Assembly: GCA_051362555.1 (NCBI GenBank)
Contig: CM120648.1
Span: 16,984,587 to 17,048,586 of the forward strand
DNA: 64,000 nucleotides
Origin: Lingula anatina
Taxonomy: Eukaryota > Animalia > Brachiopoda
Direction of reading: 5' to 3'
This document shows positions 1 through 64,000 of this stretch, piece after piece. Position numbers and translations under genes: made by a program. Numbering within the stretch: the stretch's first letter is position 1; each line of letters opens with the position of its first letter. The notes below the pieces were generated by a model. It did no database searches. It had not been told where the DNA came from and was given only the letters and a program-made list of their open reading frames with translations.

Positions 1-338
1 AATGGTTTCTTTTTCTTGGGAGCAATCTTGGGCGGAGGGTAGAGGTGACAACCTGCCCCAGTTTCTGAGCACCTGGGTGATAACCCTCCACCTGATACCA
101 TATCATTACTAGTAGACACACAGTCCACTGGCTCATCAACAGCCTTGGGAGGTGTCACCTTAGACAAAACAGTGCTGTTACCATCAGTTAGTGTCTTATC
201 ACAAGTACTGTCGCTGTCCACTATCATCCCTTGTTGTGAGACTTCTGCTTCATGTTGGGCCAACGGTTCGCCTGCCTCTTCCAGAACAGCCTCACTGCAT
301 GGCGGCGGAGAAGACATGTTTTCTGGATGTTCCTCCAT
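1..338 (-). CDS. Putative coding exon of an unidentified minus-strand host gene (runs off the left edge)
   Basis: Manual translation gives a stop-free frame MEEHPENMSSPPPCSEAVLEEAGEPLAQHEAEVSQQG...PPPKIAPKKKKP to the window edge. A candidate splice acceptor (tgtattgttattgtgttgtag|GAT) lies at 1010-1011 on the minus strand. No recognisable domain. Confidence 0.4.
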   Translation of the reverse strand, partial: MEEHPENMSSPPPCSEAVLEEAGEPLAQHEAEVSQQGMIVDSDSTCDKTLTDGNSTVLSKVTPPKAVDEPVDCVSTSNDMVSGGGLSPRCSETGAGCHLYPPPKIAPKKKKP

Positions 339-1394
339 TACAATGCTGTCACTTGGTCTGATACTAACATTATGCAATTTGTTTCCATTGTTTTCTTCTG
401 CTAACTGCAGTGGTATACTCCTTCTATCATGATTTTCGATTCAGGAACTGTAATACATTTTAGCCTGCTACTTTATCACCAGCAATACTCTGCCTGCCGC
501 TAACTATTGTTTTATCATATGAAAGACAGAGTGTTTGTAAAATCTTTTATCTATGTTCTGTTTTCTGAAAACAAATAAGCAAAGTTTGTCCTCTTTTTCT
601 CTCCTCCTATACCTACTACACTTCATAGTGCTAATGTTTTTCTTTCCCTGTCTTTTCCAGCTGTTGAAGCAAAGCCTTGGAGATCTTAATAAAAAGACCA
701 ACCACCACTTTCTACTGATCTAACTGCAGACTGCCATTGCCTTGCCAGGAACAGCCAGAGAAAGAGGCACTGCAATCCATGGCCTGTCTGTGATCAGTTG
801 ATGCAAGCAGCCAGTTCCACTCTGGCCTTGGATGTTCTAGATATAGATTCTACTAAGTTGTAAGTCAGTATATGTAGATGATCCCCCCATGGCACACTGA
901 CATTTTCATGGTATCCCTGCTGAACCATTAGTCTTGCTGTCATTGGTATGTATACCAGTATAAATAAGATGTTCAACTGTAGATTAATGATATCATCAAC
1001 TTCGAGATCCTACAACACAATAACAATACAATAACTGTCACAGTTCTAAAGATTTCTCCATCAACACTGTGCATATTTAAATATTTCAATTACTGATAAG
1101 CTCAAAATCTTCATATATCGTCTTTGTATCATCTTTTCAAACAAAAATGACTGTTAAAACAACTGTTACAGATCCCTAAACAAACTGTTCCAAAAAAGTC
1201 AGTGCTGTGTTTATCACCAGTTTTAAAGCAATCTTTTAAGCAATCCTTTACACCTAAATAACACCTCTACAGCATAATTTGTCTGACTGACAACTTCAAC
1301 TTCAGCCCATATGTTGTTTACCAACACTGCAGATACACATCAGATACAAACTAACTCCAACAGGAAAACCAAGTTTAACTGTTAAAAACATCTT

Positions 1395-4300
1395 AACACT
1401 AGAGGATCAGAGAGGCGATACCGCCTCCGAATATTGTACCACCAGCTGGAGCAAGCGCATTCGTATAGACCCCCACATACACAAAATAAGGGACATAGCC
1501 ACCAGTTTTGTGCTTGACAAGCTGTAAAAATGCAATCAACAAGAATTTTTAAACTATTGCAAAAAATATATATGGTACAATCAAATTTAAGTTCTTCGTA
1601 AGGTAGGTCAAGGGAAAATTTCAAGGTCACAGTAAATTGCCAGTATATGACTTCCTATTCAAGTTCAAGAGTAACTATGGACCTATCTCTGTCAAGTTTG
1701 AAGTTAAAAGAGAAAGAAATTAGCAGAGTTCAGTTCATGATAAAAAGTAGGTCAAAGGTCAATTTCAAGGTCACATTTAGATTGCCAGTATATGACTTTC
1801 TATTCAAGTTCAATAGTAACTATGGACCTATCTCTGCCAGTTTTGGAGATAAAAGGGAAGCAAAATTTGCAAAGTTCAGTTTATGGTGAAAAGTAGGACA
1901 AAGGTCAATTTTAATGTCACATTTATAATGCCAGTATATGACTTCCTATTCAAGTTCAATAGTAACTACGGACCTATCTCAGCCAGTTTTGGAGATAAAA
2001 GGAAAGCAAAATTTGCAAAATTCAGTTTATGGTGTAAAGTAGGTCAAAGGTCAATTTTAAGGTCACATTTAGATTGCCAGTATATGACTTCCTTTTCAAG
2101 TTCAATAGTAACTATGGACCTATCTCTGCCAGTTTTGGAGATAAAAGGAAAGCAAAATTTGCAAAGTTCAGTTCATGGTGAAAAGTAGGTCAAAGGTCAA
2201 TTTCAAGGTCACATTTAGATTGCCAGTATATGACTTCCTATTCAAGTTCAATAGTAACTATGGACCTATCTCAGCCAGTTTTGGAGATAAAAGGGAAGCA
2301 AAATTTGCAAAATTCAGTTCATGGTGAAAAGTAGGTCAAAGGTCAATTTCAAGGTCACATTTAGATTGCCAGTATATGACTTCCTATTCAAGTTCAATAG
2401 TAACTATGGACCTATCTCTGCCAGTTTTGGAGATAAAAGGGAAGCAAAATTTGCAAAGTTCAGTTTATGGTGAAAAGTAGGTCAAAGGTCAATTTTGAGG
2501 TCACATTTAGATTGCCAGTATATGACTTCCTATTCAAGTTCAATAGTAACTACGGACCTATCTCTGCCAGTTTTGGAGATAAAAGGAAAGCAAAATTTGC
2601 AAAATTCAGTTCATGGTGAAAAGTAGGTCAAAGGTCAATTTCAAGGTCACATTTAGATTGCCAGTATATGACTTCCTATTCAAGTTCAATAGTAACTATG
2701 GACCTATCTCAGCCAGTTTTGGAGATAAAAGGGAAGCAAAATTTGCAAAATTCAGTTCATGGTGAAAAGTAGGTCAAAGGTCAATTTCAAGGTCACATTT
2801 AGATTGCCAGTATATGACTTCCTATTCAAGTTCAATAGTAACTATGGACCTATCTCTGCCAGTTTTGGAGATAAAAGGGAAGCAAAATTTGCAAAGTTCA
2901 GTTTATGGTGAAAAGTAGGTCAAAGGTCAATTTTGAGGTCACATTTAGATTGCCAGTATATGACTTCCTATTCAAGTTCAATAGTAACTACGGACCTATC
3001 TCAGCCAGTTTTGGAGATAAAAGGAAAGCAAAATTTGCAAAATTCAGTTCATGGTGAAAAGTAGGTCAAAGGTCAATTTTAAGGTCACATTTAGATTGCC
3101 AGTATATGACTTCCTATTCAAGTTCAATAGTAACTATGGACCTATCTCTGCCAGTTTTGGAGATAAAAGGGAAGCAAATTTTGCAAAGTTCAGTTTATGG
3201 TGAAAAGTAGGTCAAAGGTCAATTTTAAGGTCACATTTAGATTGCCAGTATATGACTTCCTATTCAAGTTCAATAGTAACTATGGACCTATCTCTGCCAG
3301 TTTTGGAGATAAAAGGGAAGAAAAATTTGCAAAGTTCAGTTCATGGTGAAAAGTAGGTCAAAGGTCACTTTCAAGGTCATAGTAAGATTGCCAGTATATG
3401 ACTTCCTATTCAACTTCAATAGTAACTATGGACCTATCTCTGCCAGTTTTGGAGATAAAAGGGAAGAAAAATTTGCAAAGTTTAGTTCATGGTGAAAAGT
3501 AGGTCAAAGGTCACTTTCAAGGTCATAGTAAGATTGCCAGTATATGACTTCCTATTCAACTTCAATAGTAACTATGGACCTATCTCTGCCAGTTTTGGAG
3601 ATATAAGGGACTAAATGTTATAATTTTGGAGTTACCATAATGTGCCTTAAATTTTGTACAGAAAAAATTAATTAAAATAAAGAAAATGTCATTTTGGTCA
3701 AAATTCTTGAAATAGGAGGTGCTCTGAAGTTTCAGAAGTTCAAATTTGATGAAATAATGTCATTTTTGAACACAAGTTGTCTGCTTTGCCAAGCCTTATG
3801 TTTTATTTTTCCAGAGTTCAAAATTTATTATCCATTACCGTACTGCACATTTTGCTTTTACCACCAATATGTACTTTTTGATACAGCGTAACTCGAAAAC
3901 CGTATGGAATACAAAAAAACCGAGACCACCTCCAGTGTTGGGCTTTACATGCTCTACAAAATGCAAAAAAGAATGGGTCTCTAGCATTAACGGTTCCCGA
4001 ATTAGAGACAGTTTTCAGTTTCGGTATCTTATGGCCGCTACTCCCGTGAAAATGCACCGATTGACCCCAAATTCATGGAGATGAAAGATGACCTGAAGGG
4101 TAACACCTTCCAATAATATTATTGGTTAAGTCTGTGTGGTGTCTGAATAACAGGGCAAAAAAAATTTTTTTCGTAAAAAATTTCATTTTTTTGAAAATTT
4201 TGGCCCATTTGACCTTGAAGTAAAGGTCAAAGGTCAAATCCAAGGGTATATTTGAAATCTACACATATGACTTTTGGAAAGCCGTCTATAGAAATTTTTC

Positions 4301-4619
4301 CCATAACTCCTTCCGTAGGGTAGATAATTAGCATTTAATTTTGCCATTTTTAGACAAGGGTGCATTGCAATGAGTGCCACACCCAGACCCCAATACCGAC
4401 AAAGCCCAAATTTTACGTGGAACGAGTTGAGATTATAGGTGACCTAAATCCATGAGATGGGTACGGGGGCCCTTACCGTCTAGGAGGAGAAGCGGTAACG
4501 GTAGCCATCCGGCGGAGCCGGCGGAGCCAACGGAGCCGGCGGAGCCGGCGGAGCCGGCGGAACGATCCGGACGGGACCGAAACCATGTGTACCGCCAGCG
4601 CTAACGCTGGTGGTACAAT
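1395..4619 (+). mobile_element. Helentron-associated non-autonomous element (HINE-like) carrying an internal satellite array
   Basis: Subterminal inverted repeat ATTGTACCACCAGC (1433-1446) / GCTGGTGGTACAAT (4606-4619). 5' hairpin GAGGCG-atac-CGCCTC (1412-1427). 3' hairpin TGTACCGCCAGCG-ctaa-CGCTGGTGGTACA (4588-4617). A (CGGAGCCGG)n microsatellite at ~4509-4560 and a central tandem array complete the modular layout known for mollusc HINE/pearl-type elements. Confidence 0.7.
1603..3605 (+). repeat. 146-bp tandem satellite, ~13.7 copies
   Basis: Anchor CCAGTATATGA recurs at 1640, 1785, 1931, 2077, 2223 ... 3537 (146-bp period). Each unit contains AAGTAGGTCAAAGGTCA and usually TCAAGGTCA. Confidence 0.97.
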
Positions 4620-5549
4620 TATCCATAAGTAAGGTTTATAAGAAACCGGGCAACATAATTTGTAGAGATATCAATCCCAGTCTATCAGCACTTCAGCCAT
4701 ACACATAGCTCACTGGCAGACAACAGAACTCCCTATATAACACTGACCATCAGGGCACTAACTACAACCAAGGGCTCACTCCCAATGGAACTATTGTTCT
4801 ACATAGATCAATTCAACTCAATGGGGACTCTTGCTGAATGTGATCAGATTTCAAGATTAACACGCCTCTTCATAGCATTGAGTAGAACACAGAAAAGCTG
4901 GTGATTACTTTCCTATGTAGGAAACAAGAGGCAGCATTTAAAATCTGTTAACTGGATTGCACTCAGCAAGAGTCCCTGCAGAATTGGATTGATCTATGTA
5001 AAATGATAGCCTTATTGGGAATGTGTCCTAAGTTTTGAAGCAGCTGTACTGCACACATCTTTAAGAAAGTTTGGAATCCAATATCACAAATTTGTCTAAC
5101 TCTTTGTAACATATTTCTGTCAATATCTGAAGCCTTTCATTATGGGAGATGTCTACTGGGTCTGACCAGACAAAACACTTTACGGACAGAGAAATCATTA
5201 GAACTCAGCTGTCACTTCTAAGCCATTCACCCAGCCAGGGTTTAGTGATTTGCATTTGATTGCAATAAACCAGATATTAGGAGGAGAAGTTTCCCAAGAG
5301 GATGCTGTTTTGAGAGTCAAATGTAATAAATCTATGATCCAGTCTTTAACTGTGACTGCCTCTCGGGATTGTCTTCAATTCTGACAACTTTTCACCTCTT
5401 CTTAGGGTTTGCAGGGGTGTGCATTCATTTAAAATACCACTATCAGCTACTAGTATTTAAAGATATTAAGTGTACACTCCTCGTTTAATTTATTAAGTGA
5501 CAAAAGAGGAGACATATTCTATCTGCGCCACACATTATGGGACAATTTC

Positions 5550-6385
5550 TATGGGTGGCCAAAAGGGCAAAAATTCATGTCGTCGATTCAGTTATGTTTC
5601 GTCGATTCACTGCCTTCCCATCGATTCAGTTTCAAGTTTCAACGATCCTGTCATAAATTCATCATCTACTTTCGTCAATTCAATTGTCAAACATTTCTCA
5701 TCTACGATGTATTAAAACCAATGCTGTCACTATTTTCGTCGATCGTGTAACTAATCTCGTCAATCGTGTAACTATTCTCGTCGATCGTCTCATCGATCGA
5801 TCGCCAGAGGGCGCTGCAGTAGCAACACGTGCTTCTGTCTGTCAATCACGCGGTAATTTTTAACTCGGCCAGCCATGGTCAGAGTTGAAAACAACTAGAA
5901 AATAATGTCCCTACAACCGAATAGATTTTAATTATGAACAATTAAAATTGAAATTGTTGAGAAAATGTTCCTTTTTCACTAGCAATCATTTTGTTGTCTG
6001 CCATTTTGATAGTCATGTGATAGGCCAATGTACTACCGCAGCGCCCTCTGGTGATCGATCGATGAATGATGAGGTGACGTTACAGGATCGACGAGAACAG
6101 TTAGACGATTGACGAGAATAGTTTGACGATCTACGAGAATAGTTACACGATCGACGAAATTAGTGTGACGATCGATGAGAATAGTTACACGATCGACGAA
6201 AATAGTGACAGCATTGGTTTTAATACATCGTAGATGAGAAATGTTTGACAATTGAATTGACGAAAGTAGTTGTTGAATTTATGACAGGATTGTTGAAACT
6301 TGAAACTGAATCGATGGGAAGGCAGTGAATCGACGAAACATAACTGAATCGACGACATGAATATTTGCCCTTTTGGCCGCCCATA
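5550..6385. mobile_element. Non-autonomous DNA transposon with long TIRs, IS3EU-like
   Basis: TIRs of >200 bp starting TATGGGTGGCCAAAAGGGCAAA and ending TTTGCCCTTTTGGCCGCCCATA. 6-bp TSD AATTTC at 5544-5549 and 6386-6391. TAYGG termini with a 6-bp TSD are the IS3EU signature. Confidence 0.8.
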
Positions 6386-6584
6386 AATTTCTATAATGCT
6401 GTGTTACAACTGTGTCCACCATTTTAGTGACAAAAGTAAAGACATCCTGGCCTGCCATTACAACAAACTGACTTCAACCTTCACAATGCATCATCACAAG
6501 CTGCATTCTAGAATAGGACAAACCTGAACATAAATTCATAGTTAATTATAAATCATCGGTTTATTCCCAATGTAATCTACTGGA

Positions 6585-6974
6585 ATCCCATAGATAACAC
6601 ACAGGTGACCCACCTAGACCCACAGGTAAACTACAGGTAACCCATAGGTGATCCACAGGTGACCCACTGGTAACCTACAGGTAACCCACTTTAGACCCAC
6701 AGGTAACCCATAGGTAACCTATAGGTAACCCACAGGTAACCTACAGGTAACTCACTATAGACCCACAGGTAACCCATAGTTAACCTACAGGTAACCCACA
6801 GGTGACCCCATAGGTAACCTATAGGTAAGCCACTACAGACCCACAGGAAACCGACTACAAGAGACACAGATAACCTACAGTGACCCACAAGTAACCCACT
6901 GGTGACCCACTATAGACCCACAGGTAACCCGCTGAAGACCCATTGGAGACAGCCGTAAAGAAAGCCAGCCGGAA

Positions 6975-7014
<40 letters not shown>

Positions 7015-7290
7015 TTTAAGTCATATTACAAAGCCACTGGAGAATCTGTTAACCCACTGGAGAATCAGGTAACCCACTGGAGAATCTGTTAACCCACTAG
7101 TAACCCACTGGAGAATCCATTAACCCACTGGAGAATCTGTTAACCCACTAGTGACCCACTGGTAACCCACTGGAGAATCCATTTAATTAACCCACTGGTA
7201 ACTCACTGGAGAATCAGGTAACCCACTGGTGACCCACTGAAGACCCACGGGTAACCCAAAGGTAACCCACTGGTGACCCACTGGAGAATG
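6585..7290. repeat. Degenerate ~11-bp minisatellite (GGTAACCCACA/CT), interrupted by (TA)n
   Basis: Repeated ggtaaccca/ggtgaccca and aacccactggagaatc units; (TA)n at ~6980-7012. Confidence 0.85.
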
Positions 7291-7936
7291 CCCTAAATAC
7301 AACCAGAAAGACTATATACACGTACAAGTCAACATACAAAGCTTTGCTGTCTTGTGATGGAGTTTTGGGCAGTTTTACATAGCTTCAGATCGCAAGCTGT
7401 TTCATAAAGTCTTATAAAGTCTTCACACTGAAAGCCATCTTCTCACACATCTTACCTGAGCCGTTACCTGCCCCTACTACCACCACAGCAATGAGTGAAG
7501 CAGGTTTTCATCAAGTCTCTTAGTAAACTAAAACACCCGCCACATGTTTGGCTACACCCAGATGGAAACACGCTTACGTCTAATAATAAATACCATTTCT
7601 TCTTTGCTTTTTTTACCTGGTTTCTTAATTCAATCCAACAGCACCGAGGGCTGAATTTTGTAAAATGATCCTTTCCAATATTTACAGGAGTTCTAATAAA
7701 ATTATATGTGACAATATATTAGCCTACAGCTTTTGGCAAACTACCCTTAAGGGCAATCTAAGATATATTAGTTCAAGAATACTTTACAAAATCATGAAAC
7801 CCTCCCATTGATTTTCTTCACACAAAATTTTGAGTTACCGTGTAGTTACCAAGAATAAGTCAATCAGTAAAGTTTGCTTACATCTATGAATTCAACCTGG
7901 AAAAGTTTTGTGCTTTTAACTGATAAATAATTTTCG

Positions 7937-7980
<44 letters not shown>

Positions 7981-8531
7981 ATTACGATATGTTGACCAAA
8001 GTTAAAAACAGCAAAACATAAATGTATCTTTTTGAATTATTTTAAATCCCACCAAGCATTTCTTACTTATCTTTTCTACGTTAGAGACCTGATTCTATAT
8101 ATATGTATGTGAACTTAAAATATAAATTATATAATAAAATAAAGCTGCTTCCCATACCAAAATAAATAAGTATACCCAAATAATTAAATACCTTTCACTT
8201 TTCCATTACATTTACTTCTTATAACTGAAATGCCGCTCCATAGCAGTCAATCCTCCAGTGATAGCCATGCATTTCATCACAACATAAAATCCAGTTTTTT
8301 TTCCTGCCAATGTTACCTAAAGTGTACAGTGCCTATATAGACAGTTTCACTTCAAAGTTATGTTCTTTACCAACATGTTTCTTCAGTTCAATGACTCCCC
8401 CCCCTCTAGTATAATATACTCTCAGCTGAGAGATGAGAGGGGGCAACTGCTGCTTCCTTTCAAGTCAGGAGTCAGATGTGGCACTGGAGAGCTCTGCTTT
8501 GATGTAATCTGGAGATTCTGCCTCACAGTGA

Positions 8532-8534
<3 letters not shown>

Positions 8535-8586
<52 letters not shown>
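8535..8586. repeat. (CT)n microsatellite
   Basis: Pure dinucleotide run. Confidence 0.95.
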
Positions 8587-8589
<3 letters not shown>

Positions 8590-10308
8590 ATTTGAAGGTT
8601 TCTGTTAGCAAGTTACAAGGTGTCCTGTCATTTACTACCTGTATTATCAGCCGTGATTCTCAGTGTGTTCTACCACTGCCAGCTTCTTCCTGTCTGGTAC
8701 ATATGTACGAGAGAATTCCATTTAATTGCTGCCACTTCACTGTAAGTGATCATCTTGATCAGTGAAGTGTTCTTCAAGGAGCATCCGGACTGAAGTTTTG
8801 GATAAAAATAAAGCAAGAAAAAAAGACTGGGATAACAAATATCCTGCGATCCCTTAATAAACCAATCGATTCTGAGTGGGTACTAAGTCAATATCTATTA
8901 TTTGCAGTGTCTTTTTGACTTTTGGTTGACCAAATTATCAGTAACTGATGTCCAGGTGATATAAACCTAGGATACCCCTCCTCTGAGCTCTAGAATACAC
9001 CACAACATGGCAAGACTCAGCTGATTGCAATCCGTCATAATATATGATTGCACCACTACAGAAACAGACCGGTTTGCTCTCTGTTTGAAGTAATCCAATC
9101 AATTTTCTTTTACTTGTATCAATTAATCTACGTTAGCCCTGACCCTGGTTGGGGGTGAACGTCTGGTGAGTGTTGTGTGATGTTTTTAGTTCAATATCCA
9201 ACAAGAAGTGTAATTACCTGTGCAAGACCTCTCCGAGCCTTGCAAAAAGACCAAGGGAATCAATAACTAGATGTGAAAACAGAACTGGAGTTCCCAGTAG
9301 ACTTGAAAGGCTTTTCTGTCAAAACTGTGATTTTTAATGACACTTACTGCATCTAGAGACAGGACCACTAGAGTTAAGAAGGCAAGTATATTACTTAACC
9401 TGAAGCTAATGACCCATGGCATGGAGTTAGAACTGTTCCTCCACTGGGTACAAAAATCAATAATCTACACAGGAAAAAACACTTGGCAATGGTGCATTGT
9501 TGTGAAATAAAAAAAATAATCAAAATCAATCATATATCAATCCCAGCCAGTCTTTCATGTTTAATTTAATGTTATAAGTACAGCTGTGATTTGCCAACCT
9601 CGCCGAGGTTATTGACCAAGGTCAGTCTAAAATAAACTGACATCAGCCACTAATAAACCAGTGCAAGTTGATTCCTAAAATATATGTGGAGCATTAAGCT
9701 GTTTAATTTTCCTTTTTTTACTTGTATTGTTATTTCACCAACTTGACAAAAAATTGACAATATTGAATAAACAGTTTTAATAATTCTAGTTTTAATAAAA
9801 AGTCAATCACAGTATGTGTTTCTTAAATGCATGATCTTTCTTCAAAAATGGACTTTTATCATCATTGTGCAAGAGACTATGAAAAACACTTACAGTATTT
9901 CACTGAACTCCACTGAACAAATATAAATGCAAATACTACCAATTACACAGCTCCATGAAGGGAAAGGTCCCTTGATTCATTTACTAGACACTAGACCAAG
10001 AAATGTAGTCCATTTTATCATAAGCTTTGCCAAGCTTTATTCAAAACTTTAAATCAATCACTATTTATTTGAAAGAATTTTGAAAAAGAAATATTCCTGA
10101 TCTTAAGCACTGGCTATCATGGCAGTTGCCATTTCAAATAACCTGTGTTTATATAATTATCTCTGTTAACTTTGAGCTGGTAAAGTTCCCCTAAAACAAC
10201 CTGGGCAGTGCATCCCTGCCATGTGTTCTCCCTTCACATGCTGTGCTCTTATGTAACCTTAAGTTTCTACCTGTTGTTATACCTGCAACTCATATAAACC
10301 AAGGCTTA

Positions 10309-10589
10309 GGGACCATTTCCAGACCCTATCGTACTACCGAGTAACTTTGGATCGATCTATCTCCCAGGGGATTCTCACTAAATTGAAATGTACTTCAGCA
10401 GCTTAGATGTCTGTCATGCCTACTGAGGCTGCTAGGGGGTAATTATTGTTTTAAAAGCAGATTTAGCAGGCATGCCAGACATCTAAGCCACTTAAGCTAA
10501 AAACAATTTAGCTCAATTAAAAACCCTTGGAGATGGACCATTCCTGTTAGATCGATCTAGGAGATCGATCTAGGTATGGGAACCCAGTC
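10309..10589. mobile_element. PIF/Harbinger-like MITE (same family as 13877-14091, opposite orientation)
   Basis: TTA on both flanks, degenerate TIR containing GATCGATCTA. The reverse complement shares the aattaccccc...cagtaggc..gacagac core with 13877-14091. Confidence 0.55.
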
Positions 10590-10917
10590 TTAGGCTGGGC
10601 GCATAAGGGTCACCAAAATACCACATACCGTCTCTCTCTCAAGTTTATTATTACAGACAAATATAGCAGGCACCTGACAAAATGTTTTGACTTGAAAATC
10701 AGGGAGGTCATCCAGATTTCAAAATTATCCAGAGACATTATCGGTTATCCGTGCTTTTATTTAGTGTAATATGCTGACATGGAATATCTTGGTGTGCAAG
10801 GTCTCCACAAGGTACCAAACCCTGTGACAGGGGAGGGGGGGATTGGGAGGGGGGGGGAGTGGTTATACATCAGGTCCTCCTTCATTAAGACATTAAAAAG
10901 AAAAAGACTTCAGTTAA

Positions 10918-11279
10918 AGGGATAACAACTCTTTGTATGCGATCTATATTTCACAATAAATACATTGTGAGCAACTCATAGAAATATACTAGTAATGTAT
11001 TTCATTTTACCACAAAAAAGGCAGTTGTAATAATTATTCTGAAATGTATGGTTTTCATCGAACCATGTGACCTCTACAGATGGCTATATATTGTAAGAAT
11101 CTCTAGAGAGATTATTACACAAAACTAAACGTTTGAGAAAACATAGAAAAAAAAACAGGGAATAACTTTGAATGTAGAAATGGATTCATTAACCATTGGT
11201 TAGTATGGGAAAATTGTTTACCCCAGGAAAATTCATTTTTGGCTGAAATGAACAGCACTGGAATGAACAGTTGTTGCTC
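10918..11279 (+). mobile_element. Kolobok-like MITE (TTAA-AGGGATAAC family)
   Basis: Starts ttaa|AGGGATAACAACTC and aligns by eye with 41746-42126 and 46560-46877. Right end decayed. Confidence 0.65.
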
Positions 11280-11294
11280 AGTATGTAAACCTGA

Positions 11295-13517
11295 AATATT
11301 GAGTGTGTAAGGTGTTCTTCCTTCTACTGACACTTTGTGCTACATGTGAACTACAACCTGCTGTAAAATATTGAGTGTGTAAGGTGTTCTTCCTTCTACT
11401 GACACATTGTGCTACATGTGAACTACAACCTGCTGTAAAATATTGAGCGTGTTAGGTGTTCTTTCTTCTACTGACACATTCTGCTACATGTGAACTACAA
11501 CCTGCTGTAAAATATTGAGCGTGTTAGGTGTTCTTTCTTCTACTTACACATTGTGCTACATGTGAACTACAACCTGCTGTAAAATATTGAGCGTGTTAGG
11601 TGTACTTCCTTCTACTGACACATTGTGCTACATGTGAACTACAACCTGCTGTAAAATATTGAGTGTGTTAGGTGTTCTTTCTTCTACTGACACATTGTGC
11701 TACATGTGAACTACAACCTGCTGTAAAATATTGAGTGTGTTAGGTGTTCTTCCTTCTACTGACACATTGTGCTACATGTGAACTACAACCTGCTGTAAAA
11801 TATTGAGTGTGTTAGGTGTTCTTCCTTCTACTGACACATTGTGCTACATGTGAACTACAACCTGCTGTAAAATATTGAGTGTGTTAGGTGTTCTTCCTTC
11901 TACTGACACATTGTGCTACATGTGAACTACAACCTGCTGTAAAATATTGAGTGTGTTAGGTGTTCTTCCTTCTACTGACACATTGTGCTACATGTGAACT
12001 ACAACCTGCTGTAAAATATTGAGTGTGTTAGGTGTTCTTCCTTCTACTGACACATTGTGCTACATGTGAACTACAACCTGCTGTAAAATATTGAGTGTGT
12101 TAGGTGTTCTTTCTTCTACTGACACATTGTGCTACATGTGAACTACAACCTGCTGTAAAATATTGAGTGTGTTAGGTGTTCTTTCTTCTACTGACACATT
12201 GTGCTACATGTGAACTACAACCTGCTGTAAAATATTGAGTGTGTTAGGTGTTCTTCCTTCTACTGACACATTGTGCTACATGTGAACTACAACCTGCTGT
12301 AAAATATTGAGTGTGTTAGGTGTTCTTCCTTCTACTGACACATTGTGCTACATGTGAACTACAACCTGCTGTAAAATATTGAGTGTGTTAGGTGTTCTTT
12401 CTTCTACTGACACATTGTGCTACATGTGAACCACAACCTGCTGTAAAATATTGAGCGTGTTAGGTGTTCTTTCTTCTACTGACACATTGTGCTACATGTG
12501 AACCACAACCTGCTGTAAAATATTGAGCGTGTTAGGTGTTCTTTCTTCTACTGACACATTGTGCTACATGTGAACTACAACCTGCTGTAAAATATTGAGT
12601 GTGTTAGGTGTTCTTTCTTCTACTGACACATTGTGCTACATGTGAACTACAACCTGCTGTAAAATATTGAGTGTGTTAGGTGTTCTTTCTTCTACTGACA
12701 CATTGTGCTACATGTGAACCACAACCTGCTGTAAAATATTGAGTGTGTTAGGTGTTCTTTCTTCTACTGACACATTGTGCTACATGTGAACTACAACCTG
12801 CTGTAAAATATTGAGTGTGTTAGGTGTTCTTTCTTCTACTGACACATTGTGCTACATGTGAACCACAACCTGCTGTAAAATATTGAGTGTGTTAGGTGTT
12901 CTTTCTTCTACTTACACATTGTGCTACATGTGAACTACAACCTGCTGTAAAATATTGAGTGTGTTAGGTGTTCTTTCTTCTACTTACACATTGTGCTACA
13001 TGTGAACTACAACCTGCTGTAAAATATTGAGTGTGTTAGGTGTTCTTTCTTCTACTGACACATTGTGCTACATGTGAACTACAACCTGCTGTAAAATATT
13101 GAGTGTGTTAGGTGTTCTTTCTTCTACTGACACATTGTGCTACATGTGAACCACAACCTGCTGTAAAATATTGAGTGTGTTAGGTGTTCTTTCTTCTACT
13201 TACACATTGTGCTACATGTGAACTACAACCTGCTGTAAAATATTGAGTGTGTTAGGTGTTCTTTCTTCTACTGACACATTGTGCTACATGTGAACTACAA
13301 CCTGCTGTAAAATATTGAGTGTGTTAGGTGTTCTTTCTTCTACTGACACATTGTGCTACATGTGAACTACAACCTGCTGTAAAATATTGAGTGTGTTAGG
13401 TGTTCTTTCTTCTACTGACACATTGTGCTACATGTGAACCACAACCTGCTGTAAAATATTGAGTGTGTTAGGTGTTCTTTCTTCTACTGACACATTGTGC
13501 TACATGTGAACCACAAT
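11295..13517 (+). repeat. 72-bp minisatellite, ~31 highly homogeneous copies
   Basis: Unit AAATATTGAGTGTGTTAGGTGTTCTTTCTTCTACTGACACATTGTGCTACATGTGAACTACAACCTGCTGTA. Anchors recur every 72 bp (11341, 11413 ... 11701). Stops in all six frames. Confidence 0.97.
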
Positions 13518-13876
13518 CTAGTGAAATGCAGTGTCATCCACCCCCCCCCCCCCTCCCCTTCATCCCTCTCCCCCCTCCACTTCCTCGGTTGTAAGACATC
13601 CATAGTTATGTAAATTGCTGTGACAAAATATTGAGTCCATTGAATGTCAATACTATCCTCATTATTGAAGAGCATCAGGAGAATTGTGAGAGAAACCTTT
13701 TTCCAAGGCTACAGGCATCTATTTCCTCCTTTTATCCTCAGTAAAAATAAACCTGGCTGTTAAACTGAATCTGCAGACTAAACATGGTGTTGAAGTGTTG
13801 GTAAATATAAACATATAATAAAGAACATCTACTGCCATGGCTGGATTACTGCCTTTGTTCAGTAACTACACTGTAA

Positions 13877-14091
13877 GACTGCATGCCCATAGATTTAGAT
13901 CGATCCATCTGGATCGACCTAACTCCCTGGGGGTTCATGCTAGATTGCTGTCAGCCGACCGCGCACAGTAGTTAATTACCCCCTTACAGCTTTTAGTAGG
14001 CGGGACAGACGCTTATGCTGGCTAAGCTGACAGTAATCTAGTGATACTCCCCACAGGGATAGATCGATCTAAAATCTGTGGGAATGGGGTC
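13877..14091. mobile_element. PIF/Harbinger-like MITE
   Basis: TAA TSD (13874-13876 and 14092-14094). Imperfect TIR GACTGCATGCCCATAGATTTAGATCGATC / GATCGATCTAAAATCTGTGGGAATGGGGTC. Confidence 0.7.
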
Positions 14092-14337
14092 TAAGATAAC
14101 CCACTACATTTCTCCTAGGGTGGATGGTTGGATGACTTCAGAAATGATGCAATTCATGTCAAGTTAATTAAAACTTAGGGCTTAGCTCACATATGTTAAG
14201 GTTAACAATTTTATGATGGTCTTTGACTTGTAAAATTATATTGCTTTATAGGCAAATAACACTGACTTATTGTGTTGATAAATAGTTGTGTTATCCTAAA
14301 GCAAACAACTGAGATCCTTGATCCATAACAAAGATCC

Positions 14338-14427
14338 TCAACACACAAACACAAACACACGCACATACATAAACACACACACACATACACACACATACAC
14401 ACACATAAACACACACACACACACACA

Positions 14428-14459
<32 letters not shown>

Positions 14460-14544
14460 TACACACACACACATACACACACACATAGACACACACACAC
14501 ACACACACATACACACACACACATACACACACACACATACACAC
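14338..14544. repeat. Compound (CA)n/(CATA) microsatellite
   Basis: Direct inspection. It explains the spurious VC-rich ORFs. Confidence 0.95.
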
Positions 14545-16912
14545 CTGTGACACAGTTTTCAAGTACTATAAGATGCCAACTGATACAATCAGACACAGAG
14601 GTATATAACACCCTACAGGGGAAGATGTCAATCTATTTGTTTGGCTAACCTGGAACAGAGCACAATGACAGGTGTAATAAACACCTGAAGGTGACATCAC
14701 CGCACTGCCTGCAGAATAGATCACCTGTTAATGTCCTAGCACTGGGCCACTACAGTGCTTAATCAAGGACGGCATCTCTAAATACTAGTAACATATTCTT
14801 TATATTCAAATCTATTCCTACACTTGCTGAACTACTAATTGTTCAGTCTGAACTGAGACAAATGATTTTTTTATCAATCAGTCTTATTTTATTTATCTAT
14901 TTATTTATTTATTTATTTATTTTTTTTATTTTATTTTATTTTTTTTTTTTTGTAGTAGTAGTAGTAGTAGAATATCTGTGCAGCCACATACAGCCTAAAG
15001 TTTTAAAATATATTGACTAATGGGGCAACATCAGCAGTGAACTGTTTTAACATGGACATAAAGGCAGGAGAAAAAAATGTAGAACATCCATGTTCCTTTA
15101 ACTGTACAAAGAGACCTCTGATCTCTATGACCTACTGGGGTTGGCTTGTCAAATGTTCACTGGTGCAATTGTTCTTCTAGAAAATGTCATTAAAATCCCC
15201 CCCCCCCCCCAACCCAGGCAGTTGCTGCAACTCTGAGCTAAAAATATCATGCTTGTAAACATCTTTGTATTCAAATGATGCAGTCAGACTACACAATGTA
15301 ACAAGTGATCTCATGTTTGTCTGCTCAATACCATACACTGGATGCCTTCACATCCATCTAGCTGACAGAATGTCGATCTGACTACTGATCTAACTGTATT
15401 ATAACTGACTGACTGATGATCTGTTTTATAACTGACTGACTGATGATCTCACTGTACTATAAAAAACTGAATTCCTTCAGCAATTTTTTCTATGCAATGA
15501 CTAACAATCCTCAGGACCTCCATTATCACTCTCATAAATATTTATCTGACCACTTTAGTTTTCTAAGTACCATCTTCACCAGATGATAAATGAATGGTGT
15601 CTGTTCACCAGCAGTCTACAGCTGTGTTGTATTTGTACATTAGTTCTCCAACAGTGAAGTCACAGCTCTTAAAGTATATAATTATACTAGTTGTTATATA
15701 ACATCACATAATATTCAATGACTCTGTCTTGAGGTAACATATGGTCTTTATATAAAACTGGTTGTTATTATCATGTTATCAAATAGTATTTTTATACAGT
15801 AATGCCCATAGATGCTATTTGCCGCCAGGTAAAGTACTAGTATGGCCATTTTGATGATGGGGTAATATCAGTACTGTAGTGTTTTAAAAGATGAAAGTGC
15901 AAATTTCTAGATGCCATGTATTACCTGGGTTCATTTCAAAACCTCAACAGCAAAAAACAGCTGCACATATATATAAGTACTACAGCTCAGTGAAACCTAC
16001 TGTACTTGCTTAAAATCTCCCATTTAGATTATATCACATTATATTACAGCAATTGTCAACAGACTTAAATAAACAAGACTGCCTAACATGTATTTAAAAG
16101 ATCTGATGTTATCAAATTTATGGCACTGGATTGTTTGTCCTGTGTCAATAAGTATAAATATCAACTTAGGTGATTAATCTTAAGAGATTAAAAGTAATCC
16201 CTCACATTGATTGCTATCTAATACTATCTACAGATCTGTAAGTAACATAACGTGCTTCCAGGGACTTCAACAGGTAAAACTGACACCTGAAGATGCTGCC
16301 AGCGCTAAATGTTTACAATATTTTGATCAGCATAGTTGCTTAATATATGCCTGTAAAGTAAAGAACCCCATAACATTCCTAAAAGAGGAAAAATCTTATA
16401 TTTTGCATATAACTCAATAATTCAAAGCAAACTAACCTATTGGTATATTTCAGGGTATATATGACCTCTAGCGTTAAGCTGAAATTCACCATGTCAATGC
16501 AAACCTCGACAACAATTAATTCAGAGTTTTCTCAGCGTACTCTACCATACTACTTACACCAGAAACAATTTAGGGGGAAGGCTCTATAACTAGCCATGCA
16601 TATCTTTTCTGCATAACATAATCATTTTAATATTATAAAAAATCTTAAAATACATGACTGGGGTAGCGCTAACACTCCCCAATTTAGCCAAATGCTAAAA
16701 CTGACAAATTGGCTAAAGAAAAAGGGCTTGATTTGACTTGTTTTAGCCAAATTATAACCATTTTCATAACAAATTGACAAAAACGTGTTGATGTGGCTAA
16801 GCAAAAAAATTGCTAGCACTACCCCAGCATGATTTCTGTTTTTAAGCCTTATTCTAAGCAAGAAAGGCTGTAAACTGCATGGTAATCAATTAAGATTTGT
16901 CTAAACAAAACG

Positions 16913-16943
<31 letters not shown>

Positions 16944-17606
16944 AGCCTGCTATACATCACATCCTAAAATGCCTGGAATTCATTGGTTTACCATGAGAGA
17001 AAGTATCAACACAATTTTGTGAAAATGAATGAATGAATGAATAAAACAGATGAATGATTAAATGAATGAATGAATAACAAATGGATTAATGAATGAAATG
17101 ATGAATGGATAAATCACTGCATAAATAAATGGGTGGATGAATAAATAAATGATTCAGCCATACTCTTTATCAAAAAATAGAAAAATAAAATCAGAGGACA
17201 GGTGGTGTTATTGACATAAAAAACATTTTTCATTTTATTTTTTCAATATATCATTCATCAGCTACATACATTAATACTTTCCAAGCAGAAGAACTTAGCT
17301 GACACTGGATTATTACACTTCAACGTTGATATTATTATCAACCAATGCATTATCATCAGTAAAGCAAAATAAGCAATATGACAGGCTCAGCACAGGAACA
17401 CGTAATTAATGACAATGCCTGAAATACAACGTCGTATAGGAACCAAAACATCAATGTTATTGTTTTCGTTGCTGGAATTCAATGTCTTATGATAAAACAC
17501 ATGTAATGTTACCCTGTCTTGAATACAACGTCATATAATGACAAAGTAACGATCCTTTCGTTATCGTTGCTGGAATAAATCGTCAGAATCACATACTGTA
17601 CACAGC

Positions 17607-18013
17607 TGAAGTGAACCCGAGTGGCTAAAGTCACTTATTCTTGTGATAACTACAGTCTAACTAGCAGTGATACACATAAAGGCGGCTGTCACGCCCTGAT
17701 CAGGGGCGTAGACCGCTTACCTTATATTCCACTTATAGGAATCCTGGTACGGTCTCACAACCGCTCCATGATCAATATCCACTATGGCACTATTGCTGAA
17801 TGTCAGCTATAGTGGTATAATTAAGTAGGTATGGTATTGGTCAAGGAATACTCGCAGATTGTGGATTTGACGCCCAAGGTGTGTTCTGTCCGGTGTCTCG
17901 TAGTCGAGTGTTAGTCAATTCATATCACGCGCTTCTTCAGCGTGTGTCGACACCTGGATGGCGCTTCTTCAAGACAGCCCACAACCTTAACATACTGGTT
18001 CACAATCACAACA
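17607..18013 (-). repeat. 3' LTR of non-autonomous element copy 1
   Basis: TGAAGTGAACCC...AATCACAACA, followed by the PPT complement TTCCCCCCCA. Confidence 0.93.
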
Positions 18014-19364
18014 TTCCCCCCCATTTTATAATAATTTTTTTTTTAAAAAAGGGACCATCCCAATTTTGCATATTTTCTAAAATGGGGAATATACACGTTT
18101 AAAAATTGAAGGACCAGCCTTGAAATGCTTGAACTTATAAAAATTTTAATTTAAAAGATTGTTATAAAAAGATTCCCCAAATTCCTTTTAAAACAATATC
18201 CCCGAATTCCTTTTAAAAACAATAGGACCAGCCTATTATATGTTTAAACAAATGGGACCAGCCCATTAATTTAAATGTTATAGTCTTTGGGGATATATAA
18301 TAAAATGGTCTCTGGTTTAACTCTGTATGTTTTTGGAGAGAGTCAATTTAACTACAATCTCCAAGCAGAGTATCAACCAGATTTCGGATCATCACCTTTG
18401 GCTGAATAAATGAAAATAAATGGCATTTTTTATTTATTCACCACAGTTATCTTGCATTTCTTACCAATTCTCAGTCAAGGGAACCTCTCCATGGGCATAC
18501 TGGACTAGATCCCCTGTATCAGGACTTATACCTAATTCATCCAATTCGGAGAATACCCAGATTTTGATTTATGCAAAGGAAAAGTGCAATTGTGCAATAA
18601 ACATATAAATAAAATATATATATTACATATACACAAATATATACATATATACATACATACATATATACATTTTTTTATGCAGGTATTCATCCAAATTGTA
18701 AATGAAACTGAGCAAAATTTGGAAAATGCTAACTTATTTTGGTGATTCTCCCTCTGAGGCATTGAACTGTTAAAACTACCAAATGAAGTATTCCTCACCA
18801 GAACTACCAGAATTCAGATGTTAGCAATCTTTTCTGATTGTAAGTCTATTCTCCCCAAACAGGTAGCATTTAGATTGGTGAGTAAACCTCACTATGTTCA
18901 GTAGTTCTTGGGGGTTAATACTGTACCAATTGCAGGTATGGCCAACTCTGATGGTTCAGCCAAAACCTTTTCAATATGACAATTGCACCCTCACAGTCCA
19001 AGTCTCAGATAAAAAGTTACTTCCCGGTCAAATGATGTGTATACAGAGGTTGAGAGATTTTATAAAAAAATAAGATAAGGGATTTCCTCCCCAAAAACAA
19101 AAAAAAAAAGAAATTTTTTATAGAAAGTTATTTTGCTACTTTTTCAATGATTTGGTTATTGATAAACTCCAGTTTTAATTCCAAACTGTTTTGAAGTCTG
19201 AATTTATTAAATATTTGATGTGCAATATATCTTTAATATGCACAAACACACAAATATAAATATAAATTTACAAATGAGGACCTATACATTTACTGCAAAA
19301 CTTGAACCTTGATACTGTACTGGAAGAAATAAATTTTATAAATAATTATTATTGTGTATTTTGT

Positions 19365-19800
19365 GTATCTCTCTAAAACCTCCTTCAGATCAGTGACATG
19401 ATAAGTGAAATAAGACTTTCCTTTGACCAGAATATCATCTAGGTATGCAAATTCTGTCTTCCATATGGAACCCCTCTGTAACAGACTTACAAATCTAGAG
19501 ATAGCGGGGTATTAGTGAGCCCTTAACCCCTTTTCTAGTCCTTATTTTGCCACAAAAGCAGTTATTAACTGGTTTCCTATTGACATCTTCTGTCTAAAAA
19601 CAGAATTGCCGTCAATTTTAGAAACTCAAGTTTTCCTGCTAATGTATTTAGGCAATCTTCCATAAGGGGAAGAGGAAATGTCATTCACCATCACATAATT
19701 AGGTAGTACACGATGATAATAACACCACCACGCACTACTGTCACATTTTCTGATCAAAAATAAAGCCGAATCCCAATCAGATGTTGACTTTTACTGCACC
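19365..19800 (-). pseudogene. Frameshifted reverse-transcriptase remnant inside the non-autonomous element
   Basis: Fragments read FPLPLMEDCLNTLAG and FAYLDDILVKGKS. Nucleotide blocks match pol at 63360-63800, e.g. CAATCTTCCATAAGGGGAAGAGG is identical at ~19653 and ~63663. Confidence 0.85.
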
Positions 19801-21689
19801 AACCTTTGAGCCCTTGCACTATTTTGTTGTTGTTATTATTTTTATTTAAATTATTGTGTGAATAAAATGGGCTACTTTTCAATTATTTTTTAAATTATTG
19901 TCTAATAAAATAGGCTGGTATGTGACACGAGTTGTTTTAATTGTGTCACTAAATATATATATAAAAAGTTTTGAGTTTTCAACATCCAATTGAGCCAACA
20001 TTATTTGAATCATATTGACCATTGGGAATGGGAATGAATCGGGTAATTTGGTATACACAATCCATGGGACAGACTCCCAAATACATGAGACTTATACCCA
20101 TATTTTTGGCGTGTAACCTTCACAATCGGGTAATATTAGCATCGTCAATTCCCCTGAGATAGAGTACATGTATACACACTAACACATACCCCAACAGGAA
20201 CAACTGGTTATGCTAGTTGGTATAAATCGGGTTGGATCAGAATAATTGAATCAGAGTCAGTCGCATTGATCAGATGCGAGAGAAGTCTCATCAAATATCT
20301 GAATCCTATCACATGGTTGTCACTGTTTGGGAATGGCCTGGCCAAATATGTGGGAAAGACAGTAGGATCTCTTTAGGTTATGTCACTGGTACATTTACCT
20401 TAATCTACTAACTGTTCTCCACTTAAGGTCTAGATGAGATGGTACATCAGGAAATTTAGCCCATATTTTAGGAGTAATGCTGCTATGCTTACATATACCC
20501 CTTAGGCCAAATAATTCCTTCCAAAGAGCACACATCTTTTGTAATGGCCAGTCTAAAATTTACAGAAACAGAACCTCTGAGACAGATCTCAAATAATTTT
20601 AAACTGAATTCTACCCCTTTAGGTTATACAATACTATGACCAAAAATTATTTATTTCCAAACTGGAAGTACTGTACATATGTGCATTTTCCTTATTTATT
20701 TTGGAGACAATTAACATGCCAGCTGGTGAAACTACAAAGCCAATGGTTTTTATTACAAAAACTACTTTTGACTTTTACATTATTTGGGTAGAAATTTTAT
20801 CAAATATCACCTTTAAACCAAACTGAAATCTAAATTACCCATATAAATTATTCCCTGTCTCAAAAATTGTCAAATGTAAAAATAGATGAAAACATCACAC
20901 TTGTGGCCAACCAGCTGTAGTGTGGTTAATTGTTTAGAAATCCATTTATTGATTCTATTATACGGATAGGGTTATAGAAAGAATTAATATATTTGTTCCT
21001 TGCTTGACTTGGGTAAAGTAAAAGTAACCAAAGCAAAGCAAAACAATGCCTGACAAATCACAGGCTAACTAAGAGCCTCCTTACTTGAAAAAATTATAAG
21101 AGATACAAAACAGGAAATTACAAATAAAGAGTTAGAGGACAAAGAAAAAGATACAGACTAAATACAAATTATGAAAGATTTTGGTCTAATAACAGCAGGA
21201 AAAGGAAAGGAAAAGAAAGAAGAAAAGAAAAAGAAAAGAAAAGGTGAAATTCAGAAAGGATGATGATAAGGAGAAGAATATTAATGATAATGACATGATT
21301 TTTTAACATGGCATGGAAAATAGATAAAGGCATGATTAACGAGATTCTGTTCAGGTTTTGCTCTGAGAGATGACTGCTCTTGTCTACGGTCTTTGTTCAG
21401 TGATGTTAACTCTCCCTTTTTATAAACTCACAGCACCTACAGCCAAGCCTAGACACACTCAGCCACTGCTACACAAGAGGATAGGTTGTCCCCATTTCCT
21501 CCCTCCACCAAATTCAAATGGACAAGCTGTATTATATTATTATTTCTCCCTTCCTTCTCTGACCAGCAGAGTTGTTAGAGAGATTTTAATTTTTAAGCTT
21601 TTGCCCACAAGAACCAGCAGAGTTCGGAACATTTGATAGGACAGCCCCCAACGAAGCATCCGATAGCTGATATAGCCAGTAAGGAACCC

Positions 21690-23657
21690 TCCGTTGGACC
21701 ACCATGAGACTAGCTTCATATGCCCAGCACCGGACCGAGGAACATCTGTGATTAAAAGATCATTGTTAACCATCATTACTTCCCAAAGACAATGCAAATT
21801 GGTTTTTATCTTACTGACCAACTACTATGAACAGGGTTTACAAGGATGCAGTTGCTTACCCTGGCCCCAGTCAGTTTAATTATTCCCAACGTTGCCTCTA
21901 GGGCTTGTTGGAAAAACTGACATTGTTCATAGCATCCTCTATTGATGTAAAGTGAGACAAACGTGCATATTTTCCCATCTCCCGATCCAAACACCCCCAA
22001 AAGAATTTTGTAATACATTCCTTTAAGGTGAATGATTCAGGTAGATCTAGGAACACGTCTGTGGCCAGAAAGAAAACCTACATGTAGCATGTCCACTCAT
22101 TTAAAGATTAGTTTGGGGATTTTTACTGCTTGATAGAACTTTGTATGTGAAATTTCTGGGAGATTTCCCCTTTGAAACAGTGTTAAGCTCACTGATCAAG
22201 GCAGTAAAAAGAATTGGAGCACAGTGATTTGGTGTATAAGTTAATGATGTTACATCTTGAGCTCCAATGTATATACTGGTAATCTTTGCACTAATTTTTC
22301 CATCCACCCATTTACCTCCCTGTAGCTTTGGAACACTCATCTTAAGTCTTCTCAGTCCTCCTCATTTTTAAAGGATTTTTAAGAAGATCTAAAGAACTTC
22401 CCCTTTTTTTATATATATATACATGGGGATGTGTAACCTCGGCTTGGAGAAAGGTGGAGGTTTTTCACTGACTTTGGAAAGCCCTGTATATTTTGAGAAC
22501 TTTCTTCATCCTTAGGCAAATAAGATGGTTTAATTTTTATTGCCCTTTCTGACTCAATAACGTTTAAGAGTAGGAAAAGTGGATGAGAATTCTCAACAGG
22601 ATTTTCTTCAGTCAGAGCTGCTGTACCCAATGGTTTTGAGAATCCACTAATAGTTGGATGGGGGACACTGGGCACATCACCTGGAGCAGGTTTATTCCCC
22701 CACCAGGTTCAGCACCCTGTGTATTAAATTGGTTTGGGTTTAAAGATTTTTAGAAATTTGTCCAAATATTGGGGGCTACCAGGCACCAGAATAAGCATGT
22801 TGGGATTAGTGCCTGATGTTTGAAAGGGATGGGTTGTAAAGTGGGGGTAAATTTTGGGTTGGATTTCTCAAGTTTGGTAGCAAATCATCAAGATCAGGGT
22901 TGGGAAACTGTCACCAAAAACCTGCTTGAATTAAGGGATTTGTTGATGTTAAATATCCTAAAGGGTAAATAAATTATGAATTTTAAAAGAAGGTAACAGC
23001 TGATGTTTTTTCCCTTCCCAAAATGTTCACTATTCCAATAACATTGGGCTGGGGGAAAGTGCAGAAATTAATTGGCAAAGACTACAGTATGTAATTTCAT
23101 CCATATCTTTCTCAAACTCCTGAATGTCCAGTAATGATATGCTGTTTTTAAATATATATTTTTGATTGAGTATTACACTTGTATTTGGGTGGCTTACTTT
23201 AAACTTTTACTTAAACTTTACACTAGAATTTTAATTTTGTTTTATAAACAAAAAAAATTTATAACTTTGTTATTTTGAGTTGTTCACTATACTTTAATAA
23301 TTGTTAAATTTCAGCTGTTTGTTCATTACTTATAACATCAGATAATGAGAAATCAATAGATGTGGGGAATTGCATTAGCTCTTTGTGGACAGGTTTAGGC
23401 ATCATAAATGGAAGAGGTTGGGGAGAAATAATGTATTTTGGGTTTTGCCCTCTTTAAAATATTGATAAAATTTCGAAGAATAAAAATAGGGCAACATTTT
23501 AGATTTAGTTTTGACCAAAATTTTTGTGCTCATCCAAGAAGATACCTTATTATTACTCCTGAAATCTAAAAGAGCTTCTGCATGCTTTTGACCTATACCA
23601 GGCACTCTAATTAGCTCATCATAGGTAGGTAAGATCTACCTTAGATCCCATTGACAT
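21690..23657 (-). pseudogene. Decayed gag remnant with N-terminal helix-hairpin-helix motif
   Basis: First ORF position after the PBS/leader. It reads MSMGSKVDL-(frameshift)-TYDELIRVPGIGQKHAEALLDFRS (ComEA/HhH_3-like). Downstream are fragments such as DREMGKYARLSHFTSIEDAM and a possible zinc-knuckle trace GHMK near 21715. Confidence 0.55.
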
Positions 23658-24454
23658 TGTTATAACTTGACAAGTCAAAGGTCACACTAACCCAGCATAT
23701 TTCTGTAAAAGAGGCACTTCCTGTCCCCAATTAGTGTGCGAGTTAATCAGAAGACCTGTCTTCTTGTGATCCGGAACTTTCAGATTCACTGAGAAGGTCA
23801 GGGGGAAAGTCAAAAATAGGGCTGAGGGGTATTTTGTAAAAGACAATGGAATGGGCAATGTGAATATATACTGCTGTCTGTTCTTGGGCTAAATGTAGCC
23901 GGAAATACAATAAATGAAGTCAAAGGTTCACTTTTGACCTTAAAACTAGGTAAAAATTGAAAATAAATGTAAACCCAAAAATACCTTCCCTCAAAAATTT
24001 ATTCAAATTTCCCCGAAAAACTTCACCCTAACCAAAGAAATAAGAAACTTTACCCTGAATAAATCTCCAAATATGGTAAATTCTAAGATAAATTTTATAA
24101 AAATAAACCCTTACCTTTAAAAAACAGATGCTAGCAGTATATATTAGGGGATCACTACCAATTAGTCTGGGGGGCCTCATGTTATCCCCAAGAATAAGTG
24201 AGATTACTTTATAATCAAATTTAGATGAAAGAATTTCCTTTTAATCTTTAAATTTAGTAACCAAAATCATTACTTTCATATACCACCAAATGGACGTACG
24301 TTGGACAATAAAAAGTATTGCCACCCCTGCACACGGATCGTGGAGTTAAATAAACTTTCACTCCCCCCACCTATCCAAAATTGGCGGCAGACAAAGGAAT
24401 TTAAAAATTTCTTACACCAAAAATTGATCAAAGAACAGGAAACGGGATCGGTTT

Positions 24455-24466
24455 TCCTTGTCGCCA
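24455..24466 (-). promoter_or_regulatory. Primer-binding site, probably tRNA-Ser(GCU)
   Basis: TGGCGACAAGGA, 2 nt inside the 5' LTR. It matches the complement of the usual eukaryotic tRNA-Ser(GCU) 3' end (TGGCGACGAGGA) at 11/12 positions (recalled, not searched). Confidence 0.65.
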
Positions 24467-24468
24467 AA

Positions 24469-24875
24469 TGAAGTGAACCCGAGTGGCTAAAGTCACTTAT
24501 TCTTGTGATAACTACAGTCTAACTAGCAGTGATACACATAAAGGCGGCTGTCACGCCCTGATCAGGGGCGTAGACCGCTTACCTTATATTCCACTTATAG
24601 GAATCCTGGTACGGTCTCACAACCGCTCCATGATCAATATCCACTATGGCACTATTGCTGAATGTCAGCTATAGTGGTATAATTAAGTAGGTATGGTATT
24701 GGTCAAGGAATACTCGCAGATTGTGGATTTGACGCCCAAGGTGTGTTCTGTCCGGTGTCTCGTAGTCGAGTGTTAGTCAATTCATATCACGCGCTTCTTC
24801 AGCGTGTGTCGACACCTGGATGGCGCTTCTTCAAGACAGCCCACAACCTTAACATACTGGTTCACAATCACAACA
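24469..24875 (-). repeat. 5' LTR of non-autonomous element copy 1
   Basis: Identical by eye to 17607-18013. Confidence 0.93.
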
Positions 24876-25020
24876 CAGCGCAGTCGTTTTTCGTGCGTGC
24901 AATATTCAGTCATACCGACGTAGATGGGGAAGTGAACTACCGTTCGGATAGAATGAGCGTTTGGGCTAAATTCGCGGCGATTATTATTATAAACTAAACA
25001 TTGAAAACATAATTACATAC

Positions 25021-25065
25021 CAAAGTCTGCTCGTAGCCAAATTCCTGCTTCCGTTCCTCCGCCAT
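25021..25065 (-). CDS. Putative first exon of the minus-strand host gene (MAEERKQEFGYEQTL)
   Basis: CAAGATGGCGG (YY1-type motif overlapping the ATG, typical of housekeeping-gene starts), CpG-rich context, and a GTATGT donor at 25020. Confidence 0.5.
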
Positions 25066-25364
25066 CTTGAAAGGGTAATTACTATCCACCGCACCCGGGT
25101 TACAGCCAAGACGAAACCAACTCCATGTTGCTGCGGGGAATGAATAGCAATTACGCAATGTTAACACTGCATAAGTGATGCATAATAACATGGCAGGGAG
25201 CAGCTGGAACTCATCTATCACTTAGTCCCTGAAGTAACCCTCCGAGGTACCCCCCCCCCCCCAAAAAAAAAAAAAAAATGAAAAAGTATACGATCGAGCG
25301 AACACAACAGATCATAACCAGTTCAACAAAATCAATTCCTGTGCCCTATTTTTTATTTTTATTA

Positions 25365-25395
<31 letters not shown>

Positions 25396-27177
25396 TGTGT
25401 GTGGTAACAAGACCTTCAATTTTTGTTGCTTTTAAACGCCTTTTTCTTTCATTATGATTTTACAAGTAGTTTATGTAAATCACCAGTTTTCAATAAGACC
25501 TTTTGAGAGGTTTCCATCTTTGATTTTTAATACCTACAAATATTTCCTGTCATTTCTATGATTGTGTTAGTAGCACTACTGCAAGGCACAACCAAAGTAC
25601 ACCCCCCCCCTTCTGCAATCAACAAGTGCGGCACCAGCACGATGCTCAGTCAACAATTTTCGGGGGGGGGGGGGGGGGTGCCTTATCAGGGATCATTTCC
25701 GCAAGCCCAATTCATTTTCACAGTCAATATACTAATTATACCCTGAGCGTCAGAGCAACGTAAAAGCTAGCTTGCTAAATATACCTTGTGGTGGAGTCGC
25801 TTTTTCTGGTATTGCTACTAAGGGTTATATATTAAATCAAGATCGGGCTGGCAATACCGGAATCTAGAACCTAGGGTAACTAATTAGTTCCTATTCTTAA
25901 ATTCCCCATTTGCCTTACAATTTAGGAATTAAATTTAAAATTAATTAGGATCTAAAAGTGACAAAAAAGTGCTTGAACGACATATTAAGAGTAAATTATA
26001 AAAAGCACAGAAGCAAAAATATCAGTCTAAGAGATAATATTCAAAGGATGGAAGGTCTAAAATAAAACAAAACAAAAAAGGGGGTTTTCTTTATCAATCA
26101 CTTAAAATTGCTTTTAAAATATACATCTTTCATAGTTATTTGCATATCCATTTTTTGCTATTCCAAAATATTACTTATCTTATAGGGCCTATTTAGGTAC
26201 ATTACACCTTGTTTGGCCTAGTATCGATCCATCTTAATACGATGTTTTCGGATCCCTCGGCCCAGCTCCTCGCAAGTGACACACGCAGCTTTATATGGGA
26301 TGGCAAAACTGTGTTTCCACTGATTATGTGGTGAGTCCTAACTAGGATTTTATTTTGTTTTCATACCAACTTCTCGAAAACTGATTCCATTTGAAGAAAC
26401 CAATAGTTTATATTATTGGTGCTGTATGTTGTCAAAATTGTCAGAATGTACAAAAAGCACCAAACTTGGCACAAATGTTCTTTGAATCATGTTGATCATT
26501 TTCAGGGGAAGTGGTAATAATTCCAAAGTGTTGCTTAGAAACTGTTGCTAGGGAAGTGAATAACCTTAGTAGCATGCTAATATACCTTTCTTGTCCAGTT
26601 TAAATGATTTAGAAAGGATGGTAATAAGGTTTCAGGTCATCAGAACTATCAGTAGACTATTTTTAGCCATTAATAGTCGAAATAACAGTTTGCTGGGTAA
26701 CGCATAACCCTAGCAGCAAGACTTTAAATTTGTGTTAATCTATTCATTTTTCCCATGTAGGTTGTTTAACGTAGATATCGTCCCCATTTGTCCTTACTGA
26801 CAGGTGGACATTGGATCTACGGCAGACTTGTGTGATATCTACCTGTGTCAGCACGTTTACAGCTGTGATGCATGGCCGACCATACACAGGACTCATCGGG
26901 TTTTTGACCTCACAGTAAATAAAAAGTACAGTAAGGATTGATCGGGTCAGTCCATGTCACAAATGAGTTAGTTTTTGTGGGAAAACTAAATGAGACCTAG
27001 TTATGGTTTGTCACACTTTGAGGTCACATGGGCACAAACAGACATGTTTACAGTTTTCACCTAATTTCACGGTGTTCTTTGTTAAGCGCGTTTCCATTTT
27101 GAAAAATATAGCGCTATCTGGGTCGTACAGAGGCCATTGCTACAGAAGAAGGCACAGCATTTGTACAACTAATTAAT

Positions 27178-27445
27178 GAGGTCATTCAGAACATATGATC
27201 CGCGGACTAACTGATCTGCAGGCTAACTATGGCCGACCAAACTTGAAAGCAGCGCCGCTTAATTCTCTGATGGTCTCCCGCCTCCACACGCGCCATTTAA
27301 TGGATTCCATCTCAGCTTCGCGGTTAAATTGCTAGGCCCCTGCAGCGACGGCGCGCGTGGAGGCGGGGAGACCATCAGAGAATTAGTCGGCGCTGCTTTT
27401 AATGGAGTCGGCCATATCTAGTCGGCGGATCAACCTGTGGACAAA
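27178..27445. mobile_element. PIF/Harbinger-like palindromic MITE (family of 45974-46262)
   Basis: Internal inverted repeat CTCCCGCCTCCACACGCGCC / GGCGCGCGTGGAGGCGGGGAG. Shares the tcattcagaa...atgatccg..actaactgatc start with 45974. Confidence 0.6.
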
Positions 27446-28019
27446 CAGTTCAGTCTAAAAGACTTGATTCACTTTCGATCCCAATTCATTTTGGTAAACT
27501 GGCACCTTGGTTGTAGTCTACAGAGCACCATTCTACAGTGGATGTAATATCATTATTGTATCCGTTTTTTTTTTCTTTTGGCTAAACAAAGCCTGCTAAA
27601 CTTGGCTATCCGACTTCGTAAATTCGACATAACAATATTGAAATTAAGAGTGTCATTATATATGGAGGACTGGCCCGCAACGAACAGACATGCCTACAAC
27701 AAATGGGCCATTCTCAACACTGGGAGTAAAATTCACTGTCAAGACAATCACATCATCACAAGCAAGAACACCGAAAAGGAGATCTTCCAGATCCTTTGTG
27801 GAACGCAGCATTGCCACCTGTGTTTGCTACGAGCGATCTTAGCGTGATGTTCGCCATGTCAACGTCTGTCCCCCTTGTGTAAACATCGTCTATTTACGGA
27901 AGATATGCGCCCCAAGGCATCGCAATCTGATAACGACCATCTGTTCCTCCACACCGTTCAAGTGACGGTAAGGCTTTTCAGATTGGGGACTGTTGTCATT
28001 AGATCCAAAACCTTCTAAG

Positions 28020-31000
28020 ATGACGAAGAGTAAAGACGACGAGGCAGGAGAAATTCGTTTAGATCATAAAGATGGTAAGTCCTCACCTTAAACCCGTTCC
28101 ACTCAGGTTACGGCGCACCAGAAAGGAACATGGTGACAAGGTTTAATTTGCGGCCATGGGATAGATAGAAAGACCAACATCACAGTATTTATCAATTAAT
28201 AAATCGTTGTGATTTTAGTTTAGGCCTACATGAGTAGATGCATGGTCATTATTAAAATTGATATCCATAAAATTTCCCAAAGGCTTAACGTTTCCGAGAC
28301 GCAAGCGAGTTTCGTGATTTTGTTTTATTCATAAAATCCCAACGTGTTAAATTAATGAATAGGTACACTTAGCAATATGAAACTTTGCTGCAATTTTGTT
28401 GCAAACCATACAATGTGCGGCAAGTATCGAGTTTGCAGGGTTTGCAAAAATAATTGTTGCTCTAAATTTGCTGCAAATTTTAAACAGCATCTCCAGTTAG
28501 CAGCACGTTTACAATAAATTTTTATATTCCCTTAAATTTTAAACATTAGCTCATTTGCACAGTAAAATTCCTAAGCATTTTGCAAACAGTAATTTTAAAC
28601 TTGTGATAACAGTTTACAAGAAATCTAACATTTTGCTGAGGAATATTCAGTTTATGTACTAAAATGTAAAACCACAATCGAATAGTTTTAATTTTATTAT
28701 TTTATTTATTTATTTTTTATTTTTTTGTCTAGTCTTGGTAACAATACAAACACAGAACACAATTTAAAACGTGAGACACATTGTATTTAATCAACAATGA
28801 CTACTTAGCATCCCATTCCTTCCTCAGTCCCTTACTTTCTATTTTCTCTTATAGTACCCTACTGGACGTCCTGCCGGGTGTGGCTGTCACTCATGGGTTT
28901 TATTGGCATGATCAATGTGTACGCATTGCGTACTAACATCAGCTTCGCCATGGTGTGTATGGTTCGCCACGGATCTAATCTGAATGGAACCAACTCGACG
29001 ATAGATGGAGCCAATGTTACTAATAACAGCGACTTCACTGTAACGCCATGTGGCCAACTGAGTGGTGGGTCATCAAGAGCGTTTGTAAGTATTTTATTAC
29101 ACATACACTCACTGAACTGTTACATGTATACAGGTGGATTTGGAGAGTTAAGGCACTAGACCTATATTTCCACATGTTTTTGTATTTGCCGCATTTAATA
29201 GCCTAACGAAGAGATAGAAAGCAATGTTAGCACCACTTTCTATTTATTTATTTATTTATTTATTTATTTTGATTGGTCGATGTGGTTTAAGATGATTTGG
29301 TATATTTTTTTAATTACATGTTGGTCATTCCGCAGAATGTAAGAATTTGAGTTACGCAAGTGAGGCACACATATAATACTCGTTCATATATTTGCATTTT
29401 CGTAAAACGTTTTTTAATTACCATTATTGGTATTTTCCCAAATTGTATATACAGGGTTACCACTAAATATGGAATATTATTTTTTGGCGAGCAAATTTTC
29501 TATAAAATATTTAATTTCTCTATAACTATTTTAAATCTAAACCTGAGGTGTCACTCCATGTGTAGCCAGGTGTGTTAACTAATTACCACACAACTCTCGA
29601 AACAATTGATGCATGCAGTTGCATGTTCTGTGGTCAGAAATGTGAGGGGTGGTCTTTTCGGCAATTTCTGCCCTTGTATAAAAACGCATGGGTTAGGTCA
29701 ATCTTTGGAGTGTGCTAAGAGAAGCAACAAAGGGATCGCTCTGAAACTTGACAGGTACCTTAGTGAAGATATGGTTCGACATCTAAGCAACGCAGCTTAC
29801 TATGGGATTCTTGCTCTCAGAGAAAATTGCCAGAAACGGACAGTCATTGCCAGGAAATTCAACATTTATCAGGAACTGTTTGTAAAGTCCTCCAAAGAAA
29901 TGCTGCAACAGGGGCACCTACTCCAATACCTCGACCAGGGTGTCTGCGTTAGACATCAAGAAGACAGGATCGTCATCTCCGTAGAGGACGCCGTGCTGGT
30001 CGTACAAAGACAACCAGTGTCCTCAGAAAAGAGAGGCAGAATGCCATTCAAACGCCCGTTTCAAGGTTCCTCGTGAACAAGAGACTACTGCAAGCTGGTT
30101 ATTTTGCACGAAGGCCAGTATGGAAACCACTGTTAACAGCAGGTCATATATAGCGACGTTTGCAATGGGCTGGGAGCCACGTGCGTTTGCAGCCAAAACA
30201 CTGGAATCACGTCGTTTTCAGTGATGAGTCCAGATATGAATTTTTTGGGGGTTGATGGTCGAATCCGTGTCCACCGACGTGTACGAGGGACATAAAACGA
30301 TGATTGTGTACTGCCTAGGGTGCAAGCAGGGGATGGTAACGTCTCTGTTTGGGGAGCATTTCATGTCGGTGCCCAGAACCAGTTGGTTTCTCTAGGAGGC
30401 AACCTCATCCAGGATTCCTACAGAGACATTCTACAGCAAACTTCAGGAACAAATTTGTGTACCAAGACGACTGCGCAACCCCACATCGAGCCCGCAGAAT
30501 CACTGTTTTTCTTCAAAACCAATGGGTTCAGCAACTGCCCTGGCCTGCAAACTCTCCAGATTTGAACCCAATTGAAAAACTTTGGGCAAAAGTAACTCAC
30601 AGAATTAATGGCTATGGTCATCGTCCGGTAAATAGTGATGAACTGCGACAGGCAAATATCACTGCGTGTAATGATATCCCCATCCAAACTCTAAAAACGT
30701 GTCACAGGGCATGCCATGTAGGTTGAGGGCGCTGCAAGCGGCTGCTGGAGGTCATACCCACAATTACTGACTTTTCATGATTTACTGTAGTGAGTTCTTT
30801 GACTGTGTAACATATCACTGTCCGGAGGCTATCATTTTCTTTAATATATTAGTTTAAAGACAGTCTCAGTGGGTTAGATTAATGTATAGAAGCAGGTTCT
30901 ATGTAAAACTTTGGTCAGATTTGTGTTTTGTGAGATTGTTTATTATTATATTGATAAGTCTGGGTCACAAAAGTTCTGTTTAGACAACTAGAATAAAAAA

Positions 31001-34000
31001 TTAGAAAACGAAAACTATTTATCATGATTTCGGAGCACAGCCGGAAGTACCTCCGGCTCAAGGTCACGACCTCGATTTTCCCACGCTTACGACCAATCAC
31101 AGCAGGCTTCAGTCAGAATGAGATAGACGTCACGACTACAGAGCAAAACTTGTCAGACATGTAAATGCCGCCTGTCCACCTTTTCGGTACATGTACCGAT
31201 CAAAAACAGAAAACGTAAATCCCAAAACGCTCTTATACACGTAACCAACTTTGTATGAGCACAAATATTGCCATTTATTGTGAACAGGATAATATGATAA
31301 TGAGACACACTTGAGACCTGTGAAGCGCATACTCACGTGTCGAGGAGTAGTTTCGCCATTGCCTCCTAACTCAGCTTTAAGTGTCCTCCACCGCCCCACC
31401 TCCCTCCCAACATACACAGTCTGAGTGCTTCTTCGTCTGTCTCTAATTTTCTTTCGTATCTTTCGAACTGGAGTGGCTATTTTCTTTCGTCCCCTTTTGT
31501 CGCTCTCCTCTTCAGACTTGACGCGCGTCTCCATGTTTGCTGTTTTGGCGCCAAATAGTAACATCCGGGTCTCAGCCGTAGTACTTCATTCATAGTAAAC
31601 CGCGAGACTTAGCGAGAAATTGCGCGTTCTGAAGCCGTACTGTGAGGTGGTAGCTGAGTATTTAAGACGAGTCGTCTTTTATTATTTAATGGAACTTAAA
31701 AACGGTATTAGGTAGCTTCATTTTCTGAACGGTTTTGGATAGGATATACCTTGATCATTATGGGGAAATTGGTGAGATTTTCAGGAAAATTCATTTTCGT
31801 GCTACTTTAAGGGTTTAACGCGCTGAGACTGTCTTTAAAGTTAATACTGACATCAAACTGTTGATATGGTTTTCTGGGGGTGTTCCTTTCTTTTGAATGG
31901 CATCTTATGTCAGATTTGATATTATTGACCAAAATATCTCACAACAGAAGACTGGATGTTTTTATCACTTAGTAACATACTTTTTGTGATGAATCCAGCC
32001 AAAAAAAATTAATCAGCACTCAAAAATAACAATGATAAAAATATTCCATATTAAATAGCAACCCCGTAATGTAAACAGCAGAAAAAATGCCAACATTACA
32101 CGGAATATGTGCGTCAATAACACGACTCCGATGTTCAACTTTTTGTGGCCCTAATGCTGCAGCTATTTGGCAAATTGAAGGATTCGCTTCAGTATTAGTA
32201 TAAATCAATAATGACAATGTTCCTTAACTTTTTTTGTTCAAGAGACGTGACGAATAAAACTAGAATGCTATTAAACTCAGACCTGGTTGCACTGTCAAAT
32301 ATCTAGTTATTTGGGCTATGATCGCTGACACACTTTAGAGTGGCTTAATACTGATAAATTCCGGATTAGTCCTGCGTCCCTGTAATATCTTACTAATGCA
32401 AATACAGATGAGGGATAAATACTGATATAATTCATCAATGAAGGCGAGTGCTGTACTATTACTCTGGTCGTGTGTAGCAGTGACTTATAAAGGAGTGTTT
32501 TATTATGATGCGCGGCTGTTATCTTAGCTACCACTGAGAGCAGGGGAACGCAGCTGTGGCGGATTTAGACAGGCGCAGGGGGGTCTTGATCCCACCTTCG
32601 GTTTCTGAAAAAATCACACTTATATTCCTCTCTTTAAATTAGAGTTTTAACTAACTGATTTATAGTCCTTGACCGTTCCAAATGGCACCATTTGACCTTC
32701 AAAACACCAAAATACCACGTTTTAAGTACGCGCATATCGCAAATTTTGCAGTTATTATTATTATATTTTATCATTATTTTAAAATAATAATAATTATTAT
32801 TATTTTAAAAGAGTCCATATCATAATAAAGGTTATTATTATTTTAAAATAATAATAACCTTTATTATAATATGGACTCTTTCAACTGTAAAATGGATTGT
32901 ATAGGCACTATAAGAAAGTGATAAAAGTGACACATCATGATAATTTCCACTTAAACATAAATCCTTCAAGTTCAATGCAATGAAGTTCATACATTGACGA
33001 TTTTGATCGCTTACAGGGTAACAATCTTAACAGATTAAACAGTTCTGAATTTTTAAAATGCTGAGGGTGGCTTCAGAGGGGGCGTCTCGATAGTCCGAAG
33101 GTTCATTGGTCCGAAGGTTCATTGGTCCGAAAAGTGGTAACATTTTCATCGATTTTTTAATCAAGGGTTCATTGGTCCGAAGGTTCTATAGTGAACATTC
33201 GGACCAATGAACCTTCGGACTATTGAACCTTCGGACTATCGCTACGGCCCCGCTTCAGATATGTGAGTGTTCCACTTTTGAAAATAAGTGATTCCATTTA
33301 TGTTCTTCCATACGCATACTTTGACACTTAAACAACATACATATATATCAGATAAAACAAACAAACAGAAGTTCTCATTTGTAGGGTATTCGCGTAAGAT
33401 ATTTATAAGTATGGTATCTGATATTTATCAAATTACACCGTGTAGCACATGTTCTGTCCAGGATGCCACTCTTGTACAACAGATTCCAGGGTGTTATTAT
33501 GATAAACAAGAAAACACCAAATATGACCCTCAACATACTTGATCATATTGCAGGACGGTGAATTGGACTGGGATAAGAGCTTAAGAGGCAACATTTTAAG
33601 CTCGTTCTTCTATGGGTACATCTGCACTCAGATCCTCGGCGGCTGGTTGGCGGGGAGATATGGCGGGAAACACGTGCTGGGCACCGCCATGGTCATTGCG
33701 TTTGCGATGACGATGGTGACGCCGATTGCTTCCAGAACACACCCGTACCTCGTGATAGCAGCGCGGGTGCTGATGGGATTGGCGACTGTGAGTATGAATA
33801 CATGACACGTGCAGATCGAGCTATTAACGTCACGTACAGATCTTAGTATGAATAACTTCACTGAAACACTGCATTGGCAAATTATCATAGCTATATCAAT
33901 GGCTTTTCAAATAAAACTTTTTTCAATAAAAATATTTGCTCGATTTTCGTCTCGATTACCATAAGGTTGATTGACTGATAGTGATATTGATGTATTTTAT

Positions 34001-34442
34001 TACTACAATTAATTAGTTCATTAATTTTTTTTATTTACTAACCTATACAACCAAGTAATACCTGTATGATGCAATGTGCTGTGTACACTTCCAGGCAGGA
34101 GTCTGTCCGGAAATACCCGCTACATGTATATAGTTAGTCAATCCATTTATTTATTTATTTATTTATTCATTTATTTATTTATTTATTTGCGGTCCTTTGG
34201 CTCTATGCTACGCAGTACAATGATTTAATCGACCTTGTCAACTTCCAGGGAGTCGTCTTCCCAGCAATGCACGCTATATGGGGGAAATGGGCGCCGCCAT
34301 TAGAGAGAAGTAAACTGATGTCGTTCTGTTACTCTGGGACCATTATTGGAAACATTGTGGCACTGTCCTTGTCCGGGTTCCTCTGCGAGATACAGCTAGA
34401 CAATGGATGGCCCTTTATATTCTACGTTTATGGTCAGTGTTC

Positions 34443-34476
<34 letters not shown>

Positions 34477-37400
34477 TCAGTAATAACATTTAACAATGGG
34501 AGTGAAACTCCGTGGGGCGTAGATGTCAGTTAAAAAAAATACAAAAGTAGTATACAAAACATGAAGAATACGCACTATACTGCTTAGGATTGTAATAATA
34601 TCCTAATAATAATATAATAATATAGTATCTATAAATATATTCTGCAGTAATATCCGCTGTCAGGTGTTCTTCGTCACCACAACCCTCTCGTTGGTATGTC
34701 AGCGTTGCATGGCTTCCGGTTGATTTCGCGAAAATTCGCTTACTTACGGAAATTACATGTTACTGTAGGATCCTACCCAGCAAACATGGAACTTTTTTTT
34801 TTATTACGTTACCATAACTTTTTTTTGTTATCTAAACATTATGGTAACGCTATAATAACGTTCTATGTTAGCTGATTTTAGGAAGTCTTATTTGAACTTG
34901 GTCCAAAATATTATAGGGTCCTAAAGGTTATATGTCCAAAATTAGAATCCTAAAGAGCGTCCGACAGAATTCACATACAATTCCAATTCGGTAGGATTGC
35001 TTTAGGGCATTTTCGTATGGGACCCATTTTGCTTGATATTAATTCCTAGTTGGTGCAAATCCTGTCAAGTAATGGGATATAAAAATATTAAGCGTGGTGT
35101 GTTTTCTGTTAAAGGGGCGTTCTGTTTCCTGTGGTTGTGTGGTTGGTATTTGACGGTTTTTGACACCCCGGCGTCCCATCCAAGGATCGGTCAGCCAGAG
35201 AGAACGTACATACAGCAGTCTATAGGACATCATCCGGGACTGGAGGTAATCTGAACGAGACTGTGCGAGAATACACGAAAATATACGAGATAATGCATAA
35301 ATGTTGGAGATTTCGTTCTCCTGGATCATCCTATTGTCTACGGTAATAGGCCTACATGTTCATGAACATCTGCCCTCCGTGCATACGATAATGGTATGAC
35401 CCAACCCTTTATGATGTTGAAGTAACTTTGCTATACCCTTGCTGAAATATCGGGTATTTTGTGTCTTTTGCAAAAGTAGAAGTACAAAGAATTTGTAAAA
35501 CAGTTGACACCTCCTCCCCAGAAATAAGAAAGGGACCTACGTGTATGGTGAGACTAATAAATATACATGGTGCGAGAAATAGATGAAAAAATCATTCTTT
35601 TTCTGCACCCGAATGTAACGAACTACATGTAGGCCTAGTAGTACAAATATACATATACATATACATGTAGGACAGTGAACCCATACTTCCATGTCAACAG
35701 TCTTTACACGCCACTATTAACAACGGAATTTCTTTTCCATCCCAGAAAGTCTCGGTCCCGTGGCTGACGTTCGCCAAGTCGCCTGCTGTGTGGGCGATAA
35801 TAGTCGCCCATACCTGCAATAACTGGGGCAACTACACCCTGATGACCAGTCTGCCGACATTTATGAAGGAAGTTTTAGCGTTTGACGTGAAGCAGGTGGG
35901 TGAGGTGGGATTGTGTTAGTTGAGAAAGATTTGATTAGAAAGCATTTTTTGATCAGGCTGGATAGAATGGAATTGTGCTTATTGAGAAACTTTTCATAAG
36001 AAAGTATTCTGAAAAACAGGCTTGGTGAAATTAAACGACAATAAGTGACACGCATTGACTAAAGACTGTTAATATAGAGCTACTAGTTGTATTTTACAGA
36101 CTGTTAAACTTTCACAACGTTTTTCTTTCAGAACGGGCTATTTTCAGCGTTGCCGTATTTAGCGATGTACGTGAGTACCATCTTGTTTGGTCAAATTGCT
36201 GATCGTCTGCGAGAGCGCCGTGTATTGAACACCACGTGGACCAGAAAACTGTTCCAATCTATCGGTCAGTGGCAGTCTGGTTCATTTGGATAATTTTGAC
36301 ACAAAACTGATTATTTGCATAATTATGCTGTTTTTTTTAAAAGAAAAATATAAATCTGTATTAAATCTTAATCCTCAGTATAAAAATTAATGCAGCCCAC
36401 GTCAGAAACAGGTCTGCTGCAGTGTAACAAGTATAAATTGCATCTCGGTAGTACCTTTTATATAGCGGAATCAAATGTATGCATGGTTTTATTGTTAGAA
36501 GCAAATAAATGCATAAATTTACCGTAAAAAACAAAAGGTACCCAATATTTTCAGGTGGTTTCCTGCCAGCAGCCTTCCTCATAGCAACGGGGTTTGTTGA
36601 TTGTGAGACCCGGATGATAGGCGTGGCTTTCCTGACACTGGGCGTGGCGTTTACTGCAGGCGTGCGTGCAGGCTTCCAGATCAACCACGTGGACATTGCC
36701 CCCAGGTAAGAGCGGACACTCGCGTACTTGAAGTCCTTAATGCGTGGTGTGACGTAATATGGCTGTTAAAAATTAAAAAATTAAAAAATTAAAAATTAAA
36801 AAATTAAAAATTAAAAATTTCAGCACTGATTACTATACATGTAGTTTCACCCCCTCATATGATGTCCTGTGTAGCCTGCCTTTAACATGGGGTATTGTTT
36901 AAAAGATTTCGCTCATGGATATAATCGACAGCTCGGTAGAAAATAAACGTTTTTTAAAATTTAATTTAATTTAATTTTTTTAGGTTCGCAGGTGAAATCT
37001 ACGGCATAACAAACACGCTATCGACGATCCCAGGCATGGTTTCCCCTATTGCTGTGGGCGCTTTAACTCCAAACGTAAGCGGTCACTTGCAAAAATTCAT
37101 GTTTATGCTCACTCCATGGCCATTGCTTTGCAGATTTAACAACTTTTCAAATTTTTTATTATCTTTATTTATTTATTTGTTTGTTTGTTTATTTTTGTGT
37201 AAAATTTCAAAGAATCTTTGTAATAACAGATGGTTTATAGCTCATGAGTACCTCGAATACCTTTTAAGAGGACATTTATGTGCACATGTACAGTAACCGT
37301 GCATATAATAGCATGAATGGAAAATAATGTTACATATTGTGATTTTATTGATTAGTGCAATATATTTGACTTCAGTTGTTATGAGTGCGTATAACTCTTC

Positions 37401-37600
37401 TTTTTAAGGGTTCCAAGGAAGAGTGGCAACGGGTGCTCTTCATAAGTGGCGCCATCTATACGTTTGGCTCACTGTTTTTCTTGGTATTTGCAAGCGGCGA
37501 GGAGCAGACCTGGGACAAACCGGATCATCTTCACTACCAGGACGATCAGGAGCTCAAGGAAAAAGAGAAAAAGGATGACTTGGAAAATACGACATTGTAA
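28020..37600 (+). CDS. SLC17A5: SLC17 family (sialin-like) MFS organic-anion transporter, paralog 1; 10 coding exons, 516 aa
   Basis: Exons 28020-28074, 28855-29084, 33554-33787, 34249-34432, 35115-35245, 35746-35895, 36132-36264, 36555-36705, 36984-37074 and 37409-37600 are all GT-AG and phase-compatible (1551 nt). Motifs [57 protein letters not shown] at 37603. One-to-one orthology is not established. Confidence 0.9.
29770..30770 (+). pseudogene. Tc1-family DD34E transposase pseudogene
   Basis: Fragments ARRPVWKPLLT, WNHVVFSDESR, VSVWGAF and QDDCATPH...WPANSPDLNPIEKLW, with several frameshifts and stops. Confidence 0.9.
30858..31834 (-). mobile_element. Kolobok-like non-autonomous element nested in the Tc1 remnant
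   Basis: TIR AGACAGTCTCAG / CTGAGACTGTCT with TTAA TSD (30854-30857, 31835-31838). Internal ORF fragment RRRSTQTVYVGREVGRWRTLKAELG followed by a GTGAGT donor. Confidence 0.75.
33078..33251. mobile_element. MITE with subterminal TCCGAAGGTTC repeats and 8-bp TSD
   Basis: TSD GCTTCAGA (33070-33077, 33252-33259) and TIR GGGGCGT.TCGATAGTCCGAAG. An inverted sister copy lies at 40398-40568. Confidence 0.85.
34776..34876. mobile_element. Short CCCAGCAAA-terminal MITE (decayed)
   Basis: ta|CCCAGCAAAC start with ACGTTAT repeats. Same family as 47959-48065. Confidence 0.5.
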
Positions 37601-38803
37601 TTAATAAAGGTTCGGTTGAGACCTACATCGTGTAAATATGAAACTGAGTTCGCTGGAACAGTTTTAGAAGGACGATGTACTATTAGTAGGCCTATCCCAT
37701 TTACTCTATTTTTTGTCTAGTTAGCGTAGAAAGTCACTGCATGCCGTTATTTGGTATTATAAGTAGAATCCACTGAGGGTGCTGTGCTGTCAAATTTTAT
37801 AATGATTGTTATTACTAGTGTTAATTCTAAAAGAGCGAGTGTTGTGTTTTTTTGCATAAATACCAAATTCATATCGTGGATTTTTGGAAGCAATCTGTAT
37901 TTAAAGGCCTTAAAAAGGAACTGAAATTGAAGGATATAAGGAATAGCGACTTAATTAACTATTCCAGAGCACACCATGTAAGAACAGAGCCAGACTTAAA
38001 GTGTGTGCACTGCACCAGAGACTGTCACTCCCGTATTGGACTTTATATAAGAACAGAGCCAGACTAACAGTGCGCGTCAGAAACTCGCTGGCACTTCAGT
38101 ATAGGATTTTTCATGCAGTTATACTAGTATATACTCAGCGCTACAATGTCTGGACAGATGATCCACCTCAAAGCGCAAATCCATTTTTTTGTAGTTGACG
38201 GTGCTAATAAAGAGTAGATTTTATTAAAAACCTTGATATTGCTCTGCACTAGCCAATGGAGAATGTAATAGGGTGCACGACTGTAACACACGCATATGAA
38301 ACGCACAGAGCGAGCCTCTCTCAGTGCCATCTTGTCTCATTACGCCACAGGACTGTTGACTCCCCTCTTTTATATTTTGTACACACGAATTCACATCAGT
38401 GGACAACAATGGACTAATTGTTTAGCTTACCTATTAATGCGCGGAATCATTTATATGAATCCGTATAAATTAGAAAGCCGTGCGTTTCTACGGGCGTGAC
38501 TGGTGACATGCAACTTTCTGTATTCCCTGTTCTTTTTCCATATGGGCGTAATCCGAGATAGTCCAATTTCTTTACCAAGGGAGATTTGGAGAAGATTAGA
38601 ATCATAAATAGTTACAGCGTCACTCATTTATTATTTTTGTTTTATTTTTCAGACAAAATTCCCAGCTCATAATTTCCTACTTATTGCCAAAATGGAAGAC
38701 CCGTACGTGTAACATGTGGATTCTCGAACGTTTTATGGCCTTGTATGACGTCAGATCAGTGCCAAACGCCACGTTTTAGGCTACCTTGAATGATTTCCAA
38801 TAC

Positions 38804-38989
38804 CAGGCCCGTAGCCAGGGGGGGGGGGGGGGGGGGGGGGGGTTCGGGGGGTTCGAAAGAACCGCCCCTTTTGGTAGGAAAAGGTCCACTCTGGGTAAAA
38901 TTTGATCTAGGTTCATGAAGTTTTTATGGAAAATGGTCCACTTTTTCATAAAAAGAACCCCCCTTTTGAAATTGCTGGCTACGGGCCTG
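38804..38989. mobile_element. hAT-like MITE
   Basis: 15-bp TIR CAGGCCCGTAGCCAG / CTGGCTACGGGCCTG with an internal poly-G. No clean TSD. Confidence 0.7.
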
Positions 38990-39488
38990 TATACCAACCA
39001 TTGTTCAGGTAATAAACACACCTGTCTCATGTACGCATCGACTGTGTTTTTTAACACTGGGCACACCATATCCAAAACAGTTCACTGAAATACATAACAT
39101 CAATCTTGATTGACTTTAACCTTTTGTGTGTGTGTGTGTGTCATTTTCATAATATATAGAGCAGCGAATTTCACATGTTTCGCATGCGAAATGTTGACGC
39201 AGAGAAACTGTGTTTAAAATTTTATTTAATTCTTTTTTCATGTTGGATATGACTACGGCTCACGCACAATAATACAACCAATTTATTCTCATTGGTGAGG
39301 TGTACATGGATATAATATATAGTTTGATATTTTTTAAAAAGGCATCCTTTACCAAAAAGCAATGTACTTAATTGTCCTATATTTAGTTGTGTTTACAAAG
39401 TTATGTTTCACCGGAGGCAGGTGCGTTATTGTACTTTTAGTTGAAACGTACCTTGTAGTTCGCCGGTATATCGCTTCATGTGCTTGTT

Positions 39489-39674
39489 CAGGGGCGGATC
39501 CAGAGATATTTTCTGACAGTCTTCCAAATTATCTTTGTTGATCCATCCTCCATTTTTGACCGTCTTCCGACAGAAAATATTAGATACCCGTCAATGTAAA
39601 CTTTAAAATCTGACCGTCTTCCAGAAGACCCAGAAGACGGCCTAAATCCGCCCCTGCGCCTAAATCCGCCCCTG
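39489..39674. mobile_element. hAT-like MITE with duplicated right TIR
   Basis: CAGGGGCGGAT ... ATCCGCCCCTG (twice), with flanking (TG)CTTGTT duplication. Confidence 0.7.
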
Positions 39675-40397
39675 CTTGTTTATTAAAACAACAAGTGCGA
39701 GCAAAGCTAGTGACTCCAACTATAAATCAAAACAAAGCACGATGTCAAACAGAAATATAAATCAAGGCTAGTGCTTTTATCCGACAGTCACAGCTACGTA
39801 GCGGACCTCGTTCATTTAAATGTTAATCCCTATATTTAAGTGACATAATCAGTACTTTGTCAAAGTCTTGTGGAACTCTACCTAGCTTCATTGCCCTGCC
39901 CTCTATATCGTGACCGCAGATTAATTACAGTGTATGTTGCACTTTTCACTAGCAGCCGAGAATCCGGAGAACTGAATTATAACTTAGCCAGAGACATATA
40001 TCTGTTAAAGGGCACGGCGCGATCTATATATCAGGATCCTCACTGAAAGGTTCTGTCAATGTGAACGGGTTTAGACCAAACATGAATCCAGTGTCAAGGT
40101 CATTCTAACCACGTGATAAACCACATGAACCACGCAGCGTGAAAGATGCCGGTGTCTTAAAATATTAATTAGTGAAAGAATCAGCTAGTGCACTTCTTGA
40201 TTTATTCTGACTGGTGCAGTACGCGTTCGTTATCATGTGAAAGGGACCCAAGTCAGCTGCTGACCGCTGTAGACAGCTGAAGTTATGAATGGATGGAAAT
40301 AACACACCCAAGTTGTCGATATGCGGTTCAAAGAAAGCTGAAAAACTACACGTTTATTACCTGCAGCGACTGATCAAAAACTGCCCACTCAATGAGC

Positions 40398-40568
40398 GGG
40401 GCCGTAGCGATAGTCCGAAGGTTCAATAGTCCGAAGGTTCATTGGTCCGAATGTTCACTATAGAACCTTCGGACCAATGAACCCTTGATTAAAAAATCGA
40501 TGAAAATGTTAGCACTTTTCGGACCAATGAACCTTCGAGCTGAACCTTCGGACTATCGAGACGCCCCC
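40398..40568. mobile_element. MITE (sister of 33078-33251) upstream of paralog 2
   Basis: Reverse-complement match to 33078-33251. TSD CAATGAGC/CAGTGAGC (one mismatch). Confidence 0.85.
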
Positions 40569-40857
40569 CAGTGAGCAGGGCGTGAATATATACAAAGTAG
40601 GCAACAGGAGGCGGAGCTAAAACTAAATCCATGTCCACTACAGACATTGACATATGAACTTTAAAATACGTTACTACAACTGATAGTAGGGTTCGTTTGC
40701 ATGGACGTGATTTTTCTATAGGTTCCAACGCAAGTGCAAGCGGTGCTGTTTACATCCTACAGCCGTATCATTAATTTGAAAATACACACACGCACTCCGG
40801 GTTGTTTTGTATATGCCGTTTAATGATTGGTATATAAACAGTTCCATATCGTAAGTC

Positions 40858-43567
40858 ATGGCAGTAGGAAGAGAAGCCGAGACTGTTCCTATGTCACCAG
40901 ACTCTCGGACTACAGGCGACATGGAAGACGCAGAGGATAACGTGCCACTAAAGGAAAATGGTAAGTATTGCCGGAGTATTGTTAGTACATGTGCGGCTGA
41001 ACAGCACACAAGGCCTGTTTACAGTAGAAATGGGTCGACCCAACCTGGAAACATGCACCTCAGCAGGCTGTGTGAATATGACGCTGATATTATGTACTGA
41101 TATTATGCACCGAAGACTACGGCACCCGCTGACACGTGGCCAACATCAACGACAGTGGGGCTATATCAACGACAGTGGGGCTATATCAACGACAGTGGGG
41201 CTATACCAACGACAGTGGGGCTATACCAACGACAGTGGAGCTATACCAACGACAGTGGAGCTATACCAACGACAGTGGGGCTATATCAACGACAGTGGGG
41301 CTATATCAACGACACTGGGGCTATATCTACGACACTGGGCTAGGCCGGTGACTGAGAAAAATAGTCCGCGGGCAGTAGGAGCTGAACCGGACGACACTGT
41401 AGGTTATTGTGCAGAAAGAATCACAAGGCAAAACCTGCAGATCATACATGAGAGAAGCTGTAAATTAACAGCTACAGTACAGGTATATGTAGGAGTGAGA
41501 GAGATGCAAAGCAAAGCACCTGTATGCATAGTTGCTTGCCTTGAAATTCTTGCAGAGGCATGTTGGTCCATTTTGTAGAGACTGGCTCCATCCTGCCGTG
41601 TAACACTGCATGCAGAAAACATGTGGAGAAATGAATGTATTACTTAATGATGTTATTTATAGGAGTCTGCCGGGGAAACAGGTGGCGTGTATATATCATT
41701 ACTTTGTTCATGCATAATTGATTGTTTACATGAAGAAAATATTAAAGGGATAACAACTCCTCTTGTGAGATGTTTTTCGCAATAAATACATTGTATTCAA
41801 CTCATAGAAATATAATATATTCTATTTTACCACAAAAACGGCAGTTATAGCAAATAATCTGGGATTTGTGCTTGTGATCAGACCACATGACCTCTATAAA
41901 TAGCTATACTCTATAATAATCGCTTAAGAAATCTCTTAAAATCTTAAGAGATTATTACAAAAAAAAAAAAAAAAAAACGGGGACTAGCTTTAAATGAAGA
42001 AATGGATAAATTAAACACTGCTAATTATGGGGAAATTGCCGTTAGATTGCCGTTTGGTCACCATTGAATTTTTTTATTATTATTTTTTTTTGGGGGGGGG
42101 GGGCAAAATGAACATTTGTTATCCCTTTGATAGTCGCAATATTACTTATAGGTTGCGAGCATTCTGATTATGAAAAGTCTGCATAAACATAACTGCAGTT
42201 ACTAGTAGTAGTATGGTTTATTTGTGTGCCATAGTTAATTATCTCACCTTTTCCACTTTTGTGGGTGGATAACGGCTGGCACGGTAATTGCTCGCTGTGT
42301 TCGAACAGAAGCATCGTGTTTCACATTTTCCCATATGAACATATTGGTGTCTTAATTTTTAGTGCCGCAAAAACCATTTCGGATTTATTTTTGAATGGGT
42401 TGAATTCATGCCGCTTTAACTGTGGAATAAGTTCCTCAGTGACTGCATAAACAGAATGTTTTTTTTTTTATTCTCTTACAGTTCCCTATTGGACGTCGTG
42501 CCGGGTCCTGCTAGCCTTGATGGGTTTTATGTGCACGATCAACGTCTATGCCCTCCGTACAAACCTCAGTTTTGCCATAGTTTGCATGGTGAAGGAGAAT
42601 ATATCTGAAGAATACGGGCCGACTCTGAATGGGACCAACACGTCGGTACGGGGCGCTAGGTATGATGAAAATAATACTCTCGATGCTTCCATCAGATCAA
42701 GATGTGTATCGGTGGATGTTGGAGATTCAAGACGGTCGTACGTAAGTAGCAGATAAATATGAAATCAATGAAGCTTAAGATGCCAATAACTACGGTTTAA
42801 TTGCCCCACGCGTCGTCCCAGCAGGGACACAGTGATTAAATCTCTAGGCTCAATTCAACCGGTCGAGAATCAACGCGTGGGGAGGCGTGTGAGCGGCGGA
42901 GAGACTATTACAAGATTAAGCGGTCTTCCTTTCATGCAGGTCGGCCATATTTAGGTCGCGGCCTTACTAGACCTCGGCTCTTCTCGATGTGAATGCTCCC
43001 TATCACACCAGTTCCATACCCGTAGAAGATGTTAACACAGGGCATTTCTTCAAACGCAAAAATAAGAAGCATTTTGTTTAAAATTTATTTCCCAAATCCA
43101 CGTGTGCAACTTAAAATGAAGAATAAAATTGGTATAGTTCAAAATATAACTCAATATCATTTCTTTCTTCCCTGCAACTATGCACTGAATTATCTTTATT
43201 TTCACAGTCATTCTTTTATAGAACTCTGTGGTTGAATATATTTTCGTTACGTTTCCTCTTTACATTGTGTGTCACAACTGTTACACATTTAACCTTCCAT
43301 CTTTTAAAAATTTTATTACATAATATAAAATTGAACGGATCATCTTGTACGATAGGACAATTATTTACAGATATCAACTTCTGAAATATTTTTTTCTAGT
43401 ATTTCCTGTAGAAGTTCCATGCAATATCTTCTACTAAAACTGCGTATGCTCTCGTCACAGATTGGTTATAAGCCAAATTATTTCATTCCATACTACATAT
43501 GGTATCTTTTTTATTAAAGTGATGCTTCCCGTTTCGTTCATGACACTTACCAGGAAACGATTAAGAC

Positions 43568-43635
<68 letters not shown>

Positions 43636-46600
43636 TTATTTATTTATTTTTTGTCACAACAGCCTGGTTATTAAAAAGATTGCTAATTGATTCGAGTCGA
43701 AAAGAAACCATTTAAAGGCAAACATAAACCGAATGTGACTATATTTTTCAACTCTTTTCTATTTATTTTAGGAGGGTGAATTTGACTGGGATAAAAGTCT
43801 ACGAGGCACCATTTTGAGCTCGTTCTTCTATGGGTACATCTGTACCCAGATCCTCGGCGGCTGGTTGGCGGGAAGGTATGGCGGGAAACACGTGCTGGGC
43901 ACCGCCATGGTGATTGTGTTAGCGATGACGGTTGTGACGCCGATTGCGGCCAGGACACACCCGTACCTCGTGATTGCTGTGCGGGTCCTGATGGGACTGG
44001 CAGATGTGAGTGACGTCACATGTGGCTCCAACACCAGGACGGAACTCACTGCTATTTACATCACGGAAATTAACATAAACGTTATCAAAATAAATATGAA
44101 CAAAAGATGTAATTTCAGGAACAGGTTATATAGCTACATCTGCGTTTTCGATCAGGTTTATCTGTCTCCCTAAATTTATGTAAGACTTTCACTCAAAATT
44201 TACATACAAATGTAATTGATGGTCACTGGTATCAAACAAGATAAATCAACAAAACAGCCAAGGGGAATAATTATTACTTTTTTAGAATTTTTGGTGAGAT
44301 TGTTTTTCAATCGGTTTAAGCACTAAGAAATCAGTAGCTCTCACTGCCAGAATTAAGATCTTTTGCAGGGGGTGGTGTTCCCTTCAATGCATACACTATG
44401 GGGCCAATGGGCGCCGCCATTGGAGCGGAGTAAACTGATGACGTTCTGTTACTCAGGTATCTATTCATATTGGCATTGCCAAATACATTGATTTACTTTG
44501 TGTTCGAACTTGGTCAAGGTTTGGCGAATCATCCGAGCAAACATAGAGACTGCGGTCGGCAAAAACAATGAAAACAGACAATAAATTGCCTGTTATATTG
44601 CCAACCACCTTCATATCAACCATTCATTCTTTTTGAGACAATTGTTTCTTCCTTTTTTTGGTTTATCAATATTACGGTCACAACTTTCATCTCCTTCTTC
44701 GTCAACTATTGTTTAGATTACATTACATGCCATTATTTTACATTTCGAAAAATAACATTGCATATAACACGAACGTGTATGAATTCACATTGAAGTCTCC
44801 GACTCTCCGAACTGAATATAAAAGCATTACATGTTAATTATTTCAGGTATATTTGTTGGCATAATCGTGGCCTTGTCGTTCTCTGGAGTACTGTGTGAGA
44901 TACAGTTGGATGGAGGATGGCCATTTATCTTCTACGTTTACGGTGAGTGTCCTCTTGTCAGCCATTGTATTTGGTTCACGTGATATTGACTACTGCAGTA
45001 AAAGACCCACAGGGTTCATACTGCGGTGCGTTGGACCTAGCAAGGCGAGGTTGAGAGCCATAAGTGAGCTTTATTTTCGAAATAGGGCGATGTTTTAGAT
45101 AAATATTGCAAATATAAAACTAAAAATAATAAAAAAAAACTTTCACTTGATTTTTGTCAGGTGCGACGTGTTTTCTGTGGCTTTGTTGCTGGCACATCTT
45201 TGTGTTTGACTCTCCTGCACGACATCCGCGAATTAGCCAATCAGAGAGGAGATACATAGAAAGGGCTATTGGACATCCTCCTGGAGAAAAGGTCAGATGC
45301 ACTTTTAACTCCATCAATGAACACAGATTAAGTAAACCATTTCGATATATAATGAAAATGATAAACTTTAATCCATTTTCGTACAAAAACGCAGGTGACC
45401 ACATATGGCATTTCTTAACATCTTGGTAAAAATAAATAAACCTAAATCATTCAGATTACTTAAATTGATTATTGCTACATGCGTACCATTTGAAGTTTTT
45501 AACAAATTTTACCGTTGGATTGTTTGATGTAACAGTTAGTGGGAGTGTGACACGTGACCCTCCTTAAGCGTCGATAAGAGACATAGTTTCTCATCCTTCA
45601 AAGATGTTAGACGTTTAAAGCAAGGCAAAGTCAAGGCATTTTCCTTCCCTATGTCCTGCATGCATGCATCATGGCGGAACTGATCTCGACTGTTGTTTTA
45701 TCTACAGCTATTACTATTTACTTCCACCCCTTAATAAACAATGCTGGATCTGCATTTGCAAAATTATATTTGGTCTTTCCAGAGGGTTGCCGTCCCCTGG
45801 CTGCAGTTTGCCAGGTCTCCCGCCGTCTGGGCAATAGTCGTGGCTCATACATGTAATAACTGGGGTCACTACACACTCATGACATCGCTGCCTCTTTTTA
45901 TGAAGGAAGTCTTGGCGTTTGACATAAAACAAGTAAGGCGTTGTAGCATAGGTGGACTAAGTTAAGTGACATAGGCCTCATTCAGAATAGATGATCCGAG
46001 TACTAACTGATCCGTCGACTAAATATGGCTAACCACAGTTTAAAAGAGATGTCGCTGATTCTCGATGATCTCCCCGCCTCTACACGCGCCGTCGCAGCAG
46101 GGGCCTAGCAATTAAACCTCGGATCCAAGATTTAATCCGTTTAATGGCGCGTGTGGAGGCGGAAGAACCGTCAGGAATCGGCGGCATATCTTTTGAACTG
46201 TGGTCGGCCATATTTAGTCGGCGGATCAGTTAGTACTCGGATCATCTTTTCTGCATGGGGCCATATACTATGCCCAAATTTTTTTTTTTTGAAAAGGCGC
46301 CTGCTTAACGTAAGATTCCGTTCCAGAATGGCGTGTACTCTGCTCTGCCGTTTGCTGCCATGGCCGGTGGTGTGGTGTTGTGTGGACAGCTAGCTGACCA
46401 GCTGAGGCGGAGAGCCGTACTGAACACCACGTGGACGAGGAAACTGTTCCAGGCCGTTGGTGAGACAAATCACAGAAAGTCCTAGTGTTAAGACGGATGA
46501 TAGATTATTGAGATGTCTTAGCAAAACATTTCGGTCGCGTTTAGATACATTTTGCTTAAAGGGATAACGACTCTTCGTATGAGATCTATATTTTGCAATA

Positions 46601-47106
46601 AATACATTGTAAACAACTTATAGAAGTATAATATATTCTATTTTTCCACAAAAACGGCAGTTATAGCAATTATTCTGAAATCTTTGCTTGTCATCAGATC
46701 ACGTGACCTCCATAGATGGCTATACTCCGTAATAATCTCTTGATCTCTTAAGAGATTATTAAAAAAAACAAACTTTTTAGAAAAACCAAGGGACTAACTT
46801 TGAATGTAAAAATGGTTTCTCGTTAACCATTTGTAAGTATGGGACAAAAAAAAAAAAAAAAAAACAGTCGTTGTCCATTGTTATTTTGATCAGTGTCTCG
46901 AATATTCTGTTTTTGGCAATAGCAATTTAAATGTTAAAATCGTGTCTCAGTTAAATTATTGCTGACTGTATGCAGAATCATGGTATTGTATCACAAAAGA
47001 AATTTAGCCTGATAGCTTATATAGTCTTAAGAGTGAGTTGTTATATATATAGTCTTTGATCCTAGATATATCGGTACACTTAGATGGCATATTGCTCCCA
47101 AGGTTT

Positions 47107-47142
<36 letters not shown>

Positions 47143-48804
47143 CAAACTTTTTAATGTTTTAGACCCAAAGTGTTTTTATTACAGCGGACTGCTACAGATA
47201 TATCTACTGGTAGAACTCTGGACCAGTCTTTGATATTAATTTTCCTTCATGAAATCGGCCAGTGCTAAATGTTGACGTAAATACCCCCCAACCCCCAAGC
47301 CCCCCCCCCCACCACCCCTTTATTTGCGGGATACTGCCTTCTCCCCCATTCACTCCCCAGTTAAGATAAGATAAGATAAGATAAGAGTTTATTTAGCCAA
47401 TTATAAAAATCGGAAATCATTTTCCTTTTGGAGCAATATACAGAGTAAAATAATACAATAAATAAATAAATTAAGAATTTGGTTTCGAGATCAAATTAAA
47501 ATGCGTCACTGCACTTGGATAAAAGCTGTTTAGAAAGCGTTTACTGCCTTTTTAAAAAAGTTAAGTTATTACAAGAAAGAACGAATTGAGGCACAACCAG
47601 TTAATTTTGTATTCATACATGTGCTCCACACATTGAAGTACTTTCTCTTTCTATCTACTATTAAGCAGTATTCCATTCTTTACCTTGTAAAACATCAATT
47701 ATCTCCTTCCGATTTACCACAATAGCTGTAACTGCCGACGAGATGCAACTTGATATCGTTGTTCAAGTTAACTGTGGGTTTTCTTTCAGGTGGATTCCTG
47801 CCCGCAGCCTTCATGGTCGCCACTGCTTTCATAGACTGTGATACCAGGATGGCGGGGGTGGCATTCCTAACACTTGCCATGACCTTCTCGGCGGGGGCGC
47901 TAGCGGGCTACCAGATCAACCACGCGGACATCGCTCCCAGGTGAGAGTACAGGGCTATCCCAGCAAATACATAACGTTAGTATAACGTTACCATAACGTT
48001 AATTTTACCAGAAAACGTTATGGCCACGTTATGGTAACGTTATAAATCGTTCTGTGTTTGCTGGGTAGGAAGATTCGGACTTTCCGTATTTCAGGTATGC
48101 CACGGATAACAGAAAAACCTCCTACCCGGGAGACGCTTAACAATGTTCAGTGTCTTACCTGTACGTTTGAAACTGACCAATTTTAAATATTTCACACTGG
48201 GAATTATATGTCCTGGTTTAATAAGATATAATTGAAACCAGACGCAATAAATGCTCCACTAGTATTTCGAGAATTTTTGTCCTATGTCTGGATGGTTGTA
48301 AAGTACTGGTTCAACGCCTGTAAGCATTTTAATATATTATGTAGGGCAATTATATATACAAATATTAAGTTGATCAACTATGTTTTCAAAATACACATTT
48401 ATTTCAGATTCGCCGGTGAAATATTCGGCATTACCAACACAGTGGCCACTATTCCCGGTATGATCTCTCCCAGTGTGGTCAGCGCTCTTACGCCTAACGT
48501 AAGTTATGGTTTTTAAATTATTAAAATATTACAGTCTTTTGATCTTACAAGCAACACGGATATTACTACTTGTGGGTGTATTTTGGCTGATTTCAAACAT
48601 TCTTCTATTTAGGGCTCCAAAGAAGAGTGGCAAAGGGTTCTCTTTATAAGTGGCGCCATCTACTCTTTTGGTGCTTTGTTTTTCTTGATATTTGCGAGCG
48701 GCGAGGAACAGTCTTGGGATAAAGTCGACAACATGAGTTATCAAGAAGATCAAGAAGCCAAGGAAAGATTCCAGATTGACGATCTTGCGCTGTCAACTTT
48801 GTGA
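40858..48804 (+). CDS. SLC17A5: SLC17 family (sialin-like) MFS organic-anion transporter, paralog 2; 11 coding exons, 542 aa
   Basis: Exons 40858-40960, 42482-42741, 43772-44005, 44369-44456, 44847-44942, 45161-45291, 45783-45932, 46327-46459, 47790-47940, 48408-48498 and 48613-48804 are all GT-AG and phase-compatible (1629 nt). Same SLC17 motifs as paralog 1. Confidence 0.9.
41144..41342 (+). repeat. 20-bp minisatellite, ~10 copies
   Basis: Unit (A)TA(T/C)CAACGACAGTGG(G/A)GCT, in intron 1 of paralog 2. Confidence 0.95.
41746..42126 (+). mobile_element. Kolobok-like MITE (complete copy)
   Basis: ttaa|AGGGATAACAA ... TTGTTATCCCT|ttga. Confidence 0.8.
43572..43631. repeat. (TA)n microsatellite
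   Basis: Pure dinucleotide run. Confidence 0.95.
45974..46262. mobile_element. PIF/Harbinger-like MITE
   Basis: 3-bp TSD ATA. TIR GGCCTCATTCAGAATAGATGATCCGAGTACTAACTGATCCG / CGGATCAGTTAGTACTCGGATCATCTTTTCTGCATGGGGCC. Confidence 0.8.
46560..46877 (+). mobile_element. Kolobok-like MITE (third copy)
   Basis: ttaa|AGGGATAACGACTC start; aligns by eye with the 10918 and 41746 copies. Confidence 0.7.
47959..48065. mobile_element. Short CCCAGCAAA-terminal MITE
   Basis: TIR CCCAGCAAA / TTTGCTGGG with internal AACGTT(A) repeats. Confidence 0.7.
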
Positions 48805-48861
48805 GAGTGATGGGATAACGGCAGTAGACTGGGCTTATCTTACTTAATGATTCTTCGATAC

Positions 48862-49275
48862 TGAAGTGAACCCGAGTGGCTAAACTCACTTATTCTCGTG
48901 ATAACTACAGTCTAAATGATAGTGATACACAAAGGCGGCTGACACACCCTGATCAGGGGCATGAACAACTTACCTTTAAATTTCCACTGTCTGGACTCCT
49001 ATGCAAACTTCAAAAAGCTCCTAGTCTGTCACTACAATCTGTACCAATTGGATCTGTCTAGTAGGAAGAACTTAGGAATATTTGCTTAGTGAAGAATATA
49101 TACAAAGGAGGTGCTGATCCTACGGAGGTGTCTCTCTAGCGAGGTCGCTCAGTGGAATGGTTGAGTGAAGATAGCTCTCAAATTTTCCGCTGTCTATCTC
49201 ATACTGCTAGGTGGCGCAACATCATATTAATAGATGGCGCTTTATTCAATACAAGCCACAACCGTAATCACAACA
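48862..49275 (-). repeat. 3' LTR (414 bp) of the TatD-Gypsy element
   Basis: TGAAGTGAACCCGAGTGGCTAAA...AATCACAACA. The first ~100 bp and last ~10 bp match the 407-bp LTR and the middle is unrelated. Followed by TTCCCCCCCA. Confidence 0.85.
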
Positions 49276-49488
49276 TTCCCCCCCATTTTCTTTTAAAAAA
49301 GATTGGGAACCCGCCCAATTTGGAATAAAAAAGGGGAATGAAATTTATGAAATTATAGGACCAGCCTTTTGAAAATGAAAAATGGGACCAGCCCATAATT
49401 TATAATGGTGATGAATATGTACAAGGAGTTCCCCAAATTCCTTTTAAACCATAGGTCCAGCCTATGGAAAATTAAAAAATAATGATAA

Positions 49489-50948
49489 ATTTTATTAGAC
49501 AATAATTTAAAAAATAATTGAAAAGTAGCCCATTTTATTCACACAATAATTTAAATAAAAATAATAACAACAACAAAATAGTGCAAGGGCTCAAAGGTTG
49601 GTGCAGTAAAAGTCAACATCTGATTGGGATTCGGCTTTATTTTTGATCAGAAAATGTGACAGTAGTGCGTGGTGGTGTTATTATCATCGTGTACTACCTA
49701 ATTATGTGATGGTGAATGACATTTCCTCTTCCCCTTATGGAAGATTGCCTAAATACATTAGCAGGAAAACTTGAGTTTCTAAAATTGACGGCAATTCTGT
49801 TTTTAGACAGAAGATGTCAATAGGAAACCAGTTAATAACTGCTTTTGTGGCAAAATAAGGACTAGAAAAGGGGTTAAGGGCTCACTAATACCCCGCTATC
49901 TCTAGATTTGTAAGTCTGTTACAGAGGGGTTCCATATGGAAGACAGAATTTGCATACCTAGATGATATTCTGGTCAAAGGAAAGTCTTATTTCACTTATC
50001 ATGTCACTGATCTGAAGGAGGTTTTAGAGAGATACACAAAATACACAATAATAATTATTTATAAAATTTATTTCTTCCAGTACAGTATCAAGGTTCAAGT
50101 TTTGCAGTAAATGTATAGGTCCTCATTTGTAAATTTATATTTATATTTGTGTGTTTGTGCATATTAAAGATATATTGCACATCAAATATTTAATAAATTC
50201 AGACTTCAAAACAGTTTGGAATTAAAACTGGAGTTTATCAATAACCAAATCATTGAAAAAGTAGCAAAATAACTTTCTATAAAAAATTTCTTTTTTTTTT
50301 TGTTTTTGGGGAGGAAATCCCTTATCTTATTTTTTTATAAAATCTCTCAACCTCTGTATACACATCATTTGACCGGGAAGTAACTTTTTATCTGAGACTT
50401 GGACTGTGAGGGTGCAATTGTCATATTGAAAAGGTTTTGGCTGAACCATCAGAGTTGGCCATACCTGCAATTGGTACAGTATTAACCCCCAAGAACTACT
50501 GAACATAGTGAGGTTTACTCACCAATCTAAATGCTACCTGTTTGGGGAGAATAGACTTACAATCAGAAAAGATTGCTAACATCTGAATTCTGGTAGTTCT
50601 GGTGAGGAATACTTCATTTGGTAGTTTTAACAGTTCAATGCCTCAGAGGGAGAATCACCAAAATAAGTTAGCATTTTCCAAATTTTGCTCAGTTTCATTT
50701 ACAATTTGGATGAATACCTGCATAAAAAAATGTATATATGTATGTATGTATATATGTATATATTTGTGTATATGTAATATATATATTTTATTTATATGTT
50801 TATTGCACAATTGCACTTTTCCTTTGCATAAATCAAAATCTGGGTATTCTCCGAATTGGATGAATTAGGTATAAGTCCTGATACAGGGGATCTAGTCCAG
50901 TATGCCCATGGAGAGGTTCCCTTGACTGAGAATTGGTAAGAAATGCAA
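49489..50948 (+). repeat. 1460-bp inverted copy of the non-autonomous element interior
   Basis: Reverse complement of 51797-53256 (and of 18452-19911). The 88-aa ORF MRNTSF... appears on + at 50602 and on - at 52143 and 18798. Confidence 0.93.
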
Positions 50949-50951
50949 TCA

Positions 50952-53900
50952 TGGAGTGAACCCGAGTGGCTAAAGTCACTTATTCTTGTGATAACTACAG
51001 TCTAACTAGCAGTGATACACATAAAGGCGGCTGTCACGCCCTGATCAGGGGCGTAGACCGCTTACCTTATATTCCACTTATAGGAATCCTGGTACGGTCT
51101 CACAACCGCTCCATGATCAATATCCACTATGGCACTATTGCTGAATGTCAGCTATAGTGGTATAATTAAGTAGGTATGGTATTGGTCAAGGAATACTCGC
51201 AGATTGTGGATTTGACGCCCAAGGTGTGTTCTGTCCGGTGTCTCGTAGTCGAGTGTTAGTCAATTCATATCACGCGCTTCTTCAGCGTGTGTCGACACCT
51301 GGATGGCGCTTCTTCAAGACAGCCCACAACCTTAACATACTGGTTCACAATCACAACATTCCCCCCCATTTTATAATAATTTTTTTTTTAAAAAAGGGAC
51401 CATCCCAATTTTGCATATTTTCTAAAATGGGGAATATACACGTTTAAAAATTGAAGGACCAGCCTTGAAATGCTTGAACTTATAAAAATTTTAATTTAAA
51501 AGATTGTTATAAAAAGATTCCCCAAATTCCTTTTAAAACAATATCCCCGAATTCCTTTTAAAAACAATAGGACCAGCCTATTATATGTTTAAACAAATGG
51601 GACCAGCCCATTAATTTAAATGTTATAGTCTTTGGGGATATATAATAAAATGGTCTCTGGTTTAACTCTGTATGTTTTTGGAGAGAGTCAATTTAACTAC
51701 AATCTCCAAGCAGAGTATCAACCAGATTTCGGATCATCACCTTTGGCTGAATAAATGAAAATAAATGGCATTTTTTATTTATTCACCACAGTTATCTTGC
51801 ATTTCTTACCAATTCTCAGTCAAGGGAACCTCTCCATGGGCATACTGGACTAGATCCCCTGTATCAGGACTTATACCTAATTCATCCAATTCGGAGAATA
51901 CCCAGATTTTGATTTATGCAAAGGAAAAGTGCAATTGTGCAATAAACATATAAATAAAATATATATATTACATATACACAAATATATACATATATACATA
52001 CATACATATATACATTTTTTTATGCAGGTATTCATCCAAATTGTAAATGAAACTGAGCAAAATTTGGAAAATGCTAACTTATTTTGGTGATTCTCCCTCT
52101 GAGGCATTGAACTGTTAAAACTACCAAATGAAGTATTCCTCACCAGAACTACCAGAATTCAGATGTTAGCAATCTTTTCTGATTGTAAGTCTATTCTCCC
52201 CAAACAGGTAGCATTTAGATTGGTGAGTAAACCTCACTATGTTCAGTAGTTCTTGGGGGTTAATACTGTACCAATTGCAGGTATGGCCAACTCTGATGGT
52301 TCAGCCAAAACCTTTTCAATATGACAATTGCACCCTCACAGTCCAAGTCTCAGATAAAAAGTTACTTCCCGGTCAAATGATGTGTATACAGAGGTTGAGA
52401 GATTTTATAAAAAAATAAGATAAGGGATTTCCTCCCCAAAAACAAAAAAAAAAAGAAATTTTTTATAGAAAGTTATTTTGCTACTTTTTCAATGATTTGG
52501 TTATTGATAAACTCCAGTTTTAATTCCAAACTGTTTTGAAGTCTGAATTTATTAAATATTTGATGTGCAATATATCTTTAATATGCACAAACACACAAAT
52601 ATAAATATAAATTTACAAATGAGGACCTATACATTTACTGCAAAACTTGAACCTTGATACTGTACTGGAAGAAATAAATTTTATAAATAATTATTATTGT
52701 GTATTTTGTGTATCTCTCTAAAACCTCCTTCAGATCAGTGACATGATAAGTGAAATAAGACTTTCCTTTGACCAGAATATCATCTAGGTATGCAAATTCT
52801 GTCTTCCATATGGAACCCCTCTGTAACAGACTTACAAATCTAGAGATAGCGGGGTATTAGTGAGCCCTTAACCCCTTTTCTAGTCCTTATTTTGCCACAA
52901 AAGCAGTTATTAACTGGTTTCCTATTGACATCTTCTGTCTAAAAACAGAATTGCCGTCAATTTTAGAAACTCAAGTTTTCCTGCTAATGTATTTAGGCAA
53001 TCTTCCATAAGGGGAAGAGGAAATGTCATTCACCATCACATAATTAGGTAGTACACGATGATAATAACACCACCACGCACTACTGTCACATTTTCTGATC
53101 AAAAATAAAGCCGAATCCCAATCAGATGTTGACTTTTACTGCACCAACCTTTGAGCCCTTGCACTATTTTGTTGTTGTTATTATTTTTATTTAAATTATT
53201 GTGTGAATAAAATGGGCTACTTTTCAATTATTTTTTAAATTATTGTCTAATAAAATAGGCTGGTATGTGACACGAGTTGTTTTAATTGTGTCACTAAATA
53301 TATATATAAAAAGTTTTGAGTTTTCAACATCCAATTGAGCCAACATTATTTGAATCATATTGACCATTGGGAATGGGAATGAATCGGGTAATTTGGTATA
53401 CACAATCCATGGGACAGACTCCCAAATACATGAGACTTATACCCATATTTTTGGCGTGTAACCTTCACAATCGGGTAATATTAGCATCGTCAATTCCCCT
53501 GAGATAGAGTACATGTATACACACTAACACATACCCCAACAGGAACAACTGGTTATGCTAGTTGGTATAAATCGGGTTGGATCAGAATAATTGAATCAGA
53601 GTCAGTCGCATTGATCAGATGCGAGAGAAGTCTCATCAAATATCTGAATCCTATCACATGGTTGTCACTGTTTGGGAATGGCCTGGCCAAATATGTGGGA
53701 AAGACAGTAGGATCTCTTTAGGTTATGTCACTGGTACATTTACCTTAATCTACTAACTGTTCTCCACTTAAGGTCTAGATGAGATGGTACATCAGGAAAT
53801 TTAGCCCATATTTTAGGAGTAATGCTGCTATGCTTACATATACCCCTTAGGCCAAATAATTCCTTCCAAAGAGCACACATCTTTTGTAATGGCCAGTCTA

Positions 53901-56900
53901 AAATTTACAGAAACAGAACCTCTGAGACAGATCTCAAATAATTTTAAACTGAATTCTACCCCTTTAGGTTATACAATACTATGACCAAAAATTATTTATT
54001 TCCAAACTGGAAGTACTGTACATATGTGCATTTTCCTTATTTATTTTGGAGACAATTAACATGCCAGCTGGTGAAACTACAAAGCCAATGGTTTTTATTA
54101 CAAAAACTACTTTTGACTTTTACATTATTTGGGTAGAAATTTTATCAAATATCACCTTTAAACCAAACTGAAATCTAAATTACCCATATAAATTATTCCC
54201 TGTCTCAAAAATTGTCAAATGTAAAAATAGATGAAAACATCACACTTGTGGCCAACCAGCTGTAGTGTGGTTAATTGTTTAGAAATCCATTTATTGATTC
54301 TATTATACGGATAGGGTTATAGAAAGAATTAATATATTTGTTCCTTGCTTGACTTGGGTAAAGTAAAAGTAACCAAAGCAAAGCAAAACAATGCCTGACA
54401 AATCACAGGCTAACTAAGAGCCTCCTTACTTGAAAAAATTATAAGAGATACAAAACAGGAAATTACAAATAAAGAGTTAGAGGACAAAGAAAAAGATACA
54501 GACTAAATACAAATTATGAAAGATTTTGGTCTAATAACAGCAGGAAAAGGAAAGGAAAAGAAAGAAGAAAAGAAAAAGAAAAGAAAAGGTGAAATTCAGA
54601 AAGGATGATGATAAGGAGAAGAATATTAATGATAATGACATGATTTTTTAACATGGCATGGAAAATAGATAAAGGCATGATTAACGAGATTCTGTTCAGG
54701 TTTTGCTCTGAGAGATGACTGCTCTTGTCTACGGTCTTTGTTCAGTGATGTTAACTCTCCCTTTTTATAAACTCACAGCACCTACAGCCAAGCCTAGACA
54801 CACTCAGCCACTGCTACACAAGAGGATAGGTTGTCCCCATTTCCTCCCTCCACCAAATTCAAATGGACAAGCTGTATTATATTATTATTTCTCCCTTCCT
54901 TCTCTGACCAGCAGAGTTGTTAGAGAGATTTTAATTTTTAAGCTTTTGCCCACAAGAACCAGCAGAGTTCGGAACATTTGATAGGACAGCCCCCAACGAA
55001 GCATCCGATAGCTGATATAGCCAGTAAGGAACCCTCCGTTGGACCACCATGAGACTAGCTTCATATGCCCAGCACCGGACCGAGGAACATCTGTGATTAA
55101 AAGATCATTGTTAACCATCATTACTTCCCAAAGACAATGCAAATTGGTTTTTATCTTACTGACCAACTACTATGAACAGGGTTTACAAGGATGCAGTTGC
55201 TTACCCTGGCCCCAGTCAGTTTAATTATTCCCAACGTTGCCTCTAGGGCTTGTTGGAAAAACTGACATTGTTCATAGCATCCTCTATTGATGTAAAGTGA
55301 GACAAACGTGCATATTTTCCCATCTCCCGATCCAAACACCCCCAAAAGAATTTTGTAATACATTCCTTTAAGGTGAATGATTCAGGTAGATCTAGGAACA
55401 CGTCTGTGGCCAGAAAGAAAACCTACATGTAGCATGTCCACTCATTTAAAGATTAGTTTGGGGATTTTTACTGCTTGATAGAACTTTGTATGTGAAATTT
55501 CTGGGAGATTTCCCCTTTGAAACAGTGTTAAGCTCACTGATCAAGGCAGTAAAAAGAATTGGAGCACAGTGATTTGGTGTATAAGTTAATGATGTTACAT
55601 CTTGAGCTCCAATGTATATACTGGTAATCTTTGCACTAATTTTTCCATCCACCCATTTACCTCCCTGTAGCTTTGGAACACTCATCTTAAGTCTTCTCAG
55701 TCCTCCTCATTTTTAAAGGATTTTTAAGAAGATCTAAAGAACTTCCCCTTTTTTTATATATATATACATGGGGATGTGTAACCTCGGCTTGGAGAAAGGT
55801 GGAGGTTTTTCACTGACTTTGGAAAGCCCTGTATATTTTGAGAACTTTCTTCATCCTTAGGCAAATAAGATGGTTTAATTTTTATTGCCCTTTCTGACTC
55901 AATAACGTTTAAGAGTAGGAAAAGTGGATGAGAATTCTCAACAGGATTTTCTTCAGTCAGAGCTGCTGTACCCAATGGTTTTGAGAATCCACTAATAGTT
56001 GGATGGGGGACACTGGGCACATCACCTGGAGCAGGTTTATTCCCCCACCAGGTTCAGCACCCTGTGTATTAAATTGGTTTGGGTTTAAAGATTTTTAGAA
56101 ATTTGTCCAAATATTGGGGGCTACCAGGCACCAGAATAAGCATGTTGGGATTAGTGCCTGATGTTTGAAAGGGATGGGTTGTAAAGTGGGGGTAAATTTT
56201 GGGTTGGATTTCTCAAGTTTGGTAGCAAATCATCAAGATCAGGGTTGGGAAACTGTCACCAAAAACCTGCTTGAATTAAGGGATTTGTTGATGTTAAATA
56301 TCCTAAAGGGTAAATAAATTATGAATTTTAAAAGAAGGTAACAGCTGATGTTTTTTCCCTTCCCAAAATGTTCACTATTCCAATAACATTGGGCTGGGGG
56401 AAAGTGCAGAAATTAATTGGCAAAGACTACAGTATGTAATTTCATCCATATCTTTCTCAAACTCCTGAATGTCCAGTAATGATATGCTGTTTTTAAATAT
56501 ATATTTTTGATTGAGTATTACACTTGTATTTGGGTGGCTTACTTTAAACTTTTACTTAAACTTTACACTAGAATTTTAATTTTGTTTTATAAACAAAAAA
56601 AATTTATAACTTTGTTATTTTGAGTTGTTCACTATACTTTAATAATTGTTAAATTTCAGCTGTTTGTTCATTACTTATAACATCAGATAATGAGAAATCA
56701 ATAGATGTGGGGAATTGCATTAGCTCTTTGTGGACAGGTTTAGGCATCATAAATGGAAGAGGTTGGGGAGAAATAATGTATTTTGGGTTTTGCCCTCTTT
56801 AAAATATTGATAAAATTTCGAAGAATAAAAATAGGGCAACATTTTAGATTTAGTTTTGACCAAAATTTTTGTGCTCATCCAAGAAGATACCTTATTATTA

Positions 56901-57821
56901 CTCCTGAAATCTAAAAGAGCTTCAGCATGCTTTTGACCTATACCAGGCACTCTAATTAGCTCATCATAGGTAGGTAAGATCTACCTTAGATCCCATTGAC
57001 ATTGTTATAACTTGACAAGTCAAAGGTCACACTAACCCAGCATATTTCTGTAAAAGAGGCACTTCCTGTCCCCAATTAGTGTGCGAGTTAATCAGAAGAC
57101 CTGTCTTCTTGTGATCCGGAACTTTCAGATTCACTGAGAAGGTCAGGGGGAAAGTCAAAAATAGGGCTGAGGGGTATTTTGTAAAAGACAATGGAATGGG
57201 CAATGTGAATATATACTGCTGTCTGTTCTTGGGCTAAATGTAGCCGGAAATACAATAAATGAAGTCAAAGGTTCACTTTTGACCTTAAAACTAGGTAAAA
57301 ATTGAAAATAAATGTAAACCCAAAAATACCTTCCCTCAAAAATTTATTCAAATTTCCCCGAAAAACTTCACCCTAACCAAAGAAATAAGAAACTTTACCC
57401 TGAATAAATCTCCAAATATGGTAAATTCTAAGATAAATTTTATAAAAATAAACCCTTACCTTTAAAAAACAGATGCTAGCAGTATATATTAGGGGATCAC
57501 TACCAATTAGTCTGGGGGGCCTCATGTTATCCCCAAGAATAAGTGAGATTACTTTATAATCAAATTTAGATGAAAGAATTTCCTTTTAATCTTTAAATTT
57601 AGTAACCAAAATCATTACTTTCATATACCACCAAATGGACGTACGTTGGACAATAAAAAGTATTGCCACCCCTGCACACGGATCGTGGAGTTAAATAAAC
57701 TTTCACTCCCCCCACCTATCCAAAATTGGCGGCAGACAAAGGAATTTAAAAATTTCTTACACCAAAAATTGATCAAAGAACAGGAAACGGGATCGGTTTT
57801 CCTTGTCGCCAAATGAAGTGA
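50952..57821 (-). mobile_element. Non-autonomous LTR element copy 2 (one full LTR, interior, only 8 bp of the second LTR)
   Basis: Collinear with copy 1 at a constant offset of 33345 (all ORF-track entries duplicated). At least one substitution (23579 T vs 56924 A). It ends at TGAAGTGA 57814-57821. Confidence 0.93.
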
Positions 57822-57975
57822 TATCATGGAATATTTTTCCTTTGCATAAAAATTGCTTTACTTGTTAACTAAAATATGGGACAATTCTTCCCTTTTTGAT
57901 ATAAACAGTTTGTACAAACTATGTACATGAAAATAAATATATCTATAATAATGGTGCAATATTCTACATTAGTGC

Positions 57976-58016
<41 letters not shown>

Positions 58017-58150
58017 TATATATTTTTTTTTTCTTTTTGTTTTTTGTTCTATATTCATATATACAAATGTAAAAAACTAAATAAAAAGCTGTACTTTGTA
58101 ATTTGGTAAGATGGTATATATATATTTTGGTAAGATGGTAAATGACCAGT

Positions 58151-60706
58151 TTACTCATTTTGGTATAATTTAATACCATTTGTGACAGTAATGTCGAGTA
58201 TATGCCTAACCTCGACACCCCTAGCCTCTGCTATGATTTCCGCTGTCTCAAACAGCAAATATGGTGTAGAAGCCCTGATGTTTTGGGCATGAAAATATGG
58301 TGCGTCAGATTCCAAGAGTAGTTTACACTCCGGGACAGCTTTGACCGCCTCCAACTGGGATTTGTTGAAGGTATTCACCAGCCTGGTGAAGCCAAAGTAC
58401 GTGTTGTAATAAACACGCAACCACATCTCCATGAGCTGCTTGCTCCCTGTAAAACAGTGGAAATGGATGGGCTGATGCTCAGGGATGTTGTTCCTTTGAA
58501 GGATTGACAACAGATGCCTGATGGCATACACACAGTCACCACTACCCATCCCACGACAATGCAGCACTAACACCTTGCTGTCAACTACTGAGGGCAGTAA
58601 ATCATTAAGCAGATCTTCCTGATCCTGCCAGACATGGGAGGACTCTGAGAAATCGAGACCAACCTCTCCTATGGCTTGGACATGTGAATCTTTAACCAAC
58701 GTCCTGAAGTCTTTGAGATACTGTTCCCGCAAAGCAGGGGATTGGATGGCCTTTTTCGGATGAAATCCAATAGCTATGTGCATGTTCTCCGGCTTAGTTA
58801 GCAAGGCACTCCGAGTTGGATACCTCTCCGGATCACAATACACCGCTACCGAACCCACCAGATTGACCTCCTTACCCTCTGGCACAGGAACTTTCTCCCT
58901 CAGATTCTCCAGGGTTCCATTGGACGGCAGATTATAAGCTTGGAGAGTCCTGTCCAAGTGGAAATGGCTATCGAAAGCCTGGACTCCGACTCCCATCACT
59001 ACGTCTGCCACTGTTGTCCTCTGGATACCTGCAGGCACCTTGAAATTATTGAGCCATAAATCCCGTTGGACTGGATTCATGCATGAAGCTAGCTTCAGCA
59101 CAGCTCGCCAATGTACAAGTGCACCCACAGAGTTGGCTGGCTTTAGGGTTACTTGCTGGGGCAGAGTGACACCAAGCTCTTTACAGAAGGCTTGCATGGC
59201 TTGCCGTTGGGCTTCGCCAAACCCCCTGATCTTTTTGAGGCCAAATTTTTCGCCTGATGCAGATATAAAATCGCATAGGCTTTGTAAAGGTTTATTAATG
59301 CCAAAAATGAGCGATGTGGCGCACTCCAATGCTTTCACCCTAAGAGCCACGATTTCAGGGATGGTACCCAAACCCTCGTCAAAAATTTCAGGTATATGGG
59401 TCATAGCATGTACCTTGACTGCACCCCTTTCAATATTGGGGTCACTACATCCAGGGACCTGACATTTTGTCATTTTGGGTTCAACCTTAGCCACTTTTAG
59501 GCTAGGTTCCCCCACAGACTCAATCAGAGATTCTCGTTTCCGAGATTCCCCAGATGCAGCCACAGTCGCTGGCTTCTGCACAGACTGACCTGACTTGGAC
59601 GATTTTGCTGATTTGGGCTTTCTTTTCTTCTTTCTGCTTTTTCCGGATTGGGATTTCTCCCCCGTACTCGCAGATTCAGAAAAGGGATTGATGCTTTTTC
59701 CGGTTTGGGATACTTGCCCAACTGAATGGGCTTTCTCCCCCGTACTAGGCAAGGAAGGGAAGGAAAGGCTTTTTCCGGTTTGGGATACTTGCCCAACTGA
59801 ATGGGCTTTCTCCCCCGTACTAGGCAAGGAAGGGAAGGAGAGGCTCATTAAGGATGGAATTGGCCTTTTAATCTGTTTTCCGGTTTGGGATACTTGCCCA
59901 ACTGAATGAGCTTTCTCCCCCGTACTGGCAGGCTCTTGTTTTCCGGCTTGGGATACTTGCCCAACTGAATGGGCTTTCTCCCCCGTACTAACATAGACAG
60001 AAGCAGAAGATGGGGGTGGTAAATTCGCGGCAATACGCGCCAAGGCTGCCCTTCTACTACCCTCCATGGAATACACAAGGCTTGGGGACTTTTCCAAAGG
60101 AGACTCACGGGGTTTAGGGCTCCCTTTGGTAGCAGATCCATCTGAGGATCCAAGCAATTCCGAAGAATTGCCAGACTCCCCAGAATAGACCTCCCCCTCC
60201 AGGATGTCCACCTCCATGGCCTCTGCTGATGTTGAAGGAACTGGTGTGGAAGTCCCCCCTCCCCCAGACACCACAAAAGAGGTTTGGGTAATAGTGGGGT
60301 CAGTTCCCAACCTTATATCCCTGACTGGTCCCGAGAAAACACTTGGCTCCCCAATAGGTTTGGGTCGCACTGGTTTCCTGGATTTCCCAGTCTTAGGATT
60401 AGGTGGGAGTTTGGAGATATGTTTTTCCACCCAATTTCTATTGGAAATCCCCTTGGAGAGTACCTCAGACGCCAATTCGCGCAGCCATGAGTAATACTCA
60501 CCCTTCTTCTTAGCTTTGGCCATTTGGATTTTACACAAGTCCACTACATCTAATACTGACTGTTGGATTTTGTCAGTTTTACCGGGCAGAGCTTCTACAA
60601 GATTTTGGACAAAGTCCCCGGCTTGGATGGCTGGGAATACACGGAATTTCTTCCATATTTCCAATTCATCCAGAACTTTACTCTTGGACTGTTGCTGCTG
60701 GGCCAT
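58151..60706 (-). CDS. tatD: Retrotransposon ORF3: 851-aa protein with Ser/Gly-rich repeats, C2H2-like finger and C-terminal TatD metal-dependent nuclease domain
   Basis: TatD motifs in order: DSHFH, IGFHP, AIGEVGLD, VLHCR, HFHCFTG, YFGF, LLESDAPY. Uninterrupted ORF between pol and the 3' LTR. Confidence 0.9.
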   Translation of the reverse strand: MAQQQQSKSKVLDELEIWKKFRVFPAIQAGDFVQNLVEALPGKTDKIQQSVLDVVDLCKIQMAKAKKKGEYYSWLRELASEVLSKGISNRNWVEKHISKLPPNPKTGKSRKPVRPKPIGEPSVFSGPVRDIRLGTDPTITQTSFVVSGGGGTSTPVPSTSAEAMEVDILEGEVYSGESGNSSELLGSSDGSATKGSPKPRESPLEKSPSLVYSMEGSRRAALARIAANLPPPSSASVYVSTGEKAHSVGQVSQAGKQEPASTGEKAHSVGQVSQTGKQIKRPIPSLMSLSFPSLPSTGEKAHSVGQVSQTGKSLSFPSLPSTGEKAHSVGQVSQTGKSINPFSESASTGEKSQSGKSRKKKRKPKSAKSSKSGQSVQKPATVAASGESRKRESLIESVGEPSLKVAKVEPKMTKCQVPGCSDPNIERGAVKVHAMTHIPEIFDEGLGTIPEIVALRVKALECATSLIFGINKPLQSLCDFISASGEKFGLKKIRGFGEAQRQAMQAFCKELGVTLPQQVTLKPANSVGALVHWRAVLKLASCMNPVQRDLWLNNFKVPAGIQRTTVADVVMGVGVQAFDSHFHLDRTLQAYNLPSNGTLENLREKVPVPEGKEVNLVGSVAVYCDPERYPTRSALLTKPENMHIAIGFHPKKAIQSPALREQYLKDFRTLVKDSHVQAIGEVGLDFSESSHVWQDQEDLLNDLLPSVVDSKVLVLHCRGMGSGDCVYAIRHLLSILQRNNIPEHQPIHFHCFTGSKQLMEMWLRVYYNTYFGFTRLVNTFNKSQLEAVKAVPECKLLLESDAPYFHAQNIRASTPYLLFETAEIIAEARGVEVRHILDITVTNGIKLYQNE
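59652..59990 (-). repeat. Coding repeat STGEKAHSVGQVSQ(T/A)GK, four copies plus a partial fifth, within ORF3
   Basis: TTTCTCCCCCGTACT recurs five times, in frame. Confidence 0.9.
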
Positions 60707-60733
60707 CTGAAATGATAAATGAACACACAGATT

Positions 60734-63700
60734 TTAGGTTATATGTTGTTCAGTTTGTTTGCAACGAGGACATTTATATTTATCAATATCCAAGGCATCA
60801 GTCACTGTGATATTAACACAGGACCCATGATACCATTCATCGCAAAAATCACACTGAATCATGAACCGTCCACCATATGGTTCTCTACAAACACAATATA
60901 AAGTGGTGTCAGTAGTATCATTAAGAGTGTCAGTTTGAGATTTCCTTGCATTATGCGCCTTTATCCATGCTGGAATTCTCCTATCAGTGCAGGGTTTCAA
61001 CAGATCATGGTTTAAGACGACAAGGGCATTCTTTAACTTTACTCTATACAGATATGAGCTCAGCTTAGCCTCAATGATTCCAGGTCCTTTCCATGGTGAG
61101 TGTAGCTTGCGAGATTTGCCTTTAGGTGTTGATTTGTCTAATACATAGACAAGATCCCCTTCACCATAAAGTCGGAGTAAGATCTTAAGGTCATAATCCC
61201 GCTTCATTCTCCTTGATGTAGATTGGAGTCTCTCTCTGGCTGTTGTATGAGAATGTTGTATTCTTTGCACCAGGTCAGCCACAAATTCACCATAATCCTG
61301 GTGTTGCTTACTTGTTTCATGGGGAAACATCAGATGGGCTGGGATATTAACTTCCCTCCCTAACATGAGCATATTGGGCGTGTACCCTGTGCTCCGGTTA
61401 ATGGTTGATCTTATAGCCCCTGCTATTTGTTGGATGTATTTATCCCATTCATGTTGATCCTTGCGGATGAAACAACGAACAGCATCCATGATGGTACGGT
61501 TAAACCTCTCCACCTGGCCATTAGCGGAAGGTCTATAGGGTGTAGTTCGGGATTTGTGAATGCACAAAGCACGACACATAGCAGCAAACAATTTACTTTC
61601 AAAATTTCGCCCCTGGTCCGAGAATATATTAAGTGGATATCCAAATTTAGAGAAAAAATTATCGATTGCCGCTTTAGCTGTAACCTCAGCTGTTTGTGAA
61701 GGCAAAGGCACACACTCTACCCATTTGGTGAACTGATCAACCATAACAAGGCAATACTCATGTCCGTTTGATGTTTTTGGTAGAGGTCCCATGAAATCAA
61801 TATGGACCCTTTCCATTGGGGCTCCAGCTCTGTACTCAATTAGAGGTACTCTCCCATAAGCGTCCTTTTTCTTGTTTTGGTTACAAGAGTCGCAAGTGTT
61901 AATAAAGTTTTCTACATCTTTATTGAGATTGACCCAGTAAAATTTTTCTTTCAGGCGGAATTTGGTACGGGAGATTCCTTGATGACCAGAAGTGGGTATA
62001 TCATGGTGTAGGGATAAAATTTCATTTTTTAAACTAGCTGGAATTACTAGTTTCTGGTCATCTGCTTTGATGTTCTTTTTGTAAATAACGCCATGTGAAA
62101 GAATGAAAAATTCTTTGTTAAGCCAGTAACACTTTGCAACAGGACTGCTTGCGAAGAGTTCTCCCTTTTCAGGACTTTTACCTGTTAGCAACCATTGTCG
62201 GAGATGACCTAAATCAGGGTCTTTTTCTTGTTCTTCTTTTAAGGTATCAACAGAATAACCCCAACATTGTAATGATGAATTTTGACTGGAGTCTTGAATG
62301 GGGGCAATAGATGTTAATTTGACCTCCCCTGTTGAACTTAAAATTTGTATAGAAGGCCCATGAGTTTGGTTGTGGCATTCATCCCAGTTGCTAATAAGAT
62401 TGAGTACGAGCTGTGAAATACAGTCAATTTGGGGACTTTGTCTTTCTGGGAAATTCAGACTGTCACTACCATGTGAAGCATGACTCACCACATTTACGTC
62501 AGAAGCAAGGTTAATTGCGTCATCCACGTTTTCAAAGAATTCTCCCCAATTTTTGTGGGCACGTTCACAAAACTTGCAACCGCCACAAGGGAGATCTTTG
62601 GGTTTTAGGCCGGCAATATAATTAGAACAGGGAGCTAACCGATCTGGTTTTCTAGAAAGGGTGTCGGCATTAGTATGTTTTTTACCAGACCGGTGGGTAA
62701 TGATCATGTGGTATTGAGATAACTCCTCAATCCACCTGGCTAGCTGCCCCTGTGGATCTTTGAAACGCAATAACCAAGTCAGGCTGGAATGATCTGTTCT
62801 GACAGTAAACACTCTTCCCAAAAGATAGTATTTAAATTGGCGAGTAAACCTCACAATACTCAGTAGTTCTTTTCGGGTAGTGCAGTATTTTCTTTGCTCA
62901 GGGGTCAGGACATAGCTACCATAGGCAATAACTCTTTCCCGACCATTCTGGACTTGGATTAATTCTGCACCAATTGCAACATCTGAAGCATCAGTATCCA
63001 AAATGAATGGATCTGTATCATTAGGCAAAGCTAACACAGGTGGTTCAGCTAAAGCCCTTTTTAATGCAACAAATGCTCCCTCACAGTCTGAGTCCCAGAT
63101 AAAAGGTTTGTTCCCGGTCAGTTGATACAAAGGCTGAGAGATTTCTCCAAAATTTTTGATAAAAGTGCGATGATAATTTACTAAACCCATAAACCTTTCT
63201 ACTTCTTTTGAATTTTTGGGCTTTGGCCATGACTGGACTGTTTCTATATCTTTTAAATTCATTTTCAATTCACTGTTAGAGACCACCCTCCCTAGGAATT
63301 CTACTTCTTTCTGAAAAAATAAGCACTTTCTTGCCTTTAGCTTTATCCCGTATTTTCGAAATCTCTCTAAAGCCTCTGTCAGATTAGTGACGTGATCAGC
63401 AAAAGACTTTCCCATGACCAGAATGTCATCCAGGAATGCCAGAACTGTCTTCCAAGTGAGACCCCTCATTAACAGATTGACAACCCTGGAAAATGTTGCA
63501 GGGGCATTTGTGAGCCCAAACCCCATTTTACAATGTTCAAACAGGCCATATTTTGTCACGAAAGCAGTTTTCTTTTGGTCTTCTTTTTTGATTTTAACCT
63601 GCCAATAAGCAGAGTTGGCATCAATTTTGGAGAACCAATTATTTCCTGCCAAAGTATCGAGACAATCTTCCATAAGGGGAAGAGGGAATGTGTCTTTCAC

Positions 63701-64000
63701 TGTCACATTGTTTAGTGCACGATAATCGATACACCACCGTACACTACCGTCACGTTTTCTGATCAAAACAGGAGCTGACGCCCAATCAGATGTAGATTCT
63801 TGAATAACACCAGCCTTTAACATTTTATTTAGGTGTTCTTCTTCTTCATTAACAAAACAGGCTGGTGTGCGGCGCATGCGTTGTTTGATGGGCCTTGCAT
63901 CGCCTGTATCAATTTCATGTTCAATTTCTGTAAAATTGCCAAGATCATAATCATGCTTTGCAAAAACATCTTGGTATTCTTGTAAAATTTGAAATAAAAT
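60734..64000 (-). CDS. pol: Gypsy Pol polyprotein (RT, RNase H, integrase, C-terminal PHD finger), 5'-truncated by the window
   Basis: The frame stays open to 64000 (ILFQILQEYQDVFAKH...). RT: RWCIDYRALN, MGFGLTNAPATF, AFLDDIL. RH: LDTDAS, TDHSSL. IN: HHDIPTSGH...CDSC, HIDFMGP, SDQGRNF, NGQVERFNRT. PHD: YCVCREPY...CDFCDEWYHGSC...CPRC. Confidence 0.97.
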   Translation of the reverse strand: MLFQILQEYQDVFAKHDYDLGNFTEIEHEIDTGDARPIKQRMRRTPACFVNEEEEHLNKMLKAGVIQESTSDWASAPVLIRKRDGSVRWCIDYRALNNVTVKDTFPLPLMEDCLDTLAGNNWFSKIDANSAYWQVKIKKEDQKKTAFVTKYGLFEHCKMGFGLTNAPATFSRVVNLLMRGLTWKTVLAFLDDILVMGKSFADHVTNLTEALERFRKYGIKLKARKCLFFQKEVEFLGRVVSNSELKMNLKDIETVQSWPKPKNSKEVERFMGLVNYHRTFIKNFGEISQPLYQLTGNKPFIWDSDCEGAFVALKRALAEPPVLALPNDTDPFILDTDASDVAIGAELIQVQNGRERVIAYGSYVLTPEQRKYCTTRKELLSIVRFTRQFKYYLLGRVFTVRTDHSSLTWLLRFKDPQGQLARWIEELSQYHMIITHRSGKKHTNADTLSRKPDRLAPCSNYIAGLKPKDLPCGGCKFCERAHKNWGEFFENVDDAINLASDVNVVSHASHGSDSLNFPERQSPQIDCISQLVLNLISNWDECHNQTHGPSIQILSSTGEVKLTSIAPIQDSSQNSSLQCWGYSVDTLKEEQEKDPDLGHLRQWLLTGKSPEKGELFASSPVAKCYWLNKEFFILSHGVIYKKNIKADDQKLVIPASLKNEILSLHHDIPTSGHQGISRTKFRLKEKFYWVNLNKDVENFINTCDSCNQNKKKDAYGRVPLIEYRAGAPMERVHIDFMGPLPKTSNGHEYCLVMVDQFTKWVECVPLPSQTAEVTAKAAIDNFFSKFGYPLNIFSDQGRNFESKLFAAMCRALCIHKSRTTPYRPSANGQVERFNRTIMDAVRCFIRKDQHEWDKYIQQIAGAIRSTINRSTGYTPNMLMLGREVNIPAHLMFPHETSKQHQDYGEFVADLVQRIQHSHTTARERLQSTSRRMKRDYDLKILLRLYGEGDLVYVLDKSTPKGKSRKLHSPWKGPGIIEAKLSSYLYRVKLKNALVVLNHDLLKPCTDRRIPAWIKAHNARKSQTDTLNDTTDTTLYCVCREPYGGRFMIQCDFCDEWYHGSCVNITVTDALDIDKYKCPRCKQTEQHIT

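What the first reader, a model, noticed from the sequence alone, without database searches (positions are those of the whole stretch)
58151..60706. Gypsy LTR retrotransposon carrying an intact TatD nuclease gene in the env slot
Seen: an uninterrupted 851-aa ORF lies between pol and the PPT/3' LTR on the same strand, with no obvious signal peptide or TM segment, so it is not Env. Its C-terminal ~275 aa (~58151-58978) keep every TatD metal-ligand motif (HxH, GE.GLD, LH, HCF, E.D.P). Established: TatD/TATDN proteins are TIM-barrel 3'-5' exonucleases/AP endonucleases acting on ssDNA/RNA, and they are not a standard LTR-retrotransposon component. Inference: a captured nuclease kept under selection. 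It might trim or proofread cDNA ends, clear RNA:DNA hybrids or aberrant cDNA that would trigger cytosolic nucleic-acid sensors, or antagonise competing elements. It could also explain multi-copy TatD-like annotations in such genomes.
Basis: partly seen in the sequence, partly recalled or inferred. Interest (0 to 1): 0.92.

Follow-up and report, generated by a model that had tools for sequence, protein, structure and literature searches.

The report
Gypsy retrotransposons carrying a TatD nuclease
A branch of Gypsy jumping genes in marine invertebrates carries, where a viral coat gene would sit, a conserved TatD nuclease gene that is joined at splice sites to the element's terminal repeat and is related to the germ-line enzyme TATDN2, so it likely clears RNA-DNA tangles (R-loops) to keep the element active, although no activity has been tested.

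Summary
Confirmed and extended. ORF3 (58151-60706, minus, 851 aa) follows a Gypsy pol (RT-RNase H-integrase-PHD) and ends in a TatD domain with all seven metal/catalytic residues; a database label names the host as the brachiopod Lingula. It is an element gene, not a chance neighbour: 16 of 23 related contigs have integrase/PHD directly upstream (2 more other retroelement parts, 5 too short); the elements form one pol clade (100/100); TatD dN/dS is 0.13-0.16; all 22 open copies keep the catalytic set. A contig joins the LTR splice donor to the AG right before the ORF3 start, at about nine times the depth of the unspliced side: an env-like subgenomic message, which also shows that the LTR at 48862-49275 belongs to this family, although an 8.3-kb insert separates it from ORF3 here. 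The nuclease is sister to animal TATDN2, an R-loop RNase. Function is inferred only: R-loop or nascent-RNA clearing outside the particle is most likely. Nearest precedent: rotifer DEDDy-exonuclease ORF3s. No paper on TatD in LTR elements was found; Repbase/Dfam were not checkable. This scan noted the same layout earlier in a sea urchin.

The parts
58151..60706 (-). ORF3, 851 aa: helical N-domain, disordered linker, zinc-finger-like/helical domain, TatD nuclease
58160..58975 (-). TatD domain (aa 578-849) with H581, H583, E681, H716, H750, E799, D801
   Evidence: Pfam PF01026 E 8.7e-39; residues; fold
59027..59464 (-). Conserved C-x4-C...H-x3-H motif (C415, C420, H433, H437; zinc binding inferred) plus helical domain with an H-W motif (aa 415-560); no Pfam name
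   Evidence: conserved in 84-86 of 100 aligned rows; well modelled
59477..60391 (-). Disordered Ser/Lys-rich linker with internal tandem repeats (59646-59990) and a basic stretch at aa 356-365 (possible nuclear localisation signal, inferred)
   Evidence: low pLDDT; repeats; composition
60392..60706 (-). N-terminal helical domain (aa 1-105), conserved in long-type relatives (invariant W74, W92), no clear structural match
60707..60733 (-). Pyrimidine tract and splice acceptor AG directly before the ORF3 ATG
   Evidence: sequence; contigs of runs X4 and X6 branch here; same signal in relatives
60734..64000 (-). 3' part of Gypsy pol, open 1088 aa: RT, RNase H, integrase, C-terminal PHD finger (60761-60895); continues beyond the window
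   Evidence: an X1 contig runs 4376 nt past the window end
57822..58150 (-). Start of the 3' untranslated region; in runs X1, X4 and X6 it continues past 57821 into sequence absent from the window
49489..57821 (-). Insert interrupting the 3' end: 50952-57821 is a 99.97% copy of the non-autonomous element at 17607-24875, lacking most of its 5' LTR; 49489-50948 is an inverted duplicate of 51797-53256
49276..49294 (-). Polypurine tract before the LTR
48862..49275 (-). 3' LTR of the TatD element family (414 bp, TG...CA), holding the splice donor (exon ends at 48974) used from the 5' LTR copy
   Evidence: the X6 contig joins this sequence to 60707
17607..24875 (-). Related non-autonomous LTR element: identical 407-bp LTRs, 4-bp TSD, decayed gag (HhH remnant) and pol, no TatD

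Best explanation
ORF3 is an accessory gene of an old Gypsy clade, joined at splice sites to the element's LTR and kept by purifying selection, whose TatD domain is sister to animal TATDN2 and likely works as a magnesium-dependent RNase that clears R-loops or nascent RNA at the element's own copies in the host nucleus. Shown: position after pol, intact catalytic set, LTR-donor-to-acceptor junction, clade-wide linkage, dN/dS about 0.14, sister relation to TATDN2 against prokaryotic TatD. Inferred: one ancient capture into an ORF3 slot that in neighbouring clades holds zinc-finger-type proteins; translation apart from Gag-Pol and so action outside the particle; nuclear entry and RNA binding through the basic, Arg/Ser-rich linker; benefit through uninterrupted transcription, less RNA-guided silencing and less DNA damage in the germ cells that carry the element. 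Identity and architecture about 0.97; the R-loop mechanism is the confidence given.
For: Linkage: 16 of 23 retro-type TatD contigs in two contaminated metagenome bins have integrase and/or PHD directly upstream on the same strand, 2 have other pol/gag parts, 5 are too short; 8 show gag, pol and ORF3 on one contig. The 12 best matches to the window's integrase-PHD (11 contigs) are all TatD elements; 0 of 40 further contigs carry TatD or PHD. RT-RNase H tree: TatD+PHD elements one clade, 100/100. TatD and integrase identities co-vary over 12 elements, rho 0.71, permutation p 0.0006. Catalytic set intact in 22 of 22 open bin copies and 78 of 91 database relatives. dN/dS 0.13-0.155 in the 5 measurable pairs. 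Splicing: X6 contig (depth 271) leaves the window at 60708 into LTR sequence ending at the donor; unspliced side depth 29; acceptor within 15 nt of the ORF3 ATG in 8 of 12 elements against 225 of 2623 ATGs overall. Stranded RNA run X14 covers pol and ORF3 on the sense strand. TatD tree: element copies one clade (98/87), sister to TATDN2 (100/97); profile scores TATDN2 155-183 bits, best prokaryote 146, TATDN3 60, TATDN1 51. TATDN2 degrades the RNA of R-loops and needs its long disordered N-terminus to bind them (PMC10711561); it is needed in fish germ cells (PMC12709183 abstract).
Against: No activity, localisation or protein evidence. ORF3 is only about 30% identical to TATDN2 and is its sister, not nested in it, so substrate may differ; TATDN1 and TATDN3 were not in the tree. 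6 of 91 relatives have catalytic substitutions, among them the representative of a 182-member cluster (P0037), and one apparently complete element inside the wider clade (L152) lacks ORF3: the enzyme is not always needed. The splice junction is seen in assembled contigs of runs only guessed as 'DNA?'; no listed raw-read row shows it (12 and 31 loose-end rows hidden), so a DNA copy of a spliced RNA is not excluded. All dN/dS pairs come from the bins, none from this window's family. The two bins probably represent few host species.
Confidence: 0.42

Rival explanations
1. ORF3 is an anti-silencing RNase acting on small or structured RNAs (piRNA precursors, siRNA hairpins, tRNA fragments that compete at the primer site) rather than on R-loops.
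For: [quoted passage not shown] Unrelated 3'-5' exonucleases (DEDDy) were captured into the ORF3 slot at least twice in rotifers (PMC5408684), which points to a shared RNA-trimming need. ORF3 message exceeds the genomic message about nine-fold in X6.
Against: No small-RNA data here. Mature piRNAs carry a protected 3' end (own knowledge). The rotifer paper found no clear link of such ORFs to copy number.
Confidence: 0.25
2. ORF3 is packaged with Gag-Pol and trims, proofreads or cleans cDNA and primers during reverse transcription.
For: Bacterial TatD is a 3' exonuclease on single-stranded DNA and RNA (as cited in PMC10711561). ORF3 co-diverges with pol. Its zinc-finger-like and basic regions could bind the genomic RNA and be co-packaged (inference).
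Against: Separate spliced message, no frame link to pol; pol keeps its RNase H; TATDN2 shows little DNA activity and minimal activity on plain RNA-DNA duplex; neighbouring clades replicate without TatD.
Confidence: 0.17
3. The TatD domain mainly binds rather than cuts, or serves host-cell DNA repair (abasic sites, integration scars), with ORF3 acting as an adaptor through its N-terminal and zinc-finger-like domains.
For: Two conserved non-TatD domains of unknown function; some families lose metal ligands; related clades carry zinc-finger-type ORF3s without a nuclease.
Against: [quoted passage not shown]
Confidence: 0.13
4. It is a host TatD gene or retrocopy lying next to a Gypsy element by chance, or an assembly join.
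For: RefSeq treats it as a host gene; the window's 3' region is rearranged.
Against: Same layout in 16 diverged contigs, an X1 contig spanning ORF3 and pol, an LTR-derived first exon, and dispersed near-identical copies in several bivalves.
Confidence: 0.01

Closest known systems
DEDDy 3'-5' exonuclease (and GDSL esterase) ORF3s of bdelloid rotifer Juno and Vesta LTR retrotransposons (PMC5408684; abstract and passages read)
   Same: Non-env enzyme with intact catalytic residues in the ORF3 slot; 3'-5' exonuclease type; function undemonstrated; the paper states that ORF3s are typically made from spliced messages.
   Different: Unrelated fold (TatD TIM barrel, not DnaQ-like); 'TatD' occurs 0 times in that paper's main text; here one old clade across brachiopod, bivalve, gastropod and sea-urchin labels, with measured purifying selection, an observed LTR-donor junction, a PHD on integrase and two extra ORF3 domains.
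Animal TATDN2 (PMC10711561: abstract and one results section; PMC12709183: abstract)
   Same: Closest cellular relative by tree and profile; long disordered basic N-terminal part before a C-terminal TatD domain; the two glutamates shown essential in human TATDN2 correspond by motif spacing to E681 and E799 (inferred).
   Different: About 30% identity; sister group, not a member; multi-copy, element-borne, with a zinc-finger-like/helical domain and a helical N-domain; activity untested.
env ORF3 of retroviruses and errantiviruses (own knowledge; an F-type env occurs in the distant element L189)
   Same: Position between pol and 3' LTR; subgenomic spliced message from a 5' donor to an acceptor at the end of pol.
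   Different: No signal peptide, transmembrane segment or fusion-protein match; the donor lies within the LTR.
Bacterial TatD/YcfH and human TATDN1/TATDN3 (PDB)
   Same: Fold (TM by target 0.72-0.82) and metal-ligand set.
   Different: Stand-alone 250-300 aa enzymes; lower profile scores than TATDN2.

Membership tests
TatD nuclease family (PF01026) | Profile score above the curated cut-off | tested here: met
   133.9 bits against 27
TatD nuclease family (PF01026) | TIM-barrel amidohydrolase fold | tested here: met
   model pLDDT 91.9; top Foldseek matches are TatD structures, E 1.6e-13
TatD nuclease family (PF01026) | HxH, E, H, H, E-x-D metal and catalytic residues | tested here: met
   H581 H583 E681 H716 H750 E799 D801
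TatD nuclease family (PF01026) | Metal-dependent nuclease activity | not testable with these tools
   needs an assay
TATDN2 orthologues | Nests inside the TATDN2 clade | tested here: not met
   5 TATDN2-type rows form their own clade (100/100); element copies are its sister
TATDN2 orthologues | Closer to TATDN2 than to other TatD subfamilies | tested here: met
   tree against 22 prokaryotic rows; profile bits 155-183 against 146, 60, 51; TATDN1/3 compared by score only
TATDN2 orthologues | R-loop RNase activity | not testable with these tools
   needs an assay
Gypsy/Ty3 LTR retrotransposon | pol order protease-RT-RNase H-integrase | tested here: met
   RT-RH-IN in the window; protease and gag in relatives L137, L146
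Gypsy/Ty3 LTR retrotransposon | TG...CA LTR preceded by a polypurine tract | tested here: met
   48862-49275 and PPT, tied to the family by the X6 junction
Gypsy/Ty3 LTR retrotransposon | Paired 5' and 3' LTRs with target-site duplication for this copy | not testable with these tools
   5' end outside the window, no genome held; terminal repeats of bin contigs are assembly cycles or tandem repeats, not proven LTR pairs
Named Gypsy clade (Mag A/B/C, CsRN1, Cigr, MolGy) | RT tree with reference elements | not tested
env-type ORF3 | Signal peptide, transmembrane anchor, fusion-protein homology | tested here: not met
   hydropathy peak 1.59, only TatD in Pfam
env-type ORF3 | Spliced subgenomic message | tested here: met
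   junction in assembled contigs, conserved acceptor; not seen in listed raw-read rows
Rotifer DEDDy ORF3 (Juno/Vesta) | DEDDy/DnaQ-like exonuclease domain | tested here: not met
   domain is TatD by Pfam and fold

The most novel reading that the evidence does not exclude
A widespread, ancient Gypsy clade of marine invertebrates encodes its own TATDN2-type R-loop RNase as a counter-defence, made in excess from an LTR-spliced message to strip nascent RNA from its own copies and so blunt RNA-guided silencing and germ-cell damage; its ORF3 slot is a zinc-finger-anchored cargo cassette. More remote, but not excluded by a sister-group tree, animal TATDN2 was itself domesticated from such an element.
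Probability: 0.3. Interest if true: 0.9.

Novelty: new variant of a known kind. Interest (0 to 1): 0.68.

Why it matters
Accessory genes of LTR retrotransposons other than env are barely understood. This one is old, under selection, strongly expressed as its own message and related to an enzyme with known biochemistry, so the open question of what enzymatic ORF3s do becomes directly testable with existing R-loop assays. It also means that many 'TatD', 'TATDN2-like' and 'uncharacterized' genes in brachiopod, mollusc and sea-urchin annotations, and some 'TatD family hydrolase' genes in symbiont genome bins, are transposon genes that can pass for host gene-family expansions or bacterial genes.

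Tried and rejected
No genome held for the window. Viral collection: 3 distant TatD loci, then none; BFVD gave one giant-virus TatD-like match. Search for fused proteins of 1491-4255 aa found none, weak evidence, since a 2227-aa fused model turned up. No RNA holder was listed by the run search. Runs X15 (11 reads, none above 95% alike) and X17 (mostly 85-95% alike) report other copies; X11 had reads on both strands. The other upstream exon seen at 60708 in X4 and the 3' continuation at 57821 are not in the window. The 39 listed ORF3 variants (of 398 differences) were about half synonymous, 5 of 7 in TatD; too selected to use. 5 of 10 close pairs had saturated dS. Fold searches for aa 1-560 gave no clear match (Foldseek none at E 0.001; best Z 7.9, generic helical, N-domain only; the zinc-finger-like domain was barely tested). 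Atlas: no feature hit; structure hits are TatD clusters, the best mostly molluscan. A 70-bp 'LTR' at 57814-57884 was considered and dropped: it does not match any LTR. Terminal repeats of bin contigs were first read as LTR pairs and then downgraded; the PBS/PPT scan there was only suggestive. Paper searches without a relevant TatD-retrotransposon paper; 'TatD' occurs 0 times in the main text of PMC2836005, PMC6238403, PMC8556966 and PMC5408684. No supplements were read; Repbase, Dfam, GyDB and subscription journals were not searchable and may hold a description.
Full report
OBSERVATION. The minus strand holds an open frame from ATG 60706 to the stop at 58151, 851 aa, 27 nt after the stop of a 1088-aa open pol fragment with RT, RNase H, integrase and a C-terminal PHD finger. 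Residues 578-849 match Pfam TatD (E 8.7e-39) with H581, H583, E681, H716, H750, E799 and D801 in place. The model of aa 410-851 is confident (pLDDT 91.9) and its best solved matches are TatD proteins. Nothing suggests an envelope protein: hydropathy peaks at 1.59 and Pfam finds TatD only. A protein 100% identical over the searched region is labelled as a Lingula anatina RefSeq gene model.

ANATOMY OF ORF3. Four parts: a helical N-domain (aa 1-105, pLDDT mostly above 90), a disordered Ser/Lys-rich linker with a basic stretch at aa 356-365, Arg/Ser-rich in the 7 relatives checked, a domain with C415, C420, H433, H437 and an H-W motif (conserved in 80-86 of 100 aligned rows; zinc binding is inferred), and TatD. 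The two non-TatD domains have no Pfam name and no clear structural match.

THE 3' END. Between them and ORF3 lies an insert: 50952-57821 is a 99.97% copy of a non-autonomous LTR element that also stands whole at 17607-24875 (identical 407-bp LTRs, 4-bp TSD), and 49489-50948 is an inverted duplicate of part of it. In runs X1, X4 and X6 the family's 3' region leaves the window at 57821 into other sequence, so the window copy is rearranged, or mis-joined, and has lost part of its 3' region. Its 5' LTR and TSD could not be checked.

EXPRESSION. The ATG is preceded directly by a pyrimidine tract and AG. In run X6 a contig of depth 271 covers ORF3 up to 60708 and continues with sequence identical to the LTR just 5' of a consensus donor (exon end 48974); the unspliced pol side has depth 29. 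This is an env-like subgenomic junction and ties that LTR to the family. Run X4 branches at the same acceptor to a different exon not in the window. Both runs are labelled 'DNA?' by guess; their assembled sizes (60-108 Mb against 469-635 Mb for X9 and X10) and the junction suggest RNA, but a DNA copy of a spliced RNA is not excluded, and no listed raw-read row shows the junction. Stranded run X14 covers pol and ORF3 thinly on the sense strand, 110 of 129 reads at least 99% alike. In relatives an acceptor lies within 15 nt of the ORF3 ATG in 8 of 12 elements, against 225 of 2623 ATGs in the same loci.

LINKAGE IN OTHER GENOMES. A motif scan of prokaryotic genome bins gave 21 loci, 8 of them in two bins titled Sedimenticola. 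These bins carry well over a hundred integrase matches (165), which I read as contamination by host-animal retroelements; the host was not determined. They hold 23 contigs with the retro-type TatD beside 4 ordinary bacterial TatD genes. 16 of the 23 have integrase and/or PHD directly upstream on the same strand, 2 have other pol or gag parts, and 5 are too short to test; 8 show gag, pol and ORF3 on one contig. The 12 best matches to the window's integrase-PHD region, on 11 contigs, are all TatD elements; none of 40 further contigs has TatD or PHD, though many end soon after pol. Indirect support: a 182-member cluster holds 7 ORF3 and 8 pol proteins among 15 listed although the two share no similarity; a Dreissena cluster holds ORF3 copies from scaffolds of several lengths, gag proteins and a 2227-aa model TatD-gag-RT-RNase H-TatD; five ORF3 and pol representatives share unusual contig lengths (16046, 9947, 9881, 8316, 6471; read by eye). 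Named hosts of ORF3 relatives: Mercenaria, Ruditapes, Dreissena, Pecten, Pinctada, Crassostrea/Magallana, Saccostrea, Nucella, Lytechinus. The best 150 clusters at 50% identity all score at least 311 bits, well above TATDN2 (155-183); some are the profile's own rows.

EVOLUTION. In the RT-RNase H tree (46 rows) the 9 TatD+PHD elements, the window among them, form one clade (100/100); with a PHD-less group that includes a short-type TatD element (L146) and L152, which looks complete but has no ORF3, they form a 12-row clade (100/97). The integrase tree (quick search only) agrees. In the TatD tree (57 rows) 23 long and 7 short element copies are one clade (98/87), sister to 5 TATDN2-type rows (100/97) against 22 prokaryote-type rows: one capture and a loss is the simplest reading. 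TATDN1 and TATDN3 were compared by profile score only (51 and 60 bits). Direction of transfer between host and element is not shown. TatD and integrase identities co-vary over 12 elements (rho 0.71, p 0.0006; 0.53, p 0.0014 without L146). All 22 open bin copies keep the seven residues; among 91 database relatives (TATDN2-type rows and the window's own gene left out) 78 keep them, 7 are truncated or gapped, and 6 carry substitutions. Of 253 pairs, 10 were over 55% identical and 5 had measurable dS, with dN/dS 0.13-0.155; two are far from saturation (dS 0.13, 0.23). Neighbouring clades often have an ORF3 too: I marked 13 by eye as C2H2-like; of 5 scanned, 3 gave zinc-finger matches below Pfam's cut-off, one a BTB domain and one nothing; more distant elements carry a GDSL esterase or an F-type env. 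Gag in this clade begins with a helix-hairpin-helix motif.

MECHANISM. Shown: a selected, catalytically intact, separately spliced TatD gene of TATDN2 kinship. [quoted passage not shown] ORF3 has the same plan, is not part of Gag-Pol, and pol keeps its RNase H. I therefore infer work outside the particle, most likely clearing R-loops or nascent RNA at the element's copies (0.42), ahead of small-RNA destruction (0.25), cDNA trimming in the particle (0.17) and a binding or repair role (0.13). None was tested.

COMPARISON AND NOVELTY. Enzymatic non-env ORF3s, including a DEDDy 3'-5' exonuclease, are described for rotifer Juno and Vesta elements (PMC5408684, abstract and passages; lead from earlier scan notes). 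TatD in an LTR element was not found in eight paper searches or in passages of the mollusc, annelid and Ginger surveys; supplements, Repbase, Dfam and GyDB were not seen. Earlier unchecked notes of this scan report the same layout and a subgenomic splice in a sea urchin, and J-domain/TatD and Rrp6-type ORF3s elsewhere; I reached the layout and splice before reading them. Verdict: real, a new variant of a known kind, interest 0.68.

Noticed in passing
window 17607-24875 and 49489-57821: A very young non-autonomous LTR element with decayed gag/pol is present twice (2 differences in 6870 bp). The second copy looks like a one-LTR circle opened near the LTR end, is flanked by an 8-bp direct repeat (50948-50955 and 57823-57830) and sits beside a 1460-bp inverted duplicate; real rearrangement or assembly artefact is open. 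Its LTR shares the splice donor and 3' 127 bp (85%) with the TatD family's LTR.
   Followed up: partly
window 60708 (run X4): A second upstream exon, not in the window, joins the same ORF3 acceptor: a second donor or another promoter.
   Followed up: partly
G001 and G002: Two species-representative prokaryotic genome bins contain over a hundred animal LTR retrotransposon contigs, annotated as bacterial 'TatD family hydrolase' or integrase genes.
   Followed up: partly
L158, L161, L163, L164, L167-L170, L174, L176, L180, L183, L184: Neighbouring Gypsy clades carry ORF3s that start with C2H2-like zinc fingers, one with a BTB domain (L184); L187 has a GDSL esterase ORF3 and L189 an F-type env.
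   Followed up: partly
P0494: A pol of this clade has an RNA 2'-phosphotransferase (Tpt1/KptA) domain inserted between integrase and PHD, E 4e-43; an ORF3 protein (P0069) comes from a contig of the same length.
   Followed up: no
L137:2795-5089; window 23405-23635: Gag of this clade starts with a helix-hairpin-helix DNA-binding motif; a remnant survives in the non-autonomous element.
   Followed up: partly
P0060, P0072, P0067: Some ORF3 proteins add a CCHC zinc knuckle or a Myb/SANT domain in the linker; the latter may be a gene-model fusion.
   Followed up: no
P0037 cluster (182 members): A high-copy family whose representative has replaced two metal-binding histidines of TatD.
   Followed up: no
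window 28836-48723: Tandemly duplicated exons of a major-facilitator transporter gene (Pfam MFS_1 at 43772-44170; copies 74-88% alike at 33546-37519 and 43764-48723) surround the elements.
   Followed up: no
window 1697-3748, 6596-7330, 11150-13600: Satellite arrays of 146, 11 and 72 bp.
   Followed up: no

Follow-up and report, generated by a model that had tools for sequence, protein, structure and literature searches.

Natural tethers of integration are known in the form of chromodomains, which serve silent chromatin, and of host adaptor proteins. Targeting modules other than chromodomains likewise sit at the tip of the integrase. In chromoviruses, chromodomains direct integration to heterochromatin (Gao et al. 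2008, cited in PMC6673714 and 10.1101/2021.11.30.470311). The pol gene of these elements, of which MAGGY is an example, encodes reverse transcriptase (RT), RNase H (RH) and integrase (IN), with a chromodomain, a histone-methyl-lysine-reader-type domain linked to H3K9me, placed after a GPY/F-like module at the end of the integrase. The role proposed for the chromodomain is to tether the integration complex to marked nucleosomes, and targeting has been demonstrated for chromoviruses. A PHD finger has also been brought to a retroviral-type integrase by engineering. The PHD finger of ING2, when fused to the integrase-binding domain (IBD) of LEDGF, redirected HIV-1 integration toward transcription start sites (Ferris et al. 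2010, in PMC8149907).

Fusions of PHD fingers to transposon proteins, and the idea that they tether the element to chromatin, are already published in general form. Such fingers have been described in CR1, in Chlamydomonas elements, in Rehavkus, in one Ginger1 family and in the Penelope-like Chlamys elements (PMC6673714; PMC8557442; PMC2836005). In a survey of 172 genomes, PHD and Chromo domains were frequently found alongside RT and integrase domains; the survey also reported PYGO-like PHDs in cnidarian retrotransposons and discussed tethering (10.1101/2021.11.30.470311).

The element described here lies in a 64,000-nucleotide stretch of contig CM120648.1 of the brachiopod Lingula anatina (GCA_051362555.1), referred to below as the window. 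Its features, all on the minus strand, are collected in Table 1. Along the Pol frame the Pfam matches come in the order RVT_1, RT_RNaseH, Integrase_H2C2, rve and PHD, which is the domain order of Ty3/Gypsy elements (Metaviridae), and both the FLDD motif of the RT and the D, D and E residues of the integrase are legible in the translation. The chromodomain (PF00385), by which chromoviruses are recognized, gave no Pfam match on Pol. Relatives of the element carry gag, with a PNMA-like capsid and CCHC, and an aspartic protease; the 5' part of the window copy lies beyond the window end. A pair of LTRs was looked for in 30 related loci and turned up in none, their contigs being too short.

Table 1. 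Features of the PHD-bearing Gypsy element; coordinates are positions in the window.
Feature	Position	Strand	Details
Pol ORF, 1088 aa, RT + RNase H + integrase + PHD	60734..64000	-	5' side cut by window end; TAA 60734-60736
Reverse transcriptase, aa 80-237	63290..63763	-	Pfam RVT_1, E 1.3e-31
RNase H, aa 302-430	62711..63097	-	Pfam RT_RNaseH + RT_RNaseH_2
Integrase_H2C2, aa 653-711, and rve catalytic core, aa 727-824	61529..62044	-	Pfam E 1.3e-19; 5.5e-17
Integrase C-terminal GPY/F-like module, SPWKGPGII ... NHDLLKPC	60989..61123	-	Read from translation
Short helix and low-confidence linker, integrase tail to PHD finger	60902..60988	-	pLDDT 53-71; linker acidic in most relatives
PHD finger, C4HC3, aa 1034-1080	60761..60901	-	Predicted cage Y1035, Y1042, M1047, W1056; D1051 corresponds to BPTF D27
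Spacer, pol stop to ORF3 ATG, 27 nt	60707..60733	-	Ends in pyrimidine-rich tract + CAG, splice-acceptor-like
ORF3, 851 aa, repeat-rich basic N-terminal half and C-terminal TatD nuclease domain	58151..60706	-	Pfam
TatD domain of ORF3, aa 578-849	58160-58975	-	Pfam TatD_DNase (PF01026), E 8.7e-39, profile positions 1-253 of 253
Putative polypurine tract (57885-57897) and first ~62 nt of 3' LTR (TG 57883-57882)	57822..57897	-	Assigned by eye

Downstream of ORF3 there is an A-rich stretch, followed by the putative polypurine tract and then by about 62 nt beginning with TG. The 3' LTR is cut at 57822, and self-comparison of the window placed the start of another Gypsy-like element, B2 (50952-57821), at the junction 57821/57822. 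Only 8 nt remain of the 5' LTR of B2; its twin, B1 (17607-24875), has LTRs of 407 bp that are 100% identical. To either side of 57821, contigs from a DNA run part ways with the window, indicating that other copies of both elements continue normally. Since the 3' end is truncated against another transposon, the target site of the window copy is not readable. This copy sits in a young, rearranged transposon nest and is not visibly at a promoter. A rearranged region is also where a finger might come to lie at the end of Pol by accident, either as a captured host exon or as an annotation or assembly chimera of this one copy, with no role in the element. The evidence from the open frame, from relatives and from RNA reads bears on that explanation as follows.

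The minus-strand translation of 60761-60901, LYCVCREPYGGRFMIQCDFCDEWYHGSCVNITVTDALDIDKYKCPRC, matches exactly the 47 residues given in the initial annotation, which had placed them at 60761-60898 as a complete C4HC3 finger closing Pol. The finger is indeed encoded there, but the strand had been omitted and the upper end fell 3 nt short of 60901; read on the plus strand, 60761-60898 translates to nonsense. That the finger is complete and terminal is confirmed by the open frame, in which the TAA stop follows 8 codons past the last Cys, and by Pfam, which assigned PHD (PF00628) to the end of Pol at 37.3 bits (E 2.9e-9), where the cut-off is 24. All 8 zinc ligands are present with canonical spacing (C1036, C1038, C1050, C1053, H1058, C1061, C1077 and C1080). 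Pol closes with a true C4HC3 PHD finger, encoded in one open frame with the integrase.

Used together as a query, the integrase tail and the finger matched 59 proteins, 56 of which have the finger complete. Three do not: one model breaks off within the finger, a second does not extend as far as it, and the third, at 30% identity, is a pol that has no PHD. Between the complete finger and the C-terminus there are 0-22 aa in 55 of the 56 relatives. A second search, with an RT-RNase H query, indicated that the finger follows the RT clade. When the tail and RT-RNase H searches were pooled, 91 proteins reached the integrase tail motif and 79 of them had a complete finger; most of the remaining 12 are truncated or damaged within the finger or ahead of it, and three (P0407, P0418 and P0413) have a different tail. 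The named records come from Lingula, Pinctada, Nucella, Gigantopelta, Elysia and Diadema, together with host contigs mislabelled as clam-symbiont bins. As a lead only, Mollusca was the commonest phylum in an ESM Atlas cluster combining integrase and PHD. A profile search of 1.84 billion representatives gave 12148 matches at E<=0.001, mostly cellular multi-PHD proteins, and hence no usable family size. The PHD-integrase architecture recurs in metagenome loci whose tails are 38-60% identical, which shows that the fusion is old.

Conservation across the clade contradicts chance capture or chimerism, as do the shared open frame and the RNA reads that cross the finger region; the rearrangement around the window copy notwithstanding, we regard an accidental origin as scarcely credible. 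Judged from these alignments, the finger, with its zinc ligands and the predicted cage Met and Trp, is kept throughout an old marine-invertebrate Gypsy clade and is not a one-off capture.

The initial annotation had placed the finger in the BPTF/PHF2/PHF8/DIDO/CFP1 group, an assignment backed both by sequence matches and by the predicted fold. When the finger was compared by phmmer with all PDB sequences, the matches were PHD fingers only. They were led by PHF2 (6e-18), BPTF (8e-17) and PHF8 (2e-16), E values that put the match far beyond chance, followed by CFP1 (3e-15) and DIDO1 (5e-14), and they also included KDM7A and Drosophila PPS. An alignment of 27 family tails (A1) served as the basis of a profile and of an AlphaFold2 model. 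With the profile, Drosophila Cfp1 and PHF2 scored equally at 3.4e-20, the Cfp1 alignment being gapless. The scores lie within about 10 bits of one another, so that a donor or an orthologous host family is not resolvable from them. The pLDDT of the model is 90-94 for the finger and 46-71 for the tail and linker that come before it. The best Foldseek match of the predicted finger was the PHD of BPTF bound to H3K4me3 (2f6j; E 1e-6, rmsd 1.5 A, 59 columns), and further matches were PHF2-H3K4me3 (3kqi), KDM7A, PHF8, DIDO-H3K4me3 and PPS-H3K4me3, as well as 4l7x and 5wle.

In PHF2 the trimethylated lysine is caged by Tyr14, Met20 and Trp29 and capped by Tyr7, while Arg2 of H3 rests on Glu22; in BPTF, H3R2 is anchored by D27 (PMC8166343). 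In the phmmer alignments, PHF2 Y7, Y14, M20 and W29 align to Y1035, Y1042, M1047 and W1056, in agreement with the intact aromatic cage that had been proposed for this copy. At the positions of the Arg2 groove, D1051 aligns to BPTF D27, and the position of PHF2 Glu22 is occupied by Q1049. By these alignments the window copy has an intact cage and would retain one Arg2 contact out of two. The retrotransposon finger thus resembles the H3K4me3 readers CFP1/Spp1, PHF2/PHF8/KDM7A, BPTF and DIDO1/PPS in C4HC3 spacing, in predicted fold, in about 50% identity, in the Tyr/Met/Trp cage positions and in the Asp after the third Cys. It differs from PHF2 in having Gln for Glu22, and from all of them in its setting, since these readers sit in cellular chromatin regulators whereas the present finger forms the C-terminal end of Pol in a retrotransposon.

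Among the 27 relatives of A1 there is no variation at any of the 8 zinc ligands, at the cage Met or at the cage Trp, which stands two residues ahead of the His ligand. Over the 56 relatives, Met and Trp are present at their positions in every case, the cap position has Tyr in 53, His in 2 and Phe in 1, and the position of BPTF D27 has Asp or Glu in 54. The position of PHF2 Glu22 is Gln in 43 of the 56. The second cage position varies: it is aromatic in 31 relatives (Trp in 18, Tyr in 13), Asp in 16, and Cys, Ala or Glu in 9 (6, 2 and 1, respectively), and is therefore not conserved in the clade. TAF3 has Asp at this position (PMC3241642), and in the A1 profile alignment so does Cfp1. The variation implies that part of the clade has a half-cage of the CFP1/TAF3 kind, which, as far as sequence can tell, is still compatible with K4me3 reading though not identical to a full cage.

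This variable position is one reason to consider that the finger might be a general tether to chromatin or nucleosomes, one that keeps the integration complex on the H3 tails of any accessible chromatin and does not truly target promoters; some members of the clade would perhaps read K4me2, K4me1 or K4me0. The cages of PHD fingers are described as made up of between two and four aromatic residues, with affinities that range from the high nanomolar to the low micromolar, and an acidic linker before the first Cys, which is found in many relatives here, is described as a feature of H3K4me0 readers (PMC3241642). The same source, however, describes H3K4me0 readers as lacking a cage, and the present clade never departs from the cage Trp and Met and seldom from the cap Tyr. 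The nearest relatives of solved structure, moreover, are all readers of K4me3 or K4me2. A general tether is the strongest of the alternatives, although we think it unlikely. The residues and the predicted fold argue instead for H3K4me3 as the ligand, and the finger probably binds this mark.

The place of the finger in Pol had been likened to that of the chromodomain in chromoviruses, and the comparison holds, since the finger sits after the GPY/F-like module. This module is kept in all relatives of the integrase tail, and H8, D9 and C14 are invariant in A1. Like chromoviruses, the element has an RT-RH-IN pol with a domain of a histone-methyl-lysine-reader type following that module, and the role proposed for the domain is the same. 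It differs in that the domain is a zinc-binding PHD finger whose relatives read H3K4me3, in that targeting is here only proposed, and in the presence of a TatD-encoding ORF3, a feature of the PHD-Gypsy clade. The LEDGF(IBD)-ING2 PHD construct likewise placed a PHD of an H3K4me3-reading type on a retroviral-type integrase. That was an artificial two-protein tether for HIV-1 (PMC8149907), whereas the fusion described here is natural, covalent and old.

The published transposon PHDs are, like this one, accessory domains of mobile elements for which chromatin targeting has been suggested (PMC6673714; PMC8557442; PMC2836005; 10.1101/2021.11.30.470311). As described in these sources, they occupy other places: ORF1 or ORF2 of LINEs, the interior of the RT or EN of Penelope-like elements, or a site after Ulp1 in Ginger. 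Where their type is stated it is PYGO-like, unlike the CFP1/PHF2-like finger found here. In the literature consulted, no Gypsy integrase was described as carrying a CFP1/PHF2-type finger at its tip, although the supplementary tables of the survey of 172 genomes (Grau-Bove; 10.1101/2021.11.30.470311) may list the family; nor did we find described there a TatD ORF3 in a retrotransposon, or any direct reader of an active-promoter mark on an integrase.

ORF3 begins a short distance beyond the pol stop. Its TatD domain covers the full Pfam profile, with HxH at the start of the domain, and the motifs GEVGLD, HC.., HCFTG and ESDAPY align to YcfH and TATDN3 in the PDB. The domain is intact, its metal-binding motifs are present, and ORF3 is predicted to be a nuclease. 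A TatD ORF on the same strand was found in 17 of 18 related metagenome loci having at least 2 kb past the finger (15 by tblastn and 2 more by Pfam); the 18th ends too early for a TatD ORF to be judged. In loci such as L026 and L016, gag, pol-PHD and ORF3-TatD lie in series. From this recurrence in related sequences, ORF3 belongs to the element.

Pol stops 1-22 aa past the finger in 25 of 27 cases among the related loci. In the window copy ORF3 is in the same frame as pol, and in one related locus (L025) an uninterrupted frame joins the finger to TatD. Read-through of the stop codon from the PHD into ORF3 was rejected as the rule, since the related loci include examples of all three frame offsets (0, 1 and 2). 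A pyrimidine tract followed by CAG stands just before the ORF3 start in the window and in 4 of 7 other loci with short spacers (L003, L006, L013 and L014), which suggests that ORF3 may be expressed from a spliced subgenomic message.

The element is transcribed. RNA reads from three runs carrying the same species label (X14, X11 and X17) were mapped to the window. From the stranded run X14 came 125 reads, of which 112 are at least 99% alike; together the reads span pol, the finger (depth 3.1) and ORF3, and the first mate was on the plus strand in all, which for most stranded libraries is the sense direction. In the polyA run X11 coverage was mainly over ORF3. Run X17 contained only reads 95-99% alike, from diverged copies, and one difference that these reads show inside the finger, at 60779, is synonymous by codon reading. 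Seven X17 reads with loose ends at 60696 were considered as a splice and proved to come from a diverged paralogue. No splice joints were reported in the RNA reads of the three runs at the depths obtained.

The recurrent company of TatD fits another possibility, namely that the finger binds a non-histone partner or serves some step other than target choice, such as bringing Pol into the nucleus or retaining it there, regulating integrase activity, or cooperating with the TatD protein. The co-occurrence of finger and ORF3 in the 17 loci, and their union in a single frame in L025, would fit such cooperation. The PHF2 finger, through the same cage, also binds the methylated N-terminus of VRK1, a non-histone mimic of H3 (PMC8166343), so that the ligand of a finger of this kind need not be a histone. 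Against this, the pol and ORF3 frames differ among loci and fusion is not the rule, no partner was suggested by any of the present analyses, and the tip of the integrase is the site of known targeting modules such as chromodomains (PMC6673714). We consider a non-histone partner or another step improbable, somewhat more so than a general tether, and return to the reading of H3K4me3 as the preferred explanation.

According to this explanation, the PHD finger, flexibly linked to the tip of the integrase, would bind the H3 tail trimethylated at lysine 4. Binding would keep the integration complex on nucleosomes of active chromatin close to promoters and so bias the choice of insertion sites, by the logic of the chromodomain but with active instead of silent chromatin as the target. 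The precedents of the ING2 tether and of the chromodomains make H3K4me3-guided integration a reasonable proposal. Insertion into promoters would be costly to the host, which argues either for another use of the finger or for strong selection after insertion. The case for a bias toward active promoters appears evenly balanced, and is thus weaker than that for binding of the mark.

A fuller scheme can be drawn in which these features form a two-part system. An integrase docked by its PHD finger on H3K4me3 would act together with a self-encoded TatD protein, made from a spliced message, that would process nucleic-acid ends or RNA-DNA hybrids at transcribed targets. The clade, old and widespread among marine invertebrates, would then be the first natural retroelement lineage reading an active-promoter mark directly, and chromoviruses would have in it their mirror image. 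We offer this scheme as speculation, with a low expectation that all of it is correct.

The site at which a retroelement inserts sets the extent of the harm it does or of the regulatory novelty it brings. The idea put forward here is directly testable, with an isolated domain of 50 aa and many young genomic copies at hand. If the finger binds H3K4me3 and biases insertion, integrases would have sampled both sides of the histone code. Such a finger would provide a compact natural module for steering integration, and would account for promoter-proximal insertions in molluscs, brachiopods and echinoderms.

Downstream of the pol gene that ends in a PHD finger, the Ty3/Gypsy-type element carries a third gene, ORF3, which encodes a TatD nuclease that looks intact. 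The nuclease domain is preceded by a basic, repeat-rich N-terminal half, in which the repeated unit is STGEKAHSVGQVSQTGK, and the middle part of the protein is conserved and contains Cys/His residues. The arrangement recurs among the related metagenome loci (L003-L029), ORF3 lying downstream of a PHD-tipped pol in 17 of 18. Immediately before the ORF3 ATG there is a pyrimidine tract ending in CAG, both in the window and in four of the seven other loci with a short spacer (L003, L006, L013 and L014). This tract looks like a conserved splice acceptor that would serve a subgenomic message; no spliced reads were seen at the low read depth reached.

Coordinates of features in the window
Feature	Position	Strand	Remark
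ORF3, third gene of the PHD element	58151-60706	minus	TatD nuclease, intact-looking
Pyrimidine tract and terminal CAG	within 60707-60733	minus	directly 5' of ORF3 start codon
Second Gypsy-like element, copy 1	17607-24875	minus	
Second Gypsy-like element, copy 2	50952-57821	minus	
Inverted piece of second element	49489-50948		1460 nt
Motif at start of gag-like region, neighbouring element	~56900-57000	minus	
Satellite arrays (two)	11150-13600 and 1582-3610		

In the gag of one relative (L026:235-1776), a helix-hairpin-helix motif (HHH_3, E 6.6e-6) lies at the N-terminus, and the PNMA-like capsid and CCHC knuckle come after it. The gag-like region of the element neighbouring the PHD element starts with a similar motif, VPGIGQKHAEALLDF. 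The window holds this second Gypsy-like element twice, with 99.97% identity between the copies. In one, the two 407-bp LTRs match each other at 100% and there is a primer-binding site (TGG...); the other, which adjoins the PHD element, is without a 5' LTR. Gag-like and RT-like fragments are present, and no open frame of at least 150 aa was found in the element. It is either a very young element that is apparently non-coding, or a duplication in the assembly. The window also contains satellites with a 72-bp unit (~31 copies, 95–97% alike) and a 146-bp unit (~13 copies, 89–96% alike).

In P0405, a clade member with a PHD-tipped pol, a TPT1/KptA RNA 2'-phosphotransferase domain (PF01885) is additionally annotated, and may be a further captured accessory domain. 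Two other proteins, P0407 and P0418, form a sister lineage with ~63% RT identity. Their integrase tail has the same motif as that of the PHD clade, followed by a long acidic tail and no PHD finger. This lineage is a natural PHD-less control set for the comparison of insertion sites.
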